Positions 1 through 64,000 of a DNA stretch of 64,000 nt are shown one piece after another. The stretch is from Lingula anatina. Its lineage: Eukaryota; Animalia; Brachiopoda. The notes below the pieces were generated by a model. The model was not told the origin of the DNA. It did not search any database and worked only from the letters and a program-made list of their open reading frames with translations. Each line of letters opens with the position of its first letter. Position 1 is the first letter of the stretch. A program made the translations under genes and the position numbers. The stretch spans positions 23,312,001 to 23,376,000 of the forward strand of contig CM120646.1 of NCBI GenBank assembly GCA_051362555.1. Direction: 5' to 3'.

Positions 1-1190
1 CACACTTATTCCACAAAACTCAAGTGGCATCTAAACCAACGGTACGTTGATAACTGAGAGTCTACCCACACTGTCTAGAAACGTAAAAAGATGTTGTTTA
101 CAGAAAGTAACAAGCAGTACAACAAACTGTACATACCCTAATGCATTCCCGTATTGTAAGACAAGGTAAGACAGAAGTTGCAAACAATAAAAACATTCCC
201 GTACAGGCTGAAGAAAATAAATTTAAGTTTTCATAAAGGCTTGGTGATTTCTTATCCTGCTACTAACATTTGGCTGCGGTTTTTATTTATGTATACGTAA
301 GGTACTACCAGTATTTGTTTTTGTTTCTTATTTCGACATACGATGTAGGTTTGGTTTACTTATCTGTACTTATTACCCGGGTCCTTTTTAAAAGCATTCA
401 CAAAACAAGGCCGCTTTTATTAAATAGCCCGACTATCCTAAGTATTTTAACAATTTTGTCAATGTAACAAATTGTTCCTTGTATTAAATGTTATGGCCTT
501 CGGGATGAAAAAAATATATAAAATATTCTATAAGAAATCTCATGCTAAAATTATATTTTGACGAGTCATCAGAAGTTCTCTACAAACAATTTTGCTCAAA
601 TTTCGTTTGTGGGGTATGCAAGGAGTAGCTTGAATAACTCAAACAATCCGATATATTATTTCTTGACAACAGCGGTACGCCATTGTCTAAGAAATGGTCA
701 CTTTCAATTTATGTTAGCCCAAGGGGGTTTTGGGCGCCCAAGCAGTAAGAATGTTGAGTTCATTTTGATGGAAAATAGGACCCCCTTCAAATAATCCTGG
801 ATTCGCCCCTGCTTACTGTCCGTCAAGCCAAGACCAAATGAAATGGCGGAGGTAGTGCAGGTCCTCTGGACTGGTAAGCCTTTTGTGAAAAAAAAGGGTA
901 TAAAAGTACATCACATGTAAAGACCGATCGTTGGAAATAAATTACTTAGTTTGAACCTGAAGTCAGCACATTCCCTGTAGTGAGGGTCCTCGCATTTTCA
1001 GCATTTCCAAATTTTTCCTAAGGTCTGTTTTTATTAAAAATCATAAATGGTTTAAGCTGAGTTAACTTCGAAACAATTATTTGATATTTGCAGTAAAACA
1101 AAAGACGCAAGTTGTGCTCTGCTTATATCCGTTTTTTATTATTATTTAATTGGGGACATCGAAGCCTGGGAATTATATGGAAACATGGCA

Positions 1191-2161
1191 TTATACGATT
1201 TTTCCGTACATATCCACACTCTTAAAATTGTTGGATTTCACCCAAGATAAATTATTTGTAATCATTTCAATTTTGCTTAAAGCTCCGTTGCTGTCGGTAT
1301 CAATTTCAGAAAAAATGTTCGAATAAAACGAAGTACGAAAAATCTTGAGAAAATTGGCATACTCTGTCTTGTTTAGAGAGTCATTTTCATCTGCATCTAC
1401 CACCTCAAAGAACGTGAGGATCCATTTGACTTCAATAACCATGTGATCATTGTCTTCCATTTTCTCTCTAGTTTCACTCTCGGTTGAGATAAAGTCGTCT
1501 GCTGAAATGCTTTCTAAATGTTTGTCATTCATAAAACCCTCCCACCATTCCACCCAGTTTTCCTCCAAGAAAGCTTTAATTTTGTCCTCCTTCTCTTTGG
1601 ACTGCGTTATTGCTCAAACTCTGGCTGCAGTCATATTCATGAATTCGTTTTTATCCAGCTTTCCATCTCCGTTTACGTCCATGTGCCCAATGTAGGTTCC
1701 CCATTTAATTGCCCATATGTCACGTGGCATATCGACATCGCCAGAGACCTAAACGAGACGAAACTAACAATAAGTTTATTTTTTTCAGTCAGGAAACTGC
1801 TTCATATGGAATACAATTGGTTCACCCGCTCAAATAACATGTTTAACAAGACTTTACAAATCAAGCAAATTTTCATTGCGTGAAAAGATAAATTCCATTT
1901 TAATGTAATAATCTATTCATTAACGTTTGTAATAACTTTATCGGCGGTTTAAATGACATAGCTGTTAGCACGCATCTTTGCATGCCATTATGTATAACAC
2001 AAATGCAAATATCGTCGTTCTCAGACAAAAGAGATCTCTATAAAGTCGCTGTACCCTGTATATGTTGCGGTGTATACCTTATTATCCCGTATAACCAGTG
2101 TGGAACCACTGTCACTCATCAGTATGGCAGCTAATCCGGTTGTCAATAGAATGAAGAACAT
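1191..2161 (-). pseudogene. Secreted SCP/aequorin-fold EF-hand gene EF1 with an in-frame nonsense codon
   Basis: Coding exons 2161-2078 (MFFILLTTGLAAILMSDSGSTLVIRDNK, donor AAG|GTATAC) and 1748-1191 (acceptor TTTAG|GTC). EF loops DVNGDGKLDKNE, DADENDSLNKTE, DTDSNGALSKIE. TGA at 1616-1614 replaces the GGA of the ARVGAIT motif seen in the paralogs. Confidence 0.88.
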
Positions 2162-2639
2162 TATGGCTGGCTCCAGGCCTTTTATGTTTATAATAACTGT
2201 TGAAATAGTCGGATCTGAAAGAAATCACAGTTATTTAGTGACATATAAAATGATGTAACTCTTAATTTCTATGTTCGACAAATGACATTTCCTTATTAAA
2301 TTTTTAAACTAAGATTTGTTAATGACACATTTATATGACTTGGAAGCTCAACCTATAGTACAGTTCTTTAACATGTAAAGGGTGTCATTCCAAAATATTT
2401 CACACTGGGTAACTGAAATGACGCGACACTGGACCATGTGTTTATGTTAAGTTAATTTCTCAATCCCTCAAACCATCCATATTTGATCTGCCTCTTAGTA
2501 AAACTCTGATGATTGGAATAATTTAGTAGTGATATCACAACATGTTTCATAATGGTAAACATAGACTCGTTATTTAACTGATCGTGTTAGTGCATGAATA
2601 AAATAGACAGTTTTGACTACACCCATCCACAATCTATAG

Positions 2640-2800
2640 CAACAGGGAAATAAAATAATGATTTACCCTACCTTTGAGTCCTCCGGATTTCTCCCGACAC
2701 TGTCAATGAACACAAAATAAGTGAAATGTTGCGAAATATATGTTTGGTCTTGGAAGTGGTTTCGTCATATGAGGGTCGTTAGCATCATAAAGACAGCAGG
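2640..2800 (-). promoter_or_regulatory. Non-coding first exon and promoter module of EF1
   Basis: Donor-like site near 2665-2672 on the minus strand, TATA-like segment near 2735, ACCCTCAT at 2776-2769. Homologous modules lie upstream of the other EF genes. Confidence 0.55.
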
Positions 2801-2987
2801 TGTCTGTATATTATCACGGTCTGAAGTCACTTGCAAAAATATTAAATAATTCTGTCAGTGGTGTTAGATGTAGGTATTATTTATTGCTTTTTTTTTTACC
2901 TTTTTTTCTCCAAATTGAATTCCGCAACACTATAGCACGTGTTAAACGTAACATTTGTCTCTGCGAAATTAGTAGGAATTCTATTTG

Positions 2988-3023
<36 letters not shown>

Positions 3024-3249
3024 CAATACAAACTTTTAGATATATTGGATTTCTCCTCTTGAACAAGCAGTTGTAGTGTTTAAGTCTATGTATTTTTTAC
3101 ACCACCTGGAATGCCGAAGTACCTGTAAAATTATTGATATTGCAGACCATCCGAACTGGCAAGGTTTTTAATGAAAATACAATAAATGTAAATAAATCAC
3201 ATAGAAACATAGATAAACGGAACATAATGCTATACTTAGTTTGGACCAG

Positions 3250-3740
3250 CTTGTTAAGGGGTCAAACGCTGCATTTTGTAGTACAAATGTCTAACTTGGC
3301 ATAAATGTTCCTTGGGCCAAAAGAATTTTTTTATCCAAAGAGACGTGCTCTATCGATTCATAAATTAGCATAAATTATGCAAATTAGGTGCCAAAATATA
3401 TAATATTTCATATTTCCATTAATTTTTGGCCTAGAAACATGTATAGATTATCAAACCTGACTAAATTAGGGACAAGGAACCCATTTTTGATAATTTGGAA
3501 GCAATTGGTGGCCATTTTGTGCCTCAAATCCAAGATGGCCGCCACACGCCATTTTGAAAGTGGACATAATTTTGCTATTTTATGTTGAATTTTGAAGCGT
3601 TTGGTCTATATATACTTGATATATATATCGATTCCTACTATTTTGGGAGTGAAAAAGTCATTTTTGATATTGTTTTGGTGATAGAAGGTGATTTGAATGG
3701 ACATAGAGGGTGTTTTAAGTGCCTACCACACATGTGTGAA
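3250..3740. mobile_element. Probable DNA-transposon terminal fragment
   Basis: TCCAAGATGGCCGCC / GCCATTTTG subterminal-type motifs typical of invertebrate non-autonomous DNA elements. No transposase; boundaries approximate. Confidence 0.4.
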
Positions 3741-4149
3741 CGCTGCAAAACCATGGATATTGATAACCCGTATTCAAATATAACTCAATGCACCTTTTGC
3801 GATGATAATCTTGTCAGACCTGAAAGAAAACCGTCAGGAAGACAAAAAATATGTAATAATAATAAATAAATAAAATTCGTAAAGGACGGGTGACAAGTAT
3901 TAATATGTCTCACAGTAAGTAACGCAAAACTTGGTACAACCTTCTTTTCAAGTACTTATACTAGTCAAACGGGTGGGAAGATGTACATATACAAAGCTAA
4001 ATTAAAATTTTGTAGAGCTTATAATCGGAGCCTGGAGCACGGGATGTCAAAACACAAAGCCATCCTCATTTGCGCTGCCGCTTAGCAAAATTCCTGAAGA
4101 CTCGAGTAATATAGCAGTGATAATACAACATATGCTACTTAATGTTAAA

Positions 4150-4620
4150 TATAGACTCTCCAATCAATGGTCATGTTAGTATATAACATATGAAATGTAC
4201 ACGCTTTTTGACTATATACCTATCGTAATCTATAGCAGTTGGAAAGTAAAAAAAAAAGAGTTGTGATTTACCTTACGCTTGAGTCCTCGTGTTTTCTTCA
4301 AACACGGACAATGAGCATAAACATAAGTGAAACGTTACCTAATATTGTGTTATCGTCATATGAGGGTCATTAGCATAATTAATACAACAGGTGTCTGTAT
4401 GTAATCGAGGCTGAAGTCACTCACAAAACATCGTGTCAGTGGCTGTCAGAATAAGCATTTATTCTACAATTATTTTTATCTTTTTTCTACAAATTCATCT
4501 TCACATATACACATGTACAATGTAACATTGGTCTTGGTGAAATCGGTAGAAATGTAACTCTATCTGAACAAATAAAAACCTTCAATACAAAATATTTTGA
4601 AATATTGGATGTTTCATTTT
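4150..4620 (-). repeat. Orphan duplicate of the EF-gene promoter/first-exon module
   Basis: Direct diverged copy of ~2530-3060 (GTCATATGAGGGTCATTAGCAT at ~4355-4376, CAATACAAA...ATATTGGAT), with no coding exons of its own. Confidence 0.7.
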
Positions 4621-5464
4621 CATGTAGAAGATTTAGCAGTCTCCATGCTCCCACACACATATTCTGGGTGCAAAATAAGTTTGTAAAGAAAAGCTCAATA
4701 GAAATTTAAATATTTAGTTGAAAGAGGCCTAATGGTGAGATATTAATTTATACATTTGAATATAATATAAATAATATTTCTATGTATATATTATAATGGT
4801 TACTTAATTAATAAAATGTTAACATGTTTGATCACAGGAAGTAAATGCTAAGTTGAAGTAAATGCTGATGACCAAACAAAACCTGTGGTGATACTAGAAC
4901 TTTCAACTCCATGTCATTTAGCATTTAAATAGCGTCGTATGCTGAACAATCGGTTTCATTTTCCCTTGTCATAGTTTCACGGAAATGTTCTGAAATTACT
5001 GAAAATAAATGCAACACCTGTTGACATATGCCTCGTTTTATTCCGTGACCGTGATGAGCTATGTACAACATAACATTGGTCAATAAGGTTGTCCCACCTC
5101 CAATTTCATGCACTTTTATTTACAAATAACAGTATCCATGGTGTAAATCTCTTATCTTCTGGGTAGTTATCCTCTGTGTAAATTCGTGTTTCACAAATAA
5201 ACAGGCTAAAAGTAATCCATATTTGGAGACGACTCCCCATAATAAAATTGGTTGCTACACACATTGTAAAATTGCTGATAGTTGCTAACAAAAAAGTGAT
5301 CTTTACCATTTTTTGTAAAATAAATTTCTTACAATAAACAATATAAGTATATTTCAAGAGTGAGAATAGTTTTATTGGATCTCAGTTTTGATAGACAGAA
5401 AGTTTTCATTATGATAGATCCAGATATTTTCATGACACTCCAACGTTTTCCTTCCTCGTTGCAT

Positions 5465-6000
5465 TCATGCTTTTTCTCTGAAATTCATTTCACGTTTGGG
5501 ATTGAAACCTTTCCTTTGGCTTTTTTTCCCCCTTTTTTGGTCTTTTTTTTTGTTTTTGTTTTTGGATATCTTTCTTCCTGATTTTTTCATTTCCATTTGA
5601 CGTTTCACCTCGTTTATTGTCTTTTTAGGGTAATTGCATAGTTTTAACACCTCTTTTGTGATGTTTTCCTCTTCCATTCTGTCCTCTGGTTCAGTTACTA
5701 GTTCATCGATCTAACAATGATCTAACAATGTCCTTACCACTTCCAACTTGTGTGCTACTGGATGGTGGGGTGTGGAATCCAGATATTGGTTGGTGTGAGT
5801 TGGCTCTTTATACACTTTGGTTTTTATGGACCCATCTGCTCTGACTATAATGTCTGTATTCACGAATGCTATGTGGTTGTCCTTATTTTCTTCATTGGTG
5901 AATTCTATGCTGTTGGAGAGGACAATGCTATTCATTTGTTGGATTACTGCTGCTGTAGTACCCTTTGGTATTATTGCCAGGCCGTCATCCACATATCTGA
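5465..6000 (-). mobile_element. Degenerate Penelope-like retroelement RT fragment
   Basis: RYVDDG motif at ~6000-5981 followed by FTNEE...IKTKVYKEPTHTNQYL...HHPVAHKLEVVRTL, the RT C-terminal/thumb signature of Penelope-like elements. Interrupted by a stop. Confidence 0.8.
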
Positions 6001-6218
6001 GCCGTAGTGCTGATATGGGTTATATATGAAATCAAAATCGAGCTGGCAAAACTGAAATCTAGAACCAAGGGTAAAAATGGTATAAAGTGTTGATAAAGTG
6101 GATTTGGAGAAAAAGAAAAAAAGATAGAATACAGGGTTAATACCTACATCTACATGTAACAACCAGAGACGCACGAATTATGGAATGATGTTTTGTCAGT
6201 GAATTCAGACCGCAATTA

Positions 6219-6535
6219 TAGGCCTACCCAACTACCAGACTCGGCACCGAATGATCCTGAATTCACCGGTAGATCAGACCACACTACCCGTTTTCAAGGT
6301 GTGTATCAGTACGCATTTCACAGTATCAGACGCGACACCGCTCTTGCCTAGTACGCGATGTGATAGTGACGATTCTCAGCGGGTTTGAAAAGTATTGCAT
6401 CACCACTCAAAATTTGTTCGGGGTATGATACTGTGAAATGAGTACTGACTCACACCTTGAAAACGGGTAGTGTGGTCTGATCTACCGGTGAATTCAGGAT
6501 CATTCGGTGCCGAGTCTGGTAGTTGGGTAGGCCTG
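6219..6535. mobile_element. MITE with ~110 bp terminal inverted repeats and 5-bp TSD
   Basis: AGGCCTACCCAACTACCAGACTCGGCACCGAATGATCC... and its reverse complement at the other end. AATTA on both flanks (6214-6218, 6536-6540). The paralogous site near 28870-28880 is empty. Confidence 0.9.
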
Positions 6536-6540
6536 AATTA

Positions 6541-6700
6541 CATACAGACACCTGATGCCCTTATTATGCTAATAACCCTCATGTGATGATACCACTTCAA
6601 AGGCCATACATATATTGAGCAACATCTCCGTGTTTGTGTTCATTGATTGTGCCAGGGGAAAACCGGAGGACGCAAACATAGGGTAAATCATTTTTTTATA
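6541..6700 (+). promoter_or_regulatory. Promoter and non-coding first exon module of EF2a
   Basis: ATGCTAAT 6566-6573, ACCCTCAT 6575-6582, TATA-like CATATATT, donor-like GGTAAAT near 6682. Inverted homolog of the 2640-2800 and 27600-27745 modules. Confidence 0.55.
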
Positions 6701-7146
6701 ATTTCCCTGTTGCTATAGATTATGGACAGGTGCAGTCTAAATTGTGTCTATTCCATATGCATATTTACAAACAGTCTATATTTAACGTTATGAAATGTGT
6801 TGTAATATCACTGCTAAATTACTCCAGCCTTTTGGTTGTTTATATTGCATTGCTGGCTCCAAACACATATCTGTTGACGACATCTGCAATGTCTTACTTT
6901 ACAATGCTCGTTTGGCTTTTTAATCCATTGAATTCATTTTTTTAACGCACCATACGGAGTATGTGTACCAAACTACGTCTTTTAATTCTTGGCGTACTCA
7001 GTTTTCTCTCTTTCCTCGAAATTAAATCAATCAGTAATTGCTTAGTGTAAAATTCACATTATATTGTTAATGGTGCAAAGACAGGTATACGTATGTTTGC
7101 TGTGAACCTATAGTGCTCATAAAGCAGTAAATTTTCAAATTATTAA

Positions 7147-7251
7147 CACAGCGGGCAAATTATATTGTTTAAACGTTGAAACAACGTTGAACCATAACGT
7201 TGAGAAGACATTGTATAAACGTTGGATTTGAAAGTTGTGTCAACCTTAGAT

Positions 7252-7307
<56 letters not shown>

Positions 7308-7741
7308 CAAATTCACAGTCACCTCAGCCTGTCTATCTATAATAGCAGGTTACCAAGAACTGTTAACTCCATCACATTTACAGCAACTTTTCATCCTAGT
7401 GTTAGCTGACCTTGCAAGGAATTCAGTTTATTGGAATGTATTTCTAAATAACAAGTTAAGAAAATTCACTAGTTAACTAAAGACACAAAACAACTGTCAC
7501 TTTTACTTTAAAACCGTTTTGTTATTATTTGATAAATTTAGTTACAGTATTGATAAACAAAGTATCATGTTTCAATAATTAATATATTTAATTACAATCC
7601 ATAACTGCAAGGTTGTGTCATTGACCAAAATATAACGTTGAGTCAACGTGGCTGGATCAACGTTGATTTTACCTTGAATTTAGGTAGATCAACGTATCAA
7701 CCTGTTTTCAACGTTGATCCAACGCAACTATGCCTGCTGGG
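7147..7741. mobile_element. Non-autonomous DNA transposon with AACGTT subterminal repeats and internal (TA)n
   Basis: Termini CACAGCGGGCA / TGCCTGCTGGG, TAA on both flanks, repeated CAACGTTG palindromes near both ends. Absent from the paralogous site near 29515. Confidence 0.75.
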
Positions 7742-8561
7742 TAACATTAATCTGATACTTTTTAAATCTATTATTTTGTACCAATCGTGTCATTTTTTAT
7801 GACACGATTCTATGCAATCCACTCGTACATTGGTTTTATTTCAATGTAGTGTGTATATGTGTGTTTCAGGAATGTATGATAACCGGTCTAAGGTGCAGTG
7901 GGCCTCAGCATGGGTTCACTGGACCACCATCAAAAAGTATATATGTGTGTGTGTGCAGCTTTTATTTTTACATGAATTATGTTCCAAATTATGACTGAAA
8001 AAGCAGTAGTAGCGCTTTTCGACGTTTATTTTAACCATTTCAAACAAATGTACTGTAAATTCAATACATAGTAAGTCAAAACTACCATAAACCCAGTCAA
8101 GATTCCATCTGACGTGATGGAAAACCTCCCTGCTATTTTTTCCACCTATCCAAATAAGTTTTGTTTTATGTTTATTTGTTATTTGTTATATTTTGCACCT
8201 ATCCAAATAAGTTTTGTTTATGTTAATTTGTTAGTAAACCCGATATTTTTTAAAATAGGCTTAGTGTATAAAAAGATGCCCAAAACGAGGATCCACTGCT
8301 GTTGAGAAAAAGAGTGGTGTCACTGGCATATTGCGAAATTTTACATTCAGTGTTCCCTACACACAATGGGAAACAGAAGTGTCACCCCTACTGAACCAAA
8401 ACTTTGTGGGGATAAATGACTGTGGAATGATATGCTCCTGGAATCATTTTATTAACATAAAATTCCACAAAAAGTAAAAAAATTTAGACCAGGCATTATA
8501 AATTCTCAAGATATGCCTACTTTGATTATTGATTACTTGATTATTATTTGATTACTATGAT

Positions 8562-8762
8562 TCAGTGGGTGACACTTCCAATGTCCATTGTGTATATTTT
8601 TATACCTGTTATTTCTTTATAAGTTTTAATAAAAATTGAGAGCATTTCGGTACACAAAAGAAAAATGTATGGGGAGAGTGGGTCACCCTGGCGACAACCC
8701 TTCGAAATTTTAAAATAATCGGATAAATGAGCAATTCTGACTGACTGAGGCATTACAATCAA
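8562..8762 (-). mobile_element. L1/Tx1-type reverse transcriptase relic in EF2a intron 1
   Basis: FKISKGCRQGDPLSPYIFLLCTEMLS is the RT domain-4 motif of L1/Tx1 LINEs. Confidence 0.8.
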
Positions 8763-9115
8763 AATTTAATATTTTAAACCATTTCTGCGCCTTCCCCCGT
8801 CTTTGTCAGTAAAGATCTCTGGGCCCAAATGTAAATAGCCCTCTGCACCCTTAGGTTGAACCACAGGGGACCGCAGTCCAAGGTCTCCACACTCTCAAAA
8901 CTGATGGAGTGATCAAGTGCCTCAACGTTCATGTGTTGAAACGCATCCTCAGACTATCCAGTGAGCTGCTGTATATAGGCCCGCTGATTAATTAGATTAA
9001 TTGGGGAATGTGAGATGGTTTTGTGAGCTTCCGTAACAAAGGTTTTAAATGATATCTTTCAAATCTTATATCTTTCAGAATATAACCGCCGTAAGAAAAC
9101 CTACACCCAACCAAG

Positions 9116-10090
9116 ATGTTCTGCAGTCTATTGATAACTGTGTTTGCTGTCATGTTGACGAGTGGCGTTGGTTCCACACTGGTTATACGGGATAAAAAGG
9201 TATCAAAATTACCTGTGCTGACTTACCAAAGTTTTTCTTTACCTATTGAAATCTTTCTCGGATAAGGCTCGAAAAAATTCGTTCTCGTGTATGTGATATT
9301 TGTTGTTTGAAAAAAAATTCCAATTTGACTTAACGAATGTTAAAATTTTAAGGTCGGAATTTGCAGTTTAGGATCACGCTTATAACCTCTTCCGGTGAAC
9401 AGTGATGCCTAAAGAGTCGACTACTTAGACATATAAACACAAAAACAAAATATTCATAACAGACGAAAAGCATGGGAACATTAACAACGTAGAAAGTTGA
9501 TAGAACCTGAATCATAAGATAATTAATGCCTCTTAAAGGTTCAAGAAGAGCCACCAAGTGATGTTTGGGCAGCCAAATGGAGACATGTCATAGAAGATCT
9601 CGACGTTAATGGAGATGGAAAAATGGATGAAGACGAATTTGTTACTGATATTGCTGCGAGGGTAGGAGCTATAACAATGTCCACTAAAAAAGAGAAAGAA
9701 ACCAAAGTATATTTGAAGGGAATATGGGACAAGTGGTGGAAAGGTCTTATGAATGACGACAATTTAGAAAGTATTTCAGCTGAAAACTTGATCTCAGCCA
9801 AGACAGAAATCCAAGCTAAAATGGTTCATAACCAATACCTGGATATGGACGTTAAATGGGCTATCACGTTCTTTGAACTGGTGGATGCAAACGGAGATGA
9901 CATTCTTGTTAGTGATGAGTTTGCCAATTTTCTCAAGATTTTCCGTACTCCATTTTCTCCAGAGATTTTCTCTGAAGTAGATATCAACAGCAACGGTGCT
10001 ATAAGTAGGAATGAAATGGTCATAAACCATTTGTCTTTCATTAGTGGCAACGGTAAGTTAGGGGCGGATTTTTATGGTAAAATAGAGTGA
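9116..10090 (+). CDS. Secreted SCP/aequorin-fold EF-hand protein EF2a (211 aa)
   Basis: Exons 9116-9199 (MFCSLLITVFAVMLTSGVGSTLVIRDKK, donor AAG|GTATC) and 9539-10090 (acceptor TAAAG|GTT). Phase 0, no stops. EF loops DVNGDGKMDEDE, DANGDDILVSDE, DINSNGAISRNE; degenerate second EF; C-terminal FYG. Confidence 0.92.
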
Positions 10091-13000
10091 TCCAATCGCA
10101 GGAGGTAAGGGGAGCATAGGGGAAGGACCCTTTGAATGACCCTTGGCCTTTTCCAGCGACATTTAAACGACTGAACACTTTTATCAGCAAAAGACTCTAT
10201 TTTGAAATTAGCCGAAGCCAAAAGTAAAATTGCCGATTCCATTCATTTTCAAGGATAAAAAGAGAAAGGCAAAAAATAATTAATTAATAATAATTATTAT
10301 GAAACAGAAGGAAAGACAGACAGGGTGGTAATTGAAGGAGAGTATAGCTTTTGCTTTATTTTTGGTTTTCGGTTTGCCGACAAATATTCGGCGACTTTTG
10401 TTTTCGAATCAATATACCCATTCATTTAATAAAACATAATAAGTTGAAAATCTGTGTAATAACTTGCTATATTATTAAGGATGTTGTGTGACGCAGAGAT
10501 TAAGTATGATGTTCTATTTTGGAATACGTTACAGGTTACCTAGCTAATATTTCAACTGAGGGGGTACAACACTTTGTGAAAATACGAAACACTGACAAGA
10601 TCAAATTCGGATATCCTGTTGATTCCTTGCTTAATTGAACCCTTTCAGAATCAAAATATTCGATCACGGGACTCGCTTGTATTCGCAAGGGATAAAAGCA
10701 ATACATGCAATAAATATGTATTTTTCACTAACTGAAAAAGAAAATGCAGGGCACCGGAAAAGATAATGATCTCTGAAAATGACTGTTGTTCACGACATCT
10801 GTTTACCGGAAACAATGCAGACTTCGTGTGTTTTACTTTTCCGCCATTATACGGGCACTGTCTCTTGCATCAGACTCAACGTGACTTTTTACTAACTAAT
10901 ACACCACATAATATAGGCATAGACTGACAGGTACACTGGTAGATCGAAGTTTTGTTTCGAGAGAGGGGGTTTGTGGTGGTGAAAACGATTAAATTTCTCA
11001 ACGTCCGGCAAATCTTACGACTCTCCCGTGAAACATAAGGCACAGGGGTGGAAATATCCCTTGGTTTTGTCTCGTTTTGCTTGATATACATTTACGTATA
11101 AAGGGGGGGGGGGAGGTAGGGGACTATGATGGCTAATATCTTGGAAACACGTTCCTTTTTTTCTTGAACTTTTATTGAACCAACAACAGTTAAACACGTT
11201 CTGATACAGTATCAAAGGGAAATAAGGTAGAAATAAATATACAAAATAAAATTTGAAATGGACTTATTCTGATCTTGTTACTTGAGAAATAAGGCCACAT
11301 GCTTTACATTTCTTTACACGACAAACTCACTTATATAATGACTGCATGTTAAACTATCAACGCATTAATAAATGATTACCAAGCTTAAAAGAACAATGAT
11401 AGCTGCAGAAAATACGATATAATAAACATAGGCTAGCAACTCATTAGGACTTCTCTAGCCTCTTGAACTTGTAACAGTTTACATGAACTTCCGGGGTCTT
11501 ATATCGTCTTGAACATACGTACCAGTACATACACTGATAATTTTGACTGCTGGCACTGTACTAATTTAATTTTTAATAAATTAAAATTGAACAGAACTGC
11601 ATGCAATGGTATTGCTAACTGGGATGGGGATGGATAAACTCACTCCGGGTCGGATCCAGGATTATTTGAAAGGGGAAAGGTTCCGCGGATGCTTGGCGTG
11701 GGGTTCGGGAACGGTGTCATTTTGTACTATAATTCAGCTAGTCAAAGTTTTAATTTCAAGAAGGGACCAGAAATCGAAGGGGGGGTCAGAACCACCCGGA
11801 GGCGTGTATTTTTAAGATAAGGATTCCCTTAATTTATTCTTTCTCAATTGCGTTTTTGAAGATTTAAAGCAAAATTTCACTCTTTAAGATAGCAAATTAA
11901 CCGCGCGCGCGCGCGTGTGTGTGTGTAAGAGAGAGAGAGAGAGAGAGAGAGTGTGTGTTTTTGTGGGGGTCTATAAGATAAAGAATGGATCATTTTATCA
12001 ATTTGATATAACCAAAATTTTCCAATATTTGGTTCGAACTGCGAAATACAGCGAGAGAGCGAGAAGGGAGGCATGCACGATGACTGTGGTTATGAGAGAA
12101 TCATCATGCAAGCTTCCCAATGCACCTTTGGCAAGGGTCAAAGCCTCTTTAAATGTGATAGCAGGACCAGCCCTTAATTTGAAGTCATCAGAATATATGA
12201 CGTAAAATATTATTTTTAATAATGGTGTATTGTTGAAAATGGTCACAGTGTATTTTCACGATGGATAAAAGCAACTTCGACACTAACAGTACATATTCGC
12301 GACAAAAAAGGCAACTAACAAGCTGATGGTGCAGGAAAGGGAGAATAAACAAAAAGTACTTAATTGCGCAAAAACGTATTGAATGGGTTTTAACGACCAT
12401 TATACTGCAGATAATTGCAAATATTACATCAAAGCTCGCCGAACAAAGGGCATCATTTTATAACTAAAAACCACCAATCTTGCTGAACATACAAACCTAG
12501 CTGCCAAAAACCTTTGAACCAGGTGAATATATTTATGTGCGACCACTTAAATGAAAATAAGGAAAAATATTTATAATAAATAAATAAAAATAAAATAAAT
12601 TAAAAAAAAAAACAAAACATCAAAACTATCCAGAACAAAAGACACGGAGGAAGCATATTATTCCTGAAGTCTGTCTTTCGTAATTGAAAAAGGTGGCTTT
12701 GTTTTTAAAATAGCATATTTTGATTTCAGACAGCAAAGATGATCAGTTACTTTCTATTATTGTTTATTGCCAAGAGTTACATGCAGTTATAGCGCAATTA
12801 GAGGATAGGAGAGGCAATTAAGACGCTTTGGGTTTTTTATTGCGTGTGTGACGACTTAAATGAAAAATGGACAAATGGAACGTCCAAGTGTCCTTTCTTT
12901 CTACAAACGCTATAAATCATCTAACCAGACACACCATATCTAGCGGCAATCTTGGGGAAATCTACACGGCATACTCTCCTCCATCAGAGTAGCAATTTCT

Positions 13001-13639
13001 TTTCTTCCTTCACTGCCAGCTCCTGTACGTTCACCATGGTAGGAATTTGACAGCCAGACGTATGTTTCACCTTTAATGACACACTTTATATCGTTAATAA
13101 TGGATGAAAATCCTTCACTGGTTACACGAGCAATAAACCGCGAGTCACTTTTTACGCCCAGGTCCCCCATGTTAAATAGTGTAGTTTTTACATTTTTGCA
13201 TTCCTTTTGTCACCCCCTGTAGAATGAACACGAAATACGTGAAATGTTATTTTAATGTTAGTGAATTGCTAGGAGTATCACAGTACGCATTCACATTTGA
13301 AAAGACATCTAACACACTCTTGGTGCAGAAAAGAGAGAATAAAACAAAAATACCTAATTGCGAAAAACGTATTGAATGGGGGTTTGCGACCACTAAATTA
13401 CACATTATGCAAATAATGCATCAATGCTTTCCGAACAAAAGGCATCATTTATAGACAAAAATCCACTTTTATACTTTTAAAAATAGAGACTTGGTTTGCA
13501 AAACCACCAATCATGTGTAGGGACAAGAACGTGACATAATTATTTTCGATAGTCATTTATTGCTCAGAATAGTAATAGTACATATCCACCGCTGAAAAAA
13601 TCGACTGAGACACTCTTGGAGCAGAAAAAGGAGAACACA

Positions 13640-14245
13640 ACATAGACAAAGCTAACGGTCCTGATGGAATTCCGCCAAAACTATTGAAGGAATGCACCGC
13701 ATCATTAACTGACTCTTGTGCGTTCTTATTTAAGTGTAGTACGTTGACTGGTTAGCTGCCTAATATTTGGAAGTTGGCGAATGTCACGCCTGTGAACAAA
13801 AAGGGTAACAAGGTAAAGGTAGAAAACTACAGGCCGGTATCCTTGTTGTGTACTATTCCCAAGGAGAGCTTGATCCACACTTAACTGACAGAACTAATCC
13901 TACCTTAACTTAATGACACTCATCATGTTTTTTTTTGTTTTTTTTGTGCAAAGCGTTCAACTAGCACCCAACTAGTACAGGCATTACATTCAATAGGGAA
14001 AATTTAGATAGAGGTGAGCAGATTGATATCATTTATCTAGAATTTATCAAGGCGTTCGATGTCGTACCTCTTCTACTTTCGGTACATTAACTGCCTGGCT
14101 AAGAAGATATCTAACCGCAAAGACAGCAAAGAGTATGCTTAAGTAGTAAAATCTCATATACTAGTGATGTAACTTCTGGAGTTCCACAGACTAATCTTGG
14201 GGCCACTGATGTTTTAACCTTATGTCAATGACCTACTTGAGGTTG
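13640..14245 (+). mobile_element. Degenerate CR1/L2-type LINE RT fragment
   Basis: DKANGPDGIPPKLLKEC, WKLANVTPVNKKG, ENYRPVSLLC, KAFDVVP, VTSGVPQ, YVNDL motifs with stops and frameshifts. Confidence 0.85.
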
Positions 14246-14878
14246 TTGCCCGGTAACAACAATTATTATTATTTGACAGTTGTTTTAATTATGCTCTTTT
14301 TAGTTCTTGTATATAATTTTGTACTCAATAAAGTCATTTAAATCTAAATACTTCCGGCATCGATTATCAGCATAGGGATAAATGAAATGGTCCTTAAGAC
14401 GTGAGATACCTAGACATTTTGACACATTATTATACGTGTTATGAACGTGTTAAAAACGCCATAGCGAATCGTCCGTTTTATGACAAGTCTAAATAATTCA
14501 CTTTTCAACGATCATAAAATCGTTTGTTAGATGTGACATTAGTGCCAGATAAAAATATCAATTAAAGGGATTATTTACAGAAAAAACATGGATTTCAAAA
14601 GGTAACCCTAACAATCTGTTTGTCTGTCTGTTCGCCAGATTGCGTCAGTCTGTCTGTTTGTCTGACTGCATGCATGCACGACATTATGTTCGTGTAACCA
14701 GTTAACTCAAGCAGCAATTGTATCTTTGTTAACGTTCAAAGTCTGATAAAACATAATTGTTTCATATTTGCAAATCTATTTCATTTGTTAAGTGAAAAGT
14801 TTTTTTTCTATGACTAGTAAAACCCATACCCATATCTGCGCTTTATGTAACCCGTTGCAAAAAATGGCAGACATGGAA

Positions 14879-15835
14879 TTACCGTATTTTCCCGTAAAAA
14901 TCCGCCCCCTCTCCACTGTTGCCTATCACCCAGGCTAACTCCTTTATTATCATTTCACTTTTGCTTATAGCGCCGTCGCTGTTGGTATCTACCTCAGAGA
15001 AAAGAGCCGAGGAAAATGAGGCGCGGAATATTTTCAAAATGTTAGAATACTCTGTCTTGTTCAAATAGTCATTCTCATCTGCATCCACCATCTCAAAAAA
15101 CGTAAGCGCCCATTTGACCTCCGAGACCAAGTGTTGCATATCAACCATTTTCGCTCTGGTTTTAGCCTCGGTTAAAATAAAGTCATCTGCTGAAACACTT
15201 GTCAAGTTTTTGTCATTCATGAAGCTTTTCCACCCCGTGTCCCAGTCTTCTTGCAGGAAAGCTTTCATTTTCTCCTCCTTCTCGGCAGACTTCGTTATTG
15301 CTCCCACTCTTGCCGCCGTCATATTAACGTATTCGTTTTCATCCATCTTTCCATCTCCGTTCACATCCATGCGGTTAATTATTGCTGTCCATTTCTTTGC
15401 CCACACATCAAGTGACGGATTGTCATCGTTAGAAAGCTAAAATGATAATAAAAAACTTTTTGTCATGGTAACTTATTTGCTAAAATTAAATGTAGGTTTA
15501 TCTACTGGATTCACATCCCAGGAATAAACCAAAGCAAAATAAGTTTTTCCGTTTGTATACAAGCAAAAGTTGCATTGATATCATAATTACCCTGCCAAAT
15601 GCTATCAAGTTTTAAGACGGCTTTCATGACATTGACATTACCATATACCGGGCAACATGAACACCATTAATGTGATATATGTATGGGTACTCAAACTAGA
15701 CGTCTTTTTATATCACAGTCAAATACATGTAAGGTATGTGATAAACTATACCTTTTCACCTCGTATAGCCAGAGTGGAAACTCAATCACTCATCAACGTG
15801 GCAGAAAAACATACTGTCACTAGACTGAAGAGCAT
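14879..15835 (-). pseudogene. EF3a: EF-hand gene with a nonsense codon in the signal-peptide exon
   Basis: Exons 15835-15752 and 15436-14879. Codon 18 is TGA (15784-15782) where the duplicate EF3b has GGA. The second exon is intact and encodes the same protein as in EF3b. Confidence 0.85.
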
Positions 15836-18570
15836 GATGAGTGGGTGTTGTTCTCCTGAAAGCGTTATCTGAAAGAGCCTGGAATAGTAATAACATTTAA
15901 AGTTACATATGAAGTCAAAATTTGCAATTTAACCAGGCCAAACACCATCATATAATTTTAATAGCACAGCTAGAAATACTTCAGGGGTATTTACAGGCAT
16001 CATTATGGCAACGGGCGCTCTCAGAATTCCTGTGTTTTGTTGCAAAAACATAATGGTCTGAGATCGTAACAACCATCTTTGGATTCTTACAATAAGCTAT
16101 GGAGCCACCCAGGATATTGAAAGTGCTCATTCCAGAGCATAATCAACCTTCTAATAATCTGTACCAACCCCGCGAAGCTCAATTGTCTAAAAGAATATCC
16201 CTCTGAACAGATTTGTAATCCTTGCTGAATGTATGACTTGCGTTATCTCAACTTCCGAACATTTGCTTCCTCATTGGAATCCAAAGTGGAACATCATGGT
16301 TTAAGGGTGCTTGTGTAATGTTGGTAATTGACAGCCACGAGTGAATGAGGAGCGGGGAGTGTTTTGTAGATTGCATGAGGTAAAGATAGATATGGAAAGA
16401 GAGCGGCCCGGGAACCAACTAGAAAGAAGTTAGTAAATAACATTAAAAATTATAACGGTTCTGTACTTACTACCTCACGTAACAGCAAAAGATAAACAAC
16501 AGCCTCGTCACGCTTCTTCTAAATTTTTATTATTATTAATTAATTTATTTTTTGAATGGACATTTTCGCCAGTTTTTTGCTTTTTGGGCCACATGACATG
16601 TTAAATATGGTCTATAGGATTAAAATTTAAAAAAGAAGTTTGTTAAACGGTTTCAAGCTGTTGTGTAATCATTTGTTAACAAAAACATGGAATTGAAGCT
16701 CTGAGAACTATCTTCATCACGTTAACGTTTCACTGCCCTTCTGCTGTTATATTTTACATGATGTCTTCGACCAGGCAAGCACAAAATGTACCCAAATTTT
16801 GATGCAGAAAAAGGAAACCTGGGAATCCATGTTATTCAATAATTCGATATTATTGTTTCGCACATCTCTTCCAGACGTTTTGTTGATAAGTGATAAATAA
16901 ATAAAATAAACATCAGTGCGATTTTTACAGGCAGCTCTACCATAATCAAACGTCTAACCTGTATGTATGGTGGGATTGAACAGACACTATTAGCAGAAGT
17001 GTGCCCTATTCCATCAAAACAACAAATGCTTACCCGCATTGTATAAGTTAAACAGGTGTGGTAAACAAAACACCTTTTTGTGCCATCGACATGGAAACTA
17101 AAGGGAAAAATTAGATTTCAAAATATTCATTCATTCAATCATCTTTACATCATCTTAACTAGTATGTGGGCCTTATTTATGTGGCTGAGTGTCTGGCCTA
17201 GTTTTCAATATACCCTGTACGTAGTTTAATTTACCTATACTATGTATGCATTATACCTACACTTCACCTATGTTTACCCCGGTCCATTGAGTCATTTTTA
17301 AGAAACTAGTCTTTAAAATATCCAGACGTATTTCTTTTATATAGATCAACTGCACCATATGTATTGAAAAAGAAAAAAAAACTACATGGTCGTTATTACA
17401 GTTTGTTTTGCAATAAAATACATTTTGCAATCATTAATGGTAATAATTAAGGTTTTCATTTGGGGTGAAATACAATGAGTAGAATTGTTTGGCCGCCAGT
17501 TTTAGCAGGGTCAGACCTGGGCACAAAATGAGTATATCATAATAAATATCAGTGTAGCATCATGTCACACCTCCGAATCCCTTCATAAAATGACCAGCGA
17601 ATCTCATCTTTTCCCTAACCAGGCTGTCTACCCATGTTTTGGTCGCTCCCATTCTTCAGTTATACTCATTTAAATAGCGGTAATTGAGTAGTACGTGTAT
17701 GCGCACCTAACTTGTGTCCTCCTATTATTCTTAAGCTGAATATTAGAATATATAATAAGAATATACGTCAATATTTCAGTATTAAAAATCACCGTACTGA
17801 GTACTTTAAAGAGACACAATTATGTGAAGATTCAATTGTGTATCCTAGACGTCCGATTTCGAAGTTTTCAACACGGACGCATCATTTTCTTACTGATAAC
17901 TGTGCTAGTAGGCCCTGTATATCAAATAAACACAAAAATTATGTATATTATCGTATTGAACTAATACATAATCTATAGACGCTAATGAAGCTAGAAAATG
18001 TTTCGGTTTACCCTCACAATGCGTCCTTGTACGTTCTTCCCAGACCGTTAATCACCGCAAGATTATATGAAACGTTAGGCAATAATTTTAACGCCGTGAA
18101 GTTGTTACCGTCGCATGAGGGTCATTAGCATAATAAAGTAGACGTTAGATTTGAGCAAAAACTGAATATAAGTCTATGTTTATACAGCATATAGTCATTG
18201 TACAAAAGTGAAAGTCTTCCGTATACCACACAGTGACACCGACACTACTTATTCATATCATTTCCAGGTAAATGTAAGCTATTTTAGCTGCTTAAAGCTG
18301 TTTGCAAGTTGGTCGTACTTTTTAAAATGATACTTACAGCAGCAGGGAAGGTAATGTTATGGTATCAAATGAATATGAAATATCAAATATTACATATTCC
18401 ACAAAATTGCTATTTGTGTTAAAATTCCACTTAGCTTAGCAGCAAATTAGGTTTAATGTGTTTATTGGGCTGATTTTTTTAACACATAAAGTGTAAATAT
18501 CTTTCTTTTAACTCTTGATCACTTGTACACACTGAAATAGTCTGTTAATTAAGACCATGCGGTAGGCACG

Positions 18571-19490
18571 TTATTGCAATGTTTTCCCATAGAAATCCGC
18601 CCCCTCCATACTGTTGTCCATTATAAAAGTCAACTGCTTTACAACCATTTCACTTTTACTTAAAGCACCGTCATTGTTGGTGTCTAATTCAGAGAAAATA
18701 TCCGGCGAATACGGAGTGCGAAAAATCTTGAGAAAATCTGCGTGTTCTTTTTTGTTGAGGAAGCCATTCCCATCTGCATCCACCAACTCAAAGAAGGTAA
18801 GCGCCCATTTCATTTCCACGTCTAGGTTGTTCATGTCAACCATTTTCTTTCTGGTTTTGCCTTCGGTTAGGATAAAGTCGTCCGCAGAAATGCTTCCTAG
18901 GTTAACATCATTCATTAAACTTTTCCACCATTTGTCCCATGCATCCTGCAAATAAGCTTTAATTTTTTCCTCTTTCTCGATGGAACTCGTTATTGCTCCT
19001 ACTCTCGCTGCCGTCTCATTAACATATTCGTATTCATCCATCTTTCCATTTCTATCTACGTCCATATGGTCAATGAATGTTGCCCATTTGATTGCCCAAA
19101 TATCACGTGACGCATCGATATCGTCAGATACCTATAGAGGGACCAAAGTGCCATATATAATTTTCTAAAATGAAGTCACTTCTGATAATACTGATTACAT
19201 GGTGAAAAATAACATCATTTTAAAACGTCTCAATTGCATGAAATCATTCAAATTTTTCATCAGTCTAAATTTCTAAATAAATTGACATTGCATGTTTTGA
19301 TGTATTTTAAATTCTATGTCAAATTCTGCCACACTTGAAATCCTTCTTAAATAACAAAGTAGAAAACTTAAAAGGTCACAATGTCGGTAAAGCTTCATAC
19401 CTTTTTATCCCGTATAACCAGTGTGGAACTATAGTCACTCATCATCGTGGTAGCAAGACATATTGTCAATAGATCTAAACTGAAAAACAT
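18571..19490 (-). CDS. Secreted SCP/aequorin-fold EF-hand protein EF4a (216 aa)
   Basis: Exons 19490-19401 (MFFSLDLLTICLATTMMSDYSSTLVIRDKK) and 19131-18571. Canonical GT-AG, phase 0. EF loops DVDRNGKMDEYE, DADGNGFLNKKE, DTNNDGALSKSE. Confidence 0.92.
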
Positions 19491-20184
19491 ACTGATTGAT
19501 GTGGTTCTTTAACGGCTGTAATCTTCTCGGAGCTAAAAGATAATACTTATGGTTTAAAGACAAAACGCATTTTCCAGTCGTAAAATAGATCAATGTCATT
19601 ATTTTACTTCATGAAAACCAACGCATCATTAAAAGAATTAAGGCAATTCGCTCAGGTTTTAATGCTTCTCTAATAATAATCTTAAAATGAAGACCAATTA
19701 TAAGCTTCAGCGATTAAAAAAGCATACGTAAATCATACCCCCTTATATTACACCTAATCTAAAGCAGTTAAATGACCAGAATATATATAACTCACCGTAC
19801 GGCTCCAGCTCTTGCTTCGTATTCTTCCAACAACGGTGATCTACACAGAAATAAATGAAATTCAATCTTTTTTTGTCATGTAAGTGTTTCCATGTCATGA
19901 GGGTACTCTTAATTACCATAATAATGAGAATATACCCGCACAGATGTTGTTTACAGAAATTAACAAGCAGTACAACTTACTGTACATAGCCTTATGTTTT
20001 CCCGTATTGCAAGACAAGGTATTGCAAAACAGGTGTTGCAAACAATAAAAACATTCCCGTCAATGTTAGAATTAACAAGGAGTTTTAAAATAAAATTAGT
20101 ATTGAAAAATATTACTTATATATTTATAATGTTATCAACAACAATATAAGCGGCTGTTTCTTCAGTATCCTACGTTTACTAATG

Positions 20185-20232
<48 letters not shown>

Positions 20233-20968
20233 AGCGAAATTTTATCCTGTAATAAAAGTATTTGGTCAACCGCAGTGTTACCAGTGACAGAGAGTCTCCC
20301 ATGATAGAGAGTCCGCTTCCCATTCATCTGCACAGTTAAGTCTCGCACAAGATATTGACCCACTTAGTTCAGGCTTACACTTACCATTATAACTAAATTG
20401 GGGGGAGGGGGTGTGTGTGTGACACGGACCCTCAGTTTAGTTACAACGACACTTTCAAATCAACTAGAGTTGGGTATATATAATTTTTATGTCTCCTCCA
20501 TCCCAGTGTACGACAAACTTTCATAGTCCCATTCATAACAAGAAGGCATCAAATAATATAGATCGTTCGAGAATTGGCCAAACAAGGCCGCTTTTATTAA
20601 ATAACCCGACTATCCTATTTTAACAAAACTCCTCATTCTAAAAAATAAATATGTTTTATATTTTAGCAGAAGTTGTCTACAAACAATTTTGCACAAATTT
20701 CGTTAGTGGGGTTACAAAGAGAAGCTTGCATAGCTCAAACGAGCCGATACATTATTTCTTGGTAACAACGATACACGTACGAGGAAGCAAAACACCACTG
20801 TCTAGGAAAAGGTGACTTTCAATTTAAGTTACCAAAAGGAGGTTGGGCGCCCAAGCGGAGAATACGTTGAGTTCATTTTGATGGGAAATCGGACCCCCCC
20901 CCCCTTTAAATAATCCTGGATCCATCCCTGCTTAATGTCCATCAAGTCAAGACCAAATGAAATGCCGG

Positions 20969-21649
20969 TGTCAAGCAACACAGAGTCCTACCATTCTAGG
21001 GTCCGGCGGACCCGGTGTTTTAAAACTGAGAGTCCGGCGGACTCCCTGTCTCGAAATAACGGGTCCCGGACTCTATGTTCTGAAATGTAGAGTCCCCCTA
21101 GACACTCTATTTCAGTACGGAAAGTCCTAGGACCCTACGTTTTAATACTGAAAGTCCGCATTGAAGAGCAATAATGAAATCTCACACTTAAAACTTGCAA
21201 TTTAAAAATGAAATTGAACATGATGTTAACTGATATGGAGGGAAAAATTATAAGAATTAAAGGTAAAAAAAACATCATTAAACTCTGTTAAAGTGTAACG
21301 CGTAGTATAAATGTGCATTGTTCGCATTTCATAAACTTTAATTTGCAGGATTATCTTTTGTATGCAATTGAGAAAGAACATCACTCAAGAAATATAAATT
21401 TATTCAGAATACATAAGTGCCTTTGGTGAACATCCTGATTTTACAAAAAAGTTTAATTTATTAATCAGTATAGTAATTGTTTTTTCTCCTCATTGTCCGT
21501 TGTCACCCGCATTTCCATCATAATGCAAACTTGATAAAACATCTGTGCCAGTGCTTCGTCTAAAATGAGAAAAATATAATCCATACTTTCACATTATAAA
21601 TATATTTTTAAGTACATGTAGATATCAAATCCTTTCTTGTTGATACAAT

Positions 21650-21685
<36 letters not shown>

Positions 21686-24064
21686 TGACACAATACATCA
21701 AGAAAACATGACAATACAAATACAAACAAACAGACACTCGCTCACACACTCACACATAAGAGATGTTATACTATATAACACTTTTTAGTTAATTACATCG
21801 TCGTACGCTAAATCTTCAAATTGAAAATAACTTACTTATATTTGAATTGTACTGACAGATTGACTTATCTGTTTTCACCAGATATCTAAGCGATGAAATC
21901 AAACCTCCTAATGTTGGTTTACCCTGTGAACATCTTCTTAAATAAATATAAAATTTAAATTGCAACATAATGAGATTAATAATTGGAGAGAGGCTCGTAG
22001 AGCCGACTAAGCAATTCCTTTTTGAGACAGGTAAAGTAACTTGAGTATTAGATAATATATATTCTACCAAGTCGGTCAATAATTTTTGGGTAACCGCACA
22101 ATTCCAGAATAAATGCTCTGTTGTTTCTTCAGCTCCTTTGCAAAGGGAACATATGCTGCTGTCGACCATTTTATATTTGAAAAGCAGTGAATTTGTGGTA
22201 AGGATATTATGATTAATTCGAAATTGGAACCAGTGAAGCTTTGAATCTTTTGTTATTGTGAAAGGAAGTTCGAAAATCTTCGGGCATTCATTTTCCTCCA
22301 AATTTAACAACTCTTTCCATTTATTCATACCTTTTGACATCTCAAGAACACCTACTTTACTTAAAGTTTTATAATAAATCTTTGAGCCTTTTGAACAACC
22401 TGACAGCAACAATATATGATCAGGAATTAAAGGAGTGGCAATTTTACTTAATTTTTCAGGAATACCACCAAGCCATTCTTTTATGGCTGAGATAATTCCA
22501 TGGTATTCGACAAAATTTGTGTCGATACCGTGGATATCCCTGAACTCAGTGAAGTCATAGAACTCTCCAGAGTCCAGGAGTAAATCATTAACAAATCTAA
22601 TGTTTTTGTCGTACCACGATGTATAGAAGACAGGTTTATTTCCAATAAGTATATTTTCATTTAGAAAGAGTGGAATGTCACCAAAATCCTTGATTTTATT
22701 GGCCATTATTGTACCACAAAATACTTTCCAGGCTGCTAAGGCATCAATCCAGAATCTATTTTTTATGTTTTTCAAGATTTTTGAGATATATTCTGTACCA
22801 CATGTGATTAGTTTTTCAGTGTCTACATATTTAGATATAATATTTTTCCATTCTTTATTTTCGAACATAAGTCTTCTTACCCACGGAATTTTTAACGATT
22901 TTATAAAATGCCTCACGCTTACCATCCTCAAGCCCCCAGCTTTATAATCTCTTATAATGATATTTCTTTTAATTTCTTTTCTTTCAATCTTGCTTTATTG
23001 TTGTCCATATAATACACAATGGAAAAAACTTAAATTAAGATTTCTAATGTTATTGAGAAACATGGAATACATTCCTTATGGGCTGATTCCATTTTAATTT
23101 AGGGTATGCAACTTAAATTAAAACTTTATATAAATTGTTAAACAAAATTAAATGAGTACATTTTCAATTACACTACATAAGCATGTATGTTTAATAACTA
23201 ATTAATGTCGTCAGTTTCCAGAAAATACATATTTTGCACAACTTGGCATTGATGCACTGTATAACGCTAGCTGTCACACATTTATGAGTGGTAGTCATTG
23301 TAGCCTAAGTTACGCGTATAGTCTAGAGAAAAGAAACGTTTTGCACAGTTTAGCATCGATTCATTGTGTACCACTTGCTTACACACATGTACGAGTGGTA
23401 TTCAAATAAGTCACGTGTATATATATAGTCTTAATTAAGCATCACAATGCAATGGGATATGTGTGAAATATATTTTAAGTAAGTCCAATTAAAAAAAGGT
23501 ATGAAATGTAATAAAAAGTGAGTATGAAACACAATAAATGGACAGTAATTTGAATATTTAACTATAAATTAAAAAAAAAAAACAGGATTGAAAATAGAGG
23601 CGTCATAAAGTCAACTCCAGTGTGGGACTCGAACCAACATATTGTTAAATTACTACATACTTCCCTGTCATTGGATAACATAGTAGGATCATCACCAGTG
23701 TCGATGTCCACTACACCACTAGGTCGTTGTGCAAACCATCGCCGTTTTGTTATATTATATTTACTTGCATCAAGGGTTTGCTTTATTATAAATCTACTAT
23801 ACCCAGATTGTCAATATAAAGCGCTTTTACTAAATATCTACTGTTCTACAGTAGGACCCTAGCTTTTAGACCCAGTTCTTCTGTATGACGGGCGGACTCT
23901 GTGTTTCGTGATAGCTGTCATGAAACGTAGGGTCCGGTTAAATGCAGGGTCCGGGGGACCCTGTATATTATATCCAATTACCATGATACCATCCTACGGA
24001 CCCCTGGTTTCTGAAATAACGGGTCCCGGACTTTCTGTCATGGGGGACCTTCTGGTACATGACA
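20969..24064. mobile_element. Non-autonomous Ginger1-like DNA transposon
   Basis: TGTCA...TGACA termini, CCGG duplicated at 20965-20968 and 24065-24068, GGGTCC/GGACCC subterminal repeats at both ends. Empty site with a single CCGG at 42945-42948. Confidence 0.8.
21658..22984 (-). mobile_element. 5'-truncated L1/Tx1-clade LINE nested in the Ginger-like element
   Basis: Open ORF2 C-terminus 22931-21816 (KAGGLRM; WFQFRINHNIL; CSLC...ETTEHLFWNC zinc knuckle), poly(A) tail (T-run to ~21683 on +), TSD CAATCTTGCTTT at 21646-21657 and 22985-22996. Confidence 0.9.
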
Positions 24065-24288
24065 CCGGCGGTAATGCAGGACTGGCAATTTTTTTTTTGT
24101 GAAAATAAAGGGCATAAAAATACATCACATGTAAAGACAGATCGATGGAAATTAATTACTTAGTTTGGACCAGAATTGGGAGGACCAGCACATTCTCTGT
24201 AGTGAGGGTCCTAGCATTTTCAGTATTTCCAAAGTTTCCCCAATGTCTGTTTTTATTAAAAATCGTAAAATGATTTAAGCTGAGTTAA

Positions 24289-24588
24289 AGGGATAATAAC
24301 TCTTCGTATGAGATCTATATTTCACAATAAAAACATTGTGAATAACTCATAGAAATATAATATATTCTGTATTACCACAAAATGGCAGTTATAGCTATTA
24401 TTCTGATATTTGAGCTTGTCTTTAGACCAGCTCAGAGATTAAAAAGAAAAAACAATATTTTTTAGAAAAAAACCAGGGACTTACTTTGAATGTAAAAATG
24501 GATTCATCAACCATTGGTAAATATGGGAAAATTGTTGTTTACTCCAGAAGAATTTATTTTTTGGCCGAAACGAAGAATTATTATCCCT
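24289..24588. mobile_element. TTAA-specific MITE (Kolobok-like)
   Basis: AGGGATAATAACTCTTCG / CGAAGAATTATTATCCCT inverted termini, TTAA on both sides. Empty homologous site GAGTTAACTT near 1060. Confidence 0.8.
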
Positions 24589-24718
24589 TTAACTTAGAAA
24601 AATTTATTTGATATTTGCAGTAAAACAAAAGACGCATATTGTGCTCTGCTTACACCCGTTCTTTATTATTATTTAATTAGGGACATCGTCACCTGGGTAG
24701 TATTAAGGTAACATGGCA

Positions 24719-25291
24719 TTATAAGATTTTACCGTATAAATCTACGCTTTTGAAATTGTTACCTTTCACCCAGTACAAATTATTTGAAATCATTTCAATT
24801 TTGCTTAAAGCACCGTTGCCGTCGGTATCAATTTCAGAAAAAATATTCGAATAAAATGGAGCACGGAAAATCTTGAGAAAATTGGCAAACTCCGTCTTGT
24901 TCAGAGAGTTATTTTCATCTGCATCTACCGCCTCAAAGAACGTGAGAATCCATTTGACTGCAATAACCATGTGATCATTATCTTCCATTTTCTTTCTTGT
25001 TTCAGTCTCGGTTGAGATAAAGTCGTCTACTGAAATGCTTTCTAAATTTGTGTCGTTCATAAAGCTCCCCCACCACTCAACCCATATGTACTGCAAGAAC
25101 GCTTTGATTTTTTCCTCCTTTTCAGCAGACTTTGTTATTGCTCCTACTCTCGCTGCCGTCATATTCACAACTTCGTTTTTCTCCATCTTTCCATCACCGT
25201 TTACGTCTAAACGTTCAATGTGTGCTCTCCATTTGACTGCCCATATGTCACGTGGCCTACCGACATCGCCAGCCACCTAAACAAGACAAAA

Positions 25292-25372
<81 letters not shown>

Positions 25373-26013
25373 TTTTTTTTAAATCAGCTAACTGTTCATC
25401 ATATGGTTTGTGATTGGTTTACCAGATTAAATAACATATTGAACTAGTCTATACACATCAAGCACCTTTTGCATTGCGTGGAGAGATATTCCACTCTAAT
25501 ATATTATATTTTCAAAAACGTTTGTAATAACTGTTTAGATGCATTTTTTTGCATGCCATAATGCAGGGGCGGATCCAGGATTATTTGAAGGCGGGGTCCT
25601 GAACACCAATCATCGGATGCGAAGCCGACCATCGCCCACTTGGCGTGTGTTCGGGCCTGCCCCGAAAAAGTTTTTTTTTGTGTGTGTTTTGGAGGGCAAA
25701 CGGTGATCATTTAGTACGGTTTAGAACTATGATTCAGCTGGTTAAAATTCTGATTTCAAAAGGGAATATAGGTGTGATATAATTTCAGATACCGAGGGGT
25801 GGGTCAGGACCCCTCCTGACCCCCCCCCTCTAAATTTGTCACTGTAATGTGTGCATGTACCACAAATGCACATATCAGCTTTATCAAACAAACGCAATCC
25901 CTATAAAGCCGCTGTAATTCGCTGTATACCTTATTATCCCGTATAACCAGTGTGGAAGCACTGTCACTCATCAGCATGACAGTCAGTCCGGTTGTCAATA
26001 GAATGAAGAACAT
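24719..26013 (-). CDS. Secreted SCP/aequorin-fold EF-hand protein EF5a (213 aa)
   Basis: Exons 26013-25930 (MFFILLTTGLTVMLMSDSASTLVIRDNK) and 25276-24719, no stops. Closest paralog of EF1. N-glycosylation sequons NMT, NDT, NNS, NKT. Confidence 0.92.
25294..25370. repeat. (TA)n microsatellite next to the EF5a acceptor; others at ~7257, ~44183, ~49407 (TA), ~20187, ~42168, ~51133, ~51616 (TTA), ~58987 (TAAT), ~48525 and ~56187 (CT)
   Basis: Directly visible simple repeats. Confidence 0.95.
25564..25844. mobile_element. CAGGGGCGGATCCAGG-type MITE in the EF5a intron
   Basis: CAG...CTG termini with TAATG on both flanks; absent from the homologous EF1 intron (~1985). Related pieces near 11645-11790 and 48428-48525. 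Confidence 0.6.
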
Positions 26014-27599
26014 TATTGCTAGTTCCAGTCCTTTTGCGGTGATAATCTTGTCAGATCTAAAAAAACGACATAAAGACAAACATCGTTTACCAAAGTCTCG
26101 CGTGCGACGGGTGGCAAATATTATTAGTTATCCTAGTTATTGTTGTAAAACACGGTGCAACCTCCTTGTCTAGTACCTATACTTGTCAGACATGTGGGCA
26201 GAGGTAGATATACAAGGCTAAGTTAAAGAAACTGTACATAGTAGTCGGAAAGGTAAATTAATACCGAAGAATTACAAACAACACAAAGCAGAGGATATGA
26301 CAAACTCATTTTACTTGACAATGTGGTTGGAATGTTAAGTGTTCTCAAACTACACAGGTATTCCAGACATTTCTGTCACTCAGTTAAATACACTGTTAAT
26401 CCACGAACATTTGAGTTTGAAGTATCAATATGGTAGTTACGGGATATAAATTTAAAAGATTTAGGGTAATTATTAGATCACAATAAGCACGCTTATTTAA
26501 TTCATCATCCACCGTTCTTATATAAATCAAAAACTTGCTTCAATAATTTCGTGGCACACATACAGGTATTCTGTATGGTGCGTTGTAAAAGAAAAAATCG
26601 AATTGAATGCGTGATTTAAAAAAAAAAACATCATTGTTAAGTAAGCCACTGCAGATATAGCCGACAGAAATGTGCCTGGAGCCAGCAATGCAATATACAC
26701 AACCAAAAAATCACCCGCACTGAATAGCAAATGAAATGAAAATTAGAAATTCACATACAAAGAAAAATGAGGTTGAATGAAACTTATTTTTATCTTGTCA
26801 GTGTGTTCCCGTCATATTGCTTCTATTCTGTTTGACGTACCACGCTGTGTGTGTTTTTTAGCTACCCAATGACGTTGGCATATACATTTGTATATCATTT
26901 TCTGATTGGCATATTTTAGGGAACATGAAACAAAGGTATCCATATCTCATTACTTCAAGAGGTATAAAAAAGAGAAAATTGAAGTTGAAGATGTCTCAGA
27001 AATAGTTAACAGAAGTGTTTTATAACCCATAAAGACATATATTTAATTTTAGACAGTGAAGCTGGCACTTGACGTTTTAGTTAGTTCCTATATCTTCCAT
27101 ATTATAGTTGTACTTGAACTGTTGTCTACTTCTTTACGATATGATATAATTAACTAAATATTTAAAATGTTACATATACGAGACAAGTGAAAAAAAAAGT
27201 GATAGTACCCTGTACAATGTAAATACAATTAAAGGTATTTACGAGAATCAGACTCTAAATTTCTTAGTCGACCAAATAAAATCTTTCTATTAATGTTTAT
27301 AACACATTTAATATGGCTCCGAAGCTTATCCCATGGTACAGTTCTGTAACATGCTAAGGATGGCTTTCTGAAAGTTTTGACAGTGTTATGCCAATTTCTC
27401 AGTCGTTCAACTATCCTTATTTACGCAAAAACCCTGGAGGAAAAACCCTGGAGGATGGAATAATGTACATGTAGCACTGATATCATAACACATGTTTGAT
27501 AATAGTAAACGTCGTTTAAATGATCGTGTCAGTATAAAAATGAAAAAGCACAATTGCGACTACACCTATCCATAATATATAGCAACAGTGCAATTAAAT

Positions 27600-27745
27600 A
27601 AATATTTACCATATGTTTGCGTCCGTCGGTTTTCTCCCGACACAGTCAATCAACACAAAATAAATGAAATGTTGCTCAGTATGTGTATGGCATTGAAAGT
27701 GGTATCATCACATGAGGGTTATTACCATAATAAAGGCATCAGTTG
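27600..27745 (-). promoter_or_regulatory. Promoter and non-coding first exon of EF5a
   Basis: Homologous to 2640-2800; ACCCTCAT at 27719-27712. Confidence 0.55.
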
Positions 27746-28879
27746 ATTGTATGTAATCGAGGTCTGAAGTCAATCGACACAACAACATTAAATACTTCCT
27801 TTGTCAGTGGTGTTAGATGTAGGTATTATTCATTGTTTTTAACCTTTTTCTCCAAATTCACATTCACAGCACTATTTTCACGTGTTCAATGTAACATTGG
27901 TCTTAGTGAAATTTGTAGGAATGGAAAGCAATTTGAACAAATAAAAAACGCCAATACAAAAGTTTGGATATATTGGATTTCTCCCCTTAATATAGAACAA
28001 ACAATCAGAGGCACAAGTATGGCGAAGCAAAACACCTTTGTCTATGAAAAGTGAACTTCAATGTAAGTTAGCCCGAGGGGGCTTGGGTTGAATTCATGGA
28101 TGACCCTGACATTTAGTCTCTTTCACATAGAGTACATTCAAAATGATATGTGAAACGAGTAAATATGCCCATGAAATAAAGCACAGATGTCGACTTTCAT
28201 TATGCTCCTATTTGGCCAATTCAGTGTGCATCAAAGCCAAAAATGTGTCAGTTGAGATGTGAATTAAGATGTTGGGATTCATTTTGATATTAAACCATCG
28301 TATGTTGGCTTAAAATGGAGACTGTATATTTTTCCATTTTTTTCATAAAATTAATTTGTAAAGAATTTATAAAGTTAATTCTAATATTGACGAGCGTCAC
28401 CGTATAAATTGTTTAAAGGTTTTAATAAAATACGGATGACTTTATGGTAAAACTCTCAAATGATGTATAATCGAAAAAAGGACAAATAAATTAGCCAAAG
28501 ATATGTCGAAAGAGACAAAAATACTCACACGCATTCTCATGCAAAAATAAGGACAACGTACAAATGGACAGTATTACATCACAGATCGTTATGACATCTA
28601 AGATTCCATTTTAAGCAAATATATAAAATGTTTTTCATTGTCCACAACTTTAAGATGTAAGATTATAGGCTACACATCTCGAAATTGCTTTTCATTCCTA
28701 CCAGTTTTACTGAGACCAATGTTATATTGTGTATATAGTGCTGATGAAGTGAATTTGGAGAAAAAGAAAAAAAAAAAACATGATGAAATACAGTGGGGTA
28801 ATACCTACCTAATATCTACCAACCACTGACACACGAGTTATTTCATGTTTTTTTGTGAGAAAATTCAGACCGCGATAAC

Positions 28880-29030
28880 ATACAGACACCTGGAGTATTA
28901 ATTATGCTAATGACCCACATATGACGATACCACTTTCAAAGCCATACATATATTGTACAACATTTCAGTTATTTTCGTGTTCATTGACTGTGTCGGGAGA
29001 AAACCGGAGGACGCAAACATATGGTAAATA
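28880..29030 (+). promoter_or_regulatory. Promoter and non-coding first exon of EF2b
   Basis: ATGCTAAT 28904-28911, ACCCACAT 28913-28920, donor-like GGTAAAT near 29023. Inverted relative to 27600-27745. Confidence 0.55.
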
Positions 29031-30336
29031 TTTTTTTAAAATAATGTCCCTTTTGCTATAGATTATGGACAAGCGTAGTCTAAATTATGTCTATTCCATA
29101 AGCATATATTTACAAACATGATCATTTAAATGATGAGTCTGTATTTAACATAATGAAACATGTTGTAATATCACTACTAAATTTCTCAAGTCTTTAGGCT
29201 GTGCATGTTGCATTGCTGGCTCCAGACACATTTCTGTCGACGACATCTGAAGTGGCTTCACAATGCTGGTTTGGCTTTTTTTAATCACACATTCATTCAA
29301 TTTTTATTTTTTTTGAACGCGCCATACGGAATATGTGTTCCACACTACATCTTTTAATTCTTGGCTTACTCGGTTTTCTCTTTTTCATCGAAATCAAATC
29401 AGAAATTGCTTAGTGTAAAATTCACATTATATTGCTAATAATACAAAGACAGGTATACGTATGTTTGCTGTGAACCTATAGTGCTCACAAAACGTTTGAG
29501 TAAATTCTTAAATTATCAACATCATTCTGATACTTTTTGAATCAATTCTTTTGGGCCATTCATGACATTTTCATGACAAGATTCAATGCAATCCACACGT
29601 ACATTGATTTTATTTCAATGTAGTGTGTAGATGTGTGTTTCAGGAACGGATGATAACCGGTCTAAGGTGCAGTGGGCCTCAGCATGGGTTCACTGGACCA
29701 CCATCAAAAAGTATATATGTGTGTGCGTGCAGCTTTTATTTTGACATGAATTATGTTCCAAATTATGACTGAAAAAGCAGTAGTAGCGCTTTTCGAAGTT
29801 TATTTTAACCATTTCAATCAAATGTACTGTAAATTCAATACATAGTAAGTCAAAACTACCATAAACCCAGTCAAGATTCCATCTGACGTGATGGAAAACC
29901 TCCCTGCTATTTTTTCCACCTATCCAAATAAGTTTTGTTTTATGTTTATTTGTTATTTGTTATATTTTGCACCTATCCAAATAAGTTTTGTTTATGTTAA
30001 TTTGTTACTAAACCCGATATTTTTGAAAATAGGCTTAGTGTATAAAAATATGCCCAAAACGAGGATCCACTGCCGTTGAGAATAAGAGTGGTGTCACTGG
30101 CATATTGCGAAATTTTACATTCAGTGTTCCCTACACACAATGGGAAACAGAAGTGTCACCCCTACTGAACCAAAACTTGGGGGGGGATAAATGACTGTGG
30201 AATGATATGCTCCTGGAATCATTTTATTAACATAAAATTCCACAAAAAGTAAAAAAATGTAGACCAGGCATTATAAATTCTCAAGATATGCCTACTTTGA
30301 TTATTGATTACTTGATTATTATTTGATTACTATGAT

Positions 30337-30537
30337 TCAGTGGGTGACACTTCCAATGTCCATTGTGTATATTTTTATACCTGATATTTCTTTATAAGTT
30401 TTAATCAAAATTGAGAGCATTTCGGTACACAAAAGAAAAATGTATGGGGAGAGTGGGTCACCCTGGCGACAACCCTTCGAAATTTTAAAATAATCGGATA
30501 AATGAGCAATTCTGACTGACTGAGGCATTACAATCAA
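30337..30537 (-). mobile_element. L1/Tx1 RT relic (duplicate of 8562-8762)
   Basis: GCRQGDPLSPYIF motif. Confidence 0.8.
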
Positions 30538-30890
30538 AATTTAATATTTTTAACCATTTCTGCGCCTTCCCCCGTCTTTGTCAGTAAAGATCTCTGGGCC
30601 CAAATGTAAATGGCCCTCTGCACCCTTAGGTTGAACCACAGGGGACCGCAGTCCAAGGTCTCCACACTCTCAAAACTGATCGAGTGATCAAGTGCCTCAA
30701 CGTTCATGTGTTGAAACGCATCCTCAGACTAACCAGTGAGCTGCTGTATATAGGCCCGCTGATTAATTAGATTAATTGGGGAATGTGAGATGGTTTTGTG
30801 AGCTTCCGTAACTAAGGTTTTAAATGATATCTTTCAAATCTTATATCTTTCAGAATATAACTGCCGTAAGAAAACCTACACCCAACCAAG

Positions 30891-31865
30891 ATGTTCTGCA
30901 GTCTATTGATTACTGTGTTTGCTGTCATGTTGACGAGTGGCGTTGGTTCCACACTGGTTATACGGGATAAAAAGGTATCAAAATTACCTGTGCTGACTTA
31001 CCAAAGTTTTTCTTTACCTATTGAAATCTTTCTCGGATAAGGCTCGAAAAAATTCGTTCTCGTGTATGTGATATTTGTTGTTTGAAAAAAAATTCCAATT
31101 TGACTTAACGAATGTTAAAATTTTAAGGTCGGAATTTGCAGTTTAGGATCACGCTTATAACCTCTTCCGGTGAACAGTGATGCCTAAAGAGTCGACTACT
31201 TAGACATATAAACACAAAAACAAAATATTCATAACAGACGAAAAGCATGGGAACATTAACAACGTAGAAAGTTGATAGAACCTGAATCATAAGATAATTA
31301 ATGCCTCTTAAAGGTTCAAGAAGAGCCACCAAGTGATGTTTGGGCAGCCAAATGGAGACATGTCATAGAAGATCTCGACGTTAATGGAGATGGAAAAATG
31401 GATGAAGACGAATTTGTTACTGATATTGCTGCGAGGGTAGGAGCTATAACAATGTCCACTAAAAAAGAGAAAGAAACCAAAGTATATTTGAAGGGAATAT
31501 GGGACAAGTGGTGGAAAGGTCTTATGAATGACGACAATTTAGGAAGTATTTCAGCTGAAAACTTGATCTCAGCCAAGACAGAAATCCAAGCTAAAATGGT
31601 TCATAACCAATACCTGGATATGGACGTTAAATGGGCTATCACGTTCTTTGAACTGGTGGATGCAAACGGAGATGACATTCTTGTTAGTGATGAGTTTGCC
31701 AATTTTCTCAAGATTTTCCGTACTCCATTTTCTCCAGAGATTTTCTCTGAAGTAGATATCAACAGCAACGGTGCTATAAGTAGGAATGAAATGGTCATAA
31801 ACCATTTGTCTTTCATTAGTGGCAACGGTAAGTTAGGGGCGGATTTTTATGGTAAAATAGAGTGA
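30891..31865 (+). CDS. Secreted EF-hand protein EF2b (211 aa)
   Basis: Exons 30891-30974 and 31314-31865. One amino-acid difference from EF2a (NLES to NLGS). Confidence 0.92.
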
Positions 31866-34800
31866 TCCAATCGCGGGAGGTAAGGGGAGCATAGTGGAAG
31901 CGACATTTAAACGACTGAACACTTTTATCAGCAAAAGACTCTATTTTGAAATTAGCCGAAGCCAAAAGTAAAATTGCCGATTCCATTCATTTTCAAGGAT
32001 AAAAAGAGAAAGGCAAAAAATAATTAATTTATAATAATAATTATGAAACAGAAGGAAAGACAGACAGGGTGGTAATTGAAGGAGAGTATAGCTTTTGCTT
32101 TATTTTTGGTTTTCGGTTTGCCGACAAATATTCGGCGACTTTTGTTTTCGAATCAATATACCCATTCATTTAATAAAACATAATAAGTTGAAAATATGTG
32201 TAATAACTTGCTATATTATTAAGGATGTTGAGTGACGCAGAGATTAAGTATGATGTTCTATTTTGGAATACGTTAGAGGTTACCTAGCTAATATTTCAAC
32301 TGAGGGGGTACAACACTTTGTGAAAATACGAAACACTGACAAGATCAAATTCGGATATTCTGTTGATTCCTTGCTTAATTGAACCCTTTCAGAATCAAAA
32401 TATTCGATCACGGGACGTGCTTGTATTCGCAAGGGATAAAAGCAATACATGCAATAAATATGTATTTTTCACTAACTGAAAAAGAAAATGCAGGGCACCG
32501 GAAAAGATAATGAGCTCTGAAAATGACTGTTGTTCACGACATCTGTTTACCGGAAACAATGCAGACTTCGTGTGTTTTACTTTTCCGCTATTATACGGGC
32601 ACTGTCTCTTGCATCAGACTCAACGTGACTTTTTACTAAATAATAAACCACATAATATAGGCATAGACTGACAGGTACACTGGTAGATCGAAGTTTTGTT
32701 TCGAGAGAGGGGGTTTGTGGTGGTGAAAACGATTAAATTTCTCAACGTCCGGCAAATCTTACGACTCTCCCGTGAAACATAAGGCACAGGGGTGGAAATA
32801 TCCCTTGGTTTTGTCTCGTTTTGCTTGATATACATGTACGTATAAAGGGGGGGGGGGAGGTAGGGTACTATGATGGCTAATATCTTGGAAACACGCTCAT
32901 TGTTTTCTTGAACTTTTATTGAACCAAAAATAGTTAAACACGTTCTGATACAGTATCAAAGGGAAATAAGGTAGAAATAAATATACAAAATAAAATTTCA
33001 AATGGACTTATTCTGATCTTGTTACTTGAGAAATAAGGCCACGTGCTTTACATTTCTTTACACGACAAACTCACTTATATAATGACTGCATGTTAAACTA
33101 TCAACGCATTAATAAATGATTACCAAGCTTAAAAGAACAATGATAGCTGCAGAAAATACGATATAATAAACATAGGCTAGCAACTCATTAGGACTTCTCT
33201 AGCCTCTTGAACTTGTAACAGTTTACATGAACTTCCGGGGTCTTATATCGTCTTGAACATACGTACCAGTACATACACTGATAATTTTGACTGCTGGCAC
33301 TGTAATAATTTAATTTTTAATAAATTAAAATTGAACAGAACTGCATGCAATGGTATTGCTAACTGGGATGGGGATGGATAAACTCACTCCGGGTCGGATT
33401 ATTTGAAAGGGGAAAGGTTCCGCGGATGCTTGGCGTGGGGTTCGGGAACGGTGTCATTTTGTACTATAATTCAGCTAGTCAAAGTTTTAATTTCAAGAAG
33501 GGACCAGAAATCGAAGGGGGATCAGAACCACCCGGAGGCGTGTATTTTTAAGATAAGGATTCCCTTAATTTATTCATTCTCAATTGCGTTTTTGAAGATT
33601 TAAAGCAAAATTTCACTCTTTAAGATAGCAAATTAACCGCGCGCGCGCGCGCGCGCGTGTGTGTAAGAGAGAGAAAGAGAGAGAGAGAGTGTGTGTGTTT
33701 TTGTGGGGGTCTATAAGATAAAGAATGGATCATTTTATCAATTTGATATAACCAAAATTTTCCAATATTTGGTTCGAACTGCGAAATATAGTGAGAGAGC
33801 GAGAAGGGAGGCATGCACGATGACTGTGGTTATGAGAGAATCATCATGCAAGCTTCCCAATGCACCTTTGGCAAGGGTCAAAGCCTCTTTAAATGTGATA
33901 GCAGGACCAGCCCTTATTTTGAAGTCATCAGAATATATGACGTAAAATATTATTTTTAATAATGGTGTATTGTTGAAAATGGTCACAGTGTATTTTCACG
34001 ATGGATAAAAGCAACTTCGACACTAACAGTACGTATTCGCGACAAAAAAGGCAACTAACAAACTGATGGTGCAGGAAAGGGAGAATAAACAAAAAGTACT
34101 TAATTGCGCAAAAACGTATTGAATGGGTTTTAACGACCATTATACTGCAGATAATTGCAAATATTACATCAAAGCTCGCCGAACAAAGGGCATCATTTTA
34201 TAGCTAAAAACCACCAATCTTGCTGAACATACAAACCTAGCTGCCAAAAACCTTTGAACCAGGTGAATATATTTATGTGCGACCACTTAAATGAAAATAA
34301 GGAAAAATATTTATAATAAATAAATAAAAATTAAAAATAAATTAAAAAAAAAACAAAACATCAAAACTATCCAGAACAAAAGACACGGAGGAAGCATATT
34401 ATTCCTGAAGTCTGTCTTTCGTAATTGAAAAAGGTGGCTTTGTTTTTAAAATAGCATATTTTGATTTCAGACAGCAAAGATGATCAGTTACTTTCTATTA
34501 TTGTTTATTGCCAAGAGTTACATGCAGTTATAGCGCAATTAGAGGATAGAAGAGGCAATTAAGACGCTTTGGGTTTTTTATTGCGTGTGTGACGACTTAA
34601 ATGAAAAATGGACAAATGGAACGTCCAAGTGTCCTTTCTTTCTACAAACGCTATAAATCATCTAAGCAGACACACCAATCTTGGGGAAATCTACACGGCA
34701 TACTCTCCTCCATCAGAGTAGCAATTTCTTTTCTTCCTTCACTGCCAGCTCCTGTACGTACACCATGGTAGGAATTTGACAGCCAGACGTATGTTTCACC

Positions 34801-35369
34801 TTTAATGACACACTTTATATCGTTAATAATGGATGAAAATCCTTCACTGGTTACACGAGCAATAAACTGCGAGTCACTTTTTACGCCCAGGTCCCCCATG
34901 TTAAATAGTGTAGTTTTTGCATTTTTGCATTCCTTTTGTCACCCCCTGTAGAATGAACACGAAATACGGGAAATGTTATTTTAATGTTAGTGAATTGCTA
35001 GGAGTAGTCACAGTACGCATTTACATTTGAAAAGACATCTAACACACTCTTGGTGCAGAAAAGAGAGAATAAAACAAAAATACCTAATTGCGAAAAACGT
35101 ATTGAATGGGGGTTTGCGACCACTAAATTACACATTATGCAAATAATGCATCAATGCTTTCCGAACAAAAGGCATCATTTATAGACAAAAATCCACTTTT
35201 ATACTTTTAAAAATAGAGACTTGGTTTGCAAAACCACCAATCATGTGTAGGGACAAGAACGTGACATAATTATTTTCGATAGTCATTTATTGCTCAGAAT
35301 AGTAATAGTACATATCCACCGCTGAAAAAATCGACTGAGACACTCTTGGAGCAGAAAAAGGAGAACACA

Positions 35370-35935
35370 ACATAGACAAAGCTAACGGTCCTGATGGAAT
35401 TCCGCCAAAACTATTGAAGGAATGCACCGCATCATTAACTGACTCTTGTGCGTTCTTATTTAAGTGTAGTACGTTGACTGGTTAGCTGCCTAATATTTGG
35501 AAGTTGGCGAATGTCACGCCTGTGAACAAAAAGGGTAACAAGGTAAAGGTAGAAAACTACAGGCCGGTATCCACACTTAACTGACAGAACTAATCCTACC
35601 TTATCTTAATGACACTCATCATGTTTTTTTTTTTTTTTTGTGCAAAGCGTTCAACTAGCACCCAACTAGTACAGGCATTACATTCAATAGGGAAAATTTA
35701 GATAGAGGTGAGCAGATTGATATCATTTATCTAGATTTTATCAAGGCGTTCGATGTCGTACCTCTTCTACTTTCGGTACATTAACTGCCTGGCTAGGAAG
35801 ATATCTAACCGCAAAGACAGCAAAGAGTATGCTTAAGTAGTAAAATCTCATATACTAGTGATGTAACTTCTGGAGTTCCACAGACTAATCTTGGGGCCAC
35901 TGATGTTTTAACCTTATGTCAATGACCTACTTGAG
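35370..35935 (+). mobile_element. CR1/L2-type RT relic (duplicate of 13640-14245)
   Basis: Same motifs, with a short deletion after YRPVS. Confidence 0.85.
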
Positions 35936-36572
35936 GTTGTTGCCCGGTAACAACAATTATTATTATTTGACAGTTGTTTTAATTATGCTCTTTTTAGTTC
36001 TTGTATATAATTTTGTACTCAATAAAGTCATTTAAATCTAAATACTTCCGGCATCGATTATCAACATAGGGATAAATGAAATGGTCCTTAAGACGTGAGA
36101 TACCTAGACATTTTGACACATTATTATACGTGTTATGAACGTGTTAAAAACGCCATAGCGAATCGTCCGTTTTATGACAAGTCTAAATAATTCACTTTTC
36201 AACGATCATAAAATCGTTTGTTAGATGTGACATTAGTGCCAGATAAAAATATCAATTAAAGGGATTATTTACAGAAAAAACATGGATTTCAAAAGGTAAC
36301 CCTAACAATCTGTTTGTCTGTCTGTTCGCCAGATTGCGTCCGTCTGTCTGTTTGTCTGACTGCATGCATGCACGACATTATGTTCGTGTAACCAGTTAAC
36401 TCAAGCAGCAATTGTATCTTTGTTAACGTTCAAAGTCTGATAAAACATAATTGTTTCATATTTGCAAATCTATTTCATTTGTTAAGTGAAAAGTTTTTTT
36501 TCTATGACTAGTAAAACCCATACCCATATCTGCGCTTTATGTAACCCGTTGCAAAAAATGGCAGACATGGAA

Positions 36573-37530
36573 TTACCGTATTTTCCCGTAAAAATCCGCC
36601 CCCTCTCCACTGTTGCCTATCACCCAGGCTAACTCCTTTATTATCATTTCACTTTTGCTTATAGCGCCGTCGCTGTTGGTATCTACCTCAGAGAAAAGAG
36701 CCGAGGAAAATGAGGCGCGGAATATTTTCAAAATGTTAGAATACTCTGTCTTGTTCAAATAGTCATTCTCATCTGCATCCACCATCTCAAAAAACGTAAG
36801 CGCCCATTTAACCTCCGAGACCAAGTGTTGCATATCAACCATTTTCGCTCTGGTTTTAGCCTCGGTTAAAATAAAGTCATCTGCTGAAACACTTGTCAAG
36901 TTTTTGTCATTCATGAAGCTTTTCCACCCCGTGTCCCAATCTTCTTGCAGGAAAGCTTTCATTTTCTCCTCCTTCTCGGCAGACTTCGTTATTGCTCCCA
37001 CTCTTGCCGCCGTCATATTAACGTATTCGTTTTCATCCATCTTTCCATCTCCGTTCACATCCATGCGGTTAATTATTGCTGTCCATTTCTTTGCCCACAC
37101 ATCAAGTGACGGATTGTCATCGTTAGAAAGCTAAAATGATAATAAAAAAACTTTTTGTCATGGTAACTTATTTGCTAAAATTAAATGTAGGTTTATCTAC
37201 TGGATTCACATCCCAGGAATAAACCAAAACACAATAAGATTTTCCGTTTGTGTACAAGCAAAAGTTGCATTTATATCATATTTACCCTGCCAAATGCTAT
37301 CAAGTTTTAAGACGGCTTTCATGACATTGACATTACCATATACCGGGCAACATGAACACCATTAATGTGATATATGTATGGGTACTCAAACTAGACGTCT
37401 TTTTATATCACAGTCAAATACATGTAAGGTATGTGATAAACTATACCTTTTCACCTCGTATAGCCAGAGTGGAAACTCCATCACTCATCAACGTGGCAGA
37501 AAAACATATTGTCACTAGACTGAAGAGCAT
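36573..37530 (-). CDS. Secreted EF-hand protein EF3b (213 aa)
   Basis: Exons 37530-37447 (MLFSLVTICFSATLMSDGVSTLAIRGEK) and 37130-36573, no stops. EF loops DVNGDGKMDENE, DADENDYLNKTE, DTNSDGAISKSE. Confidence 0.92.
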
Positions 37531-40301
37531 GATGAGTGGGTGTTGTTCTCCTGAAAGCGTTATCTGAAAGAGCCTGGAATAGTAATAACATTTAAAGTTA
37601 CATATGAAGTCAAAATTTGCAATTTAACCAGGCCAAACACCATCATATAATTTTAATAGCACAGCTAGAAATACTTCAGGGGTATTTACAGGCATCATTA
37701 TGGCAACGGGCGCTCTCAGAATTCCTGTGTTTTGTTGCAAAAACATAATGGTCTGAGATCGTAACAACCATCTTTGGATTCTCACAATAAGCTATGGAGC
37801 CACCCAGGATATTGAAAGTGCTCATTCCAGAGCATAATCAACCTTCTAATAATCTGTACCAACCCCGCGAAGCTCAATTGTCTACAAGAATATCCCTCTG
37901 AACAGATTTGAAATCCTTGCTGAATGTATGACTTGCGTTATCTCAACTTCCGAACATTTGCTTCCTCATTGGAATCCAAAGTGGAACATCATGGTTTAAG
38001 GGTGCTTGTGTAATGTTGGTAATTGACAGCCACGAGTGAATGAGGAGCGGGGAGTGTTTTGTAGACGAACTTATTTTATTGACATGCACTTATGATAGTC
38101 ATACAACTTCGTGTAATATAATGTAAACAGAGAGAAGGCCGATGAAGATTGCATGAGGTAAAGATAGATATGGAAAGAGAGCGGCCCGGGAACCAACTAG
38201 AAAGAAGTTAGTAAATAACATTAAAAATTATAACGGTTCTGTACTTACTACCTCACGTAACAGCAAAAGATAAACAACAGCCTCGTCACGCTTCTTCTAA
38301 ATTTTTATTATTATTAATTAATTTATTTTTTGAATGGACATTTTCGCCAGTTTTTTGCTTTTTGGGCCACATGACATGTTAAATATGGTCTATAGGATTA
38401 AAATTTAAAAAAGAAGTTTGTTAAACGGTTTCAAGCTGTTGTGTAATCATTTGTTAACAAAAACATGGAATTGAAGCTCTGAGAACTATCTTCATCACGT
38501 TAATGTTTCACTGCCCTTCTGCTGTTATATTTTACATGATGTCTTCGACCATGCAAGTACAAAATGTACCCAAATTTTGATATAGAAAAAGGAAACCTGG
38601 GAATCCATGTTATTCAATAATTCGATATTATTGTTTCGCACATCTCTTCCAGACGTTTTGTTGATAAGTGATAAATAAATAAAACAAACATCAGTGCGAT
38701 TTTTACAGGCAGCTCTACCATAATCAAACGTCTAACCTGTATGTATGGTGGGATTGAACAGACACTATTAGCAGAAGTGTGCCCTATTCCATCAAAACAA
38801 CAAATGCTTACCCGCATTGTATAAGTTAAACAGGTGTGGTAAACAAAACACCTATTTGTGGCATCGACATGGAAACTAAAGGGAAAAATAAGATTTCAAA
38901 ATATTCATTCATTCAATCATCTTTCCATCATCTTAACTAGTATGTGGGCCTTATTTATGTGGCTGAGTGTCTGGCCTAGTTTTCAATATACCCTGTACGT
39001 AGTTTAATTTACCTATACTATGTATGCATTATACCTACACTTCACCTATGTTTACCCCGGCCCATTGAGTCATTTTTAAGAAACTAGTCTTTAAAATATC
39101 CAGACGTATTTCTTTTATATAGATCAACTTTATTACAGTTTGTTTTGCAATAAAATACATTTTGCAATCATTAATGGTAATAATTAAGGTTTTCATTTGG
39201 GGTGAAATACAATGAGTAGAATTGTTTGGCCGCCAGTTTTAGCAGGGTCAGACCTGGGCACAAAATGAGTATATCATAATAAATATCAGTGTAGCATCAT
39301 GTCACACCTCCGAATCCCCTCATAAAATGACCAGCGAATCTCATCTTTTCCCTAACCAGGTCGTCTACCCATGTTTTGGTCGTTCCCATTCTTCAGTTAT
39401 GCTCATTTAAAAAGCGGTATTTTGGTACTACGTGTATGCGCACCTAACATGTGTCCTCCTATTATTCTTAAGCTGAATATGAGAATATACAATAACAATA
39501 TACGTCAATATTTCAGTATTAAAAATCACCGTACTGAGTACTTTAAAGACATACAATTATGCGATGATTCAATTGTATATCCTAGACGTCCGATTTCGAA
39601 AGTTTCAACACAGACGTATCATTTACTTACTGGTAACTGTGCTAGTAGGCCCTGTATATCAAATAAACACACAATTTATGTATATTATAGTATTGAACTA
39701 ATACATAATCTATAGACGCTAATGAAGCTAGAAAATGTTTCGGTTTACCCAAACAATGAGTCCTTGTGCGTTCTCCCTAGACCATTAATCACCGCAAGAT
39801 TATATGAAATGTTAGGCAATAATTTTAACCCTGTGAAGTTGTTACCGTCGCATGAGGGTCATTTACATAATAAAGTAGACGTTAGATTTGAGCAAAAACT
39901 GAATATAAGTCTATTTTTATACAGCATATAGTCACTGTACAAAAGTGAAAGTCTACCATATACCACACAGTGACACCGACACTATTTATTCATATTATTT
40001 CCAGGTAAATTTAAGCTATTTAGCTTATTAAAGCTGTTTGGGAGTTGGTCGTACTTTTTAAAATGATACTTACAGCAGCAGGGAAGGTAATTTTATGGTA
40101 TCAAATGAATATGAAATATCAAATATTACATATTCCACAAAATTGCTATTTGTGTTAAAATTCCACTTAGCAGCAAATTGGATTTAATGTGTTTATTGGG
40201 CTGATTTTTTAAACACATAAAGTGTAAATATCTTTCTTTTAACTCTTGATCACTTGTACACACTGGAATAGTCTGTTAATTAAGACCACGTGGTAGGCAC
40301 G

Positions 40302-41221
40302 TTATTGCAGTGTTTTCCCATAGAAATCCGCCCCCTCCATACTGTTGTCCATTATAAAGGTCAACTGCTTTACAACCATTTCACTTTTACTTAAAGCACC
40401 GTCATTGTTGGTGTCTAATTCAGAGAAAATATCCGAAGAATACGGAGTGCGAAAGATCTTGAGAAAATTGGCGTGTTCTGTTTTGTTGAGAGACTCATTC
40501 CCATCTGCATCCACCAACTCAAAGAAAGTAAGCGTCCATTTCATTTCCACGTCTAGGTTGTTCATGTCAACCATTTTCTTTCTGGTTTTGCCTTCGGTTA
40601 GGATGAAGTCGTCCGCAGAAATACTTTCTAGGTTAACATCATTCATTAAAATTTTCCACCATTTGTCCCATGCATCCTGCAAATAGGCTTTTATTTTTTC
40701 CTCTTTCTCGATGGAACTCGTTATTGCTCCTACTCTCGCTGCCGTCTCATTTACATATTCGTATTCATCCATCTTTCCATTTCTATCTACGTCCATATGG
40801 TCAATGAATGTTGCCCATTTGATTGCCCAAATATCACGTGACGCATCGATATCGTCAGATACCTATAGAGGAAACAAAGTGCCATATAGAATTTTCTTAA
40901 ATGAAGTCACTACTGATTATACTGATTACATGCCGAAAAGTGACATCATTTCAAGACGTTTCAATTGCATAAAATCATTCAAATTTTTCATCAGTCTAAA
41001 TTTCTAAATAAATTGACATTGCATGTTTTGATGTATTTTAAATTCTATGTCAAATTCTGCCACACTTGAAATCCTTATTAAATAACAAAGTAGAAAACTT
41101 AAAAGGTCATAATGTCGGTAATGCTTCATACCTTTTTTTCTCGTATAACCAGTGTGGACCTACTTTCACTGATCATTGTGGTAGCAAGACATATTGTCAA
41201 TAGATCTAAACTGAAAAACAT
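40302..41221 (-). CDS. Secreted EF-hand protein EF4b (216 aa)
   Basis: Exons 41221-41132 (MFFSLDLLTICLATTMISESRSTLVIREKK) and 40862-40302; intact. Confidence 0.92.
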
Positions 41222-42164
41222 ACTGATTGATGTGGTTCTTTAACGGCTGTAATCTTCTCGGAGCTAAAAGATAATACTTCTGGTTTAAAGACAAGACGCA
41301 TTTTCCAGTCGTAAAATAGATCAATGTCATTATTTTACTTCATGAAAACCAACGCATCATTAAAAGAATTAAGGCAATGCGCTCAGGTTTTAATGCTTCT
41401 CTGATAATAATATTAAAATGAAGACCAAATATAAGCTCCAGCGAATAAAAAAGCATACGTAAATCATACCCCCCTATATTACACCTAATCTAAAGCAGTT
41501 AAATGCCCACAATATACGTATATAACTCACCGTACGGCTCCAGCTCTTGCTTCGTATTCTTCCAACAACGGTGATCTACACAGAAATAAATGAAATTCAA
41601 TCTTTTCTTTTTTGTCATGTAAGTGTTTCTATGTCATGAGGGTACTCTTAATTACCATAATAATGAGAGTATACTCGCACAGATGTTGTTTACAGAAATT
41701 AACAAGCAGTACAACATACTGTACATATAGCCTTATGTTTTCCCGTATTGCAAGACAAGGTATTGCAATACAGGTGTTGCAAACAATAAAAACATTCCCG
41801 TTCAGGCTGAAGAAAATAGATTTAAGTTTTCATAAAGGCTTTGTGATTTCTTATCCTACTACTAACATTTGGCTGCGGTTTTTATGTCCACGTAAGGCTG
41901 TACAGGTACCAGTATTTGTTTTTGTTTCATTTCGACGTAGGTTTGGTTTACTTATCTGTACTTATTATCCGGGTCCTTTTTAAAGACATCCACACTTTAT
42001 CAATTTCTTTATGTGATTTACTTGGTTAACTTTTGTTCGTCAATGTTAGAATTAACAAGGAGTTTTAAAATAAAATTGGTATTGAAAAATATTACTTATA
42101 TATTTATAATGTTATCAACAACAATATAAGCGGCTGTTTCTTCAGTATCCTACGTTTACTAATG

Positions 42165-42216
<52 letters not shown>

Positions 42217-43177
42217 AGCGAAATTTTATCCTGTAATAAAAGTATTAGGTCAACCGCAGTGTTACCAGTGACAGAGAGTCCCCCATGATAGAGAGTCCGC
42301 TTCCCATTCATCTGCACAGTTAAGTCTCGCCCCAGATATTGACCCACTTAGTTCAGGCTTACACTTACCATTATAACTAAATTGGGGGGAGGGGGTGTGT
42401 GTGTGACACGGACCCTCAGTTTAGTTACAACGACACTTTCAAATCAACTAGAGTTGGGTATATATAATTTTTATGTCTCCTCCATCCCAGTATACGACAA
42501 ACTTTCATAGTCCCATTCATAACAAGAAGGCATCAAAGAATATAGATCGTTCGAGAATTGGCCAAACAAGGCCGCTTTTATTAAATAACCCGACTATACT
42601 ATTTTAACAAAACTCCTCATTCTAAAAAATAAATATGTTTTATATTTTAGCAGAAGTTGTCTACAAACAATTTTGCACAAATTTCGTTAGTGGGGTTACA
42701 AAGAGAAGCTTGCATAGCTCAAACGAGCCGATACATTATTTCTTGGTAACAACGATACACGTACGAGGAAGCAAAACACCACTGTCTAGGAAAAGGTGAC
42801 TTTCAATTTAAGTTACCAAAAGGAGGTTGGGCGCCCAAGCGGAGAATACGTGGAGTTCATTTTGATGGGAAACCGGACCCCCCCTTCAAATAATCCTGGA
42901 TCCATCCCTGCTTAATGTCCATCAAGTCAAGACCAAATGAAATGCCGGCGGTAATGCAGGTCCTCTGGACTGGCAAGTTTTTTTTTTGTGAAAATAAAGG
43001 GCATAAAAATACATCACATGTAAAGACAGATCGATGGAAATTAATTACTTAGTTTGGACCAGAATTGGGAGGACCAGCACATTCTCTGTAGTGAGGGTCC
43101 TAGCATTTTCAGTATTTCCAAAGTTTCCCCAATGTCTGTTTTTATTAAAAATCGTAAAATGATTTAAGCTGAGTTAA

Positions 43178-43477
43178 AGGGATAATAACTCTTCGTATGA
43201 GATCTATATTTCACAATAAAAACATTGTGAATAACTCATAGAAATATAATATATTCTGTATTACCACAAAATGGCAGTTATAGCTATTATTCTGATATTT
43301 GAGCTTGTCTTTAGACCAGCTCAGAGATTAAAAAGAAAAAACAATATTTTTTAGAAAAAAAACAGGGACTTACTTTGAATGTAAAAATGGATTCATCAAC
43401 CATTGGTAAATATGGGAAAATTGTTGTTTACTCCAGAAGAATTTATTTTTTGGCCGAAACGAAGAATTATTATCCCT
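43178..43477. mobile_element. TTAA-specific MITE (duplicate of 24289-24588)
   Basis: Same inverted termini and TTAA flanks. Confidence 0.8.
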
Positions 43478-43607
43478 TTAACTTAGAAAAATTTATTTGA
43501 TATTTGCAGTAAAACAAAATACGCATATTGTGCTCTGCTTACATCCGTTCTTTATTATTATTTAATTAGGGACATCGTCACCTGGGTAGTATTAAGGTAA
43601 CATGGCA

Positions 43608-44180
43608 TTATAAGATTTTACCGTATAAATCTACGCTTTTGAAATTGTTACCTTTCACCCAGTACAAATTATTTGAAATCATTTCAATTTTGCTTAAAGC
43701 ACCGTTGCCGTCGGTATCAATTTCAGAAAAAATATTCGAATAAAATGGAGCACGGAAAATCTTGAGAAAATTGGCAAACTCCGTCTTGTTCAGAGAGTTA
43801 TTTTCATCTGCATCTACCGCCTCAAAGAACGTGAGAATCCATTTGACTGCAATAACCATGTGATCATTATCTTCCATTTTCTTTCTTGTTTCAGTCTCGG
43901 TTGAGATAAAGTCGTCTGCTGAAATGCTTTCTAAATTTGTGTCGTTCATAAAGCTCCCCCACCACTTAACCCATATGTACTGCAAGAACGCTTTGATTTT
44001 TTTCTCCTTTTCAGTAGACTATGTTATTGCTCCTACTCTCCCTGCCGTCATATTCACAACTTCGTTTTTCTCCATCTTCCCATCACCGTTTACGTCTAAA
44101 CGTTCAATGTGTGCTCTCCATTTGACTGCCCATATGTCACGTGGCCTACCGACATCGCCAGCCACCTAAACAAAACAAAA

Positions 44181-44260
<80 letters not shown>

Positions 44261-44903
44261 TCAGCTAACTGTTCATCATATGGTTTGTGATTGGTTTACC
44301 AGATTAAATAACATATTGAACTAGACTATACACATCAAGCACCTTTTGCATTGCGTGGAGAGATATTCCACTCTAATATATTATATTTTCAAAAACGTTT
44401 GTAATAACCGTTTAGATGCATTTTTTGCATGCCATAATGCAGGGGCGGATCCAGGATTATTTGAAGGCGGGGTCCTGAACACCCATCATCTGATGCGTAG
44501 CCGACCATCGCCCACTTGGCGTGTGTTCGGGCCTGCCCCGAAAATTTTTTTTGTGTGTGTGTTTTGGAGGGCAAACGGTGATGATTTTGTACGGTTTAGA
44601 ACTATGATTCAGCTGGTTAAAATTCTGATTTCAAAAGGGAATATAGGTGTGATAAAATTTCAGATACCGAGGGGTGGGTCAGGACCCCTCCTGACCCCCC
44701 CCCCCTCTAAATTTGCCACTGTAATGTGTGCATGTACCACAAATGCACATATCAGCTTTATCAAACAAACGCAATCCCTATAAAGCCGCTGTAATTCGCT
44801 GTATATATTATTATTATGTATAACCAGTGTGGAAGCACTGTCACTCATCAGCATGACAGTCAGTCCGGTTGTCAAATGAAGAACAATAGAAAATGAAGAA
44901 CAT
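43608..44903 (-). pseudogene. EF5b pseudogene
   Basis: AAG>TAG at 44021-44019; signal-exon donor destroyed near 44805 (TATACC to TATATA on +); net 13-bp frameshifting insertion just after the ATG (44903); the segment matching 26920-28125, which carries the promoter, is missing. Confidence 0.92.
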
Positions 44904-46139
44904 TGTTGCTAGTTCCGGTCCTTTTGCGGTGATAATCTTCTCAGATCTAAAAAAAAAAACGACATAAAAACAAACATCGTTTACCAAAGTCTCGCGTGCG
45001 ACGGGTGGCAAATATTATTAGTTTTCCTAGTTATAGATGCAAAACACTGTGCAATATTCTTGTCTAGTACTTATACTTGCCAGACAGGTGGACAGAGGTA
45101 GATATACAAAGCAAAGTTAAAGAAACTGTACATAGAAGTCGGAAAGGTAAATTAATACCGAAGAATTACAAACAACACAAAGCAGAGGATATGACAAACT
45201 CATTTTACTTGACAATGTGGTTGGAATGTTAAGTGTTCTCAAACTACACAGGTATTCCAGACATTTCTGTCACTCAGTTAAATACACTGTTAATCCACGA
45301 TCATTTGAGTTTGAAGTATCAATATGGTAGTTACGCTTCTTGTCGTTGGGATATAAATTTAAAAGATTTAGGGTAATTATTGATCACAATAAGCACGCTT
45401 ATTTAATTCATCATCCACCGTTCTTATATAAATCAAAAACTTGCTTCAATAATTCTGTATTCTGTATGGTGCGTTGTAAAAGAAAAAATCGAATTGAATG
45501 CGTGATTAAAAAAAAAACATCATTGTTAAGTAAGCCACTGCAGATATAGCCGACAGAAATGTGCCTGGAGCCAGCAATGCAATATACACAACCAAAAAAT
45601 CACCCGCACTGAATAGCAAATGAAATGAAAATTAGAAATTTACACTGAATCCAAAACAAAGAAAAATGGGATTGAATGAAACATTTTTAGCTTGTCAGTA
45701 TGTCCCCGTCATATTGCTTCTATTCTGTTTAACGTACCACGCTGTGACTGCTTTAAACTACTCCATGAGGTTGCCATATATACATGTATGTGTATATCAT
45801 TTTCCGATTGGCATATTTTAGGGTAGAATACATTAAAATGATATGTGAAAAGAGTAAACATGCCCATGCAAACAAGCACAGATGTCGACTTTCATTATGC
45901 TCCTATTTGGCCAATTCAGTGTGCATCAAAATGTGTCAGTTGCGATGTGAGTTAAGATGTTGGAATTCATTTTGACATTAAACCATTGTATGTTGGCTTT
46001 AAACAGAGACTGTATATTTTCTCCCAATTTCAGTTACAGAAGGCAAAATTTACGATAGGTTTTTTTTTAATCAAGAAACTTCTTACATATGGTTTGCGAG
46101 TGGTTTACCCGTTCATATCATATATTCATCAAGGCTACA

Positions 46140-46230
46140 CATCACACAAGTAACCTATTGTCAATAGAGTGGCGAACATTATGGCTGGGTCCGGTCCTTT
46201 TACGGTTATAATCTTGTCAGATCTGAAAAG
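46140..46230 (-). pseudogene. Relic signal-peptide exon of a further EF-hand gene
   Basis: TTTCAG|ATCTGACAAGATTATAACCGTAAAAGGACCGGACCCAGCCATAATG (ATG at 46179) matches the EF1/EF5 exon, then diverges after MFATLLTIG. No EF exon follows. Confidence 0.65.
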
Positions 46231-47040
46231 ATCTGAATGAAAACCGACAGGAAAGCAAGAAGTGTTAAACAAAGTCTCGCTTGGCATGGTTTCAGGGAGT
46301 TAGGCTGACGCATGATGTTTTTAATCCTATTCCCTCCATGCTATATGTATGTATCTGCTTTAATGGTATCTACTACTTTACGATATGATATGATGCATTT
46401 TATATTTTTAAATACATTTGAAATAATTTTTAAAATGTAAATTATACATAATGCCATGATAAAGATATGAAAAACAATATCTAGAATGATCACGTGTCCA
46501 GCGTCAAAAAGTAAAAAAATATATTAAAACAAGATTAAGTACATATAGGCCTATTAAATTCTATTGTATAAAATATGGAAGGAGCTAACTCTAAACTTGT
46601 AAGTCTATCAAATAAAAACTTCCTAACTAAATTTTGGCTGATATTTGTTTATAACATTTTTGCATGGTTAGGAAGCGCATTCCAAAGTACAATGCTTGGG
46701 TTTTTAAAGGACATCTTTTCGAAAGATTTTTCCAGTGGGTAATCGAACTAAAACACCACTAAGTAATTTGGTAAAGACAAGCTCCATTGAAATTTAAATA
46801 TATGTATATAAAAAACAGTGTATTAGTGATTATCACTTCATTATCCTACATTCCTTATGTCTACTTCTCCTCCTCCTTCTTCTTCTAATTGTTTCAGTAT
46901 ATAAGCGTATCTCAACCGCAGTGTCACCGGGACACCTAATGCAATCTCGAAGTGTGTAGTAATCATATTACACCTTAAAGATTTGAAACAATGCGGACGC
47001 ATTTTTCTCAAAAACAGAGCTAGGAGCATGGCATATCAAA

Positions 47041-47403
47041 ACTAGAAAAGCACTCCGAGAGCGCAGACCTCCGCCAAGGCAGATTATTATTAATTTTTTA
47101 TTGATTATTGATCCGCCAAAAACTAATCACTTCTAAGTTAATCCGTTTCCGACATACCATGAAAATTTCATCAAAATCTACCCAATTTATTTAGTTATGT
47201 TGATGATTGATTTTTTATTATTAATTATTGATTGATTATTGATCACCACAAAAAACAAATCACTTATAGGTTAACCCCTTTTTGACCAACCCTGAAAATT
47301 TCATCAAAATCGGTCTATAACTTTTTGAGTCACTTGATGACAAACAAACAAACATGCAGACAGACAAACAGGGGTGAAAACATAACCTCCTTGGCGGAGG
47401 TAA
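47041..47403. mobile_element. Non-autonomous Helentron-associated (HINE/pearl-like) element
   Basis: ACCTCCGCCAAGG near one end and CCTTGGCGGAGGT at the other, terminal hairpin AACCTCCTTGGCGGAGGT, ACAA/ACAG microsatellite and an internal tandem duplication (AAATTTCATCAAAAT twice). Confidence 0.7.
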
Positions 47404-48521
47404 CAACATTGTCAATAAAAGGTGATTTTCACTTAACCGCTACTACGGCATTTCAGTCTCCAACCATTGATTAACAACATGTGCATTATAAATATATATA
47501 TATATAGGTTAATTCACAAATAATACCAATATGGACGGAGGGAAGGGGGTCCATCTACCTAACATTTATAAGAGGGTCACGGATGCTGTACCACCTAGCA
47601 GTACGTGAATTACAACATCTACTCACATCAGTGTGTTGAAGGCCTAAGTCCAGGTTGGCAAAAAAAGCTTCAAGTACAAAAGTATGAGGTCTTTATTGAA
47701 CACATGGCAACTACTTTTTTATATTTTCTTCTGTATTTGACCATTATTGACGGCACGCAGATCAAATTCATCATTTGCGTAAATCTGCTGGAAAATAATA
47801 TTACTTTTTTATTTAATATCATATATGCAAGACAAATGGCGCAGTATTTCACGTCTAAGTGTACACGTTGCTCGCTACCAAGCCAACAAGTAAATTGTTT
47901 CACATTTACCATTATTCAGGAAATGAGAATTGCTCTATTGAACCCTGGCTGGTAATCATCTACATGTATTGCATAGAAGGGCAATCGACCCTGTAACTGT
48001 CTGAACTCGGTGATAAACACTACTGATGTCATGGCCACGTACAACGTGAGAAAACATGAGACAAGTGCCAGATGTGATTACACTTGGACCGGTAATATGC
48101 GGATACTGTATTAAACTTGTCGCTTACGTCGTGACTTTAGGGTTATCAGAGGACAGTAGATGCGCAGTGTTATTAGGCTAACTATCCCAAGTGCCAAGAC
48201 AGCTAGTTTTAAGGGAGTGAGAGAGGGGTTGCAATTACGTTGTACTCCTATCCGTTTTATCTGTTCCTGTATTCATAGCTACTTGATCATGAAATGTAAC
48301 ATTTGGCGTTTGAATTGGTGACTGATTGTCTCATCTGCCAGCGTGAATCTCAGTGGCCACCACACGACAGTGGTACCTAATTTCATTATATTGGCTAACA
48401 CGACTGATATGCTTTGGTTAAGTACCAGCAGTGGCGGATTAAGGGTGGGGGTCAGGCGGGTCCAATGGGTCCAATCATACCAATGGCGGGTCCAATCATA
48501 CCAATGGTCCCCAATGGTCCC

Positions 48522-48558
<37 letters not shown>

Positions 48559-48799
48559 GACGGAGGAGGAGAGCGACTTGTTGTTGGTGTTGTCCTTGTG
48601 CTGAGTGACTGAGAGATAAAGTCGTTAGCGAAATGTCATGTTCTCACAGTGACCTCCAGTATCAGAAATGAGTCAGCAGACTTTGGCATAACAGGTCAAA
48701 AGAGGTCGCTGGTAGCGTATATCTTAAAACCCACGGTGTACCCCTACAGCGCCATACTTGCACCTTGCATTGGGCGGTAGAAGCAGAGTTTTAGACACC

Positions 48800-49403
48800 A
48801 TGCTGTTTGCCTTAGCGATTATTTCGATCTGCACGTCTGCTGCTTTGGCAGGTAAGTGGAGAGATTTTGAGTCGATTTTACGTCCATTTAAATTAATTTC
48901 ATTTTCAAATTGGTATCAAATACTGACATGTGACTCGTCGTAAATAACATATCGCAGGTTGGTGTCAGGTTCTCTTCTGATTTTACTTGTTTTTTTGGGA
49001 TGGACACATCAAAAGCAATAAGTAATGACTAGTTCCATGTTTTGACAAAATGTCGATGGCATTAAGTATGCCCTATAGGTCTAAACAATATGTAGCTTAT
49101 GTTAAACTTACGAATAACTTGTTTTTAATTTAGGATTGTACCAACAAAATATTTCATTACTGGAAAAACTTCAATTTATGTAAACTGATGGTTTTACGTT
49201 GAAGCTGCATTGCATGCAGTGGCCACTAAGATACGTGATGTACAGTTCATATAAATTGAAATTATTAAGCAGAATAGGTGCACATATGTTTACATTTGAT
49301 TGTTTTTTCATCCCCAAAGCGCATATATGCCTACACATAGCACTCCTTAACGAAATTTATCAACACATACATCTTAGAAACCTACATAGTCTGTTAAAAT
49401 TCA

Positions 49404-49469
<66 letters not shown>

Positions 49470-51130
49470 TTATATATAATGGGATTGATAACAAATTTAA
49501 GCATAAAATTACTGAAATAAGTGTGAATGTACCATGAACCGATTTCAAGTTCTAAAACATAATGCAATCACAACCGATCTCCTACTTGAAGGGGTCAATT
49601 GATACCATGTTTATTAAAATCTTCCTTGCAAATTGTCACCTGTTGATGGACTAGCATTTCTCTTTTTATTTTTATTTTTTAAATTTCACTTTTTTTCACC
49701 TAGACAGCGCGTGCCATAGTTACAAAGCTGGCTCCACCTGTCAGACCGACAGCCTGTACTGTAGCGGAAGTTACGTCAGTGGAAAGTGTTTGGGGGCTAC
49801 CAACAGGAGGTGCTGCGTGCCCGGATCTGGTATGTAATACTAAAGATACTGATAGACAGATGTTTTTAACATACGGAACGTTATTGTTACGCGCGTCTTG
49901 TCATAAATAGTTCCATTATGTTAATCTTGGAATTATCTCAATAATTTTTATTTACTTCTTCATTTATCAGTTATACCTACATAAAATCACTGTAATTATT
50001 ATCAATGTTTCTTTATTTATCAGTTAGCTGTTTATAATCACTGTAATCACTATTAATATTATTATTCGATTTGTTATGAACTTCCTAGGTGACAGTGCCT
50101 GCACCAGCCAGGGGGGCACCTGCAAGTACGACTCCAACTCGTGCAGTGGTTCTTATAAGTCCGGGCTGTGTGCCGGACCAACCGCCAGACGCTGTTGCGT
50201 TTCTTCATCTTCTTCTGGTAAATTTTAGCTACCAGTCATTTTATTCTTTAGTTGTTATGTAAAGCCTCCTTTACACTGGACGGCATCCTTTCTGCGTCCA
50301 GCAGTACGGCCCCATTTTAGAGTTAAAAAATTATAATACTTTACGTGCCGACAACTGGTCGATCACTGAACATTCATTCTGATACCAAATCAGTACTCGT
50401 GCCTCCTTATTAAGACCACAGCGATGCCAATTTTATGGTCGCAGAAAGGACGCAGAAAGGACGCTGTCCAGTGTAAAGGGGGTATAAGTAAGGAACGATT
50501 TCTGCTCTGAGAAATGTAAGAGGTGGTAAAGTAGGAATATGGGATATAACTGAGTTGTATAAAAAGACGATATGAAAAGTGCCAATTACTTCACTCACTT
50601 ATATAATCTGTTTTACATCCCCGCCATCCTGTGTATTTGGACATCACTTTTATTGCCTACTTATTGAACTTTTACTTGTTTGACTATGATGTTTTCTACA
50701 TAAACTTCAAAACTGTGCGGCACCGATGTATTCCCATTTTAAACTGAACATCTTGCCGTTGTTGACAGGAAGCGGAAGTGGCTGGGTTGACTACAGAGGA
50801 TACACTGTGTCAGATGCTGATGTCAGAAGCAAGCTTCAGAAAATTGCCAACTTGTACGGAAAAAGAGTCTGGGTGACCAGCGGCGATCGCCCAAATCAAT
50901 CCAATACTGGATCTCATGTAAGTTACAGCATTGTCATCTCACACCGACATAATGTTCAATATCAGCTGAACGGGATGTTATGAGCAAACGAGCATGCAAT
51001 GATTGATATTTGCTGCATACAGTATGATCAATTCTATTAGCTGTGATAATCATCTAATTACCTTAGTAATTTTGATTTATATTGTTGTCGTTTGCACTAA
51101 ATAACATTTGACGATTATTTTTTATCCAGT

Positions 51131-51177
<47 letters not shown>

Positions 51178-51428
51178 TCATGCTTCAGCATTATGTTAGA
51201 CGAGCTGCCGACTTCTGGATCGACGGAGAGAGTTCTGGCCAGGCCATCTGGAGCAGGCTGAAGTCAAGCGGCATTCTGGCCAGAGACTACCAGGTGATCT
51301 GGCACGGCTCCCGCACCTGTACTGGAGGAGAACACATCCACATAGGTCGCTATGGGGACAACAGGAGCACGTGCTGGGTCATAGAGGGTACCTCGTCCAG
51401 CAACTATTGCAAGTACCATTGTCAGTGA
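48800..51428 (+). CDS. Secreted protein: two beta-defensin-like Cys modules + M15-type zinc peptidase domain (231 aa), gene DM1
   Basis: Exons 48800-48851, 49704-49829, 50089-50217, 50769-50917, 51189-51428; all GT-AG, phases 1,1,1,0; 696 nt open. Signal MLFALAIISICTSAALA; modules C-x8/x6-C-x6-C-x8-C-x7-CC; Ser/Gly linker; VTSGDR, SHHYVRRAAD (H-x6-D), EHIHI (H-x-H). AATAAA at 51525-51530. Confidence 0.9.
50263..50484. mobile_element. Harbinger-like MITE in DM1 intron 3
   Basis: CCTTTACACTGGAC / GTCCAGTGTAAAGG inverted termini with TAA flanks. Confidence 0.7.
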
Positions 51429-51613
51429 TGCCCATGTACAGCGATGGCCAAGTTGTCAAAGAGGCGATGGTGCGATGCTGATGGATTTTGAATGGCCAAT
51501 ATTGTGAATTCAATGATATTGGAAAATAAAAAGAATGTAATGAAGATGATTTTATTTTCGTTCTTGCCCAATTTATTTATTTTTTGAGGTTTGCTTGGTT
51601 ATATTTTGTTTAG

Positions 51614-51656
<43 letters not shown>

Positions 51657-52980
51657 TGATTTGGTATGTTTTTCAATTTTTAAATATGATTACATATTGT
51701 TTGGTTATAAAATTGTATCTAAATATGATGGACACTGTCGCGTATTCCTGTATTTCAGAGATGATCATGACCTCCATGCCATGAAGAGAATTGTTGAAGT
51801 AGACAATCTTTATGACTAGCTTATAAAAAAATAAAATCAAAATGAAAAATAAAAACGATACGAACAGATGAGTTCGCCAACATCATTGAAGAACTGTATT
51901 CTTCTCAACTTTTTTTGAGGGGTAGGGGGTGAATTAAATATCGTACCATTTATATTATTAGCAAATTGTCATTATTGCATAAGGGTCGTGGTCATAATAT
52001 TGAATTCGAGTCACGGTCAGGGTCGGGCCACGACACTTTTTTCAACAGAAAATCCATATACACAGTGACAATTTGCAATGGTGGTTATAATATTCTAGCA
52101 GCAGTCGTAGACCTACAAACAGTACACATACAAACGGACATATCATACACAGGTGTGGGTGTGGTCTCCATCATAATAACACAATCACTCCTAACACAAC
52201 CAGAGAGCTGTTTTCACATCATATGCCCATGCACAAGGAGGCAAGAAAGGAAATGACACAGAGACAGGGTTTCATAAGACTGCTGTAACAGGACTTAACC
52301 GCTTTAAATACATTTAAGCGTCCTATGTAATATAAGGTGTAAGTCCAAGAAGTCCGTGTGGCCTCGATGAAGAGCGTATATCAGAGAGATGTACGTGACT
52401 CATGATAGGTACTAGGTATATCGAGATATTTGACAATAGACGGAGCATTAATTTCGATATATTCAAAGTAAAACTAATATAACAGGCGGATGAGGTGTCT
52501 GATTTAACTTTTAATAGTAAACCATTTTGATGACAACGAATGATAGATAAAACATGCGGTCAGTTAAAACTGGGAACAAACTGTGACAAGGTGGAATGAA
52601 AAGATGCTGGTGATGTCTTCATAATGAAAACATTTCAATTACGCCAGAATAGATTAATAACATGTTTTCCATTGTCAAGGTCAGTCAATAAATGGTTTGA
52701 TGTTTTATATAGTTGATTCCAAAAATAAGCTGAAAGTTTGGAATACCCGTTCAAGAGATCAAATACTTGCCAGCATACAAATAAAAAGCAAACAAAACAC
52801 GTTTAATAATGTAGAAGACAACAAGCATCAATGTGAAATTCGCTGCATTCTTTTTATTTCTGAATATAATCACACATATCCTTAAGTTGGTATTGAAAAA
52901 TGCCGAAAATTATACCAAAACGTTCCTTTTTGTTATTGTCATCTGACTTGACTGAGAGCTGACGTCTCTGATGTCTGGTA

Positions 52981-55953
52981 TCACTGACATCTGTACTTGC
53001 ACTTATTGCTGGACGAGGTACCCTCTATGACCCAGCACGTGCTCCTGTTATCTCCATAGCGACCTATGTGGATGTGCTGGCCTCCAGTACAGGTGCGAGT
53101 ACCGTGCCAGATCACCTGGTAGTCCCTGGCCAGGATGCCGCTTGATTTCAGCCTGTTCCAGATCGCCCGCCCAGAACTCTCTCCGTCGATCCAGAAGTCA
53201 GCAGCTCGTCTAACATAATGCTGGAGCACGAAATAATAAAATAGTGATACAGATAATAATAGCTTATATCTTTAGAATGAAATTAGTTTCAGATGTTCGT
53301 TTTGCATATTTTTTGTACAAATAATCCATCATTTACAGAGAATTCAATAAATAAGATCACTTTGTGGCAGTTATTCCATGGAAAAAGAAAATTGGAACAA
53401 AATGTTTGCCCTTTTCAGCAAAAGGAAAAAAATGTCAATTTCTCTCAATATAACTTTTAAATTAAATTGATTTTTGAGATCAAATATCTACAGTGTTCAT
53501 TTACTCGTAAAATGCCAAATGGAAGTGTTGTAGCTTACATGTGACTTGGTGTTGGATTGGTTTGGTCGGTCGCCACTGAATAAATAGACTCGCTTGCCAT
53601 ACAAGTTGGCTATTTCCTGAAGCTTGCTTCTTACATCAGCATCAGACACAGTGTAACCTCTGTAGTCAACAGTCCCTCTACCACTTCCTGTCAAACAGAC
53701 AATTATAACAATCAACAAACAGTCACTATTGCAGAAGTTAAACAACTGTTTTTTTTTTTTTTTTTTTTTTAAAGAAGCACTTTTTGTTTCTTTAGCGCAT
53801 TTTATTTGTAGGTTAATATATAAACTTATATATTTAATATATAAACTTTTACTACATACATGTACTTCTCATTTATGGATAAAAACTAGATGTGAAACGG
53901 CGTAAACAGCCAACAAACACAGTAACGGCTAATAATATTGGTATTATACTTGTATCTCTTTAAATTACGAAACAGAATTAACCATGTTTTTATTAAACAA
54001 TACATTTTAGATGTGAAAAAGAAATGGCACAATCAACCGTTACAGGTAAGAATACATTATTTCTGATTTAAAGAAAATTTATCGTCCTATATATATCACT
54101 GGGCATCGTATATTTTTGAGCATAATGGCGATTATATATCCTACAGCTGTAGATGGTTCAGTAGGTTAATTTACAGATAATCCAATAAATTACACCTATC
54201 TATTAATCAATTATTAATTTTAATGATGCATTACTTATTATGACAGCCAGATCCGTGTTCTGATTTACTGTTAATGGCAAACCAACTGTATAGGTAATTT
54301 AGAGATAATAGTCTGTTGGAAGTGGAAATACAGAATAACAAGATGGAATAACAAGATAGAATGATATTATCCTCACAATGAAAACAGGCCAACCTCCACA
54401 GAATAGAGTAAAAGCACATTAACATACCTACCCCTTTTATGAATTACCAAGGCCGAACAAGGCAAAATTTTATGTTTTGCCTATTAAAGCAATTTTCATT
54501 AATCAGCATGGTGGAGATGTTTATAGCATTAGATAAGTGCATGTTGACGTGAACGATAATAATATCTTTTACTCTGTAGGTTTGAATATGAGTAGTTTTA
54601 ATTCCACCGCACGCACATCGTGTCTGAACTCCCACATCTTAACATAGGAATAATTTACCAACATTTCCTTTCTTGATTTATTTACGACCAACGCATGGTC
54701 GGGTGTAGGTGTTGCTGCAATTTACCTGTAGATGATGAGGATGAAGGCAGACAACAGCGTCTGGCGGATGGTCCAGCACACAGCCCGGACCTATAAGAAC
54801 CACTGCATGAGTTGGAGTCGTACTTACAGGTGCCCCCCTGTCTGGTGCAGCGTCTGTCACCTGGAAAGTAAAACAAGAAGAGTGATCGAAAATAATTCAA
54901 ACAAGCAAAGCTCACTTATAATAAAAATAGGAAGAAGATATGAACTGATAAACAGATATAGATTAAAATTAAGAAACAAGTACAACAATTAGAATCAAAT
55001 ACAGATGAAAGTAGTAATACTAAAATGAAGATGTCTTCAATTCACCTTTATAGCAAAACGTAAAAAAAAGCACGTTTTGTTATTATATTTGTACAACGTA
55101 CCAGATCCGGGTAGACAACATCTCCTGTTGGCACCGCCGAAGCACTTTCCACTGACGTATCTACCACTACAGAATAGGTCATCATTCTGACATGTGGCAC
55201 CGCGTCTGTAACTATGGCATCTGCTGTCTGCGTGAGAAAGTAAGGTAAGACTGACCATTAAAGGCAGCGTCTCGGTTTCCACAATCAAACTCTCGTTGGT
55301 TGTTACCGATTACCAAAATATCCTTCTCTAAACCTTGCTTCTAACTAAATGTCACCTAATCTTTAAGAATTCTGAATGCCAGAATATAAACATTAAACCC
55401 CACGGTTGAAAAAAATATCATCTCACGAATGTTTTGCGTTTCTGATTTAGCAGGACATAATGTAGAATCTACACACTGTGACCTAACTTCAGGATGTCCT
55501 GTTGAAAGGTGACTGATATGACACATTTGGTACTTACACGACTGAATAACAAACCTGTATTAAAATGATAATATTTTTCATGCCCTGGGGTTCTATCGAA
55601 GCCCTTTGTGTTTCCTGAGCGCATTTTATTTGTAGTTTAATATTCTAAGGTTAAGAAAATTAAATCAGAAAATATCTGCACACACGTTTATAATACTTTT
55701 GAGAGAACGCAATTGATCGAAAAGTAAAACTTCTGGTTCATAAAGCTTCATCTGTTTTCTTTATTCTGACGGTAATTGCATGGATGAAACATACTCTTAC
55801 TTTATTACTAAAACTTACATGCACGACAACTTGATAACCAATAATTAATGAGTTTGAAAAAGAACTGAAATAAATATCACAGCCAAAGTCTCTTCACTAA
55901 CCTGCCAAAACAGCGGATGCGTAGAGCGAAACAATCGCCAGAACAAACAGCAT
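52981..55953 (-). CDS. Convergent paralog DM2: signal + two Cys modules + M15-type peptidase (233 aa)
   Basis: Exons 55953-55902, 55227-55102, 54860-54726, 53687-53539, 53220-52981; same phases as DM1; 702 nt open. FSGDR, SHHYVRRAAD, QHIHI. Poly(A) signal at 52858-52853. Confidence 0.9.
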
Positions 55954-56186
55954 GGTGAATGAAGTCATATTTCTACCGCCTAATGCAAGGTGTAGAGTGA
56001 CGCCGTGATGGCACACCGCAGACTTTAAATGCACGACACCCAGCAGGTTTTTTGGCAATTACGTCAAAAGCTGCTGACTCATTTATTGTTTTCTTCCTTG
56101 AGACCACAATATCCTGTTGCTCAGGTCTTGGACCTAATACCTAATAACAGATTTTGTCCATGCTCAGCTTGTTTCTCCCCCCCCCC

Positions 56187-56231
<45 letters not shown>

Positions 56232-56979
56232 ACTTTTACATGCCAAGGCATACTGTACACATACACGGTGCATGGTATAGAGGCAGAGATTGTAATTTTG
56301 AGAAAAAAAAGCTATCGGATGGACAAAATAATTAAACTGCATATTCAATTAGGCGATGAAAAGCATGTTGTTTATTACAGCATATATATGCTATCCATGA
56401 CCGTCCAATATGTAACAGGATGTCAGAGTAATTAGTAAACAGGACACGGACTGTTACTATTACATAGGCTTTCCATGTAAACAAGTTAAAATGTCAAATG
56501 CGATTAGTCTTGTTTTTATTCTGCAACCTGTTGGCAAAAATGTGTAATGAAGGGTTATAAATGCCTTCTCAATTAGGTTGCTTGAAAAAAGTACGCAATA
56601 CGAGTAGAATAGTGCATTGTCAACTATATTGAGCAAAGATAAATCACTACAAAAAAAAAGTAAGATGTTGGGATTAAATTAGTAAAAGCTACGGTTAAGT
56701 CCCACAGTTGAAGACAATTATCAACTCACTAATGTTTTGACATTGCTATTCAGCAGGATGTAATTTTAAAGAACGTCTTCAGGATATCCTATTGAAAGGT
56801 GACTGATATACCACATTGGGGATTTAAGAAGTTGAATAATAAACCTGTATTAAAATGATAAGATGTTTCATGCCCTGGGATGGCAAAGCTTGCATGTGTG
56901 TAGATAATTTTCTTTGACACACGTAATTTGTTGGTGTATCTGTTATGGTTAAGCAAGATATTTAAGTATCTCCACTAAC

Positions 56980-57640
56980 CTGCTTCGGCAGTGGATGCAC
57001 AGTGCGAAATTTAATCGCTAGTACATGTACAAACAACTTGATGTCCTTAGTTCTGCTTCAACCGCCTAATGCAAGGTGACGTACTGCAGTATGGTCATGT
57101 AATGGAATGGCACAGCGCTTTTTCACCAGTAGCGTCTGATGACGATGTTTTTCCTTGAGACCATAATTCTCCCCCTCTCTCTCTTTCTCTCCTGCACGTA
57201 CGCGCGCACACACAAACACAACACACAGTTAATGGTGAAGAGGGGGAGTGTGTGTGTGTAAGAAAGATGTTTTTGAATAAAAATCAGATGGACAAAAAAA
57301 TTAACCACATGATTTATTAGTCGTTTAAAAACATATTTTTGTTATTTCAGTATATACTGTACACGTGTATAAACAACTGTAACCATCCCACGTCTAACAG
57401 GATGTGAAAACAGGACAAGGAATACATGATTATAACATCTGCTTTCCACTTAAAACGTTATGAGATAACGACAAGATGCGATTAATGTAAATTGTACTCC
57501 GTTATTACCCATGCACAATGTTTTGCCTGCCACCTGTTACAAAATATGTGTAATGTATCGTAAAAAGGGCCACTTCGTTTAGGTTGTGCATGAAAACTGT
57601 ACACTTAACGTGCCGAATGGTGTATTAGATTGCCAGCAAT
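56980..57640 (-). pseudogene. Dead duplicate of the DM promoter and signal exon
   Basis: CACCTTGCATTAGGCGGT 5'UTR and GCAG|GTTAGT donor (exon end 56980) match DM1/DM2, but ATG is AAG (57039-57037) and the exon has indels. Upstream ~57100-57640 resembles ~56030-56630. No downstream exons of its own. Confidence 0.7.
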
Positions 57641-58857
57641 TTTGTTGTTAGGAAGAGGTTTGTAGCATATCGTAAAAAAGCAATTGTAAAGAAACCAAAT
57701 ATGCGGAGATCGCAAGCGGGAGGGGTCTCCACAGCTTTGGAGATCGCTGCCTCCTACTTGTTCACACATTCTGGAATGTTTGTACTGTGAGAACTGTTAC
57801 ACTTGTCAAAGAACACGTACTGTTGCTGTACACATAAAGCGGCGCTGTACGTTTGAGAAGTAGTGTAAATTTAGGTTTCCTTCTTCAGAATCACGTCTGG
57901 AAAACACTGCACCTGTAAGTGTACGCAGTAGATATACCCAATGTATTTATTACACGGTTGCTTTAACGGCAAATATATCGAACAGTTTTTACAATGGTTC
58001 ATTCATTGATTTCGTCTGTGCATTACATTAAGGAGTTTAACGCAAATGCATAGCCACAGAAAATCAAACACCTATATAAACGGGAAGACAGAGATACGAA
58101 ACCATAAACTGAAGTGTGGAAAAGAGAAAACACATTCAAACTCCAAACGTAAGAAGGCAGCGTATCAAACCACTGCGGAAACCGATACCTACATGATACC
58201 TACACAGCTTCGAGGACGTTTGACGTCCTACACTGTACACATATGCTACCCTTAGTGTCAGGACACAGTAAAGCTAGCTTGTTAAGAGTCTGTTAACTAT
58301 TCATATCGCTTTACTGGCCCTGAGGAACAGCGACAATTTTCGGTATCCGTCAACCAAAATTTTGCCAAACACGCCCGCATTTTGACGGTAGTGGCTAGAG
58401 TCATTTTTGCTGATATGGGTTATATATAAGAAATCAAGATCAAGCTGGGAAAACTGAAATCTAGAACCTAGAGTAACATATACATGTGCGGGACGTTTTT
58501 ACGTTTAATACGTGTGTAAAACTTGATGACGTGTATTTAACTGGCAGATTCATGAAGTCAATGATATGCCCATCTTTCAAATCAAAATTACTGTTCTTGA
58601 CAATTAAAATAACACTTATAACAGACGGATCTCTGATTGAACTTATTATAATATAGAAAACCAGCCCCATCGGTTATTGATATGCCAGGTGAATGTTCAA
58701 ATCCAGAACAATAATGTGGCTAGGTAAAATTATGATATTTTTATAATGAAAACATACTGTGTTTCGATCACGGTAAGATCGCACACTCCACATACTGCTG
58801 CACATACACCGTGTCTTACCTGTCATAACTTTAAGCCAGACTATAGAGGAAGCGTTC

Positions 58858-61800
58858 TTAAGGAAGACAACAGCGTCTTGGACCGGGACCCGCACACAGC
58901 CCAGTAGAATACGAACCATTGCAAGGGGCGGTGTTGTACTTACAGGTGCCACCCTGACCGATGCATGCATTGTCACCTAGTGTAAATAATTAATTAATTA
59001 ATTAATTAATTAATTAATTAATTAACAAACAAACAACGGTGATAATAAACACTTCAACGGAGGTAAAGGAAAAATCAATATTAAAATGAACTCGATTATA
59101 ATAAGGCACATTTGCGGTACTTTCAAAATATTTAAAGGTCATTTCGTTCAGTATCTTTAATACAACATACCAGCTCCCGGAACACAACACCTCCTGTTGG
59201 CAGCCCCAAAACACAAACCACTGACGTAACTTCCGCTACAGAACAGATTGTCCAGTTGACAGGTGGCGCCAGCTTGGTTAGTTATGCATGCGATATCTGC
59301 GTGAAAAAATGGCAGATTATACCAACCGTTGATTTCAGTTTGCAAGAAATAAAGTACTTCAACTCATCTATATTTGATAAATGTCAGTATGTCATATTTA
59401 GAATTTGGTATCGGTCCAGTTTTATATTAATCTCATTTATATTAAGCTTATTTCTTGATAATTCTGATGTACGGGATGTACACCATACAGATAAATGGTG
59501 TAATTCTATAATCATGACATAATATTCAACGCAGTAACAAATATTATGAAACGCTTACAACTTCAGCAGGATATCTGGAGGCCTAAAGGCATATTTTAAC
59601 TTAAAAGATGACTGATACTGTGTAGGGAAGTTGACAAGCAAATACGATATATGTATACAGCCGTAAAAATAAAGTGTCTCCAGCAATGAGGTATTGCGTT
59701 AATATACATTTTGACAATTCCTCGCCAATCACGATATGTGTTGCAGTTCTTTTTTAAGAAATGAACTTATGTTTTAGCACTTTAGAGGAAAACGACAAAA
59801 ATATATGTAAAAACAATATGAAATAGTTTAATGAAATGAATACACGATCATAAAACAATTAATACTTAGCGTCCATTATAAATCGAATTTTGATAAATCT
59901 TCAACTAAAAAATAGTTATGAGTATAATATAAGCTACATATTGCTTTACATACATGTATTATGCGTTTGCACTTATGCCATTGAGATTGGCATCACCATT
60001 TGTCAGATCCAGCAATTAAGCACACCAGGTCGCTTTTGATCTGGTTTTTATCAATGAAGACAAGTTTTATCAGAATATAATCTGGGAGCACCCTGAAATA
60101 TGGTACTAACGACAAGTCATTTGTCAGTATCTTATACCATTTGGGAATGAAACAAAACTACGCCTACACTCATTGAGGTAAAATCGACTCAAATTCTCTC
60201 CGTTTGCCTGCTAGAGCAGCAGACACTGTAAGCTAAGAGCAAAATAATGGCTAAAACAAATAACAAACTTTACCTGGGGAAGGAGAAGGAATGCAACACC
60301 GTCTGGCAGTTGGACCAGCACACAGTCCAGACGTGTAAAAACCACTGCAAGGTTCTGTGTCGAATTTACAGGTGCCTCCCTCACTGGTGCAGGCATCGTC
60401 ACCTAGGGAGTTTGGGTACAATATCGACATTAATAATAATAAGTATAAATGTATAAACACAAAGATTGAGTTAATGGAAATACCAATGTTATTATTTACT
60501 CAGTTGTAACGATAATTGCAATGTACCGTACGATTATTTTATTTAATCATTTATTTTCATATCTTCAATAGAACACACCTGCTCCTGGAACACAGCATCT
60601 CCTGTCTGCAGCCCCAACACAATTTCCATTGAGATAACTTCCGCTACAGAACAAACTGTCAACCTGACAGGTGGACCCAGCTTGGAAATTATTACACGCA
60701 ATATCTGCATGAGAAAAAATGACAGGCTAGCCCAACAAAATAATATCAATCGACTCCTCTGTGTTTTTTCGATAGTCAGTGTGCCATATTTAGAACTGCT
60801 TTGTACACTGCAGCGTTATTCTTGATAATTCTTAATTACGCGATGCATACTAGAATTGGTCTAAATCTATGACACAATATAACATTCAACTAATGCACAT
60901 ATCAACAAAATCTCTGCAGGTCTAAAATCCTGTTGAAGATGACTGATACTGTATTAATAATTTGATAAGTAGATAAAATGCCCACCCTTAGCTAATAAGG
61001 TGTATACCATTAACGTCTAAATTTTCAGATTTTTTTTTAAATGATAATTAATGAGACACGTGCATTTTGAAAAAATAAATAAATAAATAATAACGAATTA
61101 CCTGGGTAAGGGGACGAATTGCAACAGCGTCTGGGAGTTGGACCAGCACACAGCCCTGTCGTGTAAAAACCACTGCAAGGGGCGGAGTCATACTTACAGG
61201 TGCCCTCTTGACTTATACAGGCACTGTCACCTGGGAAGTTTGAGTAGATTATGGAAATTAAAACCAAACATTTGTAAATACATCGAAATATTAAGTAACA
61301 ATAATAATAAACATGATGGTGATGATGATGATAAAAATAATTATTTTTTAAGGAAATAAACTCATGCAGGTAATGAATACACTAATATTTAAAAAACAAT
61401 GTAATTATAACACTAACTGCAATTTACCATACTTTCAAAATATTTAAAAATCGTTTACTACAGTATATTTAATATAACATACCAGCTCCTGGAACGCAAC
61501 AGTCCCTGTTGGCAGCCCCAAAACACAAACCACTGACGTAACTTCCGCTACAGAATAGATTGTCCAGTTGACAGGTGGAGCCAGCTTGGCTACTAGTGCA
61601 CGCGATATCTGCCCGAAATAATAAAATTCAGTCCAACCAATGATATCAGTTTGTAAGTATACAATGAATTGATTTATCAGCTCAGGTAAACTTGCCCGTA
61701 CCGACACTGCTGCCATATGCACTCTGCTTGCTTCCGACTCGCTAATTTAATTTCTTGCTGGCTGCGGCAGCAGTATTTGTATTTTTCAGAAACTATGTTG

Positions 61801-62400
61801 ACTCTTGACTCACTGTACTGTGTAAACTATGTTAAACCATCATGTTTGTCTGATATGGTAAGCGATCAAATTATAATGTGTTATAAATACATAGCGCCTC
61901 TTGCCCAACAGACGTTTCTGGTTCATATAACAACCAAGATAATGGTAAATTTGCTAAGAAATTACCTGGGGAAGGAGAAGGAATGCAACAGCGTCTGGCA
62001 GTTGGACCAGCACACAGTCCAGTCGTGTAAAAACCACTGCAAGGTTCTGTGTCGTACTTACAGGTGCCTCCCTCACTGGTGCAGGCATTATCACCTAGGA
62101 AGTTTGGGTACAATATTCACATTGAAACCAAATTATGTAAATATATCGAAAAATAATAATGGATTTTAAACAAATTTACACAAAGACGGAGAAAATGGAA
62201 ATGTCAATTGCACTTTACTGCATTTTCAGAATATTTAAAAAGTCATTTCCTATAGCATATTTAATATAACCTACCAGCTCCTGGAACGCAACATTTCCTG
62301 TTGGCTGCCCCAAAACACAAACCACTGACGTAACTTCCGCTACAGAACAGATTGTCCAGTTGACAGGTGGAGCCAGCTTGGCTACTAGTGCACGCAAGGT
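58858..62400 (-). CDS. 3' part of a poly-module gene: eight tandem beta-defensin-like Cys modules (A-B)x4
   Basis: Phase-1/1 exons 62400-62275, 62094-61966, 61608-61483, 61230-61102, 60704-60579, 60402-60274, 59296-59171 and last coding exon 58976-58858 (stop TAA after RRCCLP). All have GT-AG sites and six conserved Cys. 5' end not identified. Confidence 0.88.
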
Positions 62401-62784
62401 CTGTGTCTGGGTGAAAAAAAAATGACGGGTGATCATGAGTCCAACCACGGATGTCAGTTCACAAGGTGTAATATTCATCGATTCATCTGTCTATTTTCTA
62501 TTGTCGGTGTGTCATATTTAGAATTTGGTACTGGTCTAATGTTAATGGTCTGATGGTCTAATTCAGTTTTATTATTGATAGTTTTGATGCACACGTCAGA
62601 TGAACATATCCATAGAGAGAGCTTTAAATTTAAATTTATTTTTTTTGCAGTAATAAACCATGTATAAATACCTGTCTCAGATCCCTTATTGCTGAAAATC
62701 GACAAAGAAGAACCTTATTAATCATAGTCATTTCATGGGGTTGGAAAGCTCAAGGTTGGGAGGATAGAACATTTACTGGCTTAC

Positions 62785-63535
62785 CGAAATTGAACGAGAC
62801 TGTTAAAAATAACAGACTTCTCCACAGGTCTCGCTGCAGTAGCTGGGGGAGGACAGCACCTGCGAAACTGATACTTGCCTGCGCTGGAACTGGAGCATAT
62901 ATTTAGATAATGAATGAACTGAATAAACAGAATTAAGAATCAATAAACTTAAACTTAAACGAAACGTATAGTTTCATGTTCAAACGCCACCAATTAATAA
63001 CAATCACTAGATTACACTAAACTAAGACGAATAAATACTTAATGAATTAAATTTATAAGGCTCATTTAATTAAACGGCGTTTAGCACCAGCTTTCAAGCC
63101 TCACCAGTAAATAAAAACTTTAAACACCGTGCCGGTTAACTAAATAGTGTTAACGATTTTAATAACAGGTAGTTTTCATATCACACGGGTAATTATTTTG
63201 TAAAATGTATATTTAAAGCAACGAAAGCATACAGTTTTTTTTTTTTGTTTTTTTTTTTTTTTTTTTTGGAAATGCACTTCCGCTTGCCTTTTTTTTACAT
63301 TTGGAGAACAACACATTTCTCTTACAGGGACATGTCTCATATACGCTTGACAAATTTGAAGTGTTTCCTCAATTAGAGAAAGTGGCATTTTTCTCTAACT
63401 CATACTGCCATATAATATATTGCCAAGTAAAGGCACTTACGGTCGCTAGTTTGATTGCACACGCCTACGCTGGTAGTGCTCCCACCCTCACATGTGTATC
63501 CCCTGGATGTGTCCACTGCTAGTCTGTCGTTGAAG
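62785..63535 (-). CDS. Candidate upstream exons of the poly-module gene
   Basis: 63535-63441 (TGTAG|...|GTAAGT; FNDRLAVDTSRGYTCEGGSTTSVGVCNQTSD; phase 2 to 1) and 62889-62785 (CTCCAG|...|GTAAGC; 105 nt, open in phase 1). Phases are compatible with the module exons, but linkage is unproven. Confidence 0.45.
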
Positions 63536-64000
63536 CTACAGAAAAATGAGACAATCGGCTGGAAAGAAAAAAAAAGGTAACCATAACTTTCAAAATAATG
63601 AACTGCAAAAGTTGTAGGATTAAAGGAGGTATATAATCTCATTGATTCATTTTATAGCATTCCAATTGCATCTTTAAATACACGTACTGTTTCATTTATT
63701 CAATCCCTTGAATCGCATTTCCTTCGTTAATTCATTAATTTCTTTTTTCCCGTTCAAATCCAATTGCGTGATCTTTCCCTCCGTATCTTCAAATAGATCA
63801 TGTGACGCCAATGAAAACGTTATGTTTCCATTTTGTTATTCCCTACTGTTAATTCGAATAGGGCAAATATACTTTTTTTAATCATACAAAATAGGATGAT
63901 TTTATAATCAAATTTGCCGTTGGACACGAATTCGCCGGAAGTGTTTTGTCTCCAGTGGGGTTTGTGGTCACTGATTCATAATTGCCACCAGAATTACAAA

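Follow-up and report, generated by a model that had tools for sequence, protein, structure and literature searches.

The window, a 64,000-nucleotide stretch of Lingula anatina DNA, contains between positions 48800 and 55953 two convergent five-exon genes, A (48800-51428, + strand) and B (55953-52981, - strand), with predicted products of 231 and 233 residues (Table 1). All eight introns are GT-AG, with phases 1, 1, 1 and 0, and the frames are open throughout, confirming the two intact genes that the earlier note had assembled by hand. Each product is laid out as a signal peptide, two six-Cys modules, a Ser/Gly linker and a 125-residue domain; the signal peptide is predicted from the mean hydropathy of gene A residues 2-17 (2.3), with no membrane span further on. 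Gene B has an in-frame ATG 15 bases upstream of its exon 1 start, which is used by its RefSeq match. The mature proteins are basic (pI 8.9 and 9.5). A and B are intact paralogues under purifying selection, with a dN/dS between them of 0.17 over the whole protein and 0.11 in the domain. In the adjoining module-only array, the first seven of the eight exons are phase-symmetric and the eighth ends in a stop, with no M15 exon after it.

Table 1 Features of genes A and B and of the adjoining module array (window positions)
Feature	Position	Strand	Content
Gene A exon 1	48800-48851	+	Predicted signal peptide, residues 1-17
Gene A exon 2	49704-49829	+	Six-Cys module A, phase 1-1
Gene A exon 3	50089-50217	+	Six-Cys module B and Ser linker, phase 1-1; predicted beta-defensin fold
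Gene A exon 4	50769-50917	+	M15 domain first part, R143 (50888-50890); last residues S-H
Gene A exon 5	51189-51428	+	H153 (51189-51191), D160 (51210-51212), H191, H201, H203 (51339-51341); Cys 196/214/226/230; stop
Gene B exon 1	55953-55902	-	Predicted signal peptide
Gene B exon 2	55227-55102	-	Six-Cys module A
Gene B exon 3	54860-54726	-	Six-Cys module B and linker
Gene B exon 4	53687-53539	-	M15 domain first part, SGDR at 53577-53566
Gene B exon 5	53220-52981	-	H155, D162, H193, H203, H205; Cys 198/216/228/232; stop
Module-only array	58857-62406	-	Eight exons of six-Cys module, order A,B four times, adjoining genes A and B

Expression was followed in four raw RNA runs, of which 3-16% each was sampled. 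Reads span all four gene B introns in three of the runs (X4, X5 and X7), each junction carrying from 18 to about 1000 reads in a given run, with none in X1. Splicing is thus observed for gene B; for gene A no junction read was found in the sampled part of any run, and its exons 1, 2 and 4 are nearly readless. Reads at 50267-50489 were rejected as gene A expression, being a repeat inside intron 3, as were reads on gene A exon 5, which carry many mismatches and are joined to the end of gene B. The identity of the domain to bacterial proteins is high, as a bacterial contaminant or a decaying insert might show, but this explanation is ruled out by the GT-AG introns, the spliced poly(A)/stranded reads, the dN/dS values (0.11-0.17), orthologues on contigs of 35-58 Mb in two other phyla and animal-type neighbour genes. 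The genes themselves had not escaped annotation, as had been supposed: RefSeq holds Lingula anatina counterparts at 94-97% identity under the name 'lysozyme 1'. What was missed is the domain, which scores below the Pfam cut-off. The RefSeq name does not hold, as no glycoside hydrolase lysozyme domain was matched in Pfam or the PDB and the full length is accounted for by the signal, modules, linker and M15 domain.

The domain carries the motifs SGDR, S-H|H-Y-V-R-R-A-A-D (cut by the phase-0 intron) and H-I-H-I at the positions first reported, together with four Cys. H-x6-D and H-x-H, given as the defining M15/LAS zinc motifs in passages of PMC6027127, are complete in both A and B. By alignment with the Streptomyces albus G enzyme 1LBU (R138, H154, D161; base H195), and with the M15A roles of the substrate Arg and base His described in sections of PMC13461873, H153, D160 and H203 of gene A are predicted to hold zinc, H201 to be the general base and R143 to bind substrate. 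The family profile aligns with 1LBU, the better of two matches (E 0.18), across the stretch from the Arg to H-x6-D, placing the Arg of A and B on R138; the H-x-H holding the base His is retained. Across 157 aligned rows the first zinc His is conserved in 155, the Asp in all, each His of H-x-H in 155 and the Arg in 155. Of the longer S-x-H-x-x-G-x-A-x-D signature claimed for these genes, the His and Asp are intact and the Gly is Arg in both; judged from the alignment, this Gly is not diagnostic within the subfamily because it occurs in just 50 of 133 bacterial-type rows.

Formal family assignment is less direct. Single exons gave no Pfam match better than E 0.077, and the RefSeq match alone as a sequence query found nothing in the PDB. 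The Peptidase_M15_3 profile (PF08291), proposed as a check, scores 21.5 and 18.9 for the RefSeq matches of A and B and 21.8 for a third Lingula RefSeq protein, all under the gathering cut-off of 23.2, while an Acidobacteriota relative scores 32.5 bits and 106 of 127 relatives scanned match at E<=0.001. By sequence, A and B are M15A-like relatives that lie outside formal Pfam Peptidase_M15_3 membership. A profile of the 133 non-eukaryote-type relatives gives 128 bits for A and 127 for B, and none of 200 shuffled versions of A exceeds 7 bits, so that on these scores the similarity is not chance.

A structure model of P0001, the RefSeq match 94% identical to gene A, has a pLDDT of 93-98 across the domain. 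The proposed Foldseek check returned 1LBU as its best match (E 3.4e-3), with no match at E<=0.001 for the domain or module models. In a structure search of 48,161 chains, 1LBU was again best (Z 8.4, r.m.s.d. 3.2, 105 residues, 16% identity), followed by Hedgehog (Z 7.0-7.5, 16-18% identity), VldE and the T5 and Ply500 endolysins, and the best seven rows are all LAS proteins. The model gives the domain the LAS alpha/beta fold and, with the intact motifs, agrees with the predicted zinc site. 1LBU, the M15A type enzyme, shares with A and B this modelled fold, the Arg followed by H-x6-D, and H-x-H. It differs in sequence and in the motif Gly that is Arg here. A and B have in addition an extra invariant His (H191) and a C-terminal strand segment typical of their subfamily, four Cys, introns, a signal peptide and a defensin-like pair where 1LBU has PG_binding_1.

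The Hedgehog N domains fall within 1 Z unit of 1LBU, in effect a tie, and the Hedge domain shares both fold and zinc motif with A and B; passages of PMC6027127 describe Hedgehog as retaining the motif with its catalysis disputed. The Lingula domain might therefore be reused in Hedgehog style, with the zinc fold kept for binding or signalling or a host substrate cut, and the PAN-fused and stand-alone Lingula paralogues would suit such a role. We judge this distinctly unlikely, as the domain is about 49% identical to that of an Acidobacteriota LysM/PG-binding protein, against 16-18% for the Hedgehog chains; the SH3_3 partner is retained in Owenia and in unnamed eukaryotes; and HH_signal gave no match at E<=1 in any of six proteins (P0001-P0006) and none at E<=0.001 among 127 relatives (three rows judged by their best five families). 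A and B also have no Hint domain. By sequence, the A/B domain appears to be an entry of the fold into animals separate from Hedge.

The domain family comprises about 200 proteins that are bacterial-type and mostly without a name; by sequence, the nearest relatives outside eukaryotes are bacterial-type, the named ones coming from Acidobacteriota and other metagenome-assembled genomes and from Chondromyces. The bacterial-type subfamily (LysM, PG_binding_1 or SH3_3 with M15_3) shares the site and the extra His at 45-52% domain identity, and one member, P0064, has the SH3_3-M15 layout of the eukaryotic relatives; it differs from A and B in having none of the Cys and no introns. The four extra Cys noted at the outset are eukaryote-specific in the alignment, and are predicted to form disulfides. 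Outside the eukaryote-type rows, 22 of the 127 relatives scanned carry PG_binding_1, LysM, SH3_3 or a second wall enzyme, the other 105 not being among these. Beyond Lingula, the domain occurs in Owenia, the chiton Liolophura and unnamed eukaryote-type proteins, including one EukProt record. The bacterial-type SH3_3 is the commonest eukaryotic partner (Owenia, P0011, P0154 and P0166), and the Lingula intron that precedes the first zinc His is also present in one unnamed gene. Lingula itself has at least four further paralogue clusters, counted via protein databases, with PAN or no accessory domain. Separately, sections of PMC6925433 report M15C and M15D transcripts in a rumen ciliate.

The acquisition first proposed for the domain is consistent with its bacterial-type nearest relatives and their peptidoglycan-binding partners, but would be old and reach beyond the Lingula lineage. 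A quick tree was built from 157 domains, each matching 70% or more of the profile. In small trees of 50 hand-picked rows (13 eukaryote-type and 37 others; three long rows later removed), which do without the long Owenia row P0090, the eukaryotic rows form one side of a branch (96/95, 99/97), in unrooted trees whose bacterial-type rows are mostly unnamed. A single eukaryotic clade, supported at 96/95 with the Cys columns, is left at 63/72 once these are dropped. The weakness of this clade, the lack of a root and the grouping of the Lingula PAN paralogues with unnamed eukaryote-type proteins, one of them the EukProt record (98/94 to 99/94), leave a possible, if less than probable, alternative that concerns origin alone: an older eukaryotic gene, entry by way of a microbial eukaryote, or two separate entries, followed by numerous losses. 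Among 201 representative matches, however, the named animals are brachiopod, annelid and chiton only, beside about 130 diverse bacterial-type rows, and vertical descent would need many losses. The label 'endolysin-like' given to these genes fits as a description of design, but no close phage relative was found: none of 26 pattern matches in viral contigs is one, and tblastn over 50,697 phage records gave no match at E 0.01. Otherwise, the endolysin family PHROG 894 is matched only weakly (E 0.004), and the Atlas look-alikes are at the level of features.

The six-Cys modules, modelled at a pLDDT of 91, have no Pfam, PDB-sequence or Atlas match. Their structure matches comprise 16 rows at Z>=2, nearly all defensins or defensin-like peptides (Z 2.1-3.8), including beta-defensins, the double defensin AvBD11 and the two-domain tick carboxypeptidase inhibitor; the top match by Z is a segment of Cypridina luciferase (Z 4.1). 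Model and matches favour the defensin-like reading first given to them, and we assign the modules a predicted beta-defensin fold, a helix and a three-stranded sheet with six Cys ending in CC as in hBD, AvBD11 and the tick inhibitor, from which they differ in being fused to an enzyme. The module and the Owenia N terminus are unrelated. The same tandem module, at 48-70% identity, lies on Amidase_2 PGRPs in seven of nine matches (Mya, Ptychodera, Littorina and Branchiostoma); these PGRP-SC2-like amidases have the signal-module-module-linker-enzyme layout of A and B with an enzyme unrelated to M15. The pair likely holds the enzyme on the bacterial surface, wall binding being predicted from the association with wall enzymes alone. 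It might instead be a weapon, released as an antimicrobial peptide, or a brake, an inhibitory pro-part; its fold matches, the enzyme-free array of eight modules next door and the charge of the gene B modules (15 K/R against 5 D/E) would suit either. We think this very unlikely: relatives have SH3_3, LysM or PG_binding_1 in the slot of the pair, the pair heads an unrelated wall enzyme in other phyla, and the Ser/Gly linker has no obvious dibasic site for cleavage. SH3_3 is the commonest eukaryotic partner, and the defensin-like pair appears to have been swapped in later, in Lingula.

Taken together, A and B probably encode secreted zinc peptidases, predicted to cleave bacterial peptidoglycan at its peptide stems or cross-links; the modules likely hold the enzyme on the bacterial surface, and the enzyme domain likely came from bacteria by an old transfer. 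We propose that an SH3-M15 gene entered eukaryotes, that an intron was then gained just 5' of the first zinc His codon, and that in Lingula the SH3 was swapped for phase 1-1 exon cassettes, the defensin-like pair here and PAN in other paralogues. The products may lyse or weaken bacteria encountered during feeding or infection; lysis of permeabilised bacteria is described for M15A/M15_3 phage enzymes in PMC13461873 and PMC5025407. As a counterpoint, the PAN-fused or accessory-free Lingula paralogues do not point to peptidoglycan.

An active enzyme need not be lytic. A D,D-carboxypeptidase or stem-trimmer could digest food-derived wall fragments or damp muropeptide signals, like the catalytic PGRPs. 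The nearest structure, 1LBU, is a muramoyl-pentapeptide carboxypeptidase whose H-x-H base is retained here, where lytic M15A endolysins have W/F-x-H (sections of PMC13461873), and the same Cys pair heads the PGRP-SC2-like amidases. VldE, however, has H-x-H and is an L-Ala-D-Glu endopeptidase (passages of PMC11667670), a family member weakly matches MepK (E 0.0055), and fusions with lysozyme, SLT and Hydrolase_2 domains occur among the bacterial members. We consider a non-lytic role unlikely, and a lytic or weakening role the better reading.

In kind, A and B would join domesticated wall hydrolases such as Dae. Dae2 of ticks is likewise a bacterial wall-degrading enzyme kept and secreted by an animal, as described in part of 10.1101/2020.04.10.036376; Dae derives from type VI amidase effectors and its activity has been shown, whereas A and B join accessory modules to a zinc M15 domain of predicted activity. 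Full-text literature searches, judged from titles and abstract starts, turned up no description of an animal peptidoglycan peptidase of the M15 type (lists of transferred genes in supplements to the Lingula, Owenia or chiton genome papers, or subscription papers, may name these genes), and term look-up in PMC12419801 and PMC13121700 found no mention of an animal M15 peptidase; nor was a function of any family member on record in the literature searched. As far as these searches reach, the enzyme class was not found described in animals. More tentatively, and with considerable doubt, the product of a single ancient SH3-M15A transfer may survive in some microbial eukaryotes and, among animals, in brachiopods, annelids and chitons. 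Exon shuffling in Lingula would then have turned it into an animal endolysin, in which the cationic beta-defensin-fold pair, a cassette also found on PGRP amidases, would bring the enzyme to the wall and might carry it through the outer membrane. Were that so, the Hedgehog fold would have reached animals a second time, and in enzymatically intact form.

If the enzymes are active, the zinc M15A class would join the short list of bacterial wall enzymes taken up by animals, through genes in three phyla that are now labelled 'lysozyme 1' or 'uncharacterized'. The unlisted six-Cys defensin-fold module would be a front end common to different wall enzymes (M15 here, Amidase_2 elsewhere), and the pair is directly testable as a targeting domain. 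An intact animal peptidase of the Hedgehog fold may also serve for comparison with Hedgehog, whose catalytic role is debated.

Genes A and B are convergent, with five exons each and GT-AG joins throughout, and splicing leaves open frames of 231 and 233 amino acids, respectively, that are 83.5% identical; the earlier note's proposal of two intact, intron-containing genes is thereby confirmed. The intron phases are 1,1,1,0 in both genes, and the last intron separates the two His codons of the S-H-H motif immediately 5′ of the first predicted zinc ligand, bearing out the claim that the motif is interrupted by an intron. RNA reads crossed all four introns of gene B in three of four runs (3-16% of each run read), and in the two stranded runs the orientation is consistent with a minus-strand transcript. 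The splicing anticipated for both genes thus holds for B, while gene A yielded no junction reads in the four runs over the same 3-16%. In each of the four runs, transcript reads originating elsewhere map to a short interspersed repeat in intron 3 of gene A. Pairwise dN/dS is 0.17 overall and 0.11 in the C-terminal domain. Genes A and B belong to a real, conserved gene family, with expression established for gene B.

Features of the window discussed here
Feature	Position	Strand	Content or match
EF-hand gene tandem array	1191-44018	both	at least nine mostly single-exon genes, ~185 aa
Duplicated block, main part	7743-20968 vs 29518-42948		offset ~21.8 kb downstream
Duplicated block, last part	24079-26921 vs 42967-45823		offset 18.9 kb
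Stop-free frame, 392 codons	21816-22994	-	resembles C-terminal part of LINE-type retrotransposon ORF2, judged by eye
Gene A	48800-51428	+	modules A and B, M15 domain
Short interspersed repeat	50260-50490		gene A intron 3
Gene B	55953-52981	-	modules A and B, M15 domain
Six-Cys module array	62406-58857	-	eight exons in A/B pairs; splice sites intact, stop at end; all six Cys retained in every copy, 61608-61483 among them

The catalytic domain finds its best Pfam match in Peptidase_M15_3 at 21.5 bits, a score below the cut-off and too low for formal membership. Searching 1.84 billion representatives with a profile recovered a family of 201 proteins (E<=0.001), and Peptidase_M15_3 was found in 106 of the 127 members scanned. 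The Arg, His, Asp and H-x-H are conserved in 155-157 of 157 domains and an additional His (H191 in gene A) in 154; in the family profile, R143, H153 and D160 of gene A align to R138, H154 and D161 of the Streptomyces albus G carboxypeptidase (PDB 1LBU), site residues whose functions are described in PMC13461873 and PMC11667670. In the RefSeq match's AlphaFold model, pLDDT is 93-98 across the domain; both structure searches place 1LBU at the top, with Hedgehog, VldE and phage L,D-peptidases next. Structure alone does not distinguish 1LBU (Z 8.4) from Hedgehog (Z 7.5); sequence does, the domain having no HH_signal match and 16-18% identity to Hedgehog, which sets it apart from the Hedge domain that the note had named as a rival affiliation. 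The M15/LAS-type assignment stands, and fold and site together predict an M15A-like wall peptidase. A carboxypeptidase and an L-Ala-D-Glu endopeptidase are both among the same-fold H-x-H enzymes (PMC13461873; PMC11667670), and the motif therefore cannot assign the bond cut.

Each six-Cys module is a single phase 1-1 exon. The same module pair precedes Amidase_2 PGRPs in Mya, Ptychodera, Littorina and Branchiostoma (seven of nine matches). Wall partners, namely PG_binding_1, LysM, SH3_3 or a second wall enzyme (lysozyme, SLT, Hydrolase_2, YkuD_2, GH46 or C39), occur in 22 non-eukaryote-type rows of the 127 scanned. Because the pair fills the slot that SH3_3, LysM or PG_binding_1 occupies in relatives and precedes two unrelated wall enzymes, we infer that it is a putative surface-targeting unit. 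The module B model (pLDDT 91) resembles beta-defensin-fold peptides, with low Z scores. Structurally, the Cys module comes closest to an N-terminal segment of Cypridina luciferase (PDB 24NK/24NE residues 32-72; Z 4.1, 26% identity), hinting at a wider use of the module in secreted invertebrate proteins. The array shares the strand of gene B and lies 3-6.5 kb upstream of it; it has no enzyme exon after its stop and is likely to encode an enzyme-free multi-defensin-fold protein.

Contrary to the expectation that annotation misses them, both genes are already modelled in RefSeq for Lingula anatina, as XP_013401682 ('lysozyme 1'; 94.3% identity to A) and XP_013401680 ('lysozyme 1-like'; 96.6% to B). 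Neither protein has a lysozyme domain by Pfam and PDB sequence matches, and we reject that identity; the name probably traces to the Cys modules. Bivalve i-type lysozymes carry similar N-terminal extensions.

The domain also occurs in Owenia fusiformis (two genes), in the chiton Liolophura sinensis, whose N terminus is alignable to that of Owenia, and in other eukaryote-type proteins, one of them a EukProt record. SH3_3 is the partner in Owenia and in the eukaryote-type proteins P0011, P0154 and P0166. A locus from another record, L010, holds a spliced signal-SH3-like-M15 gene in which a phase-1 intron precedes the M15 domain and a phase-0 intron lies at the A/B position, directly 5′ of the first zinc His; three ORFs and one truncated Lingula model end at this same pre-His position, suggesting the intron from protein alone. 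Further L. anatina RefSeq paralogues (P0043, P0058, P0072, P0080 and P0156-P0160) retain the site, carry the domain after one or two PAN domains or without an accessory domain, and cluster with eukaryote-type proteins, apart from genes A and B.

Named members come from Acidobacteriota, other MAGs and Chondromyces; most of the family is labelled bacterial-type solely on architecture and absence of Cys. Identity between the Lingula domain and an Acidobacteriota protein is 49%. The first domain Cys is present in 13/13 eukaryote-type rows and 0/37 others. In unrooted trees the eukaryote-type rows lie on one side of a branch with support of 96/95 and 99/97, falling to 63/72 once the Cys columns are removed. 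The simplest reading is an old transfer from bacteria, which may have comprised one or two events, possibly through a microbial eukaryote; precedents for transfer of wall enzymes appear in PMC6006793 and the Dae2 preprint (bioRxiv 10.1101/2020.04.10.036376).

Elsewhere in the window, one of the EF-hand genes has matches to sarcoplasmic calcium-binding protein (E 1.5e-7) and to coelenterazine-binding protein (E 1e-5). A ~20 kb block repeated at 95-99% identity either arose by recent tandem duplication or represents a haplotype left unmerged, and the retrotransposon-like frame sits in a segment absent from the second copy.

In the literature searched, judged by titles and the openings of abstracts, we found no animal example of this enzyme class and layout. 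Domesticated wall hydrolases are a kind already known, and we consider it fairly probable that genes A and B add to them a predicted secreted peptidase of peptidoglycan that came from bacteria and was re-targeted through exon shuffling in Lingula.
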